Assembly: GCA_050287085.1 (NCBI GenBank)
Contig: JBNKBE010000005.1
Span: forward strand, 96,001 to 160,000
Length of the DNA stretch: 64,000 nucleotides
Reading direction: 5' to 3'
Source of the DNA: Polyangiaceae bacterium
GTDB lineage: Bacteria; Myxococcota_A; Polyangia; Polyangiales; Polyangiaceae
The position numbers were made by a program, and so were the translations under genes. Below, piece after piece: positions 1-64,000 of the stretch. Positions within the stretch are counted from its first letter, which is position 1. Each line of letters opens with the position of its first letter. The notes under the pieces are model-generated. The model searched no databases and was not told the DNA's origin. It saw only the letters and a list, made by a program, of their open reading frames with translations.

Positions 1-486
1 CTCAGCGGCATCCGGGTCCGGAACAGATTGCCCGGGGGCTAGAGCGTGCACCGAAAGCAAAGCGTCGCGAGTACTGATGATCGTTCCGGCGCTCTGGGGT
101 TGGCCGCGCGCCGGCAAGCCGTAGTCGGCTCGGCACCGACGGATCCCGACGGCTGCAGCCCGCGCGCGTCCCTCAAGAGCCCCAGGCTTCTCCAATTGTA
201 GTTCGACCGCCTCGACGTGGTGATAGGTGCCGAGGACCATCGCACACAACTCCTCAGCCGCCATCTCGACCAGCCGGTAGCGCCGAAAGAGAAGCAGTGC
301 ACACACCTCGTTGGCGACCCGATCATAGTCGGCCGTGGCTTCGATCCGCCCGCCGATCGCCGCTTCGCGTGTACTCAGCTGAAGCCCGAGATCCAGACGA
401 ATACGTTGCGCACGAGTACGCTCGTGGGGTCTCAGGCCCACGATGCAATCGAGCTCAAGTCCATGGATCCGCACCCAGTCGCTCAT
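1..486 (-). CDS. folB: Dihydroneopterin aldolase with C-terminal extension (3' end runs off window)
   Basis: Not in the ORF track because there is no stop in the window. Hand translation from ATG at 486: MSDWVRIHGLELDCIVGLRPHERTRAQRIRLDL...ATADYDRV...YRLVEMAAEEL...VELQLEKPGAL, matching FolB motifs (G-x-x-x-x-E, DY, L-x-E, KP). GAGGA RBS upstream. Confidence 0.88.
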   Translation of the reverse strand, partial: MSDWVRIHGLELDCIVGLRPHERTRAQRIRLDLGLQLSTREAAIGGRIEATADYDRVANEVCALLLFRRYRLVEMAAEELCAMVLGTYHHVEAVELQLEKPGALEGRARAAAVGIRRCRADYGLPARGQPQSAGTIISTRDALLSVHALAPGQSVPDPDAAE

Positions 487-523
487 GGAGTGTTGTCCTC
501 GCGCCGCAACACGTCTTCTCCTA

Positions 524-955
524 TCAGTGGGTCACGTGCGGACGTCGCTCCGCCTCAAAAAAGGTCAGCGGCCAGACCGCACTTGCTCGCTGCCAAGGCG
601 TATCCTCATCAAAGCGATAGTCGACACGCAGCGAGTACTCTCCCATGACCGGCGGCAAGGGCAGCCCCGTCACGCGCATGCGAAAACGTGCGCCTTCCGG
701 ACGATGCTTGAAAACCGGACTGGACGTCTCGAGCTGCGTCGGCGCCACTAATACCCATCGAAGGTCCATCGACTGCTCCACTTCATGGGGTGTCAGCTGC
801 CAGTAACTATGCACCTCAACGGGTACGACTTGAGTTTGACCCATAGCCTCGGCGGGAACACGCACGCGTTCCACCAGATTGAATAGGCTGGCGCTGTTGG
901 TCTGGCGATCCACGGATGAATTCGCCGCGACCGTGAGCAGGTAGCAATGGGCCAC
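524..955 (-). CDS. Hypothetical protein (small beta-sandwich, DUF6941-like)
   Basis: 143-aa ORF with natural composition; SVDRQTNSASLFNLVE and GEYSLRVDY patterns; co-oriented just upstream of folB. Confidence 0.6.
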   Translation of the reverse strand: MAHCYLLTVAANSSVDRQTNSASLFNLVERVRVPAEAMGQTQVVPVEVHSYWQLTPHEVEQSMDLRWVLVAPTQLETSSPVFKHRPEGARFRMRVTGLPLPPVMGEYSLRVDYRFDEDTPWQRASAVWPLTFFEAERRPHVTH

Positions 956-1105
956 CCGCCGCCTCTAGCACCCGTCCCTGGATTTGCCCAGCCTGTAACC
1001 GGAGCCGAAGAGGAGACTCGCTGCCCCATGAACTCCACTGGCCCGGCGGCTCTACTCGCAGGCCGGACGCCACGCTCGAAGGAGCCCGCGCCCTCGAAAT
1101 CGCAC

Positions 1106-1705
1106 CTAGAATGACGTTCCGACGGCCCGCACCAACCTGTACACCCCCGCGCCAGATGCGAGCTGCACGGTGGCATCGATCGGCATTGCGACGAGGAGGC
1201 CGAGCAGGATACGCGTCCCGTAGAGTGCAAAGCGCCCTCGGCCACGCACGTCGCGGCTAGCGATGTAGCGCAGGCAAGTGAGCCCGCCGCAACACCACAA
1301 CCCGATGTGCAGCAGGGCGCTCCACGGTACGAATTGCCAGGTCGCCGAGAAGGTCCGCTGAGCCAAGTAGTAGATCTCCCAGGCATACTCCGGCGTGGCC
1401 AGCACCGGAAGACGAACCCACACGAGAAACGCCAGCGCGTGCGCGCCAAACAAAAGCCCCGGGATCCCCGCAACCCGAAGCACGTCGCGATAGGACGCGC
1501 GGTGCAACCCTTGCAGGGCCGCTCCAAGCAGGGGCAGATAGATGGCTGCGACTTCCAACGCAAACACCACTCGGGGCGCACGAGCACCCAGCGCCAGTCC
1601 CAGCGCGCTCGGACCGAGCTCAGCCGCAAGCGCCAAGCCCGCGCCCTCCACAACCCACGCCCCAAGGGCAAACTGCAACAATCGCATCTCTTTGACCCCG
1701 CCCAC
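1106..1705 (-). CDS. Membrane protein, divergent succinate dehydrogenase cytochrome b558 (SdhC type B)-like
   Basis: About 5 hydrophobic segments; ALEVAAIYLPL, FSATWQFVPWSAL and TVQLASG resemble myxobacterial SdhC-like proteins as recalled; heme His positions apparently not conserved. Confidence 0.5.
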   Translation of the reverse strand: MGGVKEMRLLQFALGAWVVEGAGLALAAELGPSALGLALGARAPRVVFALEVAAIYLPLLGAALQGLHRASYRDVLRVAGIPGLLFGAHALAFLVWVRLPVLATPEYAWEIYYLAQRTFSATWQFVPWSALLHIGLWCCGGLTCLRYIASRDVRGRGRFALYGTRILLGLLVAMPIDATVQLASGAGVYRLVRAVGTSF

Positions 1706-1748
1706 TCCTGGGCCTGGTATACCGCCTCACGCCCCCCCACGAGCCAGC

Positions 1749-3656
1749 ATGATTCGCGATCTCAAGTGGCCTACGGGCCTGCGCCCGGATTGGAAGCGAC
1801 TATCGGCCAGTGTGTTGGTGGCTCTTGGGGTCCTAGCCTGCAAGAGTGCGCAGCCGAGCCGGGCCATCCCCGAAGTGGCGGTCTCAAACAGCCGTGGCGC
1901 AGAGAGCCACTTTCAGTCGCTGTCGGCCGCTTGGCATGAACGCGGCGAACAAGGTCGCGGCGAGCTCGAAACAAGCTTTCGCAGCTTCTTGAAACTCTAC
2001 CCAAACGACGGGGCCGCCGCCCGCGCACGTGTGTACTTGGCTTGGATTCTTGCGCGCAAGGGCAAGCTGCTAGAGGCGCAACGCCTGAACGAAGCCGCCC
2101 GCCGCGGACGTCTTGGGACGACGCGTGACTTTGCAACTGTAGTCGAGGCCTCTTTGTTGATCGGTCATGCCCGGCCTCAGGAAGCGCTGAAGGCACTGCG
2201 CGCCCTGCAAGGCAAGATCATCGATCCGGTGGAGCGCTTCCTGGCCACCCAGGAGCTCGTCACCGCAACGATGGCGGCGCGCCTGTATGCCGAATGCCTG
2301 CTCTACATGGTAGATTGGGTCGAGCAGGCCCCTGCCGAACGGGAGGAAGACGTCCGCGCCGGAATTCGGTCGCGACTGTACAGCATGCCGGTGAGGGTGC
2401 TGCGACGTGCTCTGGAAGACTACGCCCAAACCCGGAAGGATGCGCGCGAGTCTCGCATCCAAACCCGCGGGGAGCTCGAAAACGAGTGGCTCTTCGAACA
2501 GGTCACCGAACGCCTCGTGAGCGTCGCCCTGGACTCGGGCGACGCAGAGCTCGCAGAGCAGGTGATCGAGCAAAGCCCCGAGCTTAACCCTTCCGATTCC
2601 TCCGAAGAGCTCGCACGACTCGCCAGCGGCGGGCGACCCGAGCCGCGCGTTCGGCAAGACACGCTCGGCTTCGTCCTGCGCACGGCCGATCGCAACGCGA
2701 TCCGACGTTCCACACAAGTGGTTGCCGGGCTCAGCTTTCAGCTCGGTTCAGACATCGAACTCCTCTCCGCCGAGGACGATGGGGGCATGGGCGCAGTTGA
2801 AGAGGCTTTCGCGGAGCTCGCGGCCCAAGGCGCATCACTCATTGTGGCGGGCGTTGATGAACCGAGCGCCGCCGCGGCGGCTCGCGCCGCGCAACGACTG
2901 AAGCTGCCAACGCTACTGTTGTCCGAACAGGTCACGATCGACGGCGAGTACTTCCTCGGCATCGGCAGCTCTGAGTTTACTCAAATGACATTTGTCGAAC
3001 GCGCGCTCGTCGCGCGCCAACTCGTCCCCTACCGCGTCATAGACAGCTCGGAAGCCCATTGTCCCGTATCCGAAGTGGGCTCCTGGCGCCAGGAAGGCAT
3101 CGCCACCATCGCCCTGCTACGCGCAGACGACTGCGCCGAAAGGATCCTCGTCGCCTGCCGGGAAAGCCGCCGCTGTCCGGCCTTGACGTTTGGACTGTTT
3201 GCCGCGCCGCTGCGCGCCACGCTCAGCCCCGACTGGCAACTGAGGGCAGGAGGCTTCCCGTGGGACGGCACAGGGCCGCAGGCGGAGCCGCAACGCGCTA
3301 ACTGGCGGGCGCGGATCGGACGACCGCCGTCGTGGTTCGAAGCCCTGGGTCGCGACGCTGGGGTGCTCTCTCAGAAGGCCCTCCGCGACGCCGAAGTCAT
3401 CACCTCAAGCGACGCTGGGGTGGTCGCTGCGACCCACAACCGCCTCGTACAAGTCCTGGCATCGAGCCACACCTCCGACTTGTGGACCAGCCAGGAAGGA
3501 CGCTTCGATGAGTCACTGCGGCTCATTCGTCAGCTCACACTCGAAAGTCGCGACGAAGCCGAGTCTCACCCTCCGAGCGCTCGGACGCCCGGACATGGGT
3601 TCCCGAAAGGCACCAACCCCATCGAGAAACTCAACATCGCCAAACACTTGAACTAG
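1749..3656 (+). CDS. TPR + periplasmic-binding-protein-like lipoprotein (LpoA/LppC-like)
   Basis: Lipobox LGVLAC after ATG 1749; TPR-like N-terminus (FLKLYPNDGAAARARVYLAW); C-terminal type I PBP-like region (LGFVLR, LIVAGVDE, FEALGRDAG). Confidence 0.6.
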   Translation: MIRDLKWPTGLRPDWKRLSASVLVALGVLACKSAQPSRAIPEVAVSNSRGAESHFQSLSAAWHERGEQGRGELETSFRSFLKLYPNDGAAARARVYLAWILARKGKLLEAQRLNEAARRGRLGTTRDFATVVEASLLIGHARPQEALKALRALQGKIIDPVERFLATQELVTATMAARLYAECLLYMVDWVEQAPAEREEDVRAGIRSRLYSMPVRVLRRALEDYAQTRKDARESRIQTRGELENEWLFEQVTERLVSVALDSGDAELAEQVIEQSPELNPSDSSEELARLASGGRPEPRVRQDTLGFVLRTADRNAIRRSTQVVAGLSFQLGSDIELLSAEDDGGMGAVEEAFAELAAQGASLIVAGVDEPSAAAAARAAQRLKLPTLLLSEQVTIDGEYFLGIGSSEFTQMTFVERALVARQLVPYRVIDSSEAHCPVSEVGSWRQEGIATIALLRADDCAERILVACRESRRCPALTFGLFAAPLRATLSPDWQLRAGGFPWDGTGPQAEPQRANWRARIGRPPSWFEALGRDAGVLSQKALRDAEVITSSDAGVVAATHNRLVQVLASSHTSDLWTSQEGRFDESLRLIRQLTLESRDEAESHPPSARTPGHGFPKGTNPIEKLNIAKHLN

Positions 3657-3669
3657 ATTGTTCATGTTC

Positions 3670-4143
3670 ATGTCAGTCCCGAGTGAGCTCAAGTTTTCCC
3701 TAGAAACGCGCCGTGCAACGCGCAAGCTGGGTGAACATCTAGGCGACGTCCTCCGCCCCGCTGACCTGGTCGTTCTCAGCGGGGAGTTGGGGGCGGGCAA
3801 GACCTTTCTGGTGCGCGCGCTAGCGCGCCGCATGGGCCTCCCACACGAGTACCCAGTCACCAGCCCGACCTTTGCCCTGCTCCAAGAACTCGAAACAAGC
3901 CCCCCGCTGGTACACGCGGATCTCTATCGCCTGGGAGCCGAAGAAAGCGTGAGCGAGCTAGGCCTCTGGGAGCACCGCAACGAGGGAGCCATCGTCATCG
4001 TAGAATGGGGAGAACCCTTTGTCGCCCAGTTGGGCGGGGATGCATTGGTGATAGCGCTCGACCTATCGCCGCGAAGCGCCCGCGTCAGCGCGACGGGCGA
4101 GACGGCGGCCCAACGTTTGGAAGCATTGCGAAGCAAGCTCTGA
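3670..4143 (+). CDS. tsaE: tRNA threonylcarbamoyladenosine biosynthesis ATPase TsaE
   Basis: LSGELGAGKT Walker A, VTSPTF, HADLYRL, IVEWGE. Confidence 0.95.
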   Translation: MSVPSELKFSLETRRATRKLGEHLGDVLRPADLVVLSGELGAGKTFLVRALARRMGLPHEYPVTSPTFALLQELETSPPLVHADLYRLGAEESVSELGLWEHRNEGAIVIVEWGEPFVAQLGGDALVIALDLSPRSARVSATGETAAQRLEALRSKL

Positions 4144-4164
4144 CGGCAAGCTCTGCGCGCCAAT

Positions 4165-5055
4165 TCAGCGCTGCAGGCGTCGGTAGACAGATTCGACCTC
4201 CGCGCTCTTCGTCGCCACCGCCCCGCCCTCCCGGGTCAGGTAGTGCACGCGGGAGTAGCCGGCAGCCGCGATGGCCTCCAGGCACGCGTCCAGTCCGCCG
4301 CCCACGTCCTGCGGACCGTGGCTGTCGTCACCCAACGTGACTGGAATGTCCATCTGACAAGCCCTAGCCAAGATCGTCGGCCCTGGGTAGACCGGACCAA
4401 ATCCGCGACGTACCGGAGCAGCATTGACCTCCAGCAATGCGCCCTGAGCCCGCGCCGCTTCCAGCGCTCGCTCGATGGCCCTCCACACGTTTGGAACGAA
4501 CTCGACGTCGTGCCCCTTGAAGCGACGGATCAGATCGAGATGGCCCAGCACCTCTGGGCGCAGCTCCGTGGCCACCTGCACAACCTGCTCGAAGTAAGCG
4601 ATGCACAACGCGTCCCACCCGCCCGCCTGCTCCGCGAGCTCCTCAGTCAACTCGGGCTTCAAGTCGATCGGTCGCTCGAACACCGTGTGGGCGCTGCCGA
4701 TGATGAAGTCCGCGTGGTAGACGCGCCGCAGGCTAGCGGTGTGCTCTCGCCATCCGTTCGCCGGAATCACCTCCGACTCAAAGCCCACCAACAGCTCGAT
4801 GCGAGATGCAAATTCCGCCTGCAGCCGGCGAGCCTCCGCCATATAACCCTCGAACTGCGCCACGAGCCCCTCCGGCCCAAGATCCTCTTCACCCGGAAAA
4901 AGGTCCATTGTCCGCAGACGCGGACAGTGTTCGGCCAGGCCGTAGGTTGAAAACCCCAGCTCGCACGCTCGCTCTACGACGGCCCGGAGCGCGCCTTTGG
5001 CGTGACGACAGTACTGCCCACTGTGACCTCCGTGGTAGCTGAATAGCGGCGACAT
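4165..5055 (-). CDS. Histidinol-phosphatase, PHP (HisJ/HisK) family
   Basis: SYHGGHSGQYCRHA, GLAEHCPR, VGFESE, IGSAH, GHLDL, LEVNAA, LGDDSHGP metal-binding motifs. Confidence 0.88.
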   Translation of the reverse strand: MSPLFSYHGGHSGQYCRHAKGALRAVVERACELGFSTYGLAEHCPRLRTMDLFPGEEDLGPEGLVAQFEGYMAEARRLQAEFASRIELLVGFESEVIPANGWREHTASLRRVYHADFIIGSAHTVFERPIDLKPELTEELAEQAGGWDALCIAYFEQVVQVATELRPEVLGHLDLIRRFKGHDVEFVPNVWRAIERALEAARAQGALLEVNAAPVRRGFGPVYPGPTILARACQMDIPVTLGDDSHGPQDVGGGLDACLEAIAAAGYSRVHYLTREGGAVATKSAEVESVYRRLQR

Positions 5056-5163
5056 CAAGGCGAATAGTAGACGCAATCACGAGCAGACGGACCGCAAAAT
5101 GCCAGCAAACGCCCCGGCCCTCCCGCTGATCGGCGGCTTGATACTGCGCAGCCGGTCACGCGT

Positions 5164-7737
5164 ATGTTAGGCGAAGCCATGACATCGCCTTCCGAGCGTG
5201 CACCTCTCGAACGTCGCCTTCCCGGCAAGGGAGTGGAGGCCACGGCGGAGCTCCTACTGGAGCGCTTCATGGCGTACTCCGAAGAACGGGGACTCGAACT
5301 GTACCCAGCTCAAGAAGAGGCGATCCTGGAGCTCTTCGACGGCCACAACGTGATCCTGAAGACGCCCACCGGCTCCGGCAAGAGCCTGGTCGCATTGGCT
5401 GCCTGCTACAAGGCGTTGGCTGAACGGAAGTTCGCCTTCTACACGGCCCCTATCAAAGCGCTCGTCACTGAGAAGTTCTTCGAGTTGTGCCGCGTCCTGG
5501 GTGCCGACAACGTCGGCATGATGACGGGCGACGCGGCGGTCAATACGGACGCGCCGATCATCTGCTGCACTGCGGAGATCCTCGCAAACCTCGCGCTGCG
5601 CGAAGGCGCACGTGCGCAGGCCGACATGGTTGTGATGGACGAGTTCCACTACTACGCCGACCGCGACCGGGGCAGCGCATGGCAACTGCCGCTGCTGACG
5701 CTGACGCAGGCGCGCTTTTTGCTGATGAGTGCGACCCTTGGCCAGACAGACTTCTTTCTCCGCTGTCTAGAGGACCTCACTGGAATCCCCACCCGCCTGG
5801 TGAGTTCCGCAGAGCGCCCGGTTCCACTCGACTTCAGCTACAGCGAAGTCCCTGTACAGGATAAGATCCTCAGCCTGAATGAGAACGGTCTGACGCCGAT
5901 CTACATCGTTCACTTCTCGCAGCGTGCGGCATGCGAAGCAGCTCAGAACCTCATGAGTTGCAATTTCATCGACAAAGAGCGGAAGCGGGCCATCGCCGAC
6001 CAGCTGAAAGGTTTCAGATTCGATAGCCCATTCGGCAAGGAACTGTCCCGCTTTGTCCGTCACGGCGTCGGGGTTCACCACGCTGGAATGCTCCCCAAGT
6101 ATCGGCGCTTGGTCGAAAGGCTCGCGCAAAGCGGATTGCTCAGTATCATCTGCGGAACTGACACGCTTGGTGTGGGCGTAAACGTGCCAATTCGGACAGT
6201 GCTGTTCACCCAGCTATGCAAGTTCGATGGAGACAAGACAAAGATTCTAACCGTTCGTGACTTTCATCAAATAGCGGGAAGAGCGGGCCGGCGCGGATTC
6301 GACACGCGCGGCAGCGTGGTCGTGCAAGCGCCGGAGCATGAAATCGAAAACCGAATCATGCGCGACAAGGCCGCGGACAACCCGAAGAAGCTGAAGAAGC
6401 TGCGCTCCAAGAAGCCCCCCGACCGAGGTTACTCGCCCTACGACGCCCAAACGATGCAGCGCCTCATCGAGTCCGAGCCCGAAGCATTGGTGCCTCAGTT
6501 TCGCGTCAATCAGGGCATGCTGCTAAACGTGCTAGCCGGTGAAGACGGCTGTCGACGAGCCAAGGCTCTGGTGCGCGGCTGCCACGAGCCACCCGCTGGG
6601 CGACGGCGCCTGCTGAAGCGCGGCATGGACCTATTTCGCTCGCTCGTTACATCGGGCGTTCTGGAGCTGACGTCCGAAGGCGTTCAGATCAACGCCGATC
6701 TGCAGCAGGACTTTTCCTTGCACCAAGCGCTGTCTCTGTGGGCGCACGAGGTACTCGACACCCTCGATCCGGAGCTTCCCACTCATCCGCTCACTGTGCT
6801 TTCGGTCTTGGAGGCGACGCTCGAAACCCCCTACGCCGTCATCTACAAGCAGATCGATGCCCTGAAGAAGCAGCGATTGGCGGAGTTGAAAGCCGAAGGC
6901 GTGCCCTACGAAGAGAGGCTCGAAGAACTCGAGCGCATTGAGGCCCCAAAGCCAGAAGCGGATTTCATCTACGGGACGTACAATCTGTTCAAGCAACAAC
7001 ACCCCTGGGTCGCAGAGCACAACATTGCCCCTAAGTCCATCGCGCGGGACATGTACGAGCAGGCCGCGAGTTTCAACGTTTACGTCAAAGACTACGGATT
7101 GTCCCGCCTCGAAGGTGTGCTGCTGCGCTACCTCAGCGACGTGTATCGAGCGTTGCGCCAAAGCGTGGCCGAACAGCACAAGACTGCTGGTATTGCAGAA
7201 CTAGAGGACTGGCTAGGAGCGGAGCTACGAGCCGTGGACGCGAGCCTCATCGACGAGTGGGAGCAGCTTCAGCACCCGCAAACAATGCTCGAACGCCGCC
7301 CACAACAACCCGCCAACGACGACATCACCCAGGACGCCAAAGCGTTCGACATCCTGCTTCGAAACGCGAGCTTTCGATTGGTCCAGGCCCTCGCTCGCCG
7401 AGACTTCGACCGTGCCATCCGCTTGCTTTCCGACATGGCCGGCGAGGATGCTAAGTACCCGAAGGATCCGAAAGGTGACGCCTGGACCCCGGAGCGACTA
7501 GCTGAGGCTCTGGCGCCTTATTTTCAGGAGCACGACTACATCGCAGTCGACGGAAATGCGCGCAGCGCGGCGCGCAGCACGATAGAGCGTACCCCAGCGC
7601 GGACTAGCCTCCGGCAGACCCTCAGTGACCCCGCGGACAATCTGGACTGGTACTTTGAGCTGAGCGTGGATCTGGCGGCGAGCGCCGAAGCGTCTCAGGT
7701 GGTCGCGTCACTGACGCTCGTGACCGTTGAGCCCTAG
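5164..7737 (+). CDS. Ski2-like DEAD/DEAH RNA helicase with DUF3516-type C-terminus
   Basis: PTGSGKS, APIKAL, DEFH, MSAT, HHAGMLP, TDTLGVGVNVP, QIAGRAGRRG; C-terminal EGVLLRYLSD and VDASLIDEWE. Confidence 0.92.
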   Translation: MLGEAMTSPSERAPLERRLPGKGVEATAELLLERFMAYSEERGLELYPAQEEAILELFDGHNVILKTPTGSGKSLVALAACYKALAERKFAFYTAPIKALVTEKFFELCRVLGADNVGMMTGDAAVNTDAPIICCTAEILANLALREGARAQADMVVMDEFHYYADRDRGSAWQLPLLTLTQARFLLMSATLGQTDFFLRCLEDLTGIPTRLVSSAERPVPLDFSYSEVPVQDKILSLNENGLTPIYIVHFSQRAACEAAQNLMSCNFIDKERKRAIADQLKGFRFDSPFGKELSRFVRHGVGVHHAGMLPKYRRLVERLAQSGLLSIICGTDTLGVGVNVPIRTVLFTQLCKFDGDKTKILTVRDFHQIAGRAGRRGFDTRGSVVVQAPEHEIENRIMRDKAADNPKKLKKLRSKKPPDRGYSPYDAQTMQRLIESEPEALVPQFRVNQGMLLNVLAGEDGCRRAKALVRGCHEPPAGRRRLLKRGMDLFRSLVTSGVLELTSEGVQINADLQQDFSLHQALSLWAHEVLDTLDPELPTHPLTVLSVLEATLETPYAVIYKQIDALKKQRLAELKAEGVPYEERLEELERIEAPKPEADFIYGTYNLFKQQHPWVAEHNIAPKSIARDMYEQAASFNVYVKDYGLSRLEGVLLRYLSDVYRALRQSVAEQHKTAGIAELEDWLGAELRAVDASLIDEWEQLQHPQTMLERRPQQPANDDITQDAKAFDILLRNASFRLVQALARRDFDRAIRLLSDMAGEDAKYPKDPKGDAWTPERLAEALAPYFQEHDYIAVDGNARSAARSTIERTPARTSLRQTLSDPADNLDWYFELSVDLAASAEASQVVASLTLVTVEP

Positions 7738-7759
7738 GGCCCGCGGTTGGGAAGTCAGT

Positions 7760-7784
7760 CGCGCGCCGGTCGAGACCGGGCGCG
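7760..7784 (+). terminator. GC-rich hairpin downstream of the helicase gene (possible terminator or processing stem)
   Basis: CGCGC-G-CCGGT-cgag-ACCGG-GCGCG about 20 nt after the stop; no U-tract. Confidence 0.3.
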
Positions 7785-7988
7785 TGAGGGGCGAGCACCG
7801 CAAGGCCACTGGAACATCGTAGCATCAGGTCGACCCCAGGGGTGAGGCCGTCCGAAGGACTTTGCCCTCGCCAATGACGAGCGGCCCAAAGTCTGCGCCC
7901 CTGCGCACCGCCATCGGGTACTAGCCATGCCGCCGAGCTGGCAAGGGGCCAGGAGCGGCACTATTGTGCTGATCATCCAGGAACTTCT

Positions 7989-10112
7989 ATGCCGCACTTT
8001 CCGGTCTCCGCCCCTCGCTCCCTGAACGCGCTTGGACAACGAATCGAAACGACGTTGTCGCTGCGACGTAGCAGCGAAGTGCAGACGGCGCTGGAGTTGC
8101 GCCAGGCACGCTCTTCAGCACAGGCTGAAGCGCTGGCAGCGCACGTGTTGCTGGACCTCGGGTTCGACGCCAGCTCCGTGACGGTGGCGATTTTGCTGCC
8201 AGTGCTGGCACCTGCCGAAGCATTTCCGACGGGGACGGACGCCGCCACGTTGGAGCTGGCCGATAGCGTGCGCCGGCTGGAGCAGATCCGCTGGCAGTCC
8301 GCAGACGAGCAGGCCGCCGAGACATTGCGCCGCATGTTCATCGCCCTAGCGAGAGATCTTCGCGCGGTGGTGCTACTTCTGGCCCTGCGCGCTGAAGCTC
8401 TCGGTCGCCCTGAGCCGGACGATACCCCCGACGAGATAGCTCGTCAGCTGGGCCAGGAAACACTCGACGTCTATGCCCCGCTCGCCAACCGCTTGGGCAT
8501 TTGGCAGCTCAAGTGGGAACTGGAAAACCGCGCCCTGGCCCGGGTGGATCCCGCCGGATATCAGCGCATCATCGACCTGCTCGCGCAAACCCAAGAGCAA
8601 CGGGACGGCTATATTCAGCGGGTGGTTGCGGCCCTCCAGAATCATCTTGCTACCTGTGGCCTCGACTACGATCTAAGTGGGCGCTCCAAGCACGTCTTCA
8701 GCATCTACAAAAAGATGCTGAAGAAACAGGTGGATTTCGGACAGCTCTATGACGTCAGTGCGGTGCGCATCTTGGTGCCGGCAGTGGCTGACTGCTACGC
8801 AATTCTTGGGCTTGTGCACAGCTTGTGGTCGCCGCTTCCTGGACACTTCAAGGACTACATCGCCATGCCCAAAGCCAATGGCTACCAATCCTTGCACACC
8901 GTGGTCATGGCACTCGAAGGTCGCGTTCTGGAAGTTCAGATTCGCACCCGGACCATGCATGAACTGGCTGAACAGGGTATCGCAGCCCATTGGGCCTACA
9001 AGGAGCAGAAATCGGTCGACGATAGCACGTCGAGATTCCTGTCGCTGCGCAAACTCCTGGCATGGGAAGAACTCGGAACCCAAAGCGCCGAGTTCTCGAA
9101 CCAACTGAGTACGGACCTATTCGAAGACCAGGTCTACGTCTTCACGCCCAAGGGTGATGTCCTGGCATTGCCGAAAGGAGCCACCCCCCTCGACTTCGCC
9201 TATCGCGTGCACACGGAGGTGGGACACCGTTGTCGTGGCGCACGCGTCAACGATCAGATCGTCGCCCTCGACTACACGCTGCGCAATGGTGATCGCGTCG
9301 CCGTTCTCACGCAAAAAGAGAGCCGGCCGCGTCAGGATTGGCTCAATGAGAGTTTTGGCTTCCTCAGAACCGCCGGGGCTCGGGCCAAGGTTCGGCAGTG
9401 GTTCAAGGAGCAGGGTCGCGAGGCGGCGACGCGTACCGGCAAAGAGATGGTCGAACGCGAACTCAATCGCCTGGATCTTCAGAGCACGACCCTCCCCGAG
9501 GTAGTTGCCGCCCTGCGTTATGAATCGGCAGAAGACTTGTTTCGTGCAGTAGGCCAGGGGGATAAACGCCTGCCAGCAGTCACTCGCATGGCACTCGAAC
9601 TCGAGCGGGCCAGCGCCGCTCCGGAATTGCCGCCGAGCGTCCCGCCCCCAGCCCGCTCAGCGATTCCAGCCGGAATATCGCTCGAGTCGATCGACGGTAT
9701 TGCGGGCAACCGTGCCGGCTGCTGCCTTGCTGTTCCCGGCGACGACGTCATCGGATTCATTACGCGCGGCCGCGGTGTTACGGTGCACCGGCGCGACTGC
9801 GCTCAGATCCGTGAAACACAAGAACCGGAGCGGCTGGTGGAGATCTCCTGGGGCACGCGCGGCGCGGAGCGTTTCGAAGTGGACCTCGACGTCGTCGCCT
9901 ACGCGCGCCCCAACTTGATCGCGGACCTATGTCATGTGGCCGGGCAAGCGGGGGCGGAAGTGGTCAGCGCTCGGGCCCAAGGGAAAGCGGGAAATGCGCC
10001 GCACGTCTTGCTTGGACTCAAGCTAGTCAGTGCGGAGCAACTCACACATGTACTTGGACGGCTATCTACACTCAGCTACGTGCAGAGTGTCCGGCGCCAC
10101 CATCGCGGGTGA
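7989..10112 (+). CDS. relA: Long RelA/SpoT homolog, (p)ppGpp synthetase with degenerate HD domain
   Basis: YAPLANRLGIWQLKWELE, GRSKHVFSIYKKM, YQSLHT, EVQIRT, AAHWAYKE; TGS domain (VFTPKG, ATPLDFAY); CC...HRRDC zinc finger; ACT domain. Confidence 0.93.
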   Translation: MPHFPVSAPRSLNALGQRIETTLSLRRSSEVQTALELRQARSSAQAEALAAHVLLDLGFDASSVTVAILLPVLAPAEAFPTGTDAATLELADSVRRLEQIRWQSADEQAAETLRRMFIALARDLRAVVLLLALRAEALGRPEPDDTPDEIARQLGQETLDVYAPLANRLGIWQLKWELENRALARVDPAGYQRIIDLLAQTQEQRDGYIQRVVAALQNHLATCGLDYDLSGRSKHVFSIYKKMLKKQVDFGQLYDVSAVRILVPAVADCYAILGLVHSLWSPLPGHFKDYIAMPKANGYQSLHTVVMALEGRVLEVQIRTRTMHELAEQGIAAHWAYKEQKSVDDSTSRFLSLRKLLAWEELGTQSAEFSNQLSTDLFEDQVYVFTPKGDVLALPKGATPLDFAYRVHTEVGHRCRGARVNDQIVALDYTLRNGDRVAVLTQKESRPRQDWLNESFGFLRTAGARAKVRQWFKEQGREAATRTGKEMVERELNRLDLQSTTLPEVVAALRYESAEDLFRAVGQGDKRLPAVTRMALELERASAAPELPPSVPPPARSAIPAGISLESIDGIAGNRAGCCLAVPGDDVIGFITRGRGVTVHRRDCAQIRETQEPERLVEISWGTRGAERFEVDLDVVAYARPNLIADLCHVAGQAGAEVVSARAQGKAGNAPHVLLGLKLVSAEQLTHVLGRLSTLSYVQSVRRHHRG

Positions 10113-10122
10113 GAGCAGCACA

Positions 10123-11124
10123 CTACTTGATCGTACCACTGAGCTCCAACATAGCCAAGATGCTGCGCTCCGCGCGCTGACGCAGATCCTCGTCCATCAC
10201 CAGCTCCGGCTGCATGTCACGCAGGGCAAGATACACCTTCTCGGGGGTATTCAAGCGCATGAAGGGGCACTCATTGCATGCGCAAGTATCCTCCTCGGGA
10301 GGAGCCGGGATTAGCTCCTTGCCGGGAGCTCGCTTCCGCATCTCGTGCAAGATGCCGGGCTCGGTGGCCACGATGAACTGCTCGGAGTTGTCGTTCTCGA
10401 CAAATCGGAGCAGGGCAGCGGTCGATCCAATGAAGTCAGCCATGTCGAGAAGGGGCTCCTCACACTCGGGGTGCGCGATAACCTTAGCGAGGGGATGGCT
10501 GATCTTCAACGCGTGAAGCTTCTTCTGGCTAAACGTTTCATGGACAATGCAACTGCCCTGCCATAGGTGCATCGAGCGCCCCGTCTGCTTCATCACATAA
10601 CGTCCGAGGTTTTGGTCGGGAGCAAATAGCAGTGGCCTGTCCTTTGGCATTTGTTCCACGATCGCAACGGCGTTGCTACTGGTTACGATGTAGTCGCTCA
10701 GTGCCTTTACCTCCGCCGTACAGTTGATATAGGACAGCGTAATGGCGCCAGGAAACTGCGACTGCCAGGCGCGAAACTCGTCGGCTTTGCAACCGTCCGC
10801 CAACGAACACCCGGCCTTCATGTCGGGCACGAGCACCGTACGCCCTGGATTGAGAATCTTGGCGGTCTCGGCCATGAAGTGCACCCCCGCAAACAAGATC
10901 ACGTCCGCTTCGGTTTCTTGCGCTTTGCGCGCTAGCTGCAGCGAGTCCCCGATGAAGTCCGCGAGGTCTTGAATCTCGCTCTCTTGATAGTAGTGAGCTA
11001 GCAAGACAGCATTGCGCTCCTCTTTCAAACGCAATATCTCACGGTCCAGGTCCAGACTGGTGAGCGCTGGATCGACGGTTGTCGCGGGCGAGACCAGGGG
11101 CAACGAACGAGATGGGTCAACCAT
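10123..11124 (-). CDS. nadA: Quinolinate synthase
   Basis: [51 protein letters not shown]. Confidence 0.97.
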
Positions 11125-11174
11125 AGTGCCCACCTTTTAGCGCGCCTCCCGGGACAGGCGAACAAAAAGCGCCC

Positions 11175-14100
11175 ATGGCCAAAGCTCACGGGAGCAACTC
11201 GGCGTTGCGAAAGCAGCGAACCGTGTACACTGCAACGATGGTTGCTTGTTCGTTGCGTCCTGACCGCAACGGTCCCGCGCGGAAAGGACGCCCGCCGGAC
11301 CCGCGCGGCGCGAGCTACAGGTCGCGGTGCGCCGCCCTATTCCTGATCGGACACCTTCGCTCCGGCACTATCGCTGCCGCTGCGCTCGTCCTGCTACCCG
11401 CGTGTGGACCTGGGCTACGAGGGACGGCTTCAGAAAGCCTCGCCCCCCATGGCGTCCTGGTGACGGAAGACGCGACGACCTGGCCCGCGCAAGCGTACCC
11501 CAGCCTCGAACAAGACGTCACGGATTCATCAGGTGACGGAACCCGGCGTTGGCTCAACCACGGCGAACGTCTGGAACATACTCCCGGACGGCTTCCCACT
11601 CGGGCACACCAACGGCTTCCCGCCGAAGACTATGCCGTCCTTCCATTGCCAGCGCACCTTGGGGGCGGCTTTCTTTTCGGCACCCTCAGCCGTCCGAGCC
11701 GGCTCTGGCACGCCTCCTCGTGGACGGCGCCGCTGCACGCCATCGCCACCGCAACCCAGGCGATGACCCATTGGTTTGCTAGCTTCAATCACGTCTTGTT
11801 GAACGTCGAGGGCGATCTCTTCGAGCTTCAGCCAGACTCTTGGCAAATCGTACCCGCAACGCACATTCCAGCAGCGCCAACCCTGCAGGAATTCGTGGCG
11901 ATTGACGACTTCTTCGGCGCCGCGACCACACCCCCACTTGGCATTCAGGTAACGTTCGATGCTGGAAACAGCTGGAGCTTGCTCTCCGATGCACGTACCG
12001 TCGGTGCCAAGCTCGATCGCGAAGGTCAATGGCTCACCTTCGCCACGGAAAAGCATCGCGTTCTGCTGGCGCGAAGTGGACGCATGTGGGAAGCGCCACC
12101 ATCACCTCCCGAGGTGAACGTGGGAGGGGGTCCCATATCCGAAGCGTCCCGAAGAGCCCACGTCCAATCGGAAAGCGCAGCATTTCCCCTCGGACGCGAT
12201 CCGCTTGCGACCCTATTGAGCAACGGGCTGCCACTGCGTAATCGTCGGGCCCTCGGATACCTGGGAGGCACGCTCGGAATCGTGAACCTGACCACAGGCA
12301 CTCTTACGAGACACCGCCATGACTCAAAACTGGCGACCAAGGACTGCAGGCTGATCAACTGGTCCAACGCGGCAGGCTTGTACTGTTTGGATGCAGAAAC
12401 AAGTCTCTACCGCATCGACCGGAACCTGACTCCACGCTTCGTCCGGCGCTTCCCGACGCAGCGAGCCTTGCTATCGGCTAACGAGTTGGGCCTTACGCTG
12501 AGCGGTGGCTGCAGCTCGGCGCGCGGCAGCAAGCTCTTTGCCCACATCGCGCCCGGCGGCGCTTGCTGGCAGTACCAACCCCACACCCCTGAGGCAGCGC
12601 AGGGCCGAAGCGGAGTCAGCGTGGCAAGTTCCGACGACGGGCAATTCTGGGTGTTGTCCGCTCCCACGGACGACACGAGCGGCACGCTCGAACACTTCAA
12701 GGAAGGTCAGCTCGAGGAGGTCGCGTTGGTCTGGAACGGCGCGTTCAACCGCCAGCTCGCCCAGAAGGGCACCTGGCTCCCGTCGCTACAACTCCTTTCC
12801 GACGGCAGAGTTGGTACGTGGGCGGTTCAGCAGAACCGTTATGCCGGCATGGTCGTCGGCGCCGATGGACGAGTCCAAGTTCATCCAGTGGATCGCGAAG
12901 CTTCGGAAACCACATTTCAAGGCAAGATCGCCGTGCACGCCTCTGCCTTGAGCGGAGCGGTCGCCATCAGTACCGACCTTGGGGCAACGTTTCGAACACT
13001 CGAGCCTCTCAGAGCCGACAACAGCCGAAGCGATGTGCCGCCGGAGCGAGCTTGGTGTTCGCTCGTCGGATGCGAGGTTGGTGGAATCCGCATTCTTGGC
13101 TATGGGATCGACGACGACGCCGTTGTGCCTGCGCCGGATCCTCCCCCGCTATCACTGCGTCCAACCCGCTATGACGACTGGCGTTTTGACTGCAGTGCGC
13201 AGCCGCCCATCGCATCCCCCCATCGGCCACCGCCAAACTCTCCGGCCTCGCGGACGCGTTTCGCCGTGGGTTTCGGGCCCTCCACACAACCCCTCGGCTC
13301 CTTCGAGGGAGCCCCGCCGGCCGCGGATTTCCAGGCCCGTGCCGGACTGCCCCCCCCTCGCGTCGACGCCAGCCTACGGCTTGCCCGGCATAGCGTAGTC
13401 CCCACTCACTACTCGGCCTTTGCCTGGGCCCCTTCCCCCGCAACCTGGCGCAGCGACGCAGAGTGGCGTATTCAGGTAGCCGATCCGTTCAGCGAATCCA
13501 GTTGGCAAACAGCGAGCAGCATGGTGCCCTGGTGGAGTCCAGAGCAGGCTCATGGCATCATGGGTAGTGACCAGCTGCGTACTCCGCGTTGGTCGTTGGA
13601 GCTCAGCACAACGGAAGCGGGTGGCCTGCTGCTCACGGGCGATCTCCGCCATGCTCAGCTTCACGTTCTAGAGCCCAACAAGCCGATTCGGAGTTTTGCA
13701 GATGTCGAAGGCTTCGACATGTCGGGCGCCGCACGCCTCGATGAACGCTGGTACTTCGGGCGCCAGCAAGGGTCGGCGTTTCACATCTTTCGATTGGAGG
13801 CGCAGGGCCCAGCGGAAATCCGAATCTTGGAACTCGGCAATCCACAACACCATGCCCAATTGATAGGTGCCGCCGATGGCTCACAGTTGGCGCTCCGGGT
13901 CCGTGCACAACAGGGCCATTGGTACGTATTCGCCCTGGGCGACGACCTCGAGATAGTCGCCCAACGACACTATGTCCCTTCTCAGTTGGATGCGCCCCCC
14001 AAGCCCTGCGTGGGGCCGCCGCTCGGATTTGTTTCGGTGGAATCAGTACCCTTGATGGGTACTTACACGACGCTGCTGGCGCCGCGCCTTCGAGGCGTCT

Positions 14101-14318
14101 CGCCGGGTCACTTCGAAGGCCAACTCTTTGCACGCGTGGAGCTGCGCGAAAAGGAAATCTGCCTCACAGCGCTTTCCGCACGGACGTCATCGCTGCCCAA
14201 TGACTCAGCGCAAGGGCCTAGTGCCGGCATTCCACTCATCCTGCGCGAACAACAGCGCGGCCGGACCAAGTCATACCGATGCACCGCAGCCACGCGCGGA
14301 CGAACCTTGGAGCCATAG
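11175..14318 (+). CDS. Large hypothetical lipoprotein (beta-propeller-like); true start probably downstream of 11175
   Basis: 1047-aa ORF; lipobox LVLLPAC; Asp-box-like motifs TFDAGNSW and STDLGATF; CSLVGC motif. Confidence 0.65.
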   Translation: MAKAHGSNSALRKQRTVYTATMVACSLRPDRNGPARKGRPPDPRGASYRSRCAALFLIGHLRSGTIAAAALVLLPACGPGLRGTASESLAPHGVLVTEDATTWPAQAYPSLEQDVTDSSGDGTRRWLNHGERLEHTPGRLPTRAHQRLPAEDYAVLPLPAHLGGGFLFGTLSRPSRLWHASSWTAPLHAIATATQAMTHWFASFNHVLLNVEGDLFELQPDSWQIVPATHIPAAPTLQEFVAIDDFFGAATTPPLGIQVTFDAGNSWSLLSDARTVGAKLDREGQWLTFATEKHRVLLARSGRMWEAPPSPPEVNVGGGPISEASRRAHVQSESAAFPLGRDPLATLLSNGLPLRNRRALGYLGGTLGIVNLTTGTLTRHRHDSKLATKDCRLINWSNAAGLYCLDAETSLYRIDRNLTPRFVRRFPTQRALLSANELGLTLSGGCSSARGSKLFAHIAPGGACWQYQPHTPEAAQGRSGVSVASSDDGQFWVLSAPTDDTSGTLEHFKEGQLEEVALVWNGAFNRQLAQKGTWLPSLQLLSDGRVGTWAVQQNRYAGMVVGADGRVQVHPVDREASETTFQGKIAVHASALSGAVAISTDLGATFRTLEPLRADNSRSDVPPERAWCSLVGCEVGGIRILGYGIDDDAVVPAPDPPPLSLRPTRYDDWRFDCSAQPPIASPHRPPPNSPASRTRFAVGFGPSTQPLGSFEGAPPAADFQARAGLPPPRVDASLRLARHSVVPTHYSAFAWAPSPATWRSDAEWRIQVADPFSESSWQTASSMVPWWSPEQAHGIMGSDQLRTPRWSLELSTTEAGGLLLTGDLRHAQLHVLEPNKPIRSFADVEGFDMSGAARLDERWYFGRQQGSAFHIFRLEAQGPAEIRILELGNPQHHAQLIGAADGSQLALRVRAQQGHWYVFALGDDLEIVAQRHYVPSQLDAPPKPCVGPPLGFVSVESVPLMGTYTTLLAPRLRGVSPGHFEGQLFARVELREKEICLTALSARTSSLPNDSAQGPSAGIPLILREQQRGRTKSYRCTAATRGRTLEP

Positions 14319-14367
14319 CGCCCCTGAAGCGAGCACAGCAGCCCCGCCGCCCCACTCAGCTCAGCGC

Positions 14368-15174
14368 CTAGCTCAACTCGTCAGCACGCGCTGTTGCGTC
14401 GATTACGGCGTGCATCACCGCGGCGCGAAAGCCCCCCTCCTCGAGCGCGCGCACGCCATGAATGGTTGTCCCCCCCGGACTGGTCACCAAGTCTTTGAAC
14501 ACCGCCGGATGCCCATCCTGCTGCTGCACCCACTGCGCCGCTCCGAGGACCGTCTGCTTGGCGAGCTGCAACGCCATGGCGCGTGGCAACCCAGCGTGAA
14601 CACCACCGTCAGCCAGTGCCTCAATGAATAACATCACGTAGGCCGGACCACTTCCGGACAACCCAGTAACGGCGTTCATGTACTGTTCACCGACGACAAC
14701 GACTTGCCCCACCGCTGAGAATATTGCCGCAATCTCAATCTGCAAGGCTTCGGAAACGCCCTCTCCAAAGGCCAGCGCGCTCATACCCGCCCCGACCAGT
14801 GCAGGTGTGTTGGGCATCACCCTCACAACTGGAATGCGCCCCAAAGACCACTCACCCAGGGACGCTAGCGACACCCCCGCACACAAGCTGACCAGGACCT
14901 GCCCGGAACGCAGCCGACTCGAGATACTCGACACTACATCGCGAGACACCTGCGGCTTAACCGCCAGAACTACGATATCAGAGCGTTCCACGACGGCAAG
15001 ATTGTCCTCCTCCACATTGCTGCCCCCTATGAGTGCCGAAAGGGCCTCCCGACGCGCCGCTGACGGGTCACTTGCACACAGAGCCCCCGGGGCTCGCCCT
15101 GACCGGCACAGACCCGCCAAGATCGCCGATGCCATGTTTCCCCCGCCAATGAAACCAATTCGAAAGTCACCCAT
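14368..15174 (-). CDS. proC: Pyrroline-5-carboxylate reductase
   Basis: IGFIGGGNMA, LAVKPQ, RVMPNTP, TGLSGSGPAY, VTSPGGTT. Confidence 0.97.
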   Translation of the reverse strand: MGDFRIGFIGGGNMASAILAGLCRSGRAPGALCASDPSAARREALSALIGGSNVEEDNLAVVERSDIVVLAVKPQVSRDVVSSISSRLRSGQVLVSLCAGVSLASLGEWSLGRIPVVRVMPNTPALVGAGMSALAFGEGVSEALQIEIAAIFSAVGQVVVVGEQYMNAVTGLSGSGPAYVMLFIEALADGGVHAGLPRAMALQLAKQTVLGAAQWVQQQDGHPAVFKDLVTSPGGTTIHGVRALEEGGFRAAVMHAVIDATARADELS

Positions 15175-15212
15175 TACGCAAGCTCCTTTGCTCACCCCGC
15201 ACGGGGTGACGC

Positions 15213-16310
15213 CTAAAACCAATCCCGAATTCGCTCAAACACGCCACGTTCACGGCTTTCGAGTTCAGACCCCAACTGTCGAATCTTGGCGCGCTGCTCA
15301 TCATTGCGGGCCGTCGGCACGGTCACCTTGAGCTCAACCCAATGGTCTCCTACGCCAGATCGATAGCGATGCTCCACTCCAGCACGCCGAATACGCAGAC
15401 GGTCGCCGTGCTGAGCCCCGGCTGGGATTCGCAGCACAGTCTCGCCGCGAAGAGTCGAAACGTTCAACTCCGTGCCGCGAGCGGCCTGACTGAACGATAA
15501 CGTCGCCTGCGAAACGATATCGTCCTCCTCCCGACGAAAGTCAGGATGCGCGCCAACACGAATGACCAGGGTCATGTCACCCCGAGGCCCCCCGGGCACG
15601 GCTCGATCGCCAACGCCGATGATCTCCTGGCTGGCACCGTCCTCGACTCCAGGTGGAACGGCAACAGAGAGCCGGTGTGCTCGTCGCACCAGACCACGTC
15701 CCGCGCAATGTGCGCAGGGCGTTTCATAAGAGGCACCGGTCCCGTGACAGGTAGGACATGGCTGAGAGCCCAAAGACACCCCCAGGAGCGGCGCGACCAA
15801 GTCGAGCCGGCCTCGACCACCGCAGGTAGGACAACGCCGTGAGTGGGTGCCCGGTTCGGCACCACTCCCCTCGCAGCGTTCGCAGTCTTCCATCCGCTCG
15901 TAGCGTACTTCTTTGGTACACCCCAGAGCCGCCTCGACAAACTCGAGCTCGATGACGTGACTGACAGCCGCAGCGTCCGCTGACCGCCTGCGACCGGCGG
16001 AGGAGAAGACCTGACCGAATAGCTCCTCCAGATCGACCCCTGTCGGTGGACCCCACGCCCCGCCCGGCGGTGCACCACTCTGCCCAAAGCGGTCGAAGTG
16101 AGCACGTCGCTCCTCATTCGAGAGTAACTGGAAGGCCGCGTTAACCTCCTTAAAGCGCTCCTGAGCGCCCGGATCGTCTGGGTGTAGGTCTGGGTGGTTC
16201 TCGCGCGCCAAACGCCGGAATGCGTTCCGTATCTGCTCCTCACTCGCACCGCGAGGCACACCTAGAACTCGATACGGATCCGACACGGGACGGGTCATAG
16301 CAATGGACAT
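15213..16310 (-). CDS. dnaJ: Type I J-domain chaperone DnaJ
   Basis: J-domain with HPD; G/F-rich region; four CxxCxGxG repeats; C-terminal substrate-binding domain. Confidence 0.92.
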   Translation of the reverse strand: MSIAMTRPVSDPYRVLGVPRGASEEQIRNAFRRLARENHPDLHPDDPGAQERFKEVNAAFQLLSNEERRAHFDRFGQSGAPPGGAWGPPTGVDLEELFGQVFSSAGRRRSADAAAVSHVIELEFVEAALGCTKEVRYERMEDCERCEGSGAEPGTHSRRCPTCGGRGRLDLVAPLLGVSLGSQPCPTCHGTGASYETPCAHCAGRGLVRRAHRLSVAVPPGVEDGASQEIIGVGDRAVPGGPRGDMTLVIRVGAHPDFRREEDDIVSQATLSFSQAARGTELNVSTLRGETVLRIPAGAQHGDRLRIRRAGVEHRYRSGVGDHWVELKVTVPTARNDEQRAKIRQLGSELESRERGVFERIRDWF

Positions 16311-16371
16311 CCTGGTCGAAAAGCCCTGGTCGCCAGCGGCGCACCTCTCAGAATCGCGCTACAGTCACCCG

Positions 16372-16752
16372 ATGGCCGCAGAGTCGCTGCAACAAGAGAC
16401 GAAAGCGATCGAGCTGAACGTTGAATATCAACAGATGAACGCCTTTTTCGCTGACTATGCGCGAAATATTTCTCGCGGGGGCAGTTTCATCGCTACGGCA
16501 ACTCCCCTTGGTATCGGTACGGAGTTCCGTTTTTCTTTGCACGTGCCCCAGCTAGCGGAGCCACTCCGCTTCCACGGCACGGTCATGTGGGTCACCGTCG
16601 AAGCGGAAGCATCGCCCGGCAATCCGGCAGGAATGGGCATCGAGATTCGGCCCTTGGACGAGGCCGGACATCAGAAGCAGCGCCACGACATCGAAGCGTT
16701 GATGTACGACGAATTGGGACCGCAGCTCACCGCCCGGCTCCTCGGATTGTGA
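16372..16752 (+). CDS. PilZ-fold protein, myxobacterial TIGR02266 family
   Basis: YARNISRGGSFIAT, GTVMWV, PAGMGIE; the N-terminal RxxxR c-di-GMP motif is not evident. Confidence 0.85.
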   Translation: MAAESLQQETKAIELNVEYQQMNAFFADYARNISRGGSFIATATPLGIGTEFRFSLHVPQLAEPLRFHGTVMWVTVEAEASPGNPAGMGIEIRPLDEAGHQKQRHDIEALMYDELGPQLTARLLGL

Positions 16753-16824
16753 CTCCTCGTTGACCCCCGACGAAGCGAGGCCGAACCGCCCGGCTCTGGC
16801 GGGGTGCTGTCGGGCCGACTCGCT

Positions 16825-19008
16825 CTATTGGGCGGCCGCGTGCGCGGTCAGCTCGCGAGCCATCCTAACCTCGACCAGCTCGATGGCGTCGCTCTGCGCG
16901 ATCTCTTGTAGACGCTCATGGGTAGCCGGAGTGGGCGTCTGGAAATGCTCCCTCAACGCGATGTAGAAGTCAGCCTCTACTCGCTGCACAAACGACCTCG
17001 CGTCCGCTCGAAGCTGCTCCGAGGTCTTCCTACCTCGGAGCCAATCGCGAAGTGCCCCCGTCCAGGCATTTGGGGGTCGAATGGCCATCAGTCCCTCCGC
17101 TACCGAACCATCTGAAGTCGCGTGTTGGCGCTCCTCACAGAGGGCCGTCCAGACCGTGATATAGAGGAGTGTTTCCGGGTCCAGCGCCAAGTCGATCGCA
17201 CGCCGCAATACGCCACGTGCCGCCGGCAAGTCACCCCAGGTCAGCGCGCGACGCGCGGCGTCCTGCAAGGCTGCGGCGAGTGGCCCACTACTATTCCTGG
17301 CGGCCTCTACCGCGCGATCCGTGGCTGCCTCCGCTTCTTGAATGAGCCCTCGTCGTTCGAAGATCTCAGCCAGTGTGGCTTCCGCAAACGCAAGCTCGGC
17401 CCCCGAATGCGCTTCCTCCCGCGCACGGTCGACGGCAACCCGGGCGCGTTCAAGCGCGTCGCCGCCTCCGTGTCGGGAGGCGCGCACCAGGATGTCTTGC
17501 TCGACGAGTAGTGCCCGCGCGACGCCCACGAAGTCCTGCGCTGCGCTCGCGAGCGCCTCCATGCTGTGAGCGGAACGAAGAGCCCCTTCAATGTTGTTGT
17601 CGTGCAGTTCAATCGCACTCAGCAGTCGCAGGGCGTCCCGAGTGGGTCGCGCAACCACCGCCCGTTCCAGATGTTCCCTGGCCGCCTTGAGATTCCCCTC
17701 GCGACTTTCCATCGCGCCCATCAGATGCTCGATGTCTGCGGGCTCGGGACGCAGCTCGAGGTCGTGCGGCAAACGCGCGGCGGCCGACAGAATGGGAACG
17801 GAGTTGCGATAGGTTCGCCGCGCCACCTCGGGCTCACCGCTCGACTCCGCCCGAACCACCGCGCGCCCCAACATGCGTAGCACTACACCAAACGCCTTTT
17901 CGTTGGACTCCGCCAGCAGAGCGTCACCCACGAGAAGCGGCATGACCTCACCCATCCCGAACTCATCCACCAGCAGGCCCGCCAGAGGTAGCGCCCACCG
18001 GAGTTCCTCGGGTTCAGCTCGGTGCAGCTGAATCGCAGTCCCGAAAGCGGCAGCTCGTGACAATAAGGGATCCGTCTGAGGGCCTTCAGGAGCGCTCGAC
18101 AGATAGAAGCTGAGCAGCGCGGCCCACGCTTCCGCATTGCCATCCGCCGCCTCCTCCAAGCGCCGAGCCAGGGCGGCTCCTAACGGCAACTCATTCGTCT
18201 CAGCTTCCAACTCAGCGGCCGCGCCCGCGGCGTCGCCACTGCGCAAGAAGGAAGCCACCAAATTGGTCGGGCCCATTCGATACGCCCGTTCGGCCGACAG
18301 TCGCTCGTCTTCTTCAGCCTGGGTGGTGGGTACTTCGCCGCGGTCGCGCAGCTCGATCGCTTCGACCATCCAAGCGTTGGTCAGGCGGCGAGCCTCCTCC
18401 AGCACCTCCACCCTGGGCTCCAAGATCAACTGTCCGACGGCGGCCGTATGCGCTACCTCCAGACTTCGTACCGAGCCCCCGCGAGTCGCTTGTTGCCACG
18501 CGGCCAGCGCCTCCAGGTGAGACTGCACCAACGCCCGCCTGGGGTCGGATGGGGGCAAAGAGCTCAGCGCTGCATGATAGAGGGCCTCCGCGCGCCCCTC
18601 GTCGCCGCGGCGCGCCACCGCCGCGGCTCCCTGGATCAGGGCCCCCTCGAGGCCGGTGAACATCTCCGTTCTGAGCTCGCCCACGCGCACCAAGAGAAGC
18701 GCCCCCTCCAAAACACCGAGCGCGGCTTCGTCCTGTCCGGCGGCAAAGAGGTTTTCCGCACGTTCAAGCTGAAAGCGGACCACGCCCACCAGACGCCGTA
18801 GCGTTTCAGGCGATGCTTGCGGAGAACCCAGGACAGCCAGCGTCTCGGACGCAAACAACTCCGCATCGGTAGTCTTTGGCGCCACAGCTACGCGGCTTAA
18901 CGTTTCCGGCACGACCGCCCCAATCGCCCCGGCGCGCGAGCCACAGCCGTAGCAGGCGGCCCCCAGCAGCGCGATGGGAAGCAGCGAAACCCAACGACAA
19001 CGGCGCAT
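16825..19008 (-). CDS. Hypothetical TPR-repeat lipoprotein
   Basis: Lipobox LLGAAC; alanine-rich helical repeats; C-terminal EADFY motif. Confidence 0.65.
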   Translation of the reverse strand: MRRCRWVSLLPIALLGAACYGCGSRAGAIGAVVPETLSRVAVAPKTTDAELFASETLAVLGSPQASPETLRRLVGVVRFQLERAENLFAAGQDEAALGVLEGALLLVRVGELRTEMFTGLEGALIQGAAAVARRGDEGRAEALYHAALSSLPPSDPRRALVQSHLEALAAWQQATRGGSVRSLEVAHTAAVGQLILEPRVEVLEEARRLTNAWMVEAIELRDRGEVPTTQAEEDERLSAERAYRMGPTNLVASFLRSGDAAGAAAELEAETNELPLGAALARRLEEAADGNAEAWAALLSFYLSSAPEGPQTDPLLSRAAAFGTAIQLHRAEPEELRWALPLAGLLVDEFGMGEVMPLLVGDALLAESNEKAFGVVLRMLGRAVVRAESSGEPEVARRTYRNSVPILSAAARLPHDLELRPEPADIEHLMGAMESREGNLKAAREHLERAVVARPTRDALRLLSAIELHDNNIEGALRSAHSMEALASAAQDFVGVARALLVEQDILVRASRHGGGDALERARVAVDRAREEAHSGAELAFAEATLAEIFERRGLIQEAEAATDRAVEAARNSSGPLAAALQDAARRALTWGDLPAARGVLRRAIDLALDPETLLYITVWTALCEERQHATSDGSVAEGLMAIRPPNAWTGALRDWLRGRKTSEQLRADARSFVQRVEADFYIALREHFQTPTPATHERLQEIAQSDAIELVEVRMARELTAHAAAQ

Positions 19009-19288
19009 TAGACACTTACAATGGTGGGAGCGGCCGTGCGTGGCAAGGCGTGACGCCGATGAGCGTGCTACGGCCAGCAAGAGACTGGCCGCAAGCCCGG
19101 ACCTCGGGGCCACGGGTCGGCTCGTCGCGCTGGCGCGGGGGGCCGAATCCCTGGCTAGTTCCGCGCGCGCCCCGCCAGGATGGTGAGCGGAGCGATTCAG
19201 GCTAGGAAGTTCTGACCGGGACCACTACGGTGCCTCGGAAACCAATCGTCTTGTCGGACTCGGATCGCGCAGGATCCGCCGTGAAAGA

Positions 19289-22200
19289 ATGGGCAGCTCC
19301 GAGACGCATACGCCACGCAAGCTAGCGGACTTCGACGTCATCCGACGTCTGGGCGCGGGTGGTATGGCGGAGGTCTTTCTCGCCAAGAAAGACGGCGCGG
19401 AAGGAACGTACAAGCTCCTCGTCCTCAAACGCATTCTGCCCAAGCACGGCTCTTCAGAGCGTTTTCGAGCGATGTTCGCGGAGGAGGCCATGCTGGCCAC
19501 ACGCCTCAACCACCCCAACATCGTGCAGGTATACGACTTCCAAGACTACGGTCCGGAAGGGCTGCTCCTCAGCATGGAGTTCGTAGACGGTCCTGACCTC
19601 CGTCGTCTGCACCGTGCCGCTAGGAGCAAGCAAGCGCGCTTGCCCGTATACCTGGCCGCTTGGATTGTCGCTGAGGTGGCCAAGGGACTTCACTACGCTC
19701 ACGAACGCAAGGACGAAGGAGGTCGACCACTCGACATCGTCCACCGAGACGTGTCGCCGCAAAACATCCTGCTGAGCACCGACGGCTCGGTCAAAGTGGC
19801 CGACTTCGGCATTGCCACGGCCAATCTCTTTCGTCAGGACGGCGGCACGCTCAAGGGCAAGACCGCCTACATGTCGCCGGAGCAGGCCAACGGACTCCGA
19901 GTTGACCGGCGGTCAGACATCTACTCGCTGGGTGTTGTGCTCCACGAGTTGCTTTCTGGCCGCCCGCTCCACGGCGATGCGGACGGGCAGGAACTGCTCG
20001 AAGCGGTGCGCGCCGGGCACGTCGAGCCCCCAGGTCTCTACGTACGAGGTATCCCGGCCGAACTCGAAGCCGTGGTCATGAAGGCTCTTAGCATCGAGCG
20101 CGAGAATCGCTTCAGCACAGCACGCGAGATGGCCAGTGCCATCACTCGCGTGCTGCTGGAGAAGCGGCAGCTGGTCGACGCGCAGACACTTGAGGCGGTC
20201 ATCGCCGAATACGCACCACGCTCGGGCCCGAAGGCGGTTGCGCGGCCGCACCCAGCCGCCTCTCTACGAAGGGCAAGCGACGCCGTGAACCTCGAATTGC
20301 CCCCTGCATTCGGTACCACGACAGGCGAGCTCAATACCGGCGAGTCCAGCGGTCCGGAACTCCGGGAGCGGGCACGCGCGGGGCGTGAGTTCCGACATGT
20401 CGCGGTGGTTGGCCTGCGGGTGTACGGCAGGCAAGCGGTAGAAGAAGCCATCGGCCGCTCGCAAACAACACGCCTACTGGATCAGGTGCGCAATACTCTC
20501 AACGAGATCGCCTACAAGCACGGCACGCATTGGTCATGGCAAGATGAAGACGACACGCAAGGAGCTGGGGGCCCAGGACTCGAGCGCGCGCGCACGGTCG
20601 CTGGGCTCACCGCTAACCCAGCGCGTGCCACGTCCGACGCCGCCGACATGGCCCTGGACGTGCACGAAGCTCTTGCGGGCGCGTGCGACGGCCTGCCTCG
20701 AACCCTCTCGGCCAGCATATGCTTGGTGCGCGGCGTTGCAGAAGGGCGGCGTGACGCTCGGGGGCACCTGACAAGCTACCGCCTTCAAGAGGCGGCAGGT
20801 CATATTGTCGACTACCTCGGCGACCTGGTCCCCCAGGGCGCAACCTGGGCCGCAGGCGGCCTCTATCGCGTGATTCGCCGCGAGTATGTCTGGACCGAAC
20901 TCCCCGCGCTCACCCTCGACCCCCACGTGGCGGGTCTAGCCCGCGGCTCGATACGGGTGTACTCGCTGCTGCGACGCCTCACTCGCGAGGAGGAGCGAGC
21001 CCAGCTGGCGGTCGCGCCGCGCGATCTGATCGGGCGCAATAGCGAGCTCGCTGACTTGCACGCCGCCTACCATCAAGCAGTGGGTCACGATCCGGGCCGC
21101 TTCGTGTGTCGCCGAGTGGTGGGAGAAATCGGCGTCGGGAAGACGGCCTTGTTGTCTTCCTTCTTCGCCGAACTTCCACCAGACGCCAAACGCCTGCGCG
21201 TGGAGTGCTCACAACACCGCAGTGAACTGCCTTTTGCCGCCGCAGCACAGTGGTTGCGCGAGCTGACCGGAATCGGCCACGACGACTCACTGGAACAGGC
21301 AGCGGAAGTGCTGCGCGAGCCGCTCGAAGGCCTGAAGCATCAACGCCATGCTGAGCAGATCTTGCAGCGCATGAGCGAGCTTGCGGTGGGCCGACTATCG
21401 GAAGCCATGGACGAGGCGGACGCCGCACTGCGCCGGCGTCTGCTGACCACTGGTCTTCGTCACCTCTTCGCACGCGCCGCCGAGGATGCACCCTTGGTGG
21501 TGATGCTGGACAGTCTGCAGTGGATGGACCTGCCGAGCCTGGAACTGCTCAGTGCCATGATCCAACGCGGCGGCGAGCTACCCATCTTATTGTTGCTTGG
21601 CTCCCGCCCCGACGAACGATTGGGGCGCTTCTTCGAAGACATCGTCACCATTGAGCTTCGGGGCCTGTCGCCAACCCATCAGATCCGTCTCGTCGAAGCC
21701 CACCTGGGCGCCGATGAGGGCGCGTCTACGGCGTGTGCGGATCTCATCCCGCGAGCCGCTGGCAACCCGTTCTTTCTTCTCGAAATGGTGGACGCACTCC
21801 TCGAACGGGGCGTCCTTGAACTCCGCACCTCTGAGTCGGGTCGCCTCGTTCTACTCCGCAACATGCCCCCCGAAGAGATGCAGGCACCACTGCCGAGCAC
21901 GCTCGAGCAGTTGATCGCCGATCGGCTCTCGGAGCTACCGCAGCCGGAGCATCACATCATCGACTGGCTTGCTGTCGCACGCGGCCCCCTGAGTCCTACG
22001 GACCTCGCAGCGCTCGCGGGCGACAACTCAGTCGATGCGGTCGCGCGCTTGTGCGCGCGAGGGTTGTGCGATCAGAGTCGACACTCCGTCGACGTACGAC
22101 ACCCCCTCACCCGCGACGTCGCCTACCACAGCATCGACCCGGACACGCGTCGGCTCATGCACCAGCGACTGGGAGAGCATCTGATGCAGCTCGGCGAAAG

Positions 22201-23635
22201 CAGCGGCCTCGAAGCAGCACTGGTCGCTCGCCACCTCGCCCGGGGGGAGCACCCCGAAGCGGCCGCCGACTACTACCTCGAAGCCGCCGCCGTCGCGCGC
22301 CTGAGTTTTCAGCTCCAGGTGGCGGCACGCTACTACGTCAGAGCCCTGGCCATACTTCCGGCACACGACTCGCGCAGACTCGAACCCTACAGCGTCTTGG
22401 AGGACATCTGCCGCGTCCAAGGGCGATGGCAAGACCGCGTCACGTACCTTAGAGCCCTTCGCGCCTGTGCGCTTGAAGCGGGGCTGGGCTATTGGGTTGC
22501 GCTCGCGTTGCTACGGCACGCCCAATTCGAGTTTGACTCCGGCCGACTGACACGCGCCCTGCACCTGGCCGGGCTCGGCCAGCAATGTGCCGAACAAGCG
22601 AGCTCTGCGCGCCTTCGAGTGCGCGGCGCGACGCTGACCGCTGAGATACTGGGAGGCTTGGGTCAAACACACGAAGCGCTCGCCGCGCTCGAAAAGGCGG
22701 AGGCGCTTGTTGAGAGCGGCGAAGTCCCCGCGCGCGTGCGCGCCGAGCTTCTACGGGCACGTGCAACCCTGGTGCTGCGCACTGGTCGCCTCGAGGAGTC
22801 GGTACACGTTTGTGCTCGCTCGATCGCGCTCTTCCGCCATACAGGCGCACGCCGCGACGAAGGGCGCGCCAAGTACTCGCTGGCTCGCGCGCTGGCCATG
22901 CGGGGTGACTACGAAGATGCGATCGCCCTGGCCTTCGAAACGATCCGCATCGACCTGTCATTGGGGGCGCGCTTTCAGCTCGCAAAAACGCTGAGTCATA
23001 TTGCTCAGTGTTACGCTCGTCTCGGCGCTTTCGAGCGAGCAGAACTGTATTTCGAGCGTGCGACCGAAGCCCACGCTCGCTACCAGGACGTAGACGCTCG
23101 CCACGACTCGCTCGTTATGTGGTCCGAACTCGCCCTTGAACGAGGAGAACTCGACCAGGCTAGTGATCTGCTCACCCGCGCACGACACGCGCTTGAGTCG
23201 GATGAACGTGCCTACGATAGCGTGCGCCAAGGCCTGGCCGGCACTTCCCTTCTGCGTGCGCAAGGAAGCGCCGCTCGAGCCGCGGCGCAAGCCCTCGAGA
23301 CACGCAAGCTCGCCGAATCCAAAACCTATATCGCCTTGCACTTTCAGGCCATGGCGCTGGAAGCCGCTGCACGCGCTGACTTAGGAGAACGGCATGACGC
23401 CATCTTGCTTGCCACGACCGCGCTCGGAGCGCTCGAAGCACTTGAAGGCTCGGACTACGCTATCGAGTCGCGTGCACTCTGCATCGAAGCCGTGACGCGT
23501 GTGGGACTCCCCACCGCCGGGACGCTGAAGGAACGCGCCGCAGCATACGTTCGAGAACTCAACGGCCGGATCCGGGATCCCCATCTGCGCGCGTCTTTTC
23601 AAGCGAGAAAGCCGGTCGCTCTGCTCCTGACATAA
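19289..23635 (+). CDS. Ser/Thr protein kinase fused to a degenerate cyclase-like domain, AAA (STAND) ATPase and TPRs
   Basis: LGAGGMAEV, VLKRI, HRDVSPQN, DFG, YMSPEQ; GEIGVGKT Walker A; LVVMLDSLQWMD Walker B; AAGNPFFL; C-terminal TPRs. Confidence 0.92.
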   Translation: MGSSETHTPRKLADFDVIRRLGAGGMAEVFLAKKDGAEGTYKLLVLKRILPKHGSSERFRAMFAEEAMLATRLNHPNIVQVYDFQDYGPEGLLLSMEFVDGPDLRRLHRAARSKQARLPVYLAAWIVAEVAKGLHYAHERKDEGGRPLDIVHRDVSPQNILLSTDGSVKVADFGIATANLFRQDGGTLKGKTAYMSPEQANGLRVDRRSDIYSLGVVLHELLSGRPLHGDADGQELLEAVRAGHVEPPGLYVRGIPAELEAVVMKALSIERENRFSTAREMASAITRVLLEKRQLVDAQTLEAVIAEYAPRSGPKAVARPHPAASLRRASDAVNLELPPAFGTTTGELNTGESSGPELRERARAGREFRHVAVVGLRVYGRQAVEEAIGRSQTTRLLDQVRNTLNEIAYKHGTHWSWQDEDDTQGAGGPGLERARTVAGLTANPARATSDAADMALDVHEALAGACDGLPRTLSASICLVRGVAEGRRDARGHLTSYRLQEAAGHIVDYLGDLVPQGATWAAGGLYRVIRREYVWTELPALTLDPHVAGLARGSIRVYSLLRRLTREEERAQLAVAPRDLIGRNSELADLHAAYHQAVGHDPGRFVCRRVVGEIGVGKTALLSSFFAELPPDAKRLRVECSQHRSELPFAAAAQWLRELTGIGHDDSLEQAAEVLREPLEGLKHQRHAEQILQRMSELAVGRLSEAMDEADAALRRRLLTTGLRHLFARAAEDAPLVVMLDSLQWMDLPSLELLSAMIQRGGELPILLLLGSRPDERLGRFFEDIVTIELRGLSPTHQIRLVEAHLGADEGASTACADLIPRAAGNPFFLLEMVDALLERGVLELRTSESGRLVLLRNMPPEEMQAPLPSTLEQLIADRLSELPQPEHHIIDWLAVARGPLSPTDLAALAGDNSVDAVARLCARGLCDQSRHSVDVRHPLTRDVAYHSIDPDTRRLMHQRLGEHLMQLGESSGLEAALVARHLARGEHPEAAADYYLEAAAVARLSFQLQVAARYYVRALAILPAHDSRRLEPYSVLEDICRVQGRWQDRVTYLRALRACALEAGLGYWVALALLRHAQFEFDSGRLTRALHLAGLGQQCAEQASSARLRVRGATLTAEILGGLGQTHEALAALEKAEALVESGEVPARVRAELLRARATLVLRTGRLEESVHVCARSIALFRHTGARRDEGRAKYSLARALAMRGDYEDAIALAFETIRIDLSLGARFQLAKTLSHIAQCYARLGAFERAELYFERATEAHARYQDVDARHDSLVMWSELALERGELDQASDLLTRARHALESDERAYDSVRQGLAGTSLLRAQGSAARAAAQALETRKLAESKTYIALHFQAMALEAAARADLGERHDAILLATTALGALEALEGSDYAIESRALCIEAVTRVGLPTAGTLKERAAAYVRELNGRIRDPHLRASFQARKPVALLLT

Positions 23636-23664
23636 GGGCGACATCCACGATCCGTTCACACGCC

Positions 23665-24849
23665 TCAGCCCGCGTGCTGCGCCACCCGCCGCAAGAGCGC
23701 GTGGATCCCAGCCCGGAAGAGCTCGGGCGCCGTTAGGAGACTGACCACAACGACCGGCGTGAGGGGGATGTCGTACCACCAGCCAGGTTGCACGAGCACA
23801 CGGCCTTCCTCTAACAAGTCGAGGCACCAGGTATCCTCGTCCAATACGGAGGGCAAACGCAAGACGACCGACCACCCGCCTTCAACATGAAGGGCGCTTG
23901 TCGGCGTGTTGTCGGTCACGCCTCTCAGCCATTGGTAGTTGCTGCGAATACGGGCGGCGATCGCGGCCCGCCGCGGTCCGGAGCGCGCCAGCAGTTCCGG
24001 CAAAGCCCCCTGCACCGGGCCCGAAACAGAAAGAAAAGCGTCAGCGATGTACTCGAGCCGCTTGAACGCTTCCCGAACGAGCTCAGCGGGTCCGCGAACC
24101 ACAGTCCAGGCGGCCTTGTGCTGCGGCAGTCCGGCGCTCTTGCTAAGCCCGTCCAGGCAGAAGGCCAAGCCGTGGCGCGCAGGATCATGGACCGAAAGCA
24201 GACCGGTGTAGGGGCGCCCCGGCTCAATCGGATAGTCCACGAATACCTCATCGCTGATCAGCGGAAGCCCCATCCGCAGCAGTTGGTCAAACTCCGCGGC
24301 CGTCGTGAAGTGGCCCGTCGGATTGTTCGGGGAGACTACGATCACCGCCCGCGTACGCTCCGAGCGCGCAGCGAGAAGCGTTGCGTCATCAAGGGCCCAC
24401 GCGCCATCGTAGTACAGAGCGTACGGCACCAAGCGGATCTGCTCGTAGCGGGCAAGCTCCTCGAACAAAGGATAGCTCGGCTCTGGCACGAGCACCTCAT
24501 CCCCCGCGTCGCACAACAACTTGAACAGGTGTGCGTATGCCTCACTCGTGCTGCTCGTCAGAAATAGTTCAGCCGGCTCGACGCGCGGACCTCGCTCAGA
24601 CCAGTGTCGAGCACATGCGGACAGCGCCGCTGGCGGCCCCAGGGGCGTTGGTCGGTATTGTGCTCCCCCCGCATCCCCGAGCGGAGCGAGCAGAGCCGAG
24701 GCCGTCTCTGGCGGTTCATCCAGCCGGACCGCGGTGGGATTTGAGACCGTCAAGTCCAGGAGCCCCCCCCCCTGATGTCGCATGCGTTGCATGGCAACGC
24801 TCAAGGGATTGTGGGAGTCGAACGTCTCGGAGCGCCGGGAAAACACCAT
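23665..24849 (-). CDS. PLP-dependent aminotransferase class I/II
   Basis: DLTVSNPT, PSYPLF, SPNNPTG, ISDEVF, GLSKSAGLP (PLP lysine). Confidence 0.92.
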   Translation of the reverse strand: MVFSRRSETFDSHNPLSVAMQRMRHQGGGLLDLTVSNPTAVRLDEPPETASALLAPLGDAGGAQYRPTPLGPPAALSACARHWSERGPRVEPAELFLTSSTSEAYAHLFKLLCDAGDEVLVPEPSYPLFEELARYEQIRLVPYALYYDGAWALDDATLLAARSERTRAVIVVSPNNPTGHFTTAAEFDQLLRMGLPLISDEVFVDYPIEPGRPYTGLLSVHDPARHGLAFCLDGLSKSAGLPQHKAAWTVVRGPAELVREAFKRLEYIADAFLSVSGPVQGALPELLARSGPRRAAIAARIRSNYQWLRGVTDNTPTSALHVEGGWSVVLRLPSVLDEDTWCLDLLEEGRVLVQPGWWYDIPLTPVVVVSLLTAPELFRAGIHALLRRVAQHAG

Positions 24850-25015
24850 GATGAGCGTATGGCGCCAAACACAGATCGTTCCGGGACGTCAAGGCCTGGT
24901 GTGGTTGCACTGACCCGAACCCTAGAACCGCCCCTTGGTCGCTCCCCAAGCGACAGTAACGACGGCGCAAGAAACGCCCCACCAAGACGCGTTTCCGCGA
25001 TAAGAGCGACAAATC

Positions 25016-26218
25016 ATGGACAGTGGGACCGAGCCCCCGGAAAGTAGCAATGCCTCAGCGGCGACGTCGAGCAACGTCGTTCTCCTCAAGTACCAGGGAA
25101 AGGAGATCCATCTGATCGGGACGGCCCACGTTTCGCGCGCCTCAGTCGAGGAAGTAGCTCGCACGATTCGTCAAGTCCGGCCCGATACCGTATGCGTCGA
25201 ACTCGACCAGACTCGATATGACGCCATGGTCGACGACCATCGCTTTCGCAAACTGGACATCTTCCAGATCATCCGGGAGAAGAAGGTTCTCTTCTTGCTG
25301 GCCAATCTCGTCCTGACATCGTTTCAGCGACGGATGGGAGAGCGGATGGGGGTGGCTCCTGGGGCGGAGCTCATGGCGGGAGTTGAAACCGCACGCGAAG
25401 TCGGAGCCGAGTTGGTGCTCGCGGACCGAAACATCCAGGCAACTCTCAAACGCACGTGGCACAGCCTCCGCTTCTTCGACCGCATCACGTTGTTGGGCGA
25501 GATGTTTGGCGGCATGTTCGGAGGTCAGGAGCTCACCGCTGAAGACATCGAACAGCTCAAAGATCGAGACACGATCTCCGAGGTGATCTCCGATTTTGCT
25601 CAGCGCATGCCCAGGCTCCAGCGCCCGCTGATCGACGAGCGGGATCAGTTCTTGATGAGCACCATCCAAGAGGCGCCGGGCAAAGTGATCGTCGCCGTGG
25701 TGGGGGCAGGTCACGTCCCTGGGATGCAAACCTATCTGGGCAAGACCGTAGATCGAGACGCCCTAAGCGAAATCCCTCAACCCTCCTTATTCAGTCGTTC
25801 GCTGAAGTGGGTGATTCCGATTGTCATTCTATCGGCGTTCTATTGGGGGTTTCGCGAGCATCAAGGCCAGGGCCTCAGAGACATGTTGTACGCGTGGATC
25901 ATTCCCAACAGCGTTGGTGCCGCCCTGCTCTCCGCAGTTGCCGGAGCACGCCCCTTGACGGTCGTGACGTCCGCGATTGCTTCTCCCATCACCTCGCTCA
26001 ACCCAACTGTGGGCGCCGGGATGGTGGCCGCCTTTGTTGAAGCGTGGCTTCGGCGCCCCACCGTCGAAGACTGCGAAGGCGTCAACGAGGCGATGATGTC
26101 TCTCGGCGGAATGTATCGCAATCCCTTCACTCGCGTCCTATTGGTCGCGCTCGGCGCCACCCTGGGCTCAGCCCTCGGCGCATACGTCGGTGCCGCGTGG
26201 GTCGTCAAGCTGTTGTGA
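25016..26218 (+). CDS. TraB/PrgY/GumN family membrane protein
   Basis: LIGTAHVS, VCVELD, PGAEL, LADRNIQATLKR, LIDERD, VVGAGH; C-terminal transmembrane helices with ASPITSLNP. Confidence 0.92.
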   Translation: MDSGTEPPESSNASAATSSNVVLLKYQGKEIHLIGTAHVSRASVEEVARTIRQVRPDTVCVELDQTRYDAMVDDHRFRKLDIFQIIREKKVLFLLANLVLTSFQRRMGERMGVAPGAELMAGVETAREVGAELVLADRNIQATLKRTWHSLRFFDRITLLGEMFGGMFGGQELTAEDIEQLKDRDTISEVISDFAQRMPRLQRPLIDERDQFLMSTIQEAPGKVIVAVVGAGHVPGMQTYLGKTVDRDALSEIPQPSLFSRSLKWVIPIVILSAFYWGFREHQGQGLRDMLYAWIIPNSVGAALLSAVAGARPLTVVTSAIASPITSLNPTVGAGMVAAFVEAWLRRPTVEDCEGVNEAMMSLGGMYRNPFTRVLLVALGATLGSALGAYVGAAWVVKLL

Positions 26219-26302
26219 GCGCACTCCGACACAAGGAGCCCCAGCGATTCGGAAAAACCTGCGCGGCGAAACCAGAAGAGCTGCGCTAGGGTACTTGAGG
26301 TC

Positions 26303-27151
26303 ATGAGCGCTGCCCCCTCCCGCCCTTACCTTGGCCATGGCATCGGCCTCCGGGTTCCCCACTACGCCCAGGCGCTTGAGGGGGACTATCCGGTCGACTG
26401 GGTCGAGTGCATCACGGAGAACTTCCTCGGCCCCGGAGGGCGCCCTCGGGCGGTGCTTGAAGCGCTGCACGCCCGCATGCCCGTCGTATTTCACGGAGTT
26501 GCCATGGGTATCGGCTCGCCAGAGCCGCCTCACACCCGGTATCTCGACGAATTGAAACGGTTGTTTGCCGACTTTCCTCCAGCATGGGTGAGCGACCACC
26601 TGTGCTGGACACATCTCGGCGGCGTACACTCGCACGATCTGCTGCCGCTCCCCTATACGGAGGAGAGCCTGCGCCGCGTGGTCGCTCATACCCGTCTTGT
26701 GCAGGATGCCCTCGGACGACAGATCGCTCTGGAAAACGTGTCGAGCTACGTAGGCTTCCGCGCGAGCTCCATGAGTGAATGGGAGTTTCTAGGGCGCGTC
26801 GCAGAACAAGCCGATTGTATGCTGCTGCTCGACATCAACAACGTGATCGTCAGTGCAAAGAATCATGACTTCACGCCAGAGGACTTCGTACGTGGTGTAC
26901 CGCATGAACGTGTGCTGCAGTTTCACCTCGCCAATCATACGGATCGAGGCCACTACAAGTTCGACTCCCACCAGGGGCCGGTGCCCGACGAAGTGTGGGA
27001 GCTCTATCGCTTTGCGCTGCAAACCCTAGGCCCCGTGTCCTCGCTCATCGAGTGGGACGAGGAGGTCCCAACCCTGGCCCGGCTATGTGAGGAACAGCAG
27101 AAAGCGTCGCGGATCGCGCAGGAAGTTGCCGCCCAGGAGACGAGGCCATGA
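26303..27151 (+). CDS. bufB: Multinuclear non-heme iron oxidase (MNIO, DUF692), bufferin maturase type
   Basis: GIGLRVPHY, ENFL, HGVAMGIG, WVSDHLCW, HDLLPLPY, LENVSSY, EWEFL, LLDINN, FHLANH, DSH, IEWD. Confidence 0.93.
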   Translation: MSAAPSRPYLGHGIGLRVPHYAQALEGDYPVDWVECITENFLGPGGRPRAVLEALHARMPVVFHGVAMGIGSPEPPHTRYLDELKRLFADFPPAWVSDHLCWTHLGGVHSHDLLPLPYTEESLRRVVAHTRLVQDALGRQIALENVSSYVGFRASSMSEWEFLGRVAEQADCMLLLDINNVIVSAKNHDFTPEDFVRGVPHERVLQFHLANHTDRGHYKFDSHQGPVPDEVWELYRFALQTLGPVSSLIEWDEEVPTLARLCEEQQKASRIAQEVAAQETRP

Positions 27152-27972
27152 CGCTCCGCGGCGCTCCGACCTTGGACGCGATGCAGCGCGTGTTTTGGGA
27201 TGCCATCGTGCATCCGGAGGGGGTTAGTGCATTCCTGCGCGACGCCTCCGACGAAGAGCGGGTGCTGTTTGCGGAGACCTTTGCCGAAACGGCCGAATTT
27301 CAGCGAACGGAACGGGTTGAAGTCTATGCAGAGGCGTACTTCTACCGTTTGCACGACGTCTTGGCGGAAGTGTTTCCCATCTTGCGACACGCGATCGGAC
27401 GAGCGCGTTTTCACAATCTGGTAACGGACTTCCTGCTCAGCCACCCCAGTACAGCCGGAAACCTTCATCGACTGGGGGACGCGCTCCCTGATTTCGTGCG
27501 GGGGCAAAGCTCCCTACCAGGACATCAGCAGTGGGCCGACCTCGCCAAGTTGGAGCTCGCTCTTCACACCTCACTCGATGCAGCGGACGCCGTGCCGCTC
27601 AGAGCTGAAGAGGTGATGCAGTGGGAACCGGAAGTGCTGATGGGTTCCCAGTTCCGCCTGGTGCCGTCGGCGAGCCTGGTGTCCGGTGGACACCCAGCCG
27701 GGCCCTGGCAACAAGCGCTGCGCGAGGGGCACCCTATACCGGAAGCCACCAGCACACCGGCAACCACCGGACATGTTGTGTGGCGGCAAGGCTTCCGGCC
27801 GCTCTTTCGCTGGGTCGCGTCTCCCGCGGAGTGGGCGGCCTTAACGGCCCTGTGTGCGGGCTCGCCATTTGCAGAAATTTGCGCGGTCGCCCAGAGCCAC
27901 GGCGCAACACCGATCGTCGCAGCCGGGTATCTGAAGCGCTGGCTGCAGGACGAATTGCTGACCTCAGCCTGA
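27148..27972 (+). CDS. bufC: MNIO partner protein (DUF2063/HvfC/BufC-type)
   Basis: ATGA overlap with the MNIO gene; RVEVYAEAYFYRL, LAEVFP, LGDALPDF, DLAKLELA, VWRQGF. Confidence 0.88.
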   Translation: MTLRGAPTLDAMQRVFWDAIVHPEGVSAFLRDASDEERVLFAETFAETAEFQRTERVEVYAEAYFYRLHDVLAEVFPILRHAIGRARFHNLVTDFLLSHPSTAGNLHRLGDALPDFVRGQSSLPGHQQWADLAKLELALHTSLDAADAVPLRAEEVMQWEPEVLMGSQFRLVPSASLVSGGHPAGPWQQALREGHPIPEATSTPATTGHVVWRQGFRPLFRWVASPAEWAALTALCAGSPFAEICAVAQSHGATPIVAAGYLKRWLQDELLTSA

Positions 27973-28213
27973 GGGCCCGGGAATGGGAACCTAGTGCGTC
28001 GGCCGATGCTCGTGCCGTGGCGTGCGGGTTCGTCGAGCTACTCCAATAGCCCCGCGGGGCTCGCTCCTCGCGCGCCCACCTCGCGGTCGCGACCGGCTCG
28101 CGACTGCCCCCTCTCCGTGGGCTCTACGCTCGAGTCGCGGAAGCGGAAACACTTGGAGCCCGCGAGACACGCACCGGTCCGAGCAGCTCTTAGCGACGCG
28201 CAGCTTAACGATG

Positions 28214-28254
28214 GAAGACAAAGGGCGGCTTGAGCATGATCGCCAAGCCGCCCT
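28214..28254 (-). terminator. Rho-independent terminator of the cytochrome c-precursor operon
   Basis: Perfect 11-bp stem AGGGCGGCTTG/CAAGCCGCCCT followed on the minus strand by TTGTCTTC, about 50 nt after the precursor stop. Confidence 0.75.
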
Positions 28255-28306
28255 CCGCATCCGCCGCCAATACTTCCGAGCCATCGCCGGCGGCAACGCC
28301 AGCTAC

Positions 28307-28582
28307 TTACATTACCGTGCCACCGGCGGTGGTGCAGTCTGCGCTGGACATCTTGACCCAGCCCTTGCCCTTGCACTCGTTCTGGCCAGCACACCCGTGC
28401 CCGCCCTCAACACCACACTGCGAATGCCCTTTGCATTCGTTGGCACCAAGGCACTTCACGGTTTCATCAGCGGCCACGGCGTCATCAGCGGATGCGGGCT
28501 CGGGCGTGCTGCTGGCACACGCGCTGGCGAAAAGCGCGGCGGCCGCGCTGGCAAAAGCTGCTTTGGTCATCTTGTTATGCAT
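28307..28582 (-). CDS. Bufferin-type (BufA2-like) six-cysteine RiPP precursor, possible lipoprotein
   Basis: Signal peptide ending LFASAC; core KCLGANECKGHSQC...CAGQNECKGKGW...C..AGG; AAGGA RBS. Confidence 0.88.
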   Translation of the reverse strand: MHNKMTKAAFASAAAALFASACASSTPEPASADDAVAADETVKCLGANECKGHSQCGVEGGHGCAGQNECKGKGWVKMSSADCTTAGGTVM

Positions 28583-28595
28583 TGTTGTGATTCCT

Positions 28596-29057
28596 TCATT
28601 CCGATGTCTCTGCCTCGTGGCAGTTGAAACAGCCGAACTCTTTGACGGGCTCCATCTGCATCAGTTCGGCCATCCTGGGAACGACCTTGTCCATCATGAA
28701 CGCGGTCACTTCCTCGTCGTACTCCTTCGAAGCCGGAATCGGATCCGGCTTCTCTAGAGCGAACAAACCGTTCGGTAGCTTGTAGTCAACCTCCTGCATG
28801 TTCTCCCCATGGCAGGTCTGGCACTTGAAGTCCTTATAGCCCTCAGGATCAGCCTCCTGGAAGAGCTTTTTCATCTCGGGCAGCACAGTCAGCCCCATGA
28901 ACTCCATCCGCTGGTCGCGATCCATATCCTTCCACGCGAGCGCTTCGGTCCCCGCCGCCTGGGCTTCTGAGTCAGGTGTTTCCGTCGGCGTTTGACTACC
29001 CGCGCAAGCGGCGACAATGGCGCCAACACAGGGAATGATGAGGGTACTTATCTTCAT
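28596..29057 (-). CDS. Diheme c-type cytochrome lipoprotein
   Basis: Lipobox IVAAC; CQTCH and CFNCH; Met-rich helices; GGGAGAG RBS; 13 nt upstream of the precursor gene. Confidence 0.85.
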   Translation of the reverse strand: MKISTLIIPCVGAIVAACAGSQTPTETPDSEAQAAGTEALAWKDMDRDQRMEFMGLTVLPEMKKLFQEADPEGYKDFKCQTCHGENMQEVDYKLPNGLFALEKPDPIPASKEYDEEVTAFMMDKVVPRMAELMQMEPVKEFGCFNCHEAETSE

Positions 29058-29074
29058 GGGCTCTCCCGTTGTGA

Positions 29075-29100
29075 TTCACCGACTAGGGACGACACGTTCC
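29075..29100 (-). promoter_or_regulatory. Candidate ECF sigma-factor promoter for the cytochrome c-precursor operon
   Basis: Minus strand reads GGAACG-N16-TGAA, ending about 17 nt before the ATG; only a loose match to ECF consensus. Confidence 0.3.
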
Positions 29101-29456
29101 GCGCGAAGCTCCGCGCGACGGCGCCACTTGGACGCGGCCCAGCGGGCCGCCGCCTACCAGACGGCAGGCGCTCCAATTGGACTACTCCGATACTGGGCCC
29201 TCGGCCCGCTGTGTGCTTCACGGCTCAAACTACGCCGTCCCCTTGGGTTTGGTTTCAGTTTTCCTTCCGTCATTATCTCGGATGGGAGCCAGCTACACAA
29301 AAACCGGAATAGACTCGGGCCAGGGTCCGGACTTGCGCCCGCAAAGTCCCGTCGCTCGCTGATGCGCGCTGCGTACAAGTATGCTCAAAGTACCCCGTCA
29401 TGGCTGCCACCTCGATCGCGCGAAGTCCGGTTCCGACGTGCTTCAACGGCACTCCA

Positions 29457-29732
29457 ATGCGGGGCAACACGTGGCATAAGGCGCTCCTCACGGTTGCCGC
29501 ATTGACGTTGGGCTGTCACCGCGAAGCCCCTACGCCAGAGCAGTGCTTGGGACTCGCACAGGGAGTACTCAGCTCGGCCCCGGGCCGAGCTCTAGACACG
29601 GCCAGTCTGCGCTCGCTGACGCTGCGCTGCATCGATGAACCGTTTGACAAGCGCGTGGTTGAATGTGTGTCGGACGGCTACTCCGCGACCACCTGCATGA
29701 CGCTAGTGCCCCCTCAAGCAAGTGAGCGCTGA
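29457..29732 (+). CDS. Small Cys-containing lipoprotein
   Basis: MRGNTWHKALLTVAALTLGC lipobox; four further Cys. Confidence 0.6.
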   Translation: MRGNTWHKALLTVAALTLGCHREAPTPEQCLGLAQGVLSSAPGRALDTASLRSLTLRCIDEPFDKRVVECVSDGYSATTCMTLVPPQASER

Positions 29733-29961
29733 CGTGGAATCCCCGTGTGGGGGCCGGCCCAAAACGCACATTCACCAGCAGAAATTAACACGGATCGACT
29801 GCACCATGGTCGTCGATGACCGGAACGCGTTGACCACCTGTCACACTCAGGCTGTGAGAGCCGAACGGTGTCCCGCACCACTCTGGCGCACTCGTAACCT
29901 GCAGCCTCGGTCGGCAAACAAAAGCGGCACCCCCCCGTTGGACGCGCTACGCTAATAGCGC

Positions 29962-30774
29962 TTGGCACGAGACAATGATAATTCCTTGCGTTGGACTTCA
30001 CCTCGAGGCATTTCACCTCTGCGTGCAGAGTCCGCAACGTCGGTTCGCAACATCGAGGAAGGCGAAATGCGTGTCGCCTTTCAGCCGATCGTCAGCCTAG
30101 CTTCAGGCAATACGCTCGCGCACGAAGCACTGGCACGCTGTACCCTCGAACCGTTTCGCTCACCGGCTGTTCTGTTCGAACGTGCTGCACAGGAACAAGC
30201 CTGTGGGCGCTTAGGTCGCGTCGTACGCAACGTTCTTTTTGAGACCGCGCCCAACCTGCCGGTCTTCATCAACCTGCACCCGCAGGAACTGGAGCAGCGC
30301 TGGCTAGTACAGCCTACAGACCCGCTCTACATGCATGACGAAGCCGTGTATCTAGAGATAACGGAGAGTGCGGCATTTCAACACTTCAATTTGTGCCAAA
30401 TGGTACTCACCGAAGTGCGTTCCCGCAGCAATGCCCGTCTTGTGGTCGACGACTTTGGCGCAGGCCACTCCGATATGGATCGAGTACTCATGTTGAGGCC
30501 CGACTTCGTAAAGCTCGACATGTCACTGATCCGCAACATCGACAGTGATCCGGAGCGCCAACGGGCTGTAGACGTGATTGTCCGACACTGCACTGACCTT
30601 GGCTGCCTTGTGGTGGCTGAAGGCATCGAGACAGTCGGCGAGCTGCTCACGGTTCGGGACATGGCGATCGGCTACGGGCAGGGATACTTGCTAGGACGCC
30701 CCGCTTTCACACCGGTTGCCGGAGAGTGGCCCGCGGACGCCCCGAAACTGGGACTTGCCTCCGGTCAATCCTAG
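29962..30774 (+). CDS. Stand-alone EAL-domain c-di-GMP phosphodiesterase (start may be 30067)
   Basis: FQPIV, HEALAR, FINL, LEITE, VDDFGAGHS, VKLD, VAEGIE, GQGYLLGRP. Confidence 0.92.
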   Translation: MARDNDNSLRWTSPRGISPLRAESATSVRNIEEGEMRVAFQPIVSLASGNTLAHEALARCTLEPFRSPAVLFERAAQEQACGRLGRVVRNVLFETAPNLPVFINLHPQELEQRWLVQPTDPLYMHDEAVYLEITESAAFQHFNLCQMVLTEVRSRSNARLVVDDFGAGHSDMDRVLMLRPDFVKLDMSLIRNIDSDPERQRAVDVIVRHCTDLGCLVVAEGIETVGELLTVRDMAIGYGQGYLLGRPAFTPVAGEWPADAPKLGLASGQS

Positions 30775-30872
30775 GCAGCAACCCCCAGACCTTCTGGTAC
30801 GGCGATACGGTAGCCTCCGCGACACGCTGGCCGGCAGCAAGCGCTCACGATGGAGCGCTTGCTGTAGCCTAG

Positions 30873-31691
30873 CTACTGCATTTCGATAACGCCGCAGGAC
30901 GCCTTGGCTCCTGCGTTCTCCGCGCTGCTGAGCGCGTGGATAATATACGAGTAGCGCGTAACGTCGGTATCGCCCCCGTCGCCAACGCTCCATACTTCCG
31001 CATTTTCGGTATGGGAATACGTCCCGACGCCAGCGCTACACTCGATGTCTTCGAGCACCTCGCCGTTCGGAATCCAATGGCCGCCAGCGGCCTCCCCATC
31101 GGCCCCGCACGCGTGATTGGCGTGAAGATGGGAGATGTGCAGACCGTCTGGACAGCCCGTCAGCTCGACAACCAGTGTCGTCTCGTCGCCAACTTGGGTC
31201 CACGTGGCGGTGGCCTCAAAGTTTTCCCAACCAGCCGGCGCGGCCGTCGTCGGGGTGACCACAGCGACTGCTTGGGGCCCGCTGTCGGCACCGCCATTGC
31301 CGGCGCCACCCACCTCGTTGCCCGCGCCTCCCACGTCAGCCCCCCCGCTGGCAGTCCCGCTGGTGCCGCCCATCGCTGCCGCTCCGCCCGTGTCGGGAGC
31401 GCCTGATGCGCCGCCCCCGCCGGCGGTTGCGGGTGGGTCGGCCGCGCCTGCGCTTCCGCCTGCTCCAGCCTCGCCCGTCGGAGCCGCACCGCCGCCGCCC
31501 GTTTCGGCTCCGCCTACGTTCGTATTGCCGGCCTCATTCGTATTGCCGGCAACACTGGTAGAGCCAGCAACCTCACCCGCTCCGCCGGCACCCGCAGAGG
31601 GCGTGCCTACCGGCTTATCGGCCGGCTCATCACTACACGCCTGCGCAAAAACCACACCGAGACATAACCCGGCGACACATACACTTCGCAT
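30873..31691 (-). CDS. Cu/Zn superoxide dismutase-fold lipoprotein with Gly/Ala-rich linker
   Basis: Signal ending FAQAC; HISHLH, AGGHWIP, YIIHA, ASCGVI. Confidence 0.8.
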   Translation of the reverse strand: MRSVCVAGLCLGVVFAQACSDEPADKPVGTPSAGAGGAGEVAGSTSVAGNTNEAGNTNVGGAETGGGGAAPTGEAGAGGSAGAADPPATAGGGGASGAPDTGGAAAMGGTSGTASGGADVGGAGNEVGGAGNGGADSGPQAVAVVTPTTAAPAGWENFEATATWTQVGDETTLVVELTGCPDGLHISHLHANHACGADGEAAGGHWIPNGEVLEDIECSAGVGTYSHTENAEVWSVGDGGDTDVTRYSYIIHALSSAENAGAKASCGVIEMQ

Positions 31692-32098
31692 TCGACCTCC
31701 CAGCACAACCACACTCACCTTGAAGAAATGACGACCGAGCCGTCGGTAGCGGCCTGGGCGACGATATTGATGGGTCGCTCACGAGCGCATACCCTGCCCA
31801 GACGCTAGACGGAATAGGGCTCATTGCCGGCCAACGCCACCCCGATCATCGAGCGCGCAATTTGGCGCTCACAATGTCTGTGCCCAGGGTCTACCAACAT
31901 GCATCCGCGAATTTTTTGCGCAGGGCGTTCATCGGGACTACCCGGAGCCGGTCGCCAGGCATCCCGATACCATCCATTCTGCGCCCCACCCCTTCTTGTT
32001 CTCAGGGACGCCAAGGGCGTTGCGTCCAAGGGCGGTCGAAGTGTGAACGACGCAAAGACGGTCCGGTCGGCGCTCTGCCTGTGCTATCGCCCACAGCG

Positions 32099-33229
32099 AT
32101 GACACGGGCTTCGGTGCTCACCCTCACTGCCAGCTTCGCGGCAGGCATGTTCTGTACGGAGGCGTTTTTCCTCCTGCGCCCATCGTCTGATGAGATGGCT
32201 CCCGCAAGCTCTGCACCTAGCGTTGCCCCACAGCCGCTCCGAGAACCCACCATCGAAGAGCATCCCGCCTCCGCCGCGCAGCTGACCTCATTTAGCCCCC
32301 TGCCGGAGGTCTTCGAGCGCGCTTATGTTCAGCCCGATCGCGATGCCATGGCGCTCGGGCGTATGTTCTTCTTCGACAAGCGTTTTTCGCGCAACCACGA
32401 TACGGCGTGCAGTTCGTGCCACCCGCTAGCTCAATACGGCATGGATGGACGCGGGGTGAGCATTGGGCATCTCGGACAGAGCGGAAGGCGCAATGCCCCC
32501 ACGGTGTACAACGCCGGAGGCAGTGGGCTTCAGTTCTGGGACGGAAGAGCAAGGGAAGTGGAGAGCCAAGCGCTGATGCCGCTGCTCGATCCCTTCGAGA
32601 TGGCCATGACCCGGGAGCGCGTGGTGCAAACCATGAAATCCATCCCCGAATACGTGGACGCGCTGCACCAGGTATTTCCGGATGAAGCGGATCCGGTGAC
32701 CTTTCAGAACTTCGGAATCGTAGTGGGCGCGTTTGAACGTGGTCTGGTTACCCCGAGTCGCTGGGACCGCTACCTCGCCGGCGACGAGCTAGCCCTAAGC
32801 GAGGTAGAGAAAGAGGGCTTCGGCATCTTCACCCAGCTGGGCTGCCCAAACTGCCACGCTGGACAACTCATCGGCGGCACCCACATCGAGGTACTGGGAG
32901 CCGCCTGGCCTTGGCCCAACCAGACTGATCTCGGGCAAAACCAGCTGCAGCCCGGCTCTATCAATCTACCCATGTTCAAAGTGGCTAGCCTTCGAAACGT
33001 CGCGATGACTGCACCCTACTTTCACGATGCGTCATCCGATACTTTGGAAGACGCCGTTCGTCGCATGGGGAAACACCAGCTAGGACTCAAGTTGAGCAAG
33101 GAACACATCGACCCCGTGGTAGCTTGGCTCAAGTCGTTGACGGGGGCTCTTCCGCTGCAATACATCGAACCCCCTGCACTACCACCCAGCACCGTCGCCA
33201 CGCCCAAGCCGCAACGTGACGGCTATTGA
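32099..33229 (+). CDS. Diheme cytochrome c peroxidase (bCcP/MauG family)
   Basis: LGRMFFFDKRFS, CSSCH, RNAPTVYN, QFWDGRA, CPNCH, FKVASLRNVAMTAPYFHD. Confidence 0.93.
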   Translation: MTRASVLTLTASFAAGMFCTEAFFLLRPSSDEMAPASSAPSVAPQPLREPTIEEHPASAAQLTSFSPLPEVFERAYVQPDRDAMALGRMFFFDKRFSRNHDTACSSCHPLAQYGMDGRGVSIGHLGQSGRRNAPTVYNAGGSGLQFWDGRAREVESQALMPLLDPFEMAMTRERVVQTMKSIPEYVDALHQVFPDEADPVTFQNFGIVVGAFERGLVTPSRWDRYLAGDELALSEVEKEGFGIFTQLGCPNCHAGQLIGGTHIEVLGAAWPWPNQTDLGQNQLQPGSINLPMFKVASLRNVAMTAPYFHDASSDTLEDAVRRMGKHQLGLKLSKEHIDPVVAWLKSLTGALPLQYIEPPALPPSTVATPKPQRDGY

Positions 33230-36200
33230 ATGATCGAGATCTCGACGGTGCAGTTCGCACTGCAACCATCACTACTGCTGGTGTTGCCGTCGTCACACTC
33301 TTCTCCAGAGTCCACGGTGCCGTCACCGCAGTAGTGCTCTTCCCGACACAATGGGCTGCAGCCGTCCCCCGCGGTCGTGTTACCGTCATCACATTGCTCG
33401 GCACCCTCGACTTTGGAATCCCCGCATACCGGCTCTAGCTTACACGTCGACGAGCAACCGTCACCGCTGGCGTTATTGCCGTCGTCACACTCCTCGGTCC
33501 CCTCTTTCGTCCCATTGCCGCAATATACCTCACGCCGGCACGTCCTGCTGCAACCATCACCGCTTTGCGTGTTGCCGTCGTCACACTGTTCTCCGAGAGC
33601 GCTCTGAGTGACTCCGTCCCCACACACTTCGAGGCGACAAGTGGCGGAACAACCGTCGCCGGACTGAGTCCCGCCGTCATCGCACTCCTCCAACCCGGCG
33701 AGACGACCATCTCCGCACACGCCTTCGCTGCGGCACGTCGCACTGCAGCCGTCTCCACCAACGTTATTGCCGTCATCGCATTCTTCAGACGGCGCCCGGC
33801 TTCCGTCACCACACACCGCTTCAATACGACAAGCCGAGGAACAGCCATCGCCACTGACGTTGTTGCCGTCGTCGCATTCCTCAACTCCTTCCTTGACCTG
33901 ATTGCCACAGAAGGTCTCTAGCAGGCAGCGACTGCTGCAACCGTCGCCACTCGTCGTGTTGCCATCGTCGCACTGCTCACTCAGGTCCACGACATCGTCG
34001 CCACAGACCTCAGCCGTGCAGTCCGCGCGGCAGCCGTCCCCCGCGGTCGTGTTGCCGTCGTCACACTGCTCATTGCCCTCGAGCACTTGATTGCCGCAGT
34101 CTGGCTCGATATGACAGGTCGCATCACAGCCATCACCCACGAGCTGATTGCCATCGTCGCACTGCTCCGTGCTCGCCTGCACGCCATCGCCGCACACGGC
34201 TTCGCTGCGACACGCTGAGCTGCAGCCGTCGCCTGAGACGTTATTTCCGTCGTCGCAGTCCTCCGTCTGGTCCTTGCGTCCGTCACCGCAGAGCTCACGC
34301 GTGCAGTCGGCTCGGCAACCATCTCCCGCCGTCAAGTTACCGTCGTCACATTGCTCCGGCGTCTCGCGAACATTGTTGCCGCATATGGGTGCACTCTGAC
34401 AGCTACTGCTACAGCCGTCGTTGTCTACCGTGTTGCCGTCGTCACATTCCTCTCCTACCTCAACCAGGTTGTTGCCGCACACCGTCTCCAACTGGCAGTT
34501 GGCTCCGCATCCGTCGCCCGCCATCGTGTTACCATCGTCGCAAACCTCTCCCGGATCCCGACGACCGTTGCCACACACTTCGCGCAGACAAACAGAACTA
34601 CAGCCGTCGCCGGAGAGGTTGTTGCCGTCGTCGCATTCCTCAGCACCGTCCCGCTGTCCGTTGCCGCAGAAGGTCTCCAGTTGGCAGTTTAGACTGCAAC
34701 CATCTGCGCTCTCGGCATTTCCGTCATCGCACTGCTCGGCGGCATCCACGATGCCATCGCCGCACAATTCTTCGCTACAGTCCGCGCGGCAGCCGTCCCC
34801 CGGCACCGTGTTGCCATCGTCGCAAGCCTCTCCCAGCTCCACGTCGTCGTTGCCACAAATGGCTTCGCTTACGCATTGGCTGCTGCAGCCATCGCCCGAG
34901 ACGGTATTGCCGTCGTCGCATTGCTCGGCGCCTTCACGTTCCCCGTTGCCGCACACGCTCTCGTCCAGGCAACGTTCGTCACAACCGTCGGAAGGTTCGG
35001 TATTGCCGTCGTCGCACTGCTCGCCCACCTGGACGACGCCATCGCCGCACTCGCAGAGAACAAGCACCGTTACGGTGGCGGTGTCCGTCTCGTTGCCGCC
35101 AAGCACTGCCGTGTAGTCGAAGCGATCGTAGCCGCCGCAGAAGCCATTCGGCGGAGAATACTCGACCGTGTCACCATCCGCGCTGACCACAGCACTTCCG
35201 CCGCGCTCGGTCGCGGTCACAGACAAGACGCCAACGGTAGGATCGGCACAGGTCCCCTCGCTGCGGGTGTCGTTGCTCAACACGTCCACAACATTGTCCG
35301 TACTACCGGACTGGACTTGGATGCGGTCGGGACGTGCTTTCGCTGGCGCGTAGCAGTAGGGCACGGTCGCGCCCGTATTGCATACGGTGCCGGGCGCTCG
35401 ACTGGCGCATTCTGCGTCAGAAGTGCACGACGTCGCAAATAGCTGGCACGGCTCGGACGGATTGCGCGGGCAGATGATGAAAGCCCCACCGTCAATTGCC
35501 GTGGCGGCTGCCGCAGCTTCTTTGGTGTAGCTCTGCACCGGGGTACCGTCGGCCGCTTGGGCTGCGATCAGCACCCCCGGAATGGTGGACTGCCCATAGA
35601 GTGAACCGTCATGACCATAGAAGCGAAACTGAAGATCCGTTGAGCCTGACGGTGTATTGAATACCCCGACCACATCAAATCCAGGAACGGTGAAGATGGC
35701 GTCCAGGGGGTCGCTGCTTGCGGCAGTCCACGACAAGTCCGCGGAGCCAAAGTCGAAACCAAGGGGACTTGAAGGGCTGCGAGGATAGGCGCGGATCTCA
35801 CCACCAGACCTCACCAAGTAGGCACGCCCATCTTCCCCCACGGTCAGGCCGTCAAACTGAAGCGGAAGATCCCCACTCGCCCGAATGGTTCCGTCCACCG
35901 ACACCCATCTCAGAGTCGAACCGGATCCACTGTTCTCCAGAAAGAACCAAGAATGCGAGAACGGATCGTAGGCCGCGCCGTCGATGCCGCCACCATCATA
36001 ACGAACCCTAGGCACCAACGCCGGATCCGGATTCGAACACTGCCCGCTGCCCGGAGTTTCGCCCGGCGCACATAGCTCATTGGTGTCCGGAATGAGAATC
36101 GAACCGTCGAGACAGAGCTCGATCGGTGGCTTGGCCAAGGATTGCTTGTACCCAACGAAGGAGCGCGTGATGGGATCGTAGCTGAGCGCATCCGGCGACA

Positions 36201-39200
36201 CGTTGCTAACGTTGAACTCTCGAATGGCGACCCAGGCAAGCTGGGTAGCACACACGCTCGGAGCGCCTTCGCAGGCGTAGAAGGGCTCGACGGTGCATTG
36301 CGCTGAGCAGCCGTCACCCGCCGCCAGGTCCCCATCATCACACTCTTCAAGCCCGCCGACGTCCCCATTGCCGCAAGGATTGGCGGTGCACGGTCCTCCG
36401 GTTACAGGAATCGTATCGTCGTGCACTTCACACTCATAGCCCCAAACCAGCTGACAAGCGGCATCACACCCTGCACTCTGCCCCTCATCATCACACTGCT
36501 CTGCCCCCTCGATCACACCGTCCCCGCAGACAGTGAGGGAGCATGCGTCACCCGGAACATCGCACTTATAGCCGAGCTCCAGCTTGCAGTCCGCCGAGCA
36601 CCCATCGCCGGAGGTCGGTGTGGCATCGTCATCTTCGCACTCTTCCTCTCCTTCGACCGCACCATCGCCACACTGCGGAGCGCGACAGGCGCCGCCCTCT
36701 GAAGGACAGGCATAGCCAGACTCGACGCGACACGTGATGGAACAACCGTCGCCGGATAGCTCGTTGCCGTCGTCGCACTCTTCCGTGGCCACCGCGATAC
36801 CGTCACCACATTGGGCCGCCACGCACGGCTGCCCCTCGAGCCGACAGTCGTAGCCAGGCTCTACTTCGCAGCTCGCGTCACAACCGTCGGACGGATTGCG
36901 ATTTCCGTCATCACAGGCTTCCGCCGTGTCCTGAATAGCATCGCCGCACTGTTGACAGGGCTGCCCCGGCACTGGGCACTGAAATCCGAGCTCCAACTGG
37001 CAGGTCAGACCGCAGCCGTCGCCCGCCTGGGCGTCTCCGTCGTCACAGGTTTCGCCAAGCTCGACCAGGCTGTTGCCACACTGCGTGCAAGCCGCCCCAG
37101 GTACACCGCAGGCGTAGCCGGGCTCAATGTTCTCGCAGGTGGCGTCGCAACCATCTCCCGCCGTCGCGTTGCCATCGTCGCAAGCTTCCCCCGCTTCGAG
37201 CACGCCGTTTCCGCAACGCTGACACTGCCCGCCCGCGGGGGGACACGTGTAGTTTGGCTCGACGCGATCGCAGCCGTGGGAACAACCATCACCGCTGAGC
37301 AGGTTGCCATCGTCGCAGACCTCAGGCGCCTGCACAATGCCGTCGCCACACTGACGGCAGGGCGTGCCTGGAGCCAGACAGGTGAAGCCTGGGTAGGTGC
37401 CCTGGCATGTGGGCAGGCATCCCTTGCCATCGTCTGGCTCACCGTCATCGCAGACTTCACCTTCCGCGAGCACCCCGTCGCCGCAGACATAGCAATCACT
37501 GCCGGGAATAGCGCAGGTAAAGCCGAGCTCCACCGTACAAGCCGCGTCACAGCCATCGCCGGGGTCGCGATCGCCGTCGTCGCATTCCTCACTGCTCTCG
37601 CGCACCCCGTTGCCACACTGCTCACAAGCCGCACCGGATACCGGACAGCTGTAGCCATCTTCAACGAGCGTACATTCCTGTCCGCAACCGTCGCCATCAA
37701 GGGTGTTGCCGTCGTCGCAGTTTTCGCCGTATTCGACTACCCCGTTGCCACACTTCTGGCATCCCTGCTCGTCGGTGCACGTGTAGCCGTCTTCGATCCG
37801 TCGGCAGTCATAGCCGCATCCGTCGCCCCCCACGCGGTTTCCGTCGTCGCACAGTTCGCCTGCCTCACGCACACCGTTGCCGCACTCGATACACTTTTGA
37901 CCCGGTTGGCCGCAGGTAAACCCTGGTTCGACGGTCTGGCAGTCTCCCGCACAGCCATCACCCGAAGCGGCATTGCCGTCGTCGCAGATCTCACCGTCAG
38001 CCAAAGCTCCGTCGCCACACAAGAAGCAGGTGGCGCCTGGAACCGGACACTGAAATCCGACCTCTAGCTTGCAGCTGGCGTCGCAACCGTCACCGCTTGC
38101 CGTATTCCCGTCATCGCAACCTTCACTGCTCTCGCGAATGCCATTGCCGCACAGCTCGCAAGCAACCCCTGGAACGGGGCAGAATGCCCCAGCTTCAACC
38201 CGTGCACAATCCGCGCTACAACCGTCACCGTCCACGTTGTTGCGGTCGTCACACACCTCGCTGCCCGACAGTCGGCCGTCGCCGCAGCCGCCGCAGGCAC
38301 TCCCGGGCGTGGAGCAGACAAATCCCACTTCAACCACGCGGCAGTCGAAGCGACAGCCATCCCCGCTCACACGATTGCCGTCGTCGCAGACCTCGACCCC
38401 ACTCAGAAGACCATCACCACACAACGTGCACGCCACGCCGCCAACGCTGCAGTCGTAGCCCGGCTGCACACTGGTGCAATCGGCGGCGCAACCGTCCCCT
38501 GGTTGTCGGTTCCCGTCATCGCATGTTTCGTTGGGTTCGATGACGCCGTTGCCACATAGCTCACAGGCTTGACCCGGGATCCAGCACTCATAGTTGCCCT
38601 CCACGCTGCCACAGTCTACCGCGCAGCCATCTCCTGCGACTCGGTTGCCGTCGTCACAAGCCTCACTGCTCTCCACTATGCCATTGCCGCATCCCTCGCA
38701 GGCTGCCCCCACTACCGGACAAGCAAAGCCGGCCTCGACCGCATCGCAGCCCGAGGAACAACCATCTCCGCCTTGCACGTTGCCGTCATCGCAGACTTCT
38801 CCCGTCTCGATGACGCGATTGCCACACCCCGCGCACGACACGCCGGGAAGCGGGCAGGTGTAGCCGGGCTCCACCTCGAGACAGTTGAAAAGACAGCCGT
38901 CACCCGAAATGACGTTGCCGTCATCGCAAGCCTCATGGGCATCTACCTTTCCATCACCGCAGCGCTCGCACAATTCACCGGGTGCCGAGCACCGAAAGAA
39001 CTGTTCGATCGTGCGGCAATCCGCGGCGCAGCCGTCATTTGACCGGGTGTTGCCGTCATCGCAGGCCTCCGCATCACCCAGCTCTCCATCACCACATAGG
39101 TCACAGTCACCCCCTGCTGCTGCGCAGTTGAAGCCCGTCTCTACGAGTTTGCAGTCAGAGCTACACCCGTCGCCGTCGATGACGTTGCCATCGTCACACG

Positions 39201-39600
39201 CCTCCCGACTCTCCCGAATCCCATTGCCACATTCCTCACATTCGACCCCGGCCACGGCACAGTCGAAGCCGCTTTCTAGCAAGCAGGTATCGTCGCAACC
39301 ATCACCATCGAGCGCGTTGCCATCATCGCATTCCTCCCCCGCCTCGAGCACACCGTTGCCACAGGGCCGTCGAAGCCCCCCATCGGCGGTCTGCGCAGGG
39401 GGCGCGTCGTCCGTGTCATCGGGCAGAACCAAGCGGTCGTCCAAGTCGCCCCCAGCGTCGCCCGGAGGCCCGCGACGACCCCCATCTCCCGCGGTCGTCC
39501 CCGCGTCGTGCGGCTCGTCAGCCAGCTCGGGCGCGGAAGAACAAGATACCAACAGGGACAGCATGCCCGCCGCCGAGGAAAGGTAGATGATTCGTCGCAT
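33223..39600 (-). CDS. Giant lipoprotein with myxobacterial cysteine-rich (DUF4215-type) repeats, central globular domain and Ig-like domain
   Basis: 2125 aa; lipobox LLVSC; dozens of CG(N/D)G-x5-E-x-CDDGN-x3-GDGC repeats; DVLSND...YSPP...DRFDYT Ig-like module. Confidence 0.9.
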   Translation of the reverse strand: MRRIIYLSSAAGMLSLLVSCSSAPELADEPHDAGTTAGDGGRRGPPGDAGGDLDDRLVLPDDTDDAPPAQTADGGLRRPCGNGVLEAGEECDDGNALDGDGCDDTCLLESGFDCAVAGVECEECGNGIRESREACDDGNVIDGDGCSSDCKLVETGFNCAAAGGDCDLCGDGELGDAEACDDGNTRSNDGCAADCRTIEQFFRCSAPGELCERCGDGKVDAHEACDDGNVISGDGCLFNCLEVEPGYTCPLPGVSCAGCGNRVIETGEVCDDGNVQGGDGCSSGCDAVEAGFACPVVGAACEGCGNGIVESSEACDDGNRVAGDGCAVDCGSVEGNYECWIPGQACELCGNGVIEPNETCDDGNRQPGDGCAADCTSVQPGYDCSVGGVACTLCGDGLLSGVEVCDDGNRVSGDGCRFDCRVVEVGFVCSTPGSACGGCGDGRLSGSEVCDDRNNVDGDGCSADCARVEAGAFCPVPGVACELCGNGIRESSEGCDDGNTASGDGCDASCKLEVGFQCPVPGATCFLCGDGALADGEICDDGNAASGDGCAGDCQTVEPGFTCGQPGQKCIECGNGVREAGELCDDGNRVGGDGCGYDCRRIEDGYTCTDEQGCQKCGNGVVEYGENCDDGNTLDGDGCGQECTLVEDGYSCPVSGAACEQCGNGVRESSEECDDGDRDPGDGCDAACTVELGFTCAIPGSDCYVCGDGVLAEGEVCDDGEPDDGKGCLPTCQGTYPGFTCLAPGTPCRQCGDGIVQAPEVCDDGNLLSGDGCSHGCDRVEPNYTCPPAGGQCQRCGNGVLEAGEACDDGNATAGDGCDATCENIEPGYACGVPGAACTQCGNSLVELGETCDDGDAQAGDGCGLTCQLELGFQCPVPGQPCQQCGDAIQDTAEACDDGNRNPSDGCDASCEVEPGYDCRLEGQPCVAAQCGDGIAVATEECDDGNELSGDGCSITCRVESGYACPSEGGACRAPQCGDGAVEGEEECEDDDATPTSGDGCSADCKLELGYKCDVPGDACSLTVCGDGVIEGAEQCDDEGQSAGCDAACQLVWGYECEVHDDTIPVTGGPCTANPCGNGDVGGLEECDDGDLAAGDGCSAQCTVEPFYACEGAPSVCATQLAWVAIREFNVSNVSPDALSYDPITRSFVGYKQSLAKPPIELCLDGSILIPDTNELCAPGETPGSGQCSNPDPALVPRVRYDGGGIDGAAYDPFSHSWFFLENSGSGSTLRWVSVDGTIRASGDLPLQFDGLTVGEDGRAYLVRSGGEIRAYPRSPSSPLGFDFGSADLSWTAASSDPLDAIFTVPGFDVVGVFNTPSGSTDLQFRFYGHDGSLYGQSTIPGVLIAAQAADGTPVQSYTKEAAAAATAIDGGAFIICPRNPSEPCQLFATSCTSDAECASRAPGTVCNTGATVPYCYAPAKARPDRIQVQSGSTDNVVDVLSNDTRSEGTCADPTVGVLSVTATERGGSAVVSADGDTVEYSPPNGFCGGYDRFDYTAVLGGNETDTATVTVLVLCECGDGVVQVGEQCDDGNTEPSDGCDERCLDESVCGNGEREGAEQCDDGNTVSGDGCSSQCVSEAICGNDDVELGEACDDGNTVPGDGCRADCSEELCGDGIVDAAEQCDDGNAESADGCSLNCQLETFCGNGQRDGAEECDDGNNLSGDGCSSVCLREVCGNGRRDPGEVCDDGNTMAGDGCGANCQLETVCGNNLVEVGEECDDGNTVDNDGCSSSCQSAPICGNNVRETPEQCDDGNLTAGDGCRADCTRELCGDGRKDQTEDCDDGNNVSGDGCSSACRSEAVCGDGVQASTEQCDDGNQLVGDGCDATCHIEPDCGNQVLEGNEQCDDGNTTAGDGCRADCTAEVCGDDVVDLSEQCDDGNTTSGDGCSSRCLLETFCGNQVKEGVEECDDGNNVSGDGCSSACRIEAVCGDGSRAPSEECDDGNNVGGDGCSATCRSEGVCGDGRLAGLEECDDGGTQSGDGCSATCRLEVCGDGVTQSALGEQCDDGNTQSGDGCSRTCRREVYCGNGTKEGTEECDDGNNASGDGCSSTCKLEPVCGDSKVEGAEQCDDGNTTAGDGCSPLCREEHYCGDGTVDSGEECDDGNTSSSDGCSANCTVEISIIQ

Positions 39601-39827
39601 AGTGAACGCCTGCGACGTCAGAGCGACACACGCAGCGTTCCCTTAAGCGCTAGGTGGAAAGAACTGCGCACTTCCCCTTGGTCGATGACTCAGGGTGTCC
39701 CGTTGATGCACCTCCAGGAAGGCCGTCCCTCGCGACCGTCACAAAGCAACACGCGAACGGGCAGCGATACGGCAGGGACAAGCGCACACGCCCATAAGTG
39801 GACGTCCGGGTCGATAGAGCGGGCCTT

Positions 39828-40256
39828 TTATGTGCCGCAATCGGCGCCGTCTGTTCCGCAATGAGTTTCCGGACAACGGTTGCGACAGGCGGAAGAATTG
39901 ATGCGATGGGCGGTGATCAAAGCGGCTGATGCGAGAATGCTGAGCCCGACTTCGGCACCGAGCGGCAGCTTTGAAAGCGCCATCACGATGAAGGTAGCGA
40001 GCGCTCCCACCAGCCACGGAACGGCTCGCACATTTCGATGAAGCAGAACACCACCGCCCACGGAAAGGAGCCCCAGAGCGGCCAATCCAACGCGAAACCC
40101 TTCTTCGGTTTCGTGTGCCCCCAAGAGCGGCAATACGAGCGCAAGCACCGGAGTCAGAGCACAGTGCACCGCGCAGAGCCCTGACATGGTCATACCCAGC
40201 GCGTCTAGACGCATCAGCCAACGGCCGCGCCGATAAGTTTGTGCTTCAGAGCTCAT
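39828..40256 (-). CDS. MerC-domain membrane protein
   Basis: LDALGMTMSGLCAVHCALTP signature; about 4 TM helices; C-terminal AHRIN and a Cys/His tail. Confidence 0.82.
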   Translation of the reverse strand: MSSEAQTYRRGRWLMRLDALGMTMSGLCAVHCALTPVLALVLPLLGAHETEEGFRVGLAALGLLSVGGGVLLHRNVRAVPWLVGALATFIVMALSKLPLGAEVGLSILASAALITAHRINSSACRNRCPETHCGTDGADCGT

Positions 40257-40371
40257 GTGGGAACCGCGGAAAGCTAATGCCGCTCGTCGCCGCACGCAAC
40301 AACGGCGAAGGTCTGCGATCAACAAAGCTCGCTTAGGCCCACACAGGCCACGGAGCCGGACAAGCCAGGCT

Positions 40372-42609
40372 CTAGCCTGTAGGAGGCTCTGTGGCTCGAA
40401 ACTGCAGCTGCCCGTCCACCTCGGCCAAAGTGAGCGTCGCCCCAGAAGCGTAGGCGCCCGAAAGCAGTGCCGTGGCGAGCGGATCTTGAACGCGTCGAAT
40501 CAAGACCCGCTGCAACGGACGAGCGCCTCGAGCCGGCTCGTAGCCCTCGGCGACGAGTCGAGCCTTGGCCGCCGGCTCGACCTCCAAACCAAGTCCGCTT
40601 GGCGCCAGCATGCGCCTGACGCGCGCCAGCTGGAGCTCGAAAATGGCTTCCAAGTCGCGACGAGTCAGCGGACGAAAAACGACAACATCACCGATTCGGT
40701 TCAAGAACTCGGGCCGAAAGAAGGCCCGCAGCTCCTGTTGCAAGGGCTCCCCGAGTTCATCTGTCTGCGCGTCGCCGTGTGCGGCGATCACCTCGGCACC
40801 CAGGTTGCTCGTCATGATCACCACGCAGTGGGTGAAGTCCACGGTGCGCCCGCGCCCGTCGGTCAAACGACCGTCGTCGAGCACTTGGAGCAGCAGATTA
40901 AACACGTCCTGATGAGCCTTCTCGACTTCGTCAAAGAGCAGAACTGAGTAGGGTCGACGACGCACGGCCTCGGTCAGAAACCCTCCAGCATCACTGCCCG
41001 CATAGCCTGGAGGCGCGCCGATCAGGCGCTGCGCCATATGGCGTTCCATGAACTCGCTCATGTCCAGGCGCGTGAGGGCCTGCTCGTCATCGAAGAGCAA
41101 TTCCGCGAGAGCCTTTGCAAGCTCCGTCTTGCCGACACCGCTCGTGCCGAGAAACAAGAAAGAACCAATAGGTCGGCCCGCATCACGCAGCCCGACGCGA
41201 CTGCGACGGATTGCGCGACAGACGGCCGCGACGGCGGGTCCCTGACCCACTACGCGCGCCGCGAGACGCGCGTCCATATTCTGCAGCTTGTCGGTCTCGC
41301 GCTCGAGCAAGCGAGTCGACGGCACGCCGCTCATCGTTGCAACCTCGTCGGCGACCGCTCCGGACGTGAGCGTCGGACCCTCGGTGTTGCTCTCGAGTCG
41401 CAACGCAGCAGCCGCGCGATCGAGGACGTCAATGGCCGATCGCGGTAGCTGTTGCGCAGCCAGAAACCGAGCCGCCAAAGTAGTCGCAAGCACGGCCGCA
41501 GAATCAGGGATCACAACCCTGTGGTGTGCGGCGAGCCGCGCGGCTGCGGCGACCACGACTTGCTGAGCTAGATCTGAAGACGGCGGCTCAATCTGCAGCA
41601 CCGTGAAGTGGTGCGTCATGGATCCTTGCTCCGCCACCAGGCTGCGCACCTCAGCCGGCGTAGTGGTCATCAATAGCCGCAGTTGGTGCCGCACCATCGC
41701 CGACAGCAATGGTTGCAGCAGCATGGGCCCCCCCCCATCGCTGTCCCACAGCCGGTGCGCTGAGGCCAGCACGAGCACGGTGGTCGATGCCGACGCATCG
41801 AGCCTCTCAAGCAAACGCTCAAATGCGATGCGTGCTTCAACTCGAGAACGCACGCTTCCGAGAAACTGGTCGACATCCAACTCAAGAAAGCGAAGCTCGC
41901 CGAGCCCAGGTCGCTGAGCTGCGTGTAAGACAACGCCCCGTACGATCGCGCGTCGTCCAACCCCCTCTTCTCCGACGAGCAAAGCACTGCTTTGCTCCTT
42001 TCGAGCCAGCGTCACGAGCACCTGACGAATCTCGCGTTCACGCCCGACCACCGCCTCCAGCTCACCGCGTCGAGCAAGCTCGCTGAGACCCGATAGCCAG
42101 GGCCCCAGTCGTGACGACTCCTGGCGGGGAGCGAGCGACCGCGGAACTGAGCGCAAAGCTGGCAGAAAACTCCGCAAAGACCCGGGTCCAAGCTGAAAAC
42201 GTCCCAGCACTCGTCTGATGTCCTTGGCTGGCGCGTCACACAACGCAATCAGCAGGTCCTCGACTTCGACGCGATGTGACGGTTTCGCGCCCGCCAGACG
42301 AGACGGCACCTGTACCCGATGAATCAGTTCTTGTAGTTCGCCCGAGAGGAAGGCTGGCCCATCGCTCCGAGGGAGCGCCCGCAGAGCTGTCTCACAGGCC
42401 AATAGGAGCTCGCTAGGATCGGCACCGGCGCGCCGAACAACCTCGACCACGCCCGCGTCACATTCGAGCGCGGCCGCTAGCAGATGAACCAGCGTGACCT
42501 CCGCACTGTGACGCTCATCGGCAAGCTGCTGCGCTCGAATCACCCAAACGCGAGCATCTGAGGCAAACGCTGTCAGCGGCATGACCTCGGAAGACAAAGC
42601 AGGGCTCAT
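40372..42609 (-). CDS. ClpB/ClpA-like AAA+ protein with degenerate first ATPase domain
   Basis: Clp N-domain; D1 GEEGVGRR; D2 RVVGQ, GTSGVGKTELAKALA, DMSEFME, LLFDEVEKAH, FRPEFLNR, GARPLQR. Confidence 0.88.
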   Translation of the reverse strand: MSPALSSEVMPLTAFASDARVWVIRAQQLADERHSAEVTLVHLLAAALECDAGVVEVVRRAGADPSELLLACETALRALPRSDGPAFLSGELQELIHRVQVPSRLAGAKPSHRVEVEDLLIALCDAPAKDIRRVLGRFQLGPGSLRSFLPALRSVPRSLAPRQESSRLGPWLSGLSELARRGELEAVVGREREIRQVLVTLARKEQSSALLVGEEGVGRRAIVRGVVLHAAQRPGLGELRFLELDVDQFLGSVRSRVEARIAFERLLERLDASASTTVLVLASAHRLWDSDGGGPMLLQPLLSAMVRHQLRLLMTTTPAEVRSLVAEQGSMTHHFTVLQIEPPSSDLAQQVVVAAAARLAAHHRVVIPDSAAVLATTLAARFLAAQQLPRSAIDVLDRAAAALRLESNTEGPTLTSGAVADEVATMSGVPSTRLLERETDKLQNMDARLAARVVGQGPAVAAVCRAIRRSRVGLRDAGRPIGSFLFLGTSGVGKTELAKALAELLFDDEQALTRLDMSEFMERHMAQRLIGAPPGYAGSDAGGFLTEAVRRRPYSVLLFDEVEKAHQDVFNLLLQVLDDGRLTDGRGRTVDFTHCVVIMTSNLGAEVIAAHGDAQTDELGEPLQQELRAFFRPEFLNRIGDVVVFRPLTRRDLEAIFELQLARVRRMLAPSGLGLEVEPAAKARLVAEGYEPARGARPLQRVLIRRVQDPLATALLSGAYASGATLTLAEVDGQLQFRATEPPTG

Positions 42610-42771
42610 CACGAGGACGCTACCCCTTCGCAACTGGCGTCGCAAGCTCTCGGTCGAGCCCCGTCTCGGCCCACCTGGACCTCTGCCTGCGGCGCGAGCA
42701 CGCAGTCGCACAACGCGAAAAGCCCCTCGGTGAGGAGAGGCTCGTCGCTTCATCGGACAGCGAGAAGGCTT

Positions 42772-43080
42772 CTAGGGCTTGGCGTTGCCGGGCGCTTGAG
42801 CGCCTTCAGGTGCCGCCAATTCCTGTTCGAGTTTCGCAATCTCGTCCTCGAGATTCTCTTCGGTGATCTCGCGCTCGAACTGCTCCTCGAAATCTTCCTG
42901 CGTTCGCGTCGTGCGGGCGAGACGCTGCACAGGATCCTGCTCCTTGACCTGCTTCTTGGGCTCTGCAGAAGCCGTGGTCGCCGGCTTCGGCTCCGCGCTC
43001 TTGGTTTCCTGCTTCTTCTCGGCGTTGTTACAGGCCGCAACCAGCAGCCCCAACACCAGCCAACAACTGAGCTTTCCCAT
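42772..43080 (-). CDS. Small lipoprotein with acidic coiled-coil tail
   Basis: Lipobox LVAAC; EITEENLEDEIAKLEQEL. Confidence 0.7.
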   Translation of the reverse strand: MGKLSCWLVLGLLVAACNNAEKKQETKSAEPKPATTASAEPKKQVKEQDPVQRLARTTRTQEDFEEQFEREITEENLEDEIAKLEQELAAPEGAQAPGNAKP

Positions 43081-43085
43081 GATCT

Positions 43086-43973
43086 TTATTCTCCCTCACG
43101 TCCGCTAACGGGTGCAGTGGGCGCGGCCGTTTCGCCGGCTGAAGGCGGCTTCGTCGCCGCTTGGGGTGTGCGCTCCTGTTTTTCATCCGCGCGGGCCATG
43201 GCCGCCTGGTGGCGAGCGTTTTCTTTCTCCTCGAGCTTGTCGATGCGGGCTAGCAGCTTGACGTTTTCAGTCTCCTCCGCCAGTTGCCGCATGCGGTCCA
43301 GCTTTGCCGCCCGCTTTGCATGGCGAAGCAGTTCACTCCGAAACTGCGTCCGGGCGATACGCCCCCCGTACTGCTCGTGGAGCTTCTTGACGCGCTCGAG
43401 CTTTCGTTCCCGGCGAGCCTTTCGCCAAGCTTGGCGTCTTCGCGGATCGCTGATCCGCTCCGCGCGCGCCTCGACGCGGGTTGCGTATGCGTCCAGCTTG
43501 TCTGCCTCGTCGGTCTTGCCCTGCTTGCGAAGCTGCTCAGCGCGCTTCTTCAGCGCCTCGTGGCGCTTCTTGACGTTCGCTAGACGAGCCTGTTTCTGCT
43601 CCTCGCGCTTCTGCCGAAGCTCAGCCTGCTTCTTCCTCAGCTCCTCGCGCTTGGCCGGGTCCAATGCGCCGGGACGCAACGGGAACCGACCCATTGGGCC
43701 GTGAGGGTTTGTCGCGCTGTCTCCTGGAGCTGCGCGGCGCAAGCCCGGGGGGAGTGGCTTATTGGTCGCCCCATTCGCGGGCGCATGCGACGGCGGTCCC
43801 TTGGCGCCGGTCGCGGGTCCGCCGGGATTCGGCTTGGCGCCCGGCCCGGGTTGAGCCTTCGTCGCCTTGGGTCCCGCCCCGGGTGGTGGAGCCCCTTGCC
43901 CAGGCTGCGCCGCACTCTCCAGCGCCACAGTCACTCCCAGCAGAACGACTAGTGTTGTAATTGCTTTCTTCAT
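43086..43973 (-). CDS. Secreted Pro-rich / coiled-coil hypothetical protein
   Basis: Signal peptide MKKAITTLVVLLGV...SAAQ; Pro/Gly linker; long K/R/E-rich helical region; ends 5 nt upstream of the next gene. Confidence 0.7.
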   Translation of the reverse strand: MKKAITTLVVLLGVTVALESAAQPGQGAPPPGAGPKATKAQPGPGAKPNPGGPATGAKGPPSHAPANGATNKPLPPGLRRAAPGDSATNPHGPMGRFPLRPGALDPAKREELRKKQAELRQKREEQKQARLANVKKRHEALKKRAEQLRKQGKTDEADKLDAYATRVEARAERISDPRRRQAWRKARRERKLERVKKLHEQYGGRIARTQFRSELLRHAKRAAKLDRMRQLAEETENVKLLARIDKLEEKENARHQAAMARADEKQERTPQAATKPPSAGETAAPTAPVSGREGE

Positions 43974-44280
43974 TGCCTTCCTCGCTAATGCCGCAACAAC
44001 GACGCGGATGCGCAGTCCTGAGCCGCGCGCGGAGACTCTAGAGCGTCGAGACCACAAATGGAAGGCTCAGCACAACGCCCAACCCGCGGCCGGCCTCGTA
44101 CACCTCCTGCCTTGTGCTAGGCTCAAGCGGCTCAATTCCGGTGTGTGGGTGCTTGTGCGCTCGTCTTTACCGAAAGGCGACGTGATGGGGAAAGCGTGAC
44201 GTGCGGCGAGCGGGTGTCGGGGTTGGTTCGCGGCGCAAAAACCCTCACATTCAAGCTCCCACGGTACTAGTCTGCTGCAA

Positions 44281-45243
44281 GTGTACCTGGGTGACCTTCC
44301 AAACTGGTTCGTGCTCTGCTTCGGCGTGATACTCGGCCTGCTCTTTGGCAGCTTCCTGAATGTAGTCATCCATCGTTTGCCGCGAGGACAGAACATCGCC
44401 TATCCGCCCTCGACCTGCCCCGCGTGCGGCGCGCACATTGCACCCTACGACAACATTCCGGTCATAAGTTGGCTCCTGCTACGAGGCAAAGCCCGCTGCT
44501 GCGGCACGCGCATCAACGCTCGCTATCCTGCGGTGGAAATGCTCGGGGGTCTGCTGGCTGCCGCTATCCTGCATCTACTGGTACTACCGCTAGGCGACAC
44601 TACCCCTGTCGCCGTAGCGCTCGGCTGGTTCGCCCTCTACCTGACGCTGAGCTTGGCGCTGCTCGCGGCGTTGTTCATCGATCTCGAGTTCATGATCCTG
44701 CCGGATACGCTCACGTTGGGGGGCGCGGCCCTGGGTCTATTCTCCTTGCCCTTCCGAGATATCGACGTCACTGACGCCGTCGTCGGCGGCCTGCTCGGCT
44801 ACGGCTTGGTCTGGGGTGTCTTTCACCACGGCTATCGACTGCTTCGCGGCCAAGCTGGCATGGGCCTTGGAGACGCCAAGCTGTTGCTGCTCACCGGCGT
44901 GTGGTTCGGCTGGCAAGGAGTGCTTTTTGCACTTGCCGCAGGTTCCGTTCAGGGAACGCTTATCGCGATTGTCGTCTTCATGGCCCAGGGTAAGCTGGAG
45001 GAACCCGAAGCTGTCGCTCAGGAGCGCGAGGAGTTGCAGCGCACGCTGGAGACCCTTGATGAAGAAGCACGCCGACAAGTTCTGGCCGAGCTCGAAGACG
45101 ACTTGCTCGCGCACCCTCCGAGCGAAGGCCTCGCAGGGGCGCGCATCGCCTTCGGACCGTTCTTGATCTTGGCTACACTGGAGTTCATGCTGTTTTCTGA
45201 TCGACTCGCGGCCCTCTATTACGACTGGTTTCTTGTCACGTGA
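44281..45243 (+). CDS. pilD: Type IV prepilin peptidase / N-methyltransferase
   Basis: GSFLNVVIHRLP, CPAC, DNIPVISWLLLRGKARCC, FIDLE, GMGLGDAKL, AFGPFL. Confidence 0.95.
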   Translation: MYLGDLPNWFVLCFGVILGLLFGSFLNVVIHRLPRGQNIAYPPSTCPACGAHIAPYDNIPVISWLLLRGKARCCGTRINARYPAVEMLGGLLAAAILHLLVLPLGDTTPVAVALGWFALYLTLSLALLAALFIDLEFMILPDTLTLGGAALGLFSLPFRDIDVTDAVVGGLLGYGLVWGVFHHGYRLLRGQAGMGLGDAKLLLLTGVWFGWQGVLFALAAGSVQGTLIAIVVFMAQGKLEEPEAVAQEREELQRTLETLDEEARRQVLAELEDDLLAHPPSEGLAGARIAFGPFLILATLEFMLFSDRLAALYYDWFLVT

Positions 45244-45725
45244 AAGACGCTCGCCCCCCTGGCGGACAGTCCTCGGGCAACGGGCGAGCCCTCCACCGCT
45301 TCAGCCTGAGCTCCCTCTGCTGGATCGCTTCAGCCTGCGCGCATTCTGTGCCTTCTTTGCCCCTGAGACCCCACCCTGCTTCATCTCCGCTCGCGCCCAG
45401 GGCGGTTTTGCACCCACCTCCAAACGCGAGAATAGAAGAGGTCCCGCCCGCGCCGGATCCGAGCTGCGTTTGGTCCGACGGGTACTGGCGCTACGGACGC
45501 TCAGATTGGCAATGGCAATCCGGAACCTGGGTCCATCCAAACACTTGCTACCGCTCGAATACCAGTTGGGTATGGGTGGCCAGTGCCCAGTCGGAGGGGG
45601 CGCTATTTGCGCTGCCCACCGCGTGGTACGACACGGAAACGGACAAACTATGTCCGCCCCCACTCCCCTGCGAAAAAGCGCCCGCAGCCGACGTATCAGC
45701 GTCGCCGGCCCGCCAAGACAACTGA
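45240..45725 (+). CDS. Hypothetical lipoprotein with YXWGXW-like Trp repeats
   Basis: GTGA overlap with pilD; IASAC lipobox-like motif; PPNARIEEVPPAP...VWSDGYWRY...WQWQSGTW. Confidence 0.65.
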   Translation: MKDARPPGGQSSGNGRALHRFSLSSLCWIASACAHSVPSLPLRPHPASSPLAPRAVLHPPPNARIEEVPPAPDPSCVWSDGYWRYGRSDWQWQSGTWVHPNTCYRSNTSWVWVASAQSEGALFALPTAWYDTETDKLCPPPLPCEKAPAADVSASPARQDN

Positions 45726-45783
45726 GCTGAGGACAACAGCAGACTTGAACCGCGGCGGGCGAGCGTCGTAAAGCGCCTGCGGT

Positions 45784-46659
45784 ATGAATGAGCCCAGCGG
45801 CGTTCCGTGGACTACACGCCAGGTCATCACCTGGGCGGCCGACGACTTTCGGACGCGTGGTATCGACAGCCCCAGGCTGGAAGCGGAATTGCTGCTCTGC
45901 CACGTGTTGCGCGTCGACCGTATTCGTCTTGTCGTGGAGCCCGAGCGACCGCTGACGCCCGAAGAACTCAGCGCATATCGCTCGCTCATCTTGCGCCGGA
46001 GGGAACGAGAGCCGATCGCGTACCTGCTGGGCAGAAAGGAGTTCTACGGCTATCCATTCTTGGTCGACAGCCGGGTACTCGTGCCACGGCCCGAAACCGA
46101 GGTTCTGGTGGAGGTCGTGCTCGAGCGGACGCAGGGCGCGGCCAGCTATGGAAGACTACTCGACCTGTGCACGGGAAGCGGCTGCATCGCACTGGCCTTT
46201 AGCAAACAGCGCCCTACGTGGGCCATCACTGCCACCGACCTCAGTCCGGATGCGCTGGCCGTCGCGACTGAAAATGCGCTGCGACTCGGGTGCGCATCAA
46301 CGCTAGAGTTACTCTCCGGGGACCTCTACGCGCCACTCGCCAGTGACCAGCGCTTCGATGTCATCGTCAGCAATCCGCCGTATATCGCCCGTCCTGAAAT
46401 ACCAACCCTCATGCAGGACGTGCGCGACTACGAGCCTCATAGCGCGCTGGATGGCGGCCCCGACGGCCTCGAGCTGCTCCGGCGAATCGTTAAGCAGGCA
46501 CCATCTCGCTTGAACGATGGCGGGTTGTTAGCTCTCGAAGTGGGACACGACCAGGCTCAGCGAGTAGCCAGCGGGCTTGGGAAATCTGGGTTCAATTCCG
46601 TGGAGGTCCGGCGTGACTTCTCCGGCATCGAGCGCATAGTAAGCGCTCGAAAAGCGTGA
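45784..46659 (+). CDS. prmC: Release factor glutamine methyltransferase
   Basis: EPIAYLLG, VLVPRPETE, DLCTGSGCIA, SNPPY, EPHSALDGGPDGL. Confidence 0.96.
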   Translation: MNEPSGVPWTTRQVITWAADDFRTRGIDSPRLEAELLLCHVLRVDRIRLVVEPERPLTPEELSAYRSLILRRREREPIAYLLGRKEFYGYPFLVDSRVLVPRPETEVLVEVVLERTQGAASYGRLLDLCTGSGCIALAFSKQRPTWAITATDLSPDALAVATENALRLGCASTLELLSGDLYAPLASDQRFDVIVSNPPYIARPEIPTLMQDVRDYEPHSALDGGPDGLELLRRIVKQAPSRLNDGGLLALEVGHDQAQRVASGLGKSGFNSVEVRRDFSGIERIVSARKA

Positions 46660-46742
46660 GTCGCCACGGGCTGTATCCTGTCGGCGCGAGTCTAGCACCC
46701 AGGCTCACCAAGGCGGCTACCTCGCTCCCGCAGCGCCTCCCG

Positions 46743-47819
46743 TTACGTCAGCCACCGGCGTCGCATGCGTGCAAACGGACGCTCAATGTAGCGGTGCATA
46801 CCGGACGCGACGCCATAAGATGCAGCAGCCGCCAGCGCTTTTCCAGCAATACCAAGGGTGGGAAATAGCGTTTCAGACACTGCAAGCAACCACGTATGAC
46901 TCAGATACAACGAGTAGGATAGGATACCCACCCGCATCAGCGGGCGCGAGTTGAGCATACGAAACGGCCACCACTCGGGATAGCGTATGGCACATACGAA
47001 GAGCGGGATTAGCGCGACGCCTTGAACGGTGTAGCGGACCGTATGACGAAAGAATTCGTCGCGAATCAGGAAGGTCATCAACAACGCCGCCACTCCCATT
47101 GGCAAGAGCAGCCAGCGCCAACAACGATCCGAGAAACGACTCTCGTCCAGTACCGGGTTCTCCCAAAGCGCGAGAATGCACCCGAAGAGAATCGAGTCGT
47201 AGCGCGTATGAGTTGCGGTAGCGATGGCGTGATATGGATCTTCCCCGATGCCCAACATGAGCGCACGAACGCCGGGCCCGAGCACACACAACGCCACGAG
47301 GATCAAGGTGCGCCGCCCTCGAGATCGGGTGAGGGCGTGAATCGCCATGAAGATCCAGGGAAAGATCAGGTAGAAATGCTCTTCGACCGCCAGAGACCAG
47401 TAGGGTCCTGTCCCACTCGTCATCGGATACTCCGGAAAGAATATCAGATGATAGTTGGTGTAGTGCAGAAGGACCGAAATCGCTCCCTGAACCGAGCCCC
47501 GACTATTCAGCCCAAACCAGCTCGTCACGGTTGCAGCAACGAGGATCAGATAGGCCGGGGGCAGGATCCGGAACGCCCTCCGAACGTAGAAGTTGCGAAG
47601 CGATATCCGCCCGTATCTCGAGTGCTCCCGCCGGAGCAACGTCGTGATCAAGTAGCCAGAGAGAAAAAAGAAGGCCGTTACCCCGAACTGCGCTGGGACA
47701 TACTTACTGAGCCCGGCGTGGGCCATAAACACGAGGCCAAAGGCCAGCGAGCGAATTCCGTCTAGCGACGGAATTGTGAAGGATCCATGGGCTTGACTCG
47801 CTGTCTCGGTCCGGCTCAT
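46743..47819 (-). CDS. Acyltransferase-3 (OafA-like) membrane protein
   Basis: LDGIRSLA, FFFLSGYLIT, FYVRRAFRILP, WSLAVEEHFY, SYSLYLSH, IERPF. Confidence 0.92.
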   Translation of the reverse strand: MSRTETASQAHGSFTIPSLDGIRSLAFGLVFMAHAGLSKYVPAQFGVTAFFFLSGYLITTLLRREHSRYGRISLRNFYVRRAFRILPPAYLILVAATVTSWFGLNSRGSVQGAISVLLHYTNYHLIFFPEYPMTSGTGPYWSLAVEEHFYLIFPWIFMAIHALTRSRGRRTLILVALCVLGPGVRALMLGIGEDPYHAIATATHTRYDSILFGCILALWENPVLDESRFSDRCWRWLLLPMGVAALLMTFLIRDEFFRHTVRYTVQGVALIPLFVCAIRYPEWWPFRMLNSRPLMRVGILSYSLYLSHTWLLAVSETLFPTLGIAGKALAAAASYGVASGMHRYIERPFARMRRRWLT

Positions 47820-48378
47820 CGGCGTCTCGGGGCGGGAGACGCTAGCACAGTGCACAAGCCTGAATCGCCCCCTATCGTTCTCCTCGAGACACCGCTTCCG
47901 GCCCTCGTGCCGTCTGCACCTGTCATGATGTGGGACAGACGCCCCCCTCGCCAAACCAACACACTGGTTTTCGGACGCTGGAATGCACACGAATCGCTGC
48001 CCGCACCACAGGGCGCGTTAAGCCATCTCCTCCATTCGATGCTCTCCGGCCTCCCGAGACGGAGAGCTGCAACCCCGGAGTAACAGAGGCGGGAGCACCG
48101 TCCGTTTCGGGGCTCCTTCCCCGTTCCCCGCCCAGCGACGTGCGCGCCCCAGACCGTTATCCGCTACCACTAGTACAGACCTGTCATTGCTGCGGAGCAA
48201 ACCCCTAGGCAACTACGCCCTGGGCAAAATATCCCGGCTGCTGGCCCGCCGAGTTGGACGCCGCTGTGTTCCGCTGCGGTGCGATCGGGGCAAGCGTTGC
48301 GCGATCGCCATCGAACGCAGGGGCAGGGGTGTGGTACTGCACGCCACTATCTTCCGGGAGCACACACGGGTGAGAAAC

Positions 48379-48981
48379 ATGAAAAAGCAGCGACTCGTGA
48401 CTGCACTAGGCGTTCTCGCCGCTCTCATTGCCCTGGGCGCCACCGCGGCGGTGCGCACTACCACGCGCCCCCCATCGCAGGCCTCAGCCGCCGGATCCGG
48501 CTTGGTAGATCAGCGAGGGTCGCCCTTCGCACTGGACCAACTGCGCGGCAAGACCGTGGTGCTGAACTTCATCTTCACTCACTGCCCCGGCATCTGCCCC
48601 ACCCAGACCGCCGCATTGCACCGAGTTCAGCAAGGTCTACCCGATGCGGTGCGTGCTCGCGTTCATTTCACCTCCGTTTCGATCGATCCCGAACGCGATA
48701 CGCCGGCCGCATTGATGGCCTTCGCGCAGCAGCACCGGCTCGATCTCGATCACTGGACCTTTGTGACCGGAACGCGTCAAGAGCTGGCCGCTCTAGCGCA
48801 GCTCTACTCGGCGGAAGCGCTAGCACCGGGGGCCGATCCCCTCGGGCATCGCTCCGAGGTCCGCGTGTTGGACGCTGAGGGACGTCTAGTACAGACCTAC
48901 ACCGGTGTTCCGCTCGACGAGACGCGGCTCACTCGAGAGCTCCAAACGGTAGACCGTCTGTTTACCAAACACGCTGACTGA
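48379..48981 (+). CDS. SCO1/SenC family copper chaperone
   Basis: N-terminal membrane anchor; FIFTHCPGICP (CxxxC), SIDPERDTP, WTFVTG, GHRS histidine. Confidence 0.92.
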   Translation: MKKQRLVTALGVLAALIALGATAAVRTTTRPPSQASAAGSGLVDQRGSPFALDQLRGKTVVLNFIFTHCPGICPTQTAALHRVQQGLPDAVRARVHFTSVSIDPERDTPAALMAFAQQHRLDLDHWTFVTGTRQELAALAQLYSAEALAPGADPLGHRSEVRVLDAEGRLVQTYTGVPLDETRLTRELQTVDRLFTKHAD

Positions 48982-49058
48982 AGGCTCCGCCTATCGTTCG
49001 AGAGTCTGTGGCAACCCGCCGTGGACTCCCTACCCACCGGCAATACGAAAAACCATAC

Positions 49059-52000
49059 ATGGCACGTCGCACTCTCCTCTTGGCCCTGAGTTCGCTGATG
49101 GCGAGCTCAGCCGCCTTCACGGCAGCAGCCCAAACGCTCCCAGTAGCCATTCCCAATCCACCCGATCCGCTGATGGACGGGCTCGCTATCCCCGACGACG
49201 CGGCCAGCGTTGGCATGTGGTCGGAGAGTAAGAGTTGGCCACTCGTTTCAATTCACTCGGCCCTGCTCCCAGATGGCAGCGTGCTCACGTTCGGTTCACC
49301 CGTCGGGCAAGGCGCCCAAGATGGCCGCACCTTCGTCCGTTGGAACCCGTGGACGGGTACGACCACGACGACGCCAAACTCGCAGGGTGTCAACAGCTTC
49401 TGCGCCGCCGGCGTGTTGCAGCCCACGTCGGGTCAGATGCTTATCTCGGGCGGCAACGAGTCGATGTCGAGCACCTTGTTCGACTACCGAACGGGAACGC
49501 CGAATACCGATCCCTCGCAGCTGGCCGCGGACCGCTGGTACGCGACGATGACCATGTTGTCGGACGGCAGGACGCTCATCACCGGCGGCTCTTTCCCCTA
49601 CGCGATCAACGTCTGGCAGAACCCGGACTCGACGCAAAGCCTCGCCGACGTGTCGATGACGCCGGAGATCTACACGCCAGGCGCCGGGTGGAGCAGCCTG
49701 TTTGGAGCCAATAGTCGTACGGCGTTCGGTCCCGACTTCAACCGATGGTGGTACCCACGCCAATGGGTAGCACCCGACGGCAACGTCTTTGGGGTTTCCT
49801 CGGAGAAGTGGTGGCGGCTCGACCCGACGGGGGACGGTGCCATCATCGCCTCGGGCAATTTCAAGACGGGACGGGACGATACGACCCGTCCGAACATCGG
49901 CCCCACATCAACCGCCGTGATGTTCGACATCGGTAAGGTGCTTCAAGTTGGAGGCAATGCCTACACCAATGAACACGACGTGGTTTCGAGTGAACGAGCC
50001 ACTGTATTTGACATCAACAGTGGCAATCCCGTCATCACCGATGTGGCCTCCATGCAGTTCCGTCGCACATGGGTTAACTCCATCGTGCTTCCGACGGGCC
50101 AGGTCGTCGTCACCGGCGGCACACAATTTGGTGACCGCGGCGATCCGTATGCCAACTATCAGGCCGAGCTTTGGGATCCCGACACGGAAACGTTCAGCGG
50201 CCTGGCCAGTGCCAGTGTGATCCGCAACTACCACTCAACGACCATTCTACTCGAGAACGGCGCCATCTTTAGCTCCGGCGGAGGCGTCCCGGGACCCGTC
50301 ACCAACTTCAACTACGAAATCTACTATCCGCCGTACTTGTTCACCGCGGCAAACGGCCCCGACACCCTTGCGCCGCGTCCACAGTTGGTCTCCATCGAAG
50401 GCACCCGCTTTGCCCATGGCTCGAGTTTCGAGGTGGAGCTGGCCGACGGGAGCCCGCTATCACGTGTTGCGTTGATCGGCCTGAGTTCGACGACACACAG
50501 CTTCAACATGGGGCAGCGCTACGTTCCCGCGAGCTTTGCGCAGTCGGGCACCATGCTGACGGTGGAAGCACCCTCCGCTAATCTTGCCCCGCCCGGGTAC
50601 TACTTGTTATTCGCCGTCAACGACGCGGGTATCCCTTCCCGCGGCGTCATCATTGCCATTGCCGAGGGCGGCTGCAGCAACGATACCGAATGTGACGACG
50701 GCAACGACTGCACACTGGATCAATGCACCGACGGGCTGTGTTCATCCACCAATCAATGCACCGACCCCGTCGCGTTCTACCCCTTTGAACAGGGCGGTGA
50801 GGATGCCGCCAATCACGGCAACGACGCTACCCTGCAGGGTGGTGCGTCGATCGTAGCAGGACACAGCGGCAACGCCGTATCAATCGACGGCGGAGCACAG
50901 TACGTCGATCTGCCCGATGGGATAGTGAGCCAGTGCGAGGACTTTACCTTCGCCGCCTGGGTCTATCTCGACGACAATCAGGACTGGAACCGTATTTTCG
51001 ACTTCGGCACCGGTACCGATGTGAACATGTTCCTAACGCCCAAGGTCGGCGGACAGAACTCCGTTCGTTTCGCGCTCAAGACCCCAAGCATCGGCGCCGA
51101 AGAGCAGATCACTTTCGACTATCAGTTTCCGCTCGCTACCTGGAAGCACGTGAGCGTAGTCCTAGAGGGAGACCAGGGTCGCCTCTATATTGACGGAGCC
51201 GAAGTGGCGACCGCGACCATCACCGGCAATCCGATGGAGATGGGGGCCACTGGCAACAACTGGCTCGGCCGCTCGAACTGGCCCGATCCCCAGATGAACG
51301 GGCGCTTGGACGACGTCATCGTCTCGTGCCGTGCCTACACAGGAACAGAAATCGGCGCCCTAGCCGCGCCCTGTACCACCGGAGCAGAGTGCGACGACGG
51401 TGATCCGTGCACCGACGATCTCTGCGCCGACGGCAGTTGCTCGTACGCCGACAACGGAAGCTGTCAACCCTCCGACGATCCGCTCGCGACCTACGCCTTC
51501 GACGCGGGTCCGGGGGCGACCGACGGCAGTGGCAACGGCAACGACGGCGCGCTGATGGGTGGAGCAACACTGGCCGCCGACGGAGTCAGTAGCGGCTCAG
51601 TCGCCCTCAGCGGAGCCAATCAATACGTCGACCTTCCTGATGGAGTACTGGCCTCTTGCAGTGATTTCACTTTTGCGGGTTGGGTACGACTAAACACCAA
51701 GGCCGACTGGAGTCGCATCTTCGACTTCGGCTCCAGCACCACGACGAACATGTTCTTGACCCCCAAGGTGGGTGGTGCCGACACTGTTCGCTTCGCCATC
51801 AAAGTGCCAGGCATCAACAACGGCTTCGAAGAGCAGATATCGGCTCCATTCGCCTTCCCCTTGGGGACATGGACACATGTCGCAGTGGTACTTGACGGCG
51901 ATACGGGGACCTTGTTCATCGATGGAACTGCAGTCGCCACCAACACCATTGCAGGTGACCCAAGCGCGCTCGGTAGCACCATCAACAACTGGCTCGGCCG

Positions 52001-55000
52001 TTCCCAGTACGGTGCCGATCCCTACCTCAACGGCAACCTGGACGAGCTGTGGCTCTCCTGCCGTGCCTATTCGCCGCAAGAGATTGCTGCATTGGCGGCT
52101 CCGGTGTCCAGCTGCGGCGACGCCACGTGCGATGCATCCGAGGATTGCTCGACTTGCCCCGCCGACTGCGGCGCTTGCCCAGAAACCTGCGGAAACGGGA
52201 CCTGCGCTCCTTCCGAGGATTGCTCGACTTGCCCCGCCGACTGCGGCGCCTGCCCAGAAACCTGCGGAAACGGGACCTGCGCTCCTTCTGAGGATTGCTC
52301 GTCCTGCTCCGCCGACTGCGGCGTCTGTCCAAACCCAACCCTGCTGGACGTGGACTTCGCTTCGGGCGCAGCTGGATTCACTTATGTAGACGACGCGTTT
52401 CGAGGGACCAACCAACCCGCCTACGCTTCTGGCGAAGTTATGCCAGGAAATCTACGAATCTCGCTCGGTGGGGTCAACGGAAGCGCGATCACGAACATGT
52501 CCGGGGGTTGGGGCTCGACGTTTGAGCTACCCTATAACGCTACCGTTGATGTGCTGGTGGGATACGCGCTCAACGCCGCCCTCAACTATGAGGACAACGA
52601 GTGCAGCGAAGTCCTGATCAGCGTCGACGGGCAATTGCTCTGGTCAGCTGGCAGAGACTATGCCGCGCAGATCTGCAGTGGAGGCGCTCAGTCAGGCACC
52701 TTCACAGCCACTACCCCCCTGCTCTCCGCTGGCAGTCACACTGTGCTCGTCGGGGGCTTCAACAATCAGAAGACCGAGCTCGCTGAACTGACCACAATCG
52801 ATATCGACGAGGTTCTCCTCGTTGCCGGCGCACCAGAGTGCACGAGCGACTCTGACTGTGATGATCTCGACCCCTGCACCGACGACAGCTGCGGCCTGGG
52901 CTCTTGTGCCAGCGTCAACAACGGCTCTTGTCCGGACACCTGTGGCGACGACCTTTGCGGTAGCGGCGAAGCCTGCGACACCTGTCCAAGCGACTGCGGT
53001 CTGTGCGCGAGCGGCGCTAGCCTCATCGACGCCGACTTCGAGAATGGTGTCCAGGGCTTCCTGTACCAGGACGACGCCTTCCGTGGAACCAATCAACCCG
53101 CCTACGCAAGCGGTTCACGCGTAGCAGGTGATCTTACGATCGCCCTTGGCGGGCTCGACGCGGCAGCCGTGCAGAACATGTCGGGGGCATGGGGCAGAAG
53201 CTTCTCTCTCTCTCGGGCCGCAACTGTGAACATCGCGCTCGACTACTCGCTCACCGCCGCTCCGAATTACGAGGATCCGGAATGCAGTCAAGTGCTCGTC
53301 GCCATTGACGGTCAGTTGGTCGGCGCGGCAGGCAACGACTACGTCGTACAGCTCTGCAGCGGAGGAACACAGTCGGCCGTATTCAATGCCGCAGTCGATC
53401 TGGCGCAAGGCATTCATACGATCACCGTCGGCGGCTTCAACAATCAGAAGACGGAGCAGCCTGAGTCAACCACCGTCGCCATTCACTCGCTCACGGTCAC
53501 AGGACCCGCCCCGGAGTGCAGCGTTGATGCCGACTGCGACGACGGGGATCCTTGCACCGACGACAGTTGCATGGCCGATGCGTGTAGCCACCTGGACAAC
53601 GGCAGCTGCGATCCGGAAGACGTGGCCACCTACTCGATGAATGACGCCGGAGGTAGCACCGCCGCGGACATTAGTGGACACGGTCGCAACGCAACGCTGG
53701 TGGCCGGTGCGACGTTCACGGCACAGGGTCTCGTGGGTGGGGCCGCGGAGCTCAACGGGACGGGTGGCTACGTCGACCTGCCAGACGCAGCGCTCAGTGC
53801 TTGCGACGACTTCACATTTGCCGCATGGGTTTGGCTCGACCAGAATCCCGACTGGAATCGGATCTTTGACTTCGGCAACGACACGAACACGAACATGTTC
53901 TTGACTCCGAAGGTCGGGGGTACCAACGCGCTGCGTTTTGCCCTCAAGGTCCCAGGCAACAACGGTGGTGCAGAAGAGCAGGTTAGCTTCCCCATGACCT
54001 TCCCCCTCAGCACCTGGACGCACGTTGCACTGGTACTGAGCGGCAACACGGGTACGCTATACGTGGACGGCTCACCCGTTGCTTCCAACACGCTCAATGG
54101 CAACCCGTCCGACATGGGCGCCACCGTCAACAACTGGCTCGGTCGCTCGAACTGGCCCGACCCATATATGGACGGACGCTTGGACGACGTTCACATATCG
54201 TGTCGGGCGTTCACTGACGACGACATTGCGCAACTGGTTGCCGGAAGCAGCGATACCGTCTCTCGCCGTAGTCTCTTCGAAACGACCCAGGCAGCCGTAT
54301 CGCAGTTCACTCTCGCAGAAACGCTCGGTTTCGCCATCACGAACGCGGGCCTGAGCGGGGACGCAAACACTGTATATCGTCAGCTCGTCGATAGCTACGC
54401 CAGCGCGCCCGGCAATCTTGCGAGCGCAATCCACTGCGGCGACGAAAGCACAAACGGCGTGCCGACGCTGAACGGGTATCCCATTGCCTGCGACCGCCTA
54501 GAGGCGCAGCAAGTTGACAACCTAGACCAATGGTTCGCCACGGCGCTGGTCAATCGCATCGACCTCACCCCTGCAGACGGCGCGCACTGCGGCAATCAGC
54601 GCATTGCATTTGCAAACAACGCGCCCATCGGAAACGGCCGCATGTTGCTCATCGTAGAGGCTCAAGTGCCCAATCCGAACCCTGTCCAGGGGCGACTGGG
54701 GTGCAAGCCAATCGCCGACTTCTGGAAGAGCCTGGAGTCCGTCAGTGATGCTACCGAGCGCGGTCTTCGCCTGCGCGAGGCCTTTTTGAACGGCGGCGGA
54801 GCTGGCTTCGCTCCCTTCATCAATGCCTTCAATCTGACCCAAGGTACCGGTCAGATCCGAACGAACAACTTCAACGACGAGGACTGGACGTTGCGGGAGT
54901 TCAAGTTCGAAATATCGGGCACGAGCAGTCGCATCATCCCCGGTCCCATGGGGGACGCGCCGCCGGGTGTCCTGTGGAACGATACAGTCAACACCCCAAC

Positions 55001-55457
55001 GGGCGAGGCGTGTCGGGCCAACTTTCTCACGGCGCTCGACGGGCTGCTTACGGATGAACCGGGCGCGATGCACTTCGTGGTCGACGAGGCCTGTCGCGAC
55101 TCCGAGAGTCTGAACGACTTCACCGCTCAGAACTACCCCATGCACCTCTTGGCGGGTGATCCAAACGGATTCCAAGCTGAGTTAGCTACGCGTCTACAAG
55201 GCACTGGACTAACGCCGGTCGACATCGCTACCCGCGCGCGCTTCGCCGGTTCTTGTATTGGCTGTCACCAAGAGTCGCGAGGCAATACCCTCGGCAATGG
55301 AGTTGCCGCGCCCTCGTCTTTGAGTTTCGTGCACATCGAGGAGCGCTTCCTCGAAGATTGCGCCGACGGCCCCTGCTTCCCGATATCGCGAGGTCTCAAG
55401 GACGTATTCCTCCCCTATCGCAAGCAGGTCCTCGACGCCTTCAGCACCATGCCCTAG
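49059..55457 (+). CDS. Secreted multidomain copper radical oxidase (galactose/glyoxal oxidase family) with LamG, Cys-rich and C-terminal CxxCH domains
   Basis: Signal peptide; FCAAG, RWYAT, RNYHS and THSFNMGQR active-site motifs; APPGYYLLF (DUF1929-type Ig); three LamG repeats (WxRIFDFG, NWLGRS); CIGCH near the C-terminus. Confidence 0.9.
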   Translation: MARRTLLLALSSLMASSAAFTAAAQTLPVAIPNPPDPLMDGLAIPDDAASVGMWSESKSWPLVSIHSALLPDGSVLTFGSPVGQGAQDGRTFVRWNPWTGTTTTTPNSQGVNSFCAAGVLQPTSGQMLISGGNESMSSTLFDYRTGTPNTDPSQLAADRWYATMTMLSDGRTLITGGSFPYAINVWQNPDSTQSLADVSMTPEIYTPGAGWSSLFGANSRTAFGPDFNRWWYPRQWVAPDGNVFGVSSEKWWRLDPTGDGAIIASGNFKTGRDDTTRPNIGPTSTAVMFDIGKVLQVGGNAYTNEHDVVSSERATVFDINSGNPVITDVASMQFRRTWVNSIVLPTGQVVVTGGTQFGDRGDPYANYQAELWDPDTETFSGLASASVIRNYHSTTILLENGAIFSSGGGVPGPVTNFNYEIYYPPYLFTAANGPDTLAPRPQLVSIEGTRFAHGSSFEVELADGSPLSRVALIGLSSTTHSFNMGQRYVPASFAQSGTMLTVEAPSANLAPPGYYLLFAVNDAGIPSRGVIIAIAEGGCSNDTECDDGNDCTLDQCTDGLCSSTNQCTDPVAFYPFEQGGEDAANHGNDATLQGGASIVAGHSGNAVSIDGGAQYVDLPDGIVSQCEDFTFAAWVYLDDNQDWNRIFDFGTGTDVNMFLTPKVGGQNSVRFALKTPSIGAEEQITFDYQFPLATWKHVSVVLEGDQGRLYIDGAEVATATITGNPMEMGATGNNWLGRSNWPDPQMNGRLDDVIVSCRAYTGTEIGALAAPCTTGAECDDGDPCTDDLCADGSCSYADNGSCQPSDDPLATYAFDAGPGATDGSGNGNDGALMGGATLAADGVSSGSVALSGANQYVDLPDGVLASCSDFTFAGWVRLNTKADWSRIFDFGSSTTTNMFLTPKVGGADTVRFAIKVPGINNGFEEQISAPFAFPLGTWTHVAVVLDGDTGTLFIDGTAVATNTIAGDPSALGSTINNWLGRSQYGADPYLNGNLDELWLSCRAYSPQEIAALAAPVSSCGDATCDASEDCSTCPADCGACPETCGNGTCAPSEDCSTCPADCGACPETCGNGTCAPSEDCSSCSADCGVCPNPTLLDVDFASGAAGFTYVDDAFRGTNQPAYASGEVMPGNLRISLGGVNGSAITNMSGGWGSTFELPYNATVDVLVGYALNAALNYEDNECSEVLISVDGQLLWSAGRDYAAQICSGGAQSGTFTATTPLLSAGSHTVLVGGFNNQKTELAELTTIDIDEVLLVAGAPECTSDSDCDDLDPCTDDSCGLGSCASVNNGSCPDTCGDDLCGSGEACDTCPSDCGLCASGASLIDADFENGVQGFLYQDDAFRGTNQPAYASGSRVAGDLTIALGGLDAAAVQNMSGAWGRSFSLSRAATVNIALDYSLTAAPNYEDPECSQVLVAIDGQLVGAAGNDYVVQLCSGGTQSAVFNAAVDLAQGIHTITVGGFNNQKTEQPESTTVAIHSLTVTGPAPECSVDADCDDGDPCTDDSCMADACSHLDNGSCDPEDVATYSMNDAGGSTAADISGHGRNATLVAGATFTAQGLVGGAAELNGTGGYVDLPDAALSACDDFTFAAWVWLDQNPDWNRIFDFGNDTNTNMFLTPKVGGTNALRFALKVPGNNGGAEEQVSFPMTFPLSTWTHVALVLSGNTGTLYVDGSPVASNTLNGNPSDMGATVNNWLGRSNWPDPYMDGRLDDVHISCRAFTDDDIAQLVAGSSDTVSRRSLFETTQAAVSQFTLAETLGFAITNAGLSGDANTVYRQLVDSYASAPGNLASAIHCGDESTNGVPTLNGYPIACDRLEAQQVDNLDQWFATALVNRIDLTPADGAHCGNQRIAFANNAPIGNGRMLLIVEAQVPNPNPVQGRLGCKPIADFWKSLESVSDATERGLRLREAFLNGGGAGFAPFINAFNLTQGTGQIRTNNFNDEDWTLREFKFEISGTSSRIIPGPMGDAPPGVLWNDTVNTPTGEACRANFLTALDGLLTDEPGAMHFVVDEACRDSESLNDFTAQNYPMHLLAGDPNGFQAELATRLQGTGLTPVDIATRARFAGSCIGCHQESRGNTLGNGVAAPSSLSFVHIEERFLEDCADGPCFPISRGLKDVFLPYRKQVLDAFSTMP
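52137..52331 (+). repeat. Intragenic 75-bp tandem repeat (~2.6 copies) encoding SEDCSTCPADCGACPETCGNGTCAP
   Basis: Units start at 52137, 52212 and 52287; the first two are nearly identical at nucleotide level. Confidence 0.9.
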
Positions 55458-55500
55458 CCAAGACGGCTGCTAGGGGAGCCGCTACGCCGACGCGCGTAGG

Positions 55501-55538
55501 CCCCACCCGACGCAAGTCGGCGTGGGGTTTGTCTTTTT
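55501..55538 (+). terminator. Rho-independent terminator after the oxidase gene
   Basis: CCCCAC-CCGAC-GCAA-GTCGG-C-GTGGGG stem with GNRA loop, followed by TTTGTCTTTTT. Confidence 0.85.
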
Positions 55539-55620
55539 GGTGACTGTACACACGACGACAGATAGACCTGCATTCCCACAAGCCTGGATTATTCCTACAC
55601 ATATCAAATGAGCGGCGACT

Positions 55621-55676
55621 CCGTGGGGGTGCGCTTCGGGTCAAGCGCACTCTGCTGACCCCCAGCAGCATCACGG
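55621..55676 (+). ncRNA. Candidate structured RNA (three-way junction with complementary loops)
   Basis: CCGTGG/TCACGG outer stem, 10-bp stem with loop CGGGTC, TGCTG/CAGCA stem with loop ACCCC; no match to a family I recognise. Confidence 0.3.
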
Positions 55677-55841
55677 CTTATTGCGAACGTCCGAACGTGG
55701 CACGACATTACACGGAACACTCGACGCGCGGACGACCTAGGGCCAGTCTTTGAAGCCCGACCGACTGCAGTGGTTGGCTCTAGCTGAAACGTGCCGAGAG
55801 CCGGCTTGCCTGCACTGCACCCGCGCATCGCAAACACCTCC

Positions 55842-57617
55842 ATGTTTCAGAAGATCCCCCGCCGCGTCGCCGACTCCCCTCTTGCTTCCTCGCCCATTCG
55901 TCGCAACGACGGCATGTCCGTGGAACCTGCGGCCCTGGCCCTTTTCTGTTGCGCGCTACTTCCTGGTGCCATCGCGTGTAGTGATGGCGGGGCTGCAGTC
56001 GCGGGGCATGGGGGAGCCACCTCTGGCGCGGGCAGCGACGCCGCAGGAATGAGCGCCGCGGGACCACTGGAGCCCCTCACTGCTGGTGCGACGGCGTCAG
56101 AGGCAGGTGCTGGTAACCCTTCGTCGGCAAGTGGCGGCACGCCCTCCGGTGGTGAAACGAGTTCTGATGATGTCGCAGGTGCACCCTCCAGTGGCGAAGG
56201 TGGCGCAAACCCGGGAGCGTCCCAGGGCGGTGGCAACGCAGGTGCGGACGAGGCGGCGGGTGCAGCGGGTGAGGCAGCTACCCCTACGGACGAACCCGCT
56301 CCCGAGCTCCCCGCGGGTGTGCTCAAACTGTCGCCGCAGCCCGGCGCGAGCGCCGCTTGCTTGGATCCCGCTCTGATGATGCGCTTCGAGGACCGAGTGC
56401 GTCTGGCAACTCGCGGCCGCTTTCTGCTCTACGAGGAGGGACAAGCCACGCCCGCCGCGTCGGTGGATTTGTCGCAGGACAACGTCCTTGTCAATGTCGG
56501 CGGTTCCGAGCTGCGAGTTCCATTGCCGGTATTCGTGGCCGATAGCGGTGCCGACTATCGCACGGGGACCGAAGGAGACGCCGTATTCGTCACCTTCGCC
56601 AGCACGCTCACCCCTGGGCGTAGCTACCGCGTTGAACTCGAGGGCACCCCCATCATCAACAGTGCCGGAGACGCGCCGGTACCGGCTGAAAGCTTGAGCT
56701 GGACCTTCACCACGCAAACCAGTGCCCCTTCCGGCTCGCAGCTAGCAGTCGGCTATGAGCCCGGCGCAGATTATTGCACTCTACAGGCAGCTATAGATGC
56801 GGCCTCGAACAACACCACCTTAGACATCGGTGAGGGGGTCTATCACGGCTTGTTACGGATGAACGACAAGCAGGGCATCGTCCTGCGCGGCTCCGACCGG
56901 AACCGTACACGCCTGGTCGGCATCAACAACGAGAACCTGAACGGTGGCACTCGCTCCCGCCCGCTGGTCCTGGTTCAGTCCGCATCGGATCTGACCATCG
57001 AGCGAATGACAATCGCCAACCTAACACCTCAAGGTGGTTCGCAGGCTGAGGCGCTGGCGCTGATGGACTGCGAGCGCTGCGTGGTTCGGAATGCGACGAT
57101 CGAAAGCCTGCAGGATACTCTGCTGTGGGAGGGTCGAATCTACGCTGAAGACTGCCTGATTGTCGGCAACGTCGACTACATCTGGGGTCGTGGTGCCGCG
57201 TACTTCTCCCAATGCGAGATGCGCACGGTGGGACGCAAAGGGTATAATCTGCAAGCGCGCAACGCGGTGGGCGCAGCGGGCTACGTGTTCGTCGATTCAA
57301 AACTCACGGCTGACCCCGGGATCAACGGCGACGTGCTCGCGCGAATTGATGTCAGCGCCTACCCCGGCAGCCAGGTGGCCTACGTCGACTGTGAGATGGG
57401 CAGTCACATCGACCCCAGTGGCTGGCTCGTCACGGGTGGCGGCTCCACGAATCAACTGAGATTCTGGGAGTATCAAAGCCGAACGCCGCAAGGCGCTCTC
57501 GTCGACGTGAGCCGGCGACTGCCCGGCTCACGCCAACTATCTGACCAGGAAGCCGCCCAACTGCGAGACCCTGCCAACGTCTTGGGTGGCTGGACGCCCC
57601 CCACAGGCGGCCAGTAA
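55842..57617 (+). CDS. Pectinesterase-family (CE8-like) lipoprotein with Ig-like domain and low-complexity linker; start uncertain (55791/55842/55914)
   Basis: AIAC lipobox-like motif; CTLQAAID, QAEALAL, LQDTL, GNVDYIWG, GYVFVDS, LARID. Confidence 0.85.
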   Translation: MFQKIPRRVADSPLASSPIRRNDGMSVEPAALALFCCALLPGAIACSDGGAAVAGHGGATSGAGSDAAGMSAAGPLEPLTAGATASEAGAGNPSSASGGTPSGGETSSDDVAGAPSSGEGGANPGASQGGGNAGADEAAGAAGEAATPTDEPAPELPAGVLKLSPQPGASAACLDPALMMRFEDRVRLATRGRFLLYEEGQATPAASVDLSQDNVLVNVGGSELRVPLPVFVADSGADYRTGTEGDAVFVTFASTLTPGRSYRVELEGTPIINSAGDAPVPAESLSWTFTTQTSAPSGSQLAVGYEPGADYCTLQAAIDAASNNTTLDIGEGVYHGLLRMNDKQGIVLRGSDRNRTRLVGINNENLNGGTRSRPLVLVQSASDLTIERMTIANLTPQGGSQAEALALMDCERCVVRNATIESLQDTLLWEGRIYAEDCLIVGNVDYIWGRGAAYFSQCEMRTVGRKGYNLQARNAVGAAGYVFVDSKLTADPGINGDVLARIDVSAYPGSQVAYVDCEMGSHIDPSGWLVTGGGSTNQLRFWEYQSRTPQGALVDVSRRLPGSRQLSDQEAAQLRDPANVLGGWTPPTGGQ

Positions 57618-57711
57618 CGAGTGCGAAGCAACTGTCGGCGGCTGCCCTGACTAGAGAGCATGGCGACGGTCGGAAACGAAAGTTGCGGCGACAACCCCCA
57701 GCTCGACTGAA

Positions 57712-58614
57712 CTACAGAATGTTCTGCCCCAGGGCAGAGAGAACCAGCGTTACCGCCGTCTGGGCTGTTTCGTTGCGGACATCCAGCATGGGGTTCACCT
57801 CAACGACATCCATGGCCCCCAACCGCGTTGTATCCGCGATGTGCTCCATCAATAGATGCATCTCGCGAAAGGTGATGCCCCCGCGAACTGGAGTCGCCAC
57901 ACCAGGAGCATGACTCGGGTCGAGCGCGTCGATATCGAGACTTAGGTGCAGGTGCTCACACTCCGCAAGGTGCGCAAGGGCCGCCCGGGCCACTGCATTC
58001 ATCCCGCGTTCATCGATGTCCCTCATCGAAAACGTAAGGATACCTGACTCGCGCAAACGAACGCGCTCGCTCCGATCAAGCTGCCGTACTCCGATCAACA
58101 CGACGTGCTCAGGCCGGATCGAGCTTCCCTGGAAGCCAACGTCGACCAGACGCGGATCGCCATGGCCAACCAGTGCGGCAAGGGGCATGCCGTGTATGTT
58201 GCCGGACGGCGATGTCGCAGGGGTGTTGAAGTCAGCATGGGCATCAACCCAGATAAGCCCAGTATGGCGACCCCAGGTCGAAGCCGCCACGCTGCCGACG
58301 GCCACCGAATGATCCCCCCCCAGAACGAGAGGGAAGCGCCCTTGGCTTAGAGCCTGACAACACTGAATAAACAGTTGCTGATTCGCCGCAGCAATAGCGT
58401 CCATACGGTCCTCAGGAACCACGGACACTGCCGGCAAGACTGGTATGTTGCCCGCGTCCGTAACGACATGCCCTTCTCGCACCAGCGACTCGCGCAAGCC
58501 TGCGTAGCGAATCGCGGCAGGGCCAACGTCTGTCCCTCGCTCCGTCTGGCCCAGATCCAAAGGCACACCTATCACGTGCACATGTCGGGACCGCTCGTTG
58601 CTTGCAGCGTTCAC
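57712..58614 (-). CDS. rocF: Arginase
   Basis: LGGDHSVAVG, WVDAHADFNTP, SGNIHGMP, SLDIDALDP, APGVATP, VEVNP. Confidence 0.95.
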   Translation of the reverse strand: MNAASNERSRHVHVIGVPLDLGQTERGTDVGPAAIRYAGLRESLVREGHVVTDAGNIPVLPAVSVVPEDRMDAIAAANQQLFIQCCQALSQGRFPLVLGGDHSVAVGSVAASTWGRHTGLIWVDAHADFNTPATSPSGNIHGMPLAALVGHGDPRLVDVGFQGSSIRPEHVVLIGVRQLDRSERVRLRESGILTFSMRDIDERGMNAVARAALAHLAECEHLHLSLDIDALDPSHAPGVATPVRGGITFREMHLLMEHIADTTRLGAMDVVEVNPMLDVRNETAQTAVTLVLSALGQNIL

Positions 58615-59801
58615 GATGAATCCTTTTCACCTGCGTCAGAAGGGCGTTGAAGCGAGGACCCACCGTCATCCCCGTCGACCAAGTGACGTTTGAGGTTGAC
58701 CAGGAAGTCCTGCACATTCGTGACAAACGCCTTCGCTTGGGCCGAGCCGCGATTGGCCAACTTGTCAGCGACAAACTCAGTGGTATCCACGGCCACGAAT
58801 ACGACGGGACGCACGCTTCCGTCGTCTTGTACCCGGTAGCCGGGGATCTGGTTGCCAAACGCAATCGAGTGAAGTTGCGTGGCCATCGCTATCACACAGG
58901 TCGCCCGACGCCCATGTACCCGCATCGCGTCTTGCGCTTCGTACGCATCGGAGAGCACCTCCGGCAACGGTCCGTCGTCGCGAATTGACCCCGCCAATAC
59001 GTAAGGCACGTTCGTCGCCTCCAGCGCCGCCATGATGCCGGGGTCGTCACCAGGCCAGCGCTGCATCAGCTCCGCGATCGATCCGGCTGCGCGTGCGGCA
59101 TTCAGCACCTCCAAGTGATGATAGTGCCCTCCTCTATGGGAGCGTTGGTTGTACACGTCCTGTCCCAATGCCGTGCCAAAGTGCCCCGCCTCCAAGTCAT
59201 GGGTGGCAAGCGCATTGCCCGCCAAGAGAGCATGACAATAGCCGTGCCGAATCAAGGCTCCAAGGCTCTCGCGACTATCCTTGTCGAAAGCGATGGCAGG
59301 CCCCCCTACCCAAACGATGTACCCGTGCTCTCGATCGTGTCTCAGGACATCGTAGAGCCACTCATAGCTGGCTGAGAAGGCGCTCTCGCGGGAGCCGCGC
59401 GTGCGAAAGGCAAACTTGTCCTGATTTTCGTTTTCTGGGCTCTGAGAGGTGAAGCCGTCCACATGCACGAGTAGCCCTTCGCTTCCATCTTCCGAACGAA
59501 CCACAACCACGCTATCGCCCCGCCGCAGGCGACGCGGCTCCACCACCTCCAGACACGCCGACGCCTCGGGCGTTGCTTCCCGAAGGACTATTACGGCGTC
59601 CATGCGACTCTGGGTCAGTAGCGTCCAGGTGCCATTCGGAAGTTTGACGTACTCTGGATGATTCGACGTCGCATGAAAGCCATCGGGGGCAACGCCGTCG
59701 GCGGGACAGGGCGCCATCCGAGCTGGCGGTGCGCACTGCAGCGCGCGGCTGTTGAAGTCGGGGGGACAATACGGCGGCAAATACGGTGGCAAAGACGACA
59801 T
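58611..59801 (-). CDS. LOR/SDH-domain (TIGR00300-like) putative ornithine cyclodeaminase
   Basis: DGVAPDGFHATSNHPE, RMDAVIV, GGPA, LAGNALATHDLE, GTALG, LAGSIRDDGPLP, ATQLHSIAFGN, KLANRGS. Confidence 0.85.
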   Translation of the reverse strand: MSSLPPYLPPYCPPDFNSRALQCAPPARMAPCPADGVAPDGFHATSNHPEYVKLPNGTWTLLTQSRMDAVIVLREATPEASACLEVVEPRRLRRGDSVVVVRSEDGSEGLLVHVDGFTSQSPENENQDKFAFRTRGSRESAFSASYEWLYDVLRHDREHGYIVWVGGPAIAFDKDSRESLGALIRHGYCHALLAGNALATHDLEAGHFGTALGQDVYNQRSHRGGHYHHLEVLNAARAAGSIAELMQRWPGDDPGIMAALEATNVPYVLAGSIRDDGPLPEVLSDAYEAQDAMRVHGRRATCVIAMATQLHSIAFGNQIPGYRVQDDGSVRPVVFVAVDTTEFVADKLANRGSAQAKAFVTNVQDFLVNLKRHLVDGDDGGSSLQRPSDAGEKDSS

Positions 59802-60025
59802 GAGGATAGGAAAGCGGCGCTGGAGTCTCGTAACTTTCAAGCGTAGCACGCCCACCGGACTCGTCCCGAACCCCCAGAACACGGTTGCCCCCCGACGCCT
59901 CCCTTCCGCTATAATCTCCAACGGGCCAATAGCCTATGGTATCCCACACCCACCATCTACAGAGCCCAATAGCACGACTGATGGTTATCCTTCTTCCGCC
60001 GGCCGCGGCCGGGTTGCTTGCTCCA

Positions 60026-60970
60026 ATGCATGTTCGAAATCCGATATTCTTGCTCGCGTTAGGTCTGCTCAGCGCCTGCTCGCAGTCCACCTCAAAGGAC
60101 CCAAAAGACGAGCGCGACGACGCCGGCGAGTCTCCAGCGCCCGCCTTCACCGACGCCGGTCAGGGGTTATTTCCCTTCGCGGGCACAGGCCTGTTGGCGC
60201 AAGGTGGGGAACTGAAACCGGGGACTCGAACCCCTCGAAAGCCACCTCCTCCTTTGGATGCGGGAGACAATGATGCCAGCGCCGGCGGGGCCCAAAGCTC
60301 GCCCGACGCAAGCGTCTCCGATGCAGGAGGAGTCCCTGCGCCTCCTGACGCCACGCCTCCCGAGGATGCTGCAGCCCCTCTGACCCCCTGCGAATCCGAG
60401 TGCGGCGCTGCCGGAGGATCGTGCGTGGACGATGCTTGCGTGTTCAACTGCAGCGACAGCGATAGCTGCGCGAGCGGAGTAAGATGCCCCGAGGGGCGCG
60501 ACTGTTTTGTCAGCTGCGGCGACGGAAGCTGCACCGGCGATGTTAGATGTGCGGCCAAACAAGCGTGTGAGGTGGATTGTTGGGGGGAAGACTCCTGTAG
60601 CGCCAACCTTCACTGCAACACCGCTGATCGTTGCGAACTCACCTGCCTAGGGAACGGCTCCTGCTCGGGTAGGGTGAGCATGACCGGCAGCAACGCGACC
60701 CTCGCGTGCCAAGGAAGCGGCAGCTGTAGCGCCGAGCTCGCGTGCTCCGCGGGATATTGTGGGCTCGAGTGCGGCGGCGCGCAGAGCTGCGCGCAGGGCA
60801 TCTCCACCAGCGGCGACGCGGTCGACGTTCGTTGCGCGGGAGCAGACTCCTGCGGTGGCGACATCAACTGCAGCGCGCGCCTCTGCGACGTCCAATGCGA
60901 AGGGGACAACAGCTGCGCAGGCGGTATCTTCTGCCACGCAAGTGAGTCGCTCAACGATTGCTCGCGCTGA
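60026..60970 (+). CDS. Cys-rich repeat lipoprotein
   Basis: Lipobox LLSAC; Pro/Asp linker; repeated C-x-G-x-x-SC units. Confidence 0.75.
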   Translation: MHVRNPIFLLALGLLSACSQSTSKDPKDERDDAGESPAPAFTDAGQGLFPFAGTGLLAQGGELKPGTRTPRKPPPPLDAGDNDASAGGAQSSPDASVSDAGGVPAPPDATPPEDAAAPLTPCESECGAAGGSCVDDACVFNCSDSDSCASGVRCPEGRDCFVSCGDGSCTGDVRCAAKQACEVDCWGEDSCSANLHCNTADRCELTCLGNGSCSGRVSMTGSNATLACQGSGSCSAELACSAGYCGLECGGAQSCAQGISTSGDAVDVRCAGADSCGGDINCSARLCDVQCEGDNSCAGGIFCHASESLNDCSR

Positions 60971-61118
60971 CCGCGCTGAAGCCGACCAGAGCGTGCTCCG
61001 CGACGCCCCAGAGACGCGCACCTAGCTCCAAAACGAGAGCGCCGCACCCAGCCGCACTAGCGACTGGGCGTCGCCTGTTCCCAAAAACCAGAGGCGCAGC
61101 CCTTTGAGCGTCGGCGCG

Positions 61119-61136
61119 GAGGCACTTGCGTGCCTC
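61119..61136 (-). terminator. Hairpin immediately after the DUF1552 gene
   Basis: Minus strand GAGGCAC-GCAA-GTGCCTC, 3 nt after the stop; no U-tract. Confidence 0.35.
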
Positions 61137-61139
61137 AAC

Positions 61140-62711
61140 TCAGGTCAAGACGGATAGCCCGCCATCGGTAAACGCAGCGTCCGGCCCAGCACCATAGCTA
61201 TTGATATCCACGCCAAACGCCTGCGCAATAGACACCAGAAGGTGATTGCTAGCACTGCCCCCATATTCGGAACCCCGTGCTTGGCAGGAATCATTGGGCA
61301 ATTCGCAAATTGGATCGAGCCTCACGCGGCGTCCAAATCTGAACGGCACGTTCGCTCCCCCCGCAAGAACCATCGGCACGTTCGTCGACGAGTGGCCGCT
61401 CGGGTTTCCCATCTCGCTAGTAACCATTACCAACGTGTTGTCGAGCGCGCCGAGACCATCCAACTGCTGCAGTAGACGCGCCACCTTCTGGTAAACATAC
61501 TTATTGTACTTTGCCAGAGGCAGCCAGCTCGTTTCATCGCCCGTACTCGCCAACTCGTTTGCCCAATCGATGTATCGGGTCGTGTAGTGGTGAGCCACTA
61601 GGTTGTGGAAATCTGACGGCAAGCCCAATCCCAGAGAGTCAGTCTCAGCGTTGTTCGCGACATCCCAGGGCAGATCGTTCATGACCATGGTGCCGAAGCG
61701 GGTGATGTCACAGGCACACGCCTGCGCCATCAGATCAATGAAGAAGTTAGTGACTCGATCGAAGGTTGGTTCGCCACCGTTGTAGCGCATCAGCCGCCCC
61801 AGCTCGTCCGGGTACTCACCCTCCGCAGGTCGCTGCGGAACCATACACCCGCCCCCACTACCATCTCCGCTGAACGACTTCTCCAGATCTCGAATCGACG
61901 CGAGATGCTGGTCCAACTTCTGCTGTTCAGCTGGCGCCAGTCGGGTATAAAGCCGGTTGCAGTCTTCCCGTACGGCGTCGATCACGCTTTGACCCAGCGC
62001 GTTACGTCGCAACAGCTCAGCTTTGCCCGCGGCATCGTCCGGCGCCACAAAGCCACCAAAACAATAGTCGAACGCCTCGTAGGGCGAGATGATCTTGCTC
62101 AATCCAACGCCACCAGCGCCGTAGGAAACGGAGATACCTGGATGCGGGTTCGGATCGCCCACGCACAACACGAGGTTGCTCTTCTTGGTGTCAGCCCCCA
62201 ATCCCATGTCAACCGACAGGAACTGATCCAACGAGGCATTTTGAGGCTGATTGCCGTTGAGCGCAGTGCCGGTCAGAATGCTCGACGTCGCATCATGCCC
62301 GTCCATCGGCAGGTCGATGCCCTCGAGAGTCAACAGCCTGTCCTTGAAACTCTTGCCGTAGGTGGCCGGGTCGTCGAACGGCTGCAACGAGCAGTTCGGA
62401 TAGGTGATATCGAAGTCGGTCTCGGTGTCAGTGCCTCGCCTGGACAAGCCATCCACCAGAATGTCTGGTGTGGTGGGCGTTCGCATCGAGAAGTACTCAT
62501 AGCAGACGCCATGCGGCGCTGATATCACGAGCAGCTTGAGCGGCAATGACTCCCCTGCCGCCTGCGCGACGGAGTCTTCCAGCAACCTGTAGAAGGGCAA
62601 CGCCGTGGCGCCCACCCCGACCGCCCGCAAGAATGAACGCCGCGTGGCGCTGCGGCTCGCAGTGCGCGGCTTGGCCTGAACATGGGGGCGGTTTCGTGCA
62701 TCGCGATTCAC
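61140..62711 (-). CDS. DUF1552-domain protein with Tat signal
   Basis: TRRSFLRAVG twin-arginine motif; SLDQ, KLDQHLASIRDLE, ACACDITR, LDNTLVMVTSEMG, HSSTNVP. Confidence 0.9.
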   Translation of the reverse strand: MNRDARNRPHVQAKPRTASRSATRRSFLRAVGVGATALPFYRLLEDSVAQAAGESLPLKLLVISAPHGVCYEYFSMRTPTTPDILVDGLSRRGTDTETDFDITYPNCSLQPFDDPATYGKSFKDRLLTLEGIDLPMDGHDATSSILTGTALNGNQPQNASLDQFLSVDMGLGADTKKSNLVLCVGDPNPHPGISVSYGAGGVGLSKIISPYEAFDYCFGGFVAPDDAAGKAELLRRNALGQSVIDAVREDCNRLYTRLAPAEQQKLDQHLASIRDLEKSFSGDGSGGGCMVPQRPAEGEYPDELGRLMRYNGGEPTFDRVTNFFIDLMAQACACDITRFGTMVMNDLPWDVANNAETDSLGLGLPSDFHNLVAHHYTTRYIDWANELASTGDETSWLPLAKYNKYVYQKVARLLQQLDGLGALDNTLVMVTSEMGNPSGHSSTNVPMVLAGGANVPFRFGRRVRLDPICELPNDSCQARGSEYGGSASNHLLVSIAQAFGVDINSYGAGPDAAFTDGGLSVLT

Positions 62712-64000
62712 TGCGGGCTCCTCTGAGTGAAGTTCGGGCTCTTGACGTAAGCAATCAGGACGTCCGCTAGACGGTCCTGCTGCTCGGACGGGAGCTGTTT
62801 CCAGGTATCAACGAATTCTTCTTCAGCCTTCGCCACTCGTCCATTGCTACGTGCCGCCGTGCTGCGGAATATCTGACGTGCGAGACAAGCCTTCACCAGG
62901 TCGCTCTTTGCAAATGCTGTAAAGAGCTCCATGCTGTCAGCATACTCGCCGTCGATGGCTTCGCCCGTCTTCAGCGTTGTGCTGGTATCTATCGGATGCT
63001 CGTTTTCTGTGGCGCGCATCCGGCCTATGCCGTCGAAGTTCTCAAGGGCAAAGCCAAGGGCGTCGATCGTAGAATGGCAACCCGCGCAGCCCGGATCAGT
63101 CGCATGGACGCTGAAGCGCTCACGCGTAGTTTTTGACGGATCCGCAGGTGGCAGAGTCACAACCAACCCAAGTGCCCCCGGATCGGGCGTCTCCAGGCAT
63201 GTCAGCCTGCGCATGACGGCAACACCACGGTACACAGGATGACTCCCGTTATTGCTGGCAAACACCGAGAGGAAAGCGCCTTGATTCAGAATTCCGCGCC
63301 GTTCCACGCTGGCTAGCGAGGTGTGCTGTCCTTCGCCTCCCCAAGGAACTCCGTAGAAACTCGCAAGCCGCTCACTGACGATCGTCCAGTCTGCGGTGAG
63401 CAGCTCGCTGAGGGTTCCAGTGGAACGATGCAGCACCTCATCGATGAAGGCGTAGCTCTCGTCCTCCATCGCCTTGCTTACGTCCGGAAACTCGGGATAT
63501 AGGCCCGCTGCTTTTTCCCTCCGCGCAACGCTTTCGATCCCTAGCCACTCGCGCACAACTCGGACCGAGCGAGCATGCCCCGCAGGCGAATCCAAGAGCC
63601 GCTTGGCCGCAGCCTCTCGGCCTTCCGGGGTGGCCAGGTCACCTGCGCTTGCCTGACTCATTAGCTCCGCGTCGGGGGGCGCCCCGGTCAGCAGGTACGC
63701 AAGCTGGGTCGCGATCTCTTCAGGTGTCAGAGCAATGGTTCCGGTGGCAGGCCCATCCCCCAACTCGGTCAGATACAAGAATGCAGGCGTCTGCAGAATG
63801 ACCCGGGTGACCAGATCGATGCCGTCGTCATAGCTGTAGCCGTCCGCCGCCACGTGATAGGCCGACGACGCACTCGTGACCAGGAACTCGAGCTCTGCAT
63901 CCGTAGGGGCTCGGCGGAAAGCCCTAGCTCCAAAGCTCTGCAGAAAATCCAGGGCGCACTGTTCACCGGCGCCCGTAGGATCGGCGCAAGGCGCAAGCTC
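62708..64000 (-). CDS. DUF1595/DUF1592/DUF1588/DUF1585 domain protein (5' part beyond window)
   Basis: Frame is open to the window edge (hand translation ...FGARAFRRAPT...); PAFLYLTE, RRGILNQGAFL, SHPVYRG, TTRER, CAGCH, GFALENFDGIGR; 4-nt overlap with the DUF1552 gene. Confidence 0.9.
   Translation of the reverse strand, partial: ELAPCADPTGAGEQCALDFLQSFGARAFRRAPTDAELEFLVTSASSAYHVAADGYSYDDGIDLVTRVILQTPAFLYLTELGDGPATGTIALTPEEIATQLAYLLTGAPPDAELMSQASAGDLATPEGREAAAKRLLDSPAGHARSVRVVREWLGIESVARREKAAGLYPEFPDVSKAMEDESYAFIDEVLHRSTGTLSELLTADWTIVSERLASFYGVPWGGEGQHTSLASVERRGILNQGAFLSVFASNNGSHPVYRGVAVMRRLTCLETPDPGALGLVVTLPPADPSKTTRERFSVHATDPGCAGCHSTIDALGFALENFDGIGRMRATENEHPIDTSTTLKTGEAIDGEYADSMELFTAFAKSDLVKACLARQIFRSTAARSNGRVAKAEEEFVDTWKQLPSEQQDRLADVLIAYVKSPNFTQRSPQ

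Follow-up and report, generated by a model that had tools for sequence, protein, structure and literature searches.

A copper radical oxidase fused to a predicted monoheme c module and encoded downstream of a SCO gene in a Polyangiaceae bacterium

The window analyzed here, a 64,000-nucleotide stretch of DNA from a Polyangiaceae bacterium, carries two adjacent genes and an associated hairpin on the forward (+) strand. The upstream gene (48379..48981) encodes a 200-aa SCO1/SenC copper chaperone that matches Pfam PF02630 (E 1.2e-23, 84 bits) and contains an N-terminal hydrophobic stretch, a CPGIC (CxxxC) motif and a His at +88; the motif spacing is the same in eight of nine relatives checked, with no spacing obtained for the ninth (L107). 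The earlier note on this DNA had placed a SCO gene 77 nt upstream of an oxidase, and both the gap and the family assignment are borne out. The oxidase ORF (49059..55457) is a single open frame from ATG 49059, in which the coordinates of all motif residues were verified; it encodes a 2,132-aa multidomain oxidase-heme protein, as predicted from its domains, and database entry P0241 is identical to it. Downstream, a bulged GC-rich hairpin with a GCAA loop (55500-55528) is followed by a T-rich run, together forming a likely intrinsic terminator (55500..55538); an 88-nt stretch of this region folds with a z of -3.28, and one of 200 shuffles was equally good. The hairpin and its folding agree with the proposal that a terminator closes the two-gene unit, although a strict terminator scan does not include the hairpin among its hits. 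A promoter scan gave matches at chance level only, and the sequencing runs listed include no RNA holder.

Along the protein, a predicted signal peptide (49059..49130, judged by eye with the N-termini of homologues compared) is followed by an AA5 copper radical oxidase domain, two LamG domains, two unclassified beta domains, a third LamG domain and a C-terminal (CT) domain. The twin-Arg of the signal peptide is not conserved among homologues, so export would likely proceed through Sec, and its sequence suggests that the 2,132-residue protein is likely secreted. PF13385 matches three stretches of the chain. The first LamG (concanavalin A-like) domain (50760..51368; PF13385, repeat limits) has Cys-rich spacers on both sides, and the second (51477..52100) and third (53622..54242; PF13385) are 56% and 58% identical to it. 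The two copies of the ~165-aa beta domain (52329..52841, and 53019..53519, 55% identical to the first) have no Pfam or NCBIfam match above cut-off, and two more homologues of this domain occur elsewhere in the genome. LamG, Cys-rich and unclassified beta modules thus occupy ~1,200 residues between AA5 and CT, a stretch absent from the earlier note.

The domain encoded at 49206..50660, a Kelch propeller with an E-set, is by alignment a galactose-oxidase-type AA5 domain, predicted to oxidize alcohols or aldehydes with release of H2O2. PF09118 scores above its cut-off and PF07250 below, and the phmmer alignment spans residues 50-534. The claim that the oxidase keeps five catalytic residues is confirmed: Cys115 (49401), Tyr161 (49539), Tyr391-His392 (50229-50234) and His480 (50496) all align with galactose oxidase ligand positions (phmmer against 9g8h, E 3e-42) and are invariant in 61/61 aligned AA5 domains. 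The protein falls short of the GlxA equivalog model NF052501, scoring 122.7 bits against a cut-off of 800.

The CT domain (54249..55454, 402 aa) agrees with the ~400-aa domain with one CIGCH described before. Its CIGCH motif (residues 2066-2070; 55254..55268), the putative heme-attachment site, is the only CxxCH in the whole protein. Such a motif arose by chance in 0.3% of 5,000 CT shuffles and in 2.4% of 5,000 whole-protein shuffles, but the stronger argument comes from its conservation, which had been suggested as a check: the motif, in its family form CxGCH, is unchanged across all 119 close and all 126 distant aligned rows, every homologue covering it included, and its His is kept with both Cys down to ~33% identity. 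Five residues, R1848, E1867, R1934, R2059 and R2121, reach 99-100% conservation across the distant rows, the alignment containing invariant Arg, Glu and Trp residues, and the model places R1848 and R1934 on predicted strands. Besides the motif, the only His columns in the distant set are H2092 (87%) and H1792 (81%), and no Met column is conserved there, a pattern in which no fixed sixth ligand stands out.

Searches of Pfam, NCBIfam and PDB sequences gave no match to CT, no cytochrome family appears among the Pfam and NCBIfam hits, and the ESM Atlas returned matches to unnamed clusters only. With a single CxxCH and no PF03150, the domain lies outside the di-heme CCP/MauG type. Two AlphaFold models of CT domains (pLDDT 95 and 94) predict a P460/c'-beta-like antiparallel sheet and a C-terminal CxxCH helix, with two large insertions. 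P460/c'-beta chains occupy ranks 1-3 of 48,161 in both fold searches, with weak scores (Z 3.9-4.8, rmsd 3.6-4.5 Å) within 1 Z of unrelated sheets; their alignments span 109-123 residues of 135-156-residue targets and reach the CxGCH helix, whereas most unrelated rows of the second search end at the sheet, short of that helix. Foldseek against the PDB found nothing at E<=0.001 with either model, and PF16694 has no match in CT in the Pfam search. Likewise, an hhalign comparison of CT, both whole and minus insertions, with 29 P460-like sequences aligned only the CxxCH stretch, the score outside it (11.9) being no better than that of 40 column shuffles, which reached 16.8. Members of the P460/c'-beta superfamily share little sequence homology among themselves, according to the excerpt of PMC11928373. 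The HMM and structure search that had been called for ranks one fold first twice, but with weak Z and no Pfam, NCBIfam, PDB or Foldseek match, and on these models we consider a remote P460/c'-beta fold probable. Heme-facing residues were assigned by eye; in this mapping V1866 matches the position of the P460 cross-link Lys and is Phe in 108/130 distant rows, like F61 of c'-beta, and no Lys column of the CT alignment exceeds 62%.

The genome encodes heme c maturation genes (one match to CcmE and three to PF01578 above cut-off). Together with the invariant CxGCH and the predicted fold, these agree with the original proposal that CT is a heme c module, which is very likely on sequence and model evidence, and we would be surprised if the heme were not covalently bound.

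CT defines a large family (936 cluster representatives at E<=0.001) comprising hundreds of secreted, mostly myxobacterial proteins. Most of these stand alone, carrying CBM2, CBM9, CBM96, ricin, malectin or F5/8 modules like secreted enzymes; of the 366 CT proteins that have the motif, just four are longer than 900 aa; in the 46 of them scanned with Pfam, AA5 is the only catalytic partner recognized. Five distinct AA5-CT fusion proteins were found, and L005, L022, L033 and P0121 have the same architecture as the window protein. Among the 120 closest long AA5 homologues listed, 114 carry a di-heme peroxidase (CCP/MauG) module and four carry CT. As to co-occurrence of the parts, also proposed as a check, SCO lies directly upstream of the AA5 gene in 8/8 metagenome loci of the oxidase lineage, and CT is fused to AA5 in only 3/74 genome loci holding it. 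Neighbourhood clustering of these 74 loci recovered kinases and local synteny, and no recurrent redox or oxidase partner. SCO is a near-constant partner of the oxidase lineage, and the link of this lineage to heme modules and SCO is real.

Three complete close relatives consist of SCO, AA5 and LamG with no heme module, the fusion having been lost or never gained in them. One of them, L179, is 73% identical, is nested among the fusions, has no heme module in ~8 kb downstream and probably lost CT. The fused CT domains group as a single clade (SH-aLRT 99, including the stand-alone P0001) within the stand-alone CT family. An AA5 tree of 44 rows that includes the heme-less relatives, and keeps about a third of 66 CCP rows, separates a LamG-bearing clade from the di-heme type and places the gain of CT later. 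A first tree had suggested CT as a direct replacement of the di-heme module, a reading dropped because the heme-less LamG relatives, once added, branch earlier. As these phylogenies read, CT was fused once, its source being a family of secreted proteins that stand alone, in an event distinct from the gain of the di-heme type.

The reading we put forward, with somewhat less than even confidence, is that of an exported oxidase whose H2O2 feeds an optional monoheme peroxidase-like module, acquired once and apart from the di-heme type. SCO would supply the AA5 domain with copper, and AA5 would oxidize an alcohol or a sugar, releasing H2O2; the tethered CT, predicted to carry a single heme c whose polar face is open, would consume this H2O2 in a peroxidase-like manner, and the LamG modules may anchor both domains at a glycan or cell surface. 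CT could also, as a side benefit, re-oxidize the Cys-Tyr radical. By analogy with N. europaea c'-beta, the chances that CT forms a ferryl species with H2O2 are roughly balanced; a c'-beta with a distal Arg does so and oxidizes guaiacol (excerpt of PMC11928373). The same excerpt describes P460/c'-beta proteins mostly as NO/CO binders or hydroxylamine oxidizers, and having this fold need not make CT a peroxidase. A wider formulation, in which CT would be an unrecognized large branch of secreted, mainly myxobacterial monoheme peroxidases with a P460/c'-beta-like beta-sheet, and its fusion to a SCO-served copper radical oxidase a second independent one-chain oxidase-peroxidase, self-fed by H2O2 and reactivating its own Cys-Tyr radical, appears doubtful.

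CT might be a dedicated in-cis activator whose H2O2-oxidized heme oxidizes the resting Cu(II)-Tyr-Cys site by one electron or aids the cross-link, yielding a self-activating enzyme. Copper radical oxidases require one-electron activation and fungi have a dedicated tandem peroxidase with low peroxidase activity (excerpts of PMC9770985 and PMC12951238); maturation of Streptomyces GlxA depends on Sco and DtpA (excerpt of PMC4736821). Two unrelated heme c modules are, moreover, fused to the same AA5 lineage, and other AA5s (L100, L101) are joined to multicopper/cupredoxin domains. Against these points, the three complete relatives, L179 among them, are heme-less, nearly all CT proteins occur without an oxidase, and activation would need a specific contact surface (PMC12951238, in part), yet the domains lie ~1,200 residues apart. 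We regard this activator as unlikely. The earlier proposal of a radical-activating CT is not supported in the sense of a needed or dedicated activator, since complete close relatives lack the heme module and few CT domains are fused; we take the heme module as an accessory that the oxidase does not require. Between the suggestions that CT may consume H2O2 or activate the radical, the former fits better.

Alternatively, oxidase and CT may share a scaffold and be chemically uncoupled, CT pursuing its own P460/c'-beta-type chemistry, such as the binding or turnover of NO, CO or hydroxylamine, or another oxidation. The nearest fold relatives bind gases or oxidize NH2OH, CT was gained once and probably lost in L179, and modules shuffle freely in myxobacterial secreted proteins, CT occurring with RCC1, disintegrin-like, FG-GAP, Ig and CBM domains. 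Simple co-display nonetheless sits poorly with AA5 being the only catalytic partner recognized, with the lineage of that partner being linked elsewhere to heme peroxidase modules, and with the persistence of the fusion among proteins 62-70% identical in CT; it seems improbable.

In cellobiose dehydrogenase a cytochrome domain accepts electrons, and CT could by analogy be a six-coordinate cytochrome drawing electrons from the reduced copper site. A conserved tail closes 236/239 close CT homologues, and its terminal His could serve as a sixth ligand; H2092 is His in 108/124 distant rows and Met in three. The His-ending tail is, however, missing from the window CT and two other fusions, and H2092 is replaced by Gln in 27/119 close rows; the many invariant Arg look catalytic, unlike those of an electron carrier, and in P460/c'-beta hemes the CxxCH His is the sole protein ligand (excerpt of PMC11928373). 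Such an acceptor is very unlikely. A tie between the fusion and loss of the His tail was also considered and rejected, as two of five fusions keep the tail. The least probable reading, a disulfide or metal site of a Cys-rich secreted fold in place of heme, could appeal to ten Cys in CT, mostly invariant among close homologues, and to the missing cytochrome family match in Pfam and NCBIfam, but Cys pairs 1985/2012 and 2101/2106 vanish together in distant members, disulfide-like, while CxGCH keeps its His, and the only beta-sheet heme c family leads both fold searches.

Copper radical oxidases are useful biocatalysts, yet they need added peroxidase and face their own H2O2. A natural oxidase-heme single chain would offer a template for self-sufficient enzymes of this class, with heme-less relatives such as L179 as a built-in control. 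Beyond the fusion, CT occurs in hundreds of secreted proteins as a domain unassigned in Pfam, NCBIfam and the PDB, and if it is a true, threefold-enlarged P460/c'-beta relative, it would extend a small fold family to extracellular, glycan-tethered chemistry. No description of an AA5-CT fusion or of the CT family appeared in the literature searched, which covered only a minority of subscription papers.

Several known systems share parts of this arrangement. Galactose oxidases (9g8h, 1gof) have in common with the window AA5 the propeller, E-set and five copper-site residues, to which the window protein adds ~1,600 residues ending in the predicted heme c domain, plus a linked SCO gene. Cytochromes P460 and c'-beta (8brk, 7s5o, 6hiu, 2je3, 6amg; PMC11928373, in part) resemble CT, as modelled, in an antiparallel sheet that precedes a C-terminal CxxCH helix, with strand motifs in the same order by eye; CT differs in size, at about threefold theirs, carries two insertions and disulfides, and shows neither PF16694 nor profile similarity outside CxxCH. 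From cytochrome P460 proper it also differs in having no conserved cross-link Lys. The fusions of AA5, YVTN propeller and di-heme CCP/MauG, no published description of which appeared in the literature searched, form a sister AA5 clade (46-55% identical) with a heme c module near the C-terminus and SCO directly upstream in 8/9 loci with upstream DNA; CT is not homologous to that module, has one CxxCH and no PF03150, and comes without the propeller. The fungal Perox-AlcOx pair (excerpts of PMC9770985 and PMC12951238) likewise ties a copper radical oxidase genetically to a heme partner able to oxidize the resting site. In fungi a separate gene encodes the partner, a member of the peroxidase-catalase superfamily that is required on the substrates tested, whereas in the window protein it is fused, predicted to be c-type, of unrelated fold and absent from some close relatives. 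GlxA, Sco and DtpA (PMC4736821, in part) also combine a copper radical oxidase, Sco and a heme protein that could use H2O2, but the window oxidase is not GlxA and its heme partner is fused and not a DyP. Finally, mtoX-SCO1/senC-mauG clusters (excerpt of PMC5739008) join a copper oxidase, SCO and a heme c maturation or peroxidase-like partner, with an oxidase of different fold and cofactor (a proposed TTQ) and an unfused di-heme MauG as that partner.

A gene for a SCO1/SenC copper chaperone (SCO; 48379-48981, + strand, 200 aa) is followed on the same strand, 77 nt further on, by a single ORF of 2,132 aa (49059-55457), an arrangement claimed in the earlier note and borne out by the ORF coordinates. 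The product opens with a galactose-oxidase-type copper radical oxidase domain (AA5), continues through three concanavalin A-like (LamG) domains, a duplicated, unclassified beta domain of ~165 aa and Cys-rich spacers, and ends in a 402-aa C-terminal domain (CT; 54249-55454, +) holding the sole CxxCH of the whole protein. The five copper-site residues named in that note are all in frame, align with galactose oxidase and do not vary across the 61 AA5 domains aligned. The terminator said to close the unit stands in part: a GC hairpin with a bulge, followed by a T-rich stretch, lies 3′ of the oxidase gene (55500-55538, +), and it is uncalled by a strict terminator scan. AA5 and CT are each present in one copy in this genome. 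The duplicated beta domain (52329-52841 and 53019-53519) has no family match and two further copies elsewhere in the genome (contigs C1 and C7), and is possibly an unclassified binding module. Beyond the terminator, the next gene (55791-57617, +) codes for a protein with a pectinesterase domain (PF01095, E 4e-20) and was not seen to be a conserved neighbor. An ORF with two CxxCH motifs (31724-33226, +), resembling di-heme CCP/MauG proteins (E 4e-12), lies ~15 kb upstream of SCO, next to another very long ORF (33226-39642, -; 2,139 codons) that starts like a lipoprotein gene and contains Cys-rich repeats.

Searches of CT against Pfam, NCBIfam and PDB sequences returned zero matches, and the Atlas yielded unnamed clusters only; its homologues comprise 286 near-length and 214 longer matches, with 936 cluster representatives at E<=0.001. 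Close homologues keep the motif, CIGCH in the window and CxGCH in the family, in 119 of 120 cases, and the one without it spans 68% of the query. Among 134 more remote homologues, 126 have it, and the other eight show no residues at the motif columns. Two further Cys pairs disappear jointly in distant members, as disulfides would, and CxGCH retains its His there. Given this conservation, the paired Cys loss elsewhere and the heme c maturation genes encoded in the genome (CcmE and three PF01578 proteins), CT very likely carries a predicted covalent heme c, and the proposal that it is a heme c module is upheld at that level.

Among the best 120 of 441 AA5 homologues of 1,172-3,731 aa, a length window that favors fusions, 114 combine a YVTN propeller with a di-heme CCP/MauG module, whereas four bear CT and two have neither; of the 301 family genomes surveyed without a length filter, 26 have AA5 matches. 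All ten loci fetched at 50-54% AA5 identity are CCP fusions, and SCO lies directly upstream in eight of the nine CCP-fusion loci having upstream DNA. Other arrangements occur in AA5s more distant from that of the window than these. Locus L116 (genome G159; ORF 4616-7627, minus strand) joins SCO and AA5 in one 1,004-codon frame, a chaperone-oxidase fusion, and in L100 (3-2675) and L101 (1724-5134) multicopper-oxidase and cupredoxin domains precede AA5 and form a third type of redox partner fused to a copper radical oxidase. Genome G171 holds both SCO with an AA5-CT fusion and an AA5-di-heme fusion (L022 and L108), and the two are therefore not redundant there. Two AA5 proteins of the window clade (P0482, P0492) show odd composition and repeated LamG-like units without CxxCH.

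CT itself is mostly stand-alone, being fused to AA5 in 3 of 74 genome loci (L005, L022, L033); with the window protein and protein P0121, the distinct fusions number five. Stand-alone proteins span 430-1,170 aa, 119 of 206 have a lipobox-like N-terminus under a loose pattern, and some of the 46 scanned bear carbohydrate-binding modules; no recurrent oxidase neighbor was found at the 74 loci. Among the 239 close homologues that have the motif, 236 finish in a conserved tail of the form T[LIV]GG/SG...H, whose final residue, His, lies 94-212 residues past CxGCH (C-termini of proteins P0002-P0240; loci L001-L074); His is also the last residue in 59 of the 134 distant homologues. Absent in the window protein and retained in two of the five fusions, this tail may ligate the heme, act as a latency cap or serve in export as a signal. 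In a 56-row CT tree, the five fused domains group with a single stand-alone protein as one clade nested within the stand-alone family, which puts the fusion down to a single origin.

A metagenome scan for the window AA5 subclade gave eight loci, five truncated by contig ends and three complete, with SCO directly upstream in all eight. The complete loci (L179, L181, L183) encode SCO, AA5 and LamG without a heme module. L179, 73% identical, shows no CT or CCP match across ~8 kb of downstream DNA, and L181 and L183 offer just 1.3 and 0.6 kb. In a 44-row AA5 tree, with long outgroup branches flagged, the LamG-bearing clade (99/98) is distinct from the CCP clade (100/97); L183 and L181 branch earliest, and L179 is nested within the 100/100 CT-fusion group. 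These positions, and SCO at all eight loci, indicate that SCO is the constant partner of the oxidase, and that CT was gained after the early branches of the LamG-bearing clade and then probably lost again at least once. Simple replacement of the di-heme module by CT is ruled out by the separate LamG clade with its heme-less early branches. The oxidase thus has no need of a fused heme; a partner may lie elsewhere in the relatives' genomes. These three relatives speak against CT as a required activator; a dedicated in-cis activator, by analogy with the fungal Perox-AlcOx pair (PMC9770985, PMC12951238), is unlikely.

AlphaFold models of whole CT and of residues 88-379 reached pLDDT 95 and 94. Foldseek found nothing with either, and a wide structure aligner run on 48,161 chains placed cytochrome c′-beta/P460 chains at the top of both lists: 8brk, 6hiu and 7s5o at Z 4.1, 3.9 and 3.9 for the whole domain (6amg rank 5, 2je3 rank 10), and 8brk, 7s5o and 6hiu at Z 4.8, 4.7 and 4.6 for residues 88-379 (rmsd 3.6-4.5 Å over 109-115 residues), scores that are low and level with unrelated sheets, from models that overlap in sequence and hence are not independent tests. 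The match carries weight because one small heme c family leads both lists and the alignments extend to the CxGCH helix. Strand motifs follow the same order by eye, and profile comparison with 29 P460-like sequences aligned the CxxCH stretch alone, the remainder being at shuffle level. The modeled fold is probably P460/c′-beta-like, with formal family membership not assigned. A true P460 is unlikely, since the position matching the cross-link Lys by eye is mostly Phe and no Lys is conserved anywhere in CT. Mere co-display, with CT performing P460-type chemistry unrelated to the oxidase, is unlikely. In the same genome, one gene carries PF16694 (cytochrome P460-like) twice in tandem (contig C18, 116621-117430).

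Several Arg residues of CT are invariant. According to the review PMC11928373, a c′-beta bearing a distal Arg reacts with H2O2 to give a ferryl species, and it oxidizes guaiacol. The reading we favor, tentatively and at a little under even chances, is that SCO would load copper into the oxidase, which would yield aldehyde and H2O2 at a surface to which LamG modules would hold the protein, and that the tethered monoheme CT would consume this H2O2 as a peroxidase-like enzyme, either oxidizing a nearby substrate or removing H2O2; every chemical step here is one we infer. That CT instead accepts electrons is very unlikely, and so is a CT that binds no heme.

A search of largely open-access literature found no description of a fusion between AA5 and a heme c domain and no paper naming cytochrome P460 and galactose oxidase together. 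The AA5-CT fusion is rare and dispensable and the CT fold score weak, and the CT family is large. Copper radical oxidase, Sco and heme peroxidase are separate proteins in the GlxA/Sco/DtpA system (PMC4736821), as are oxidase and heme peroxidase in the fungal tandem pair (PMC9770985), and a copper oxidase accompanied by SCO and MauG has a precedent in methanethiol oxidase (PMC5739008). The window protein combines this known logic with a new architecture and a heme family that is itself without assignment.
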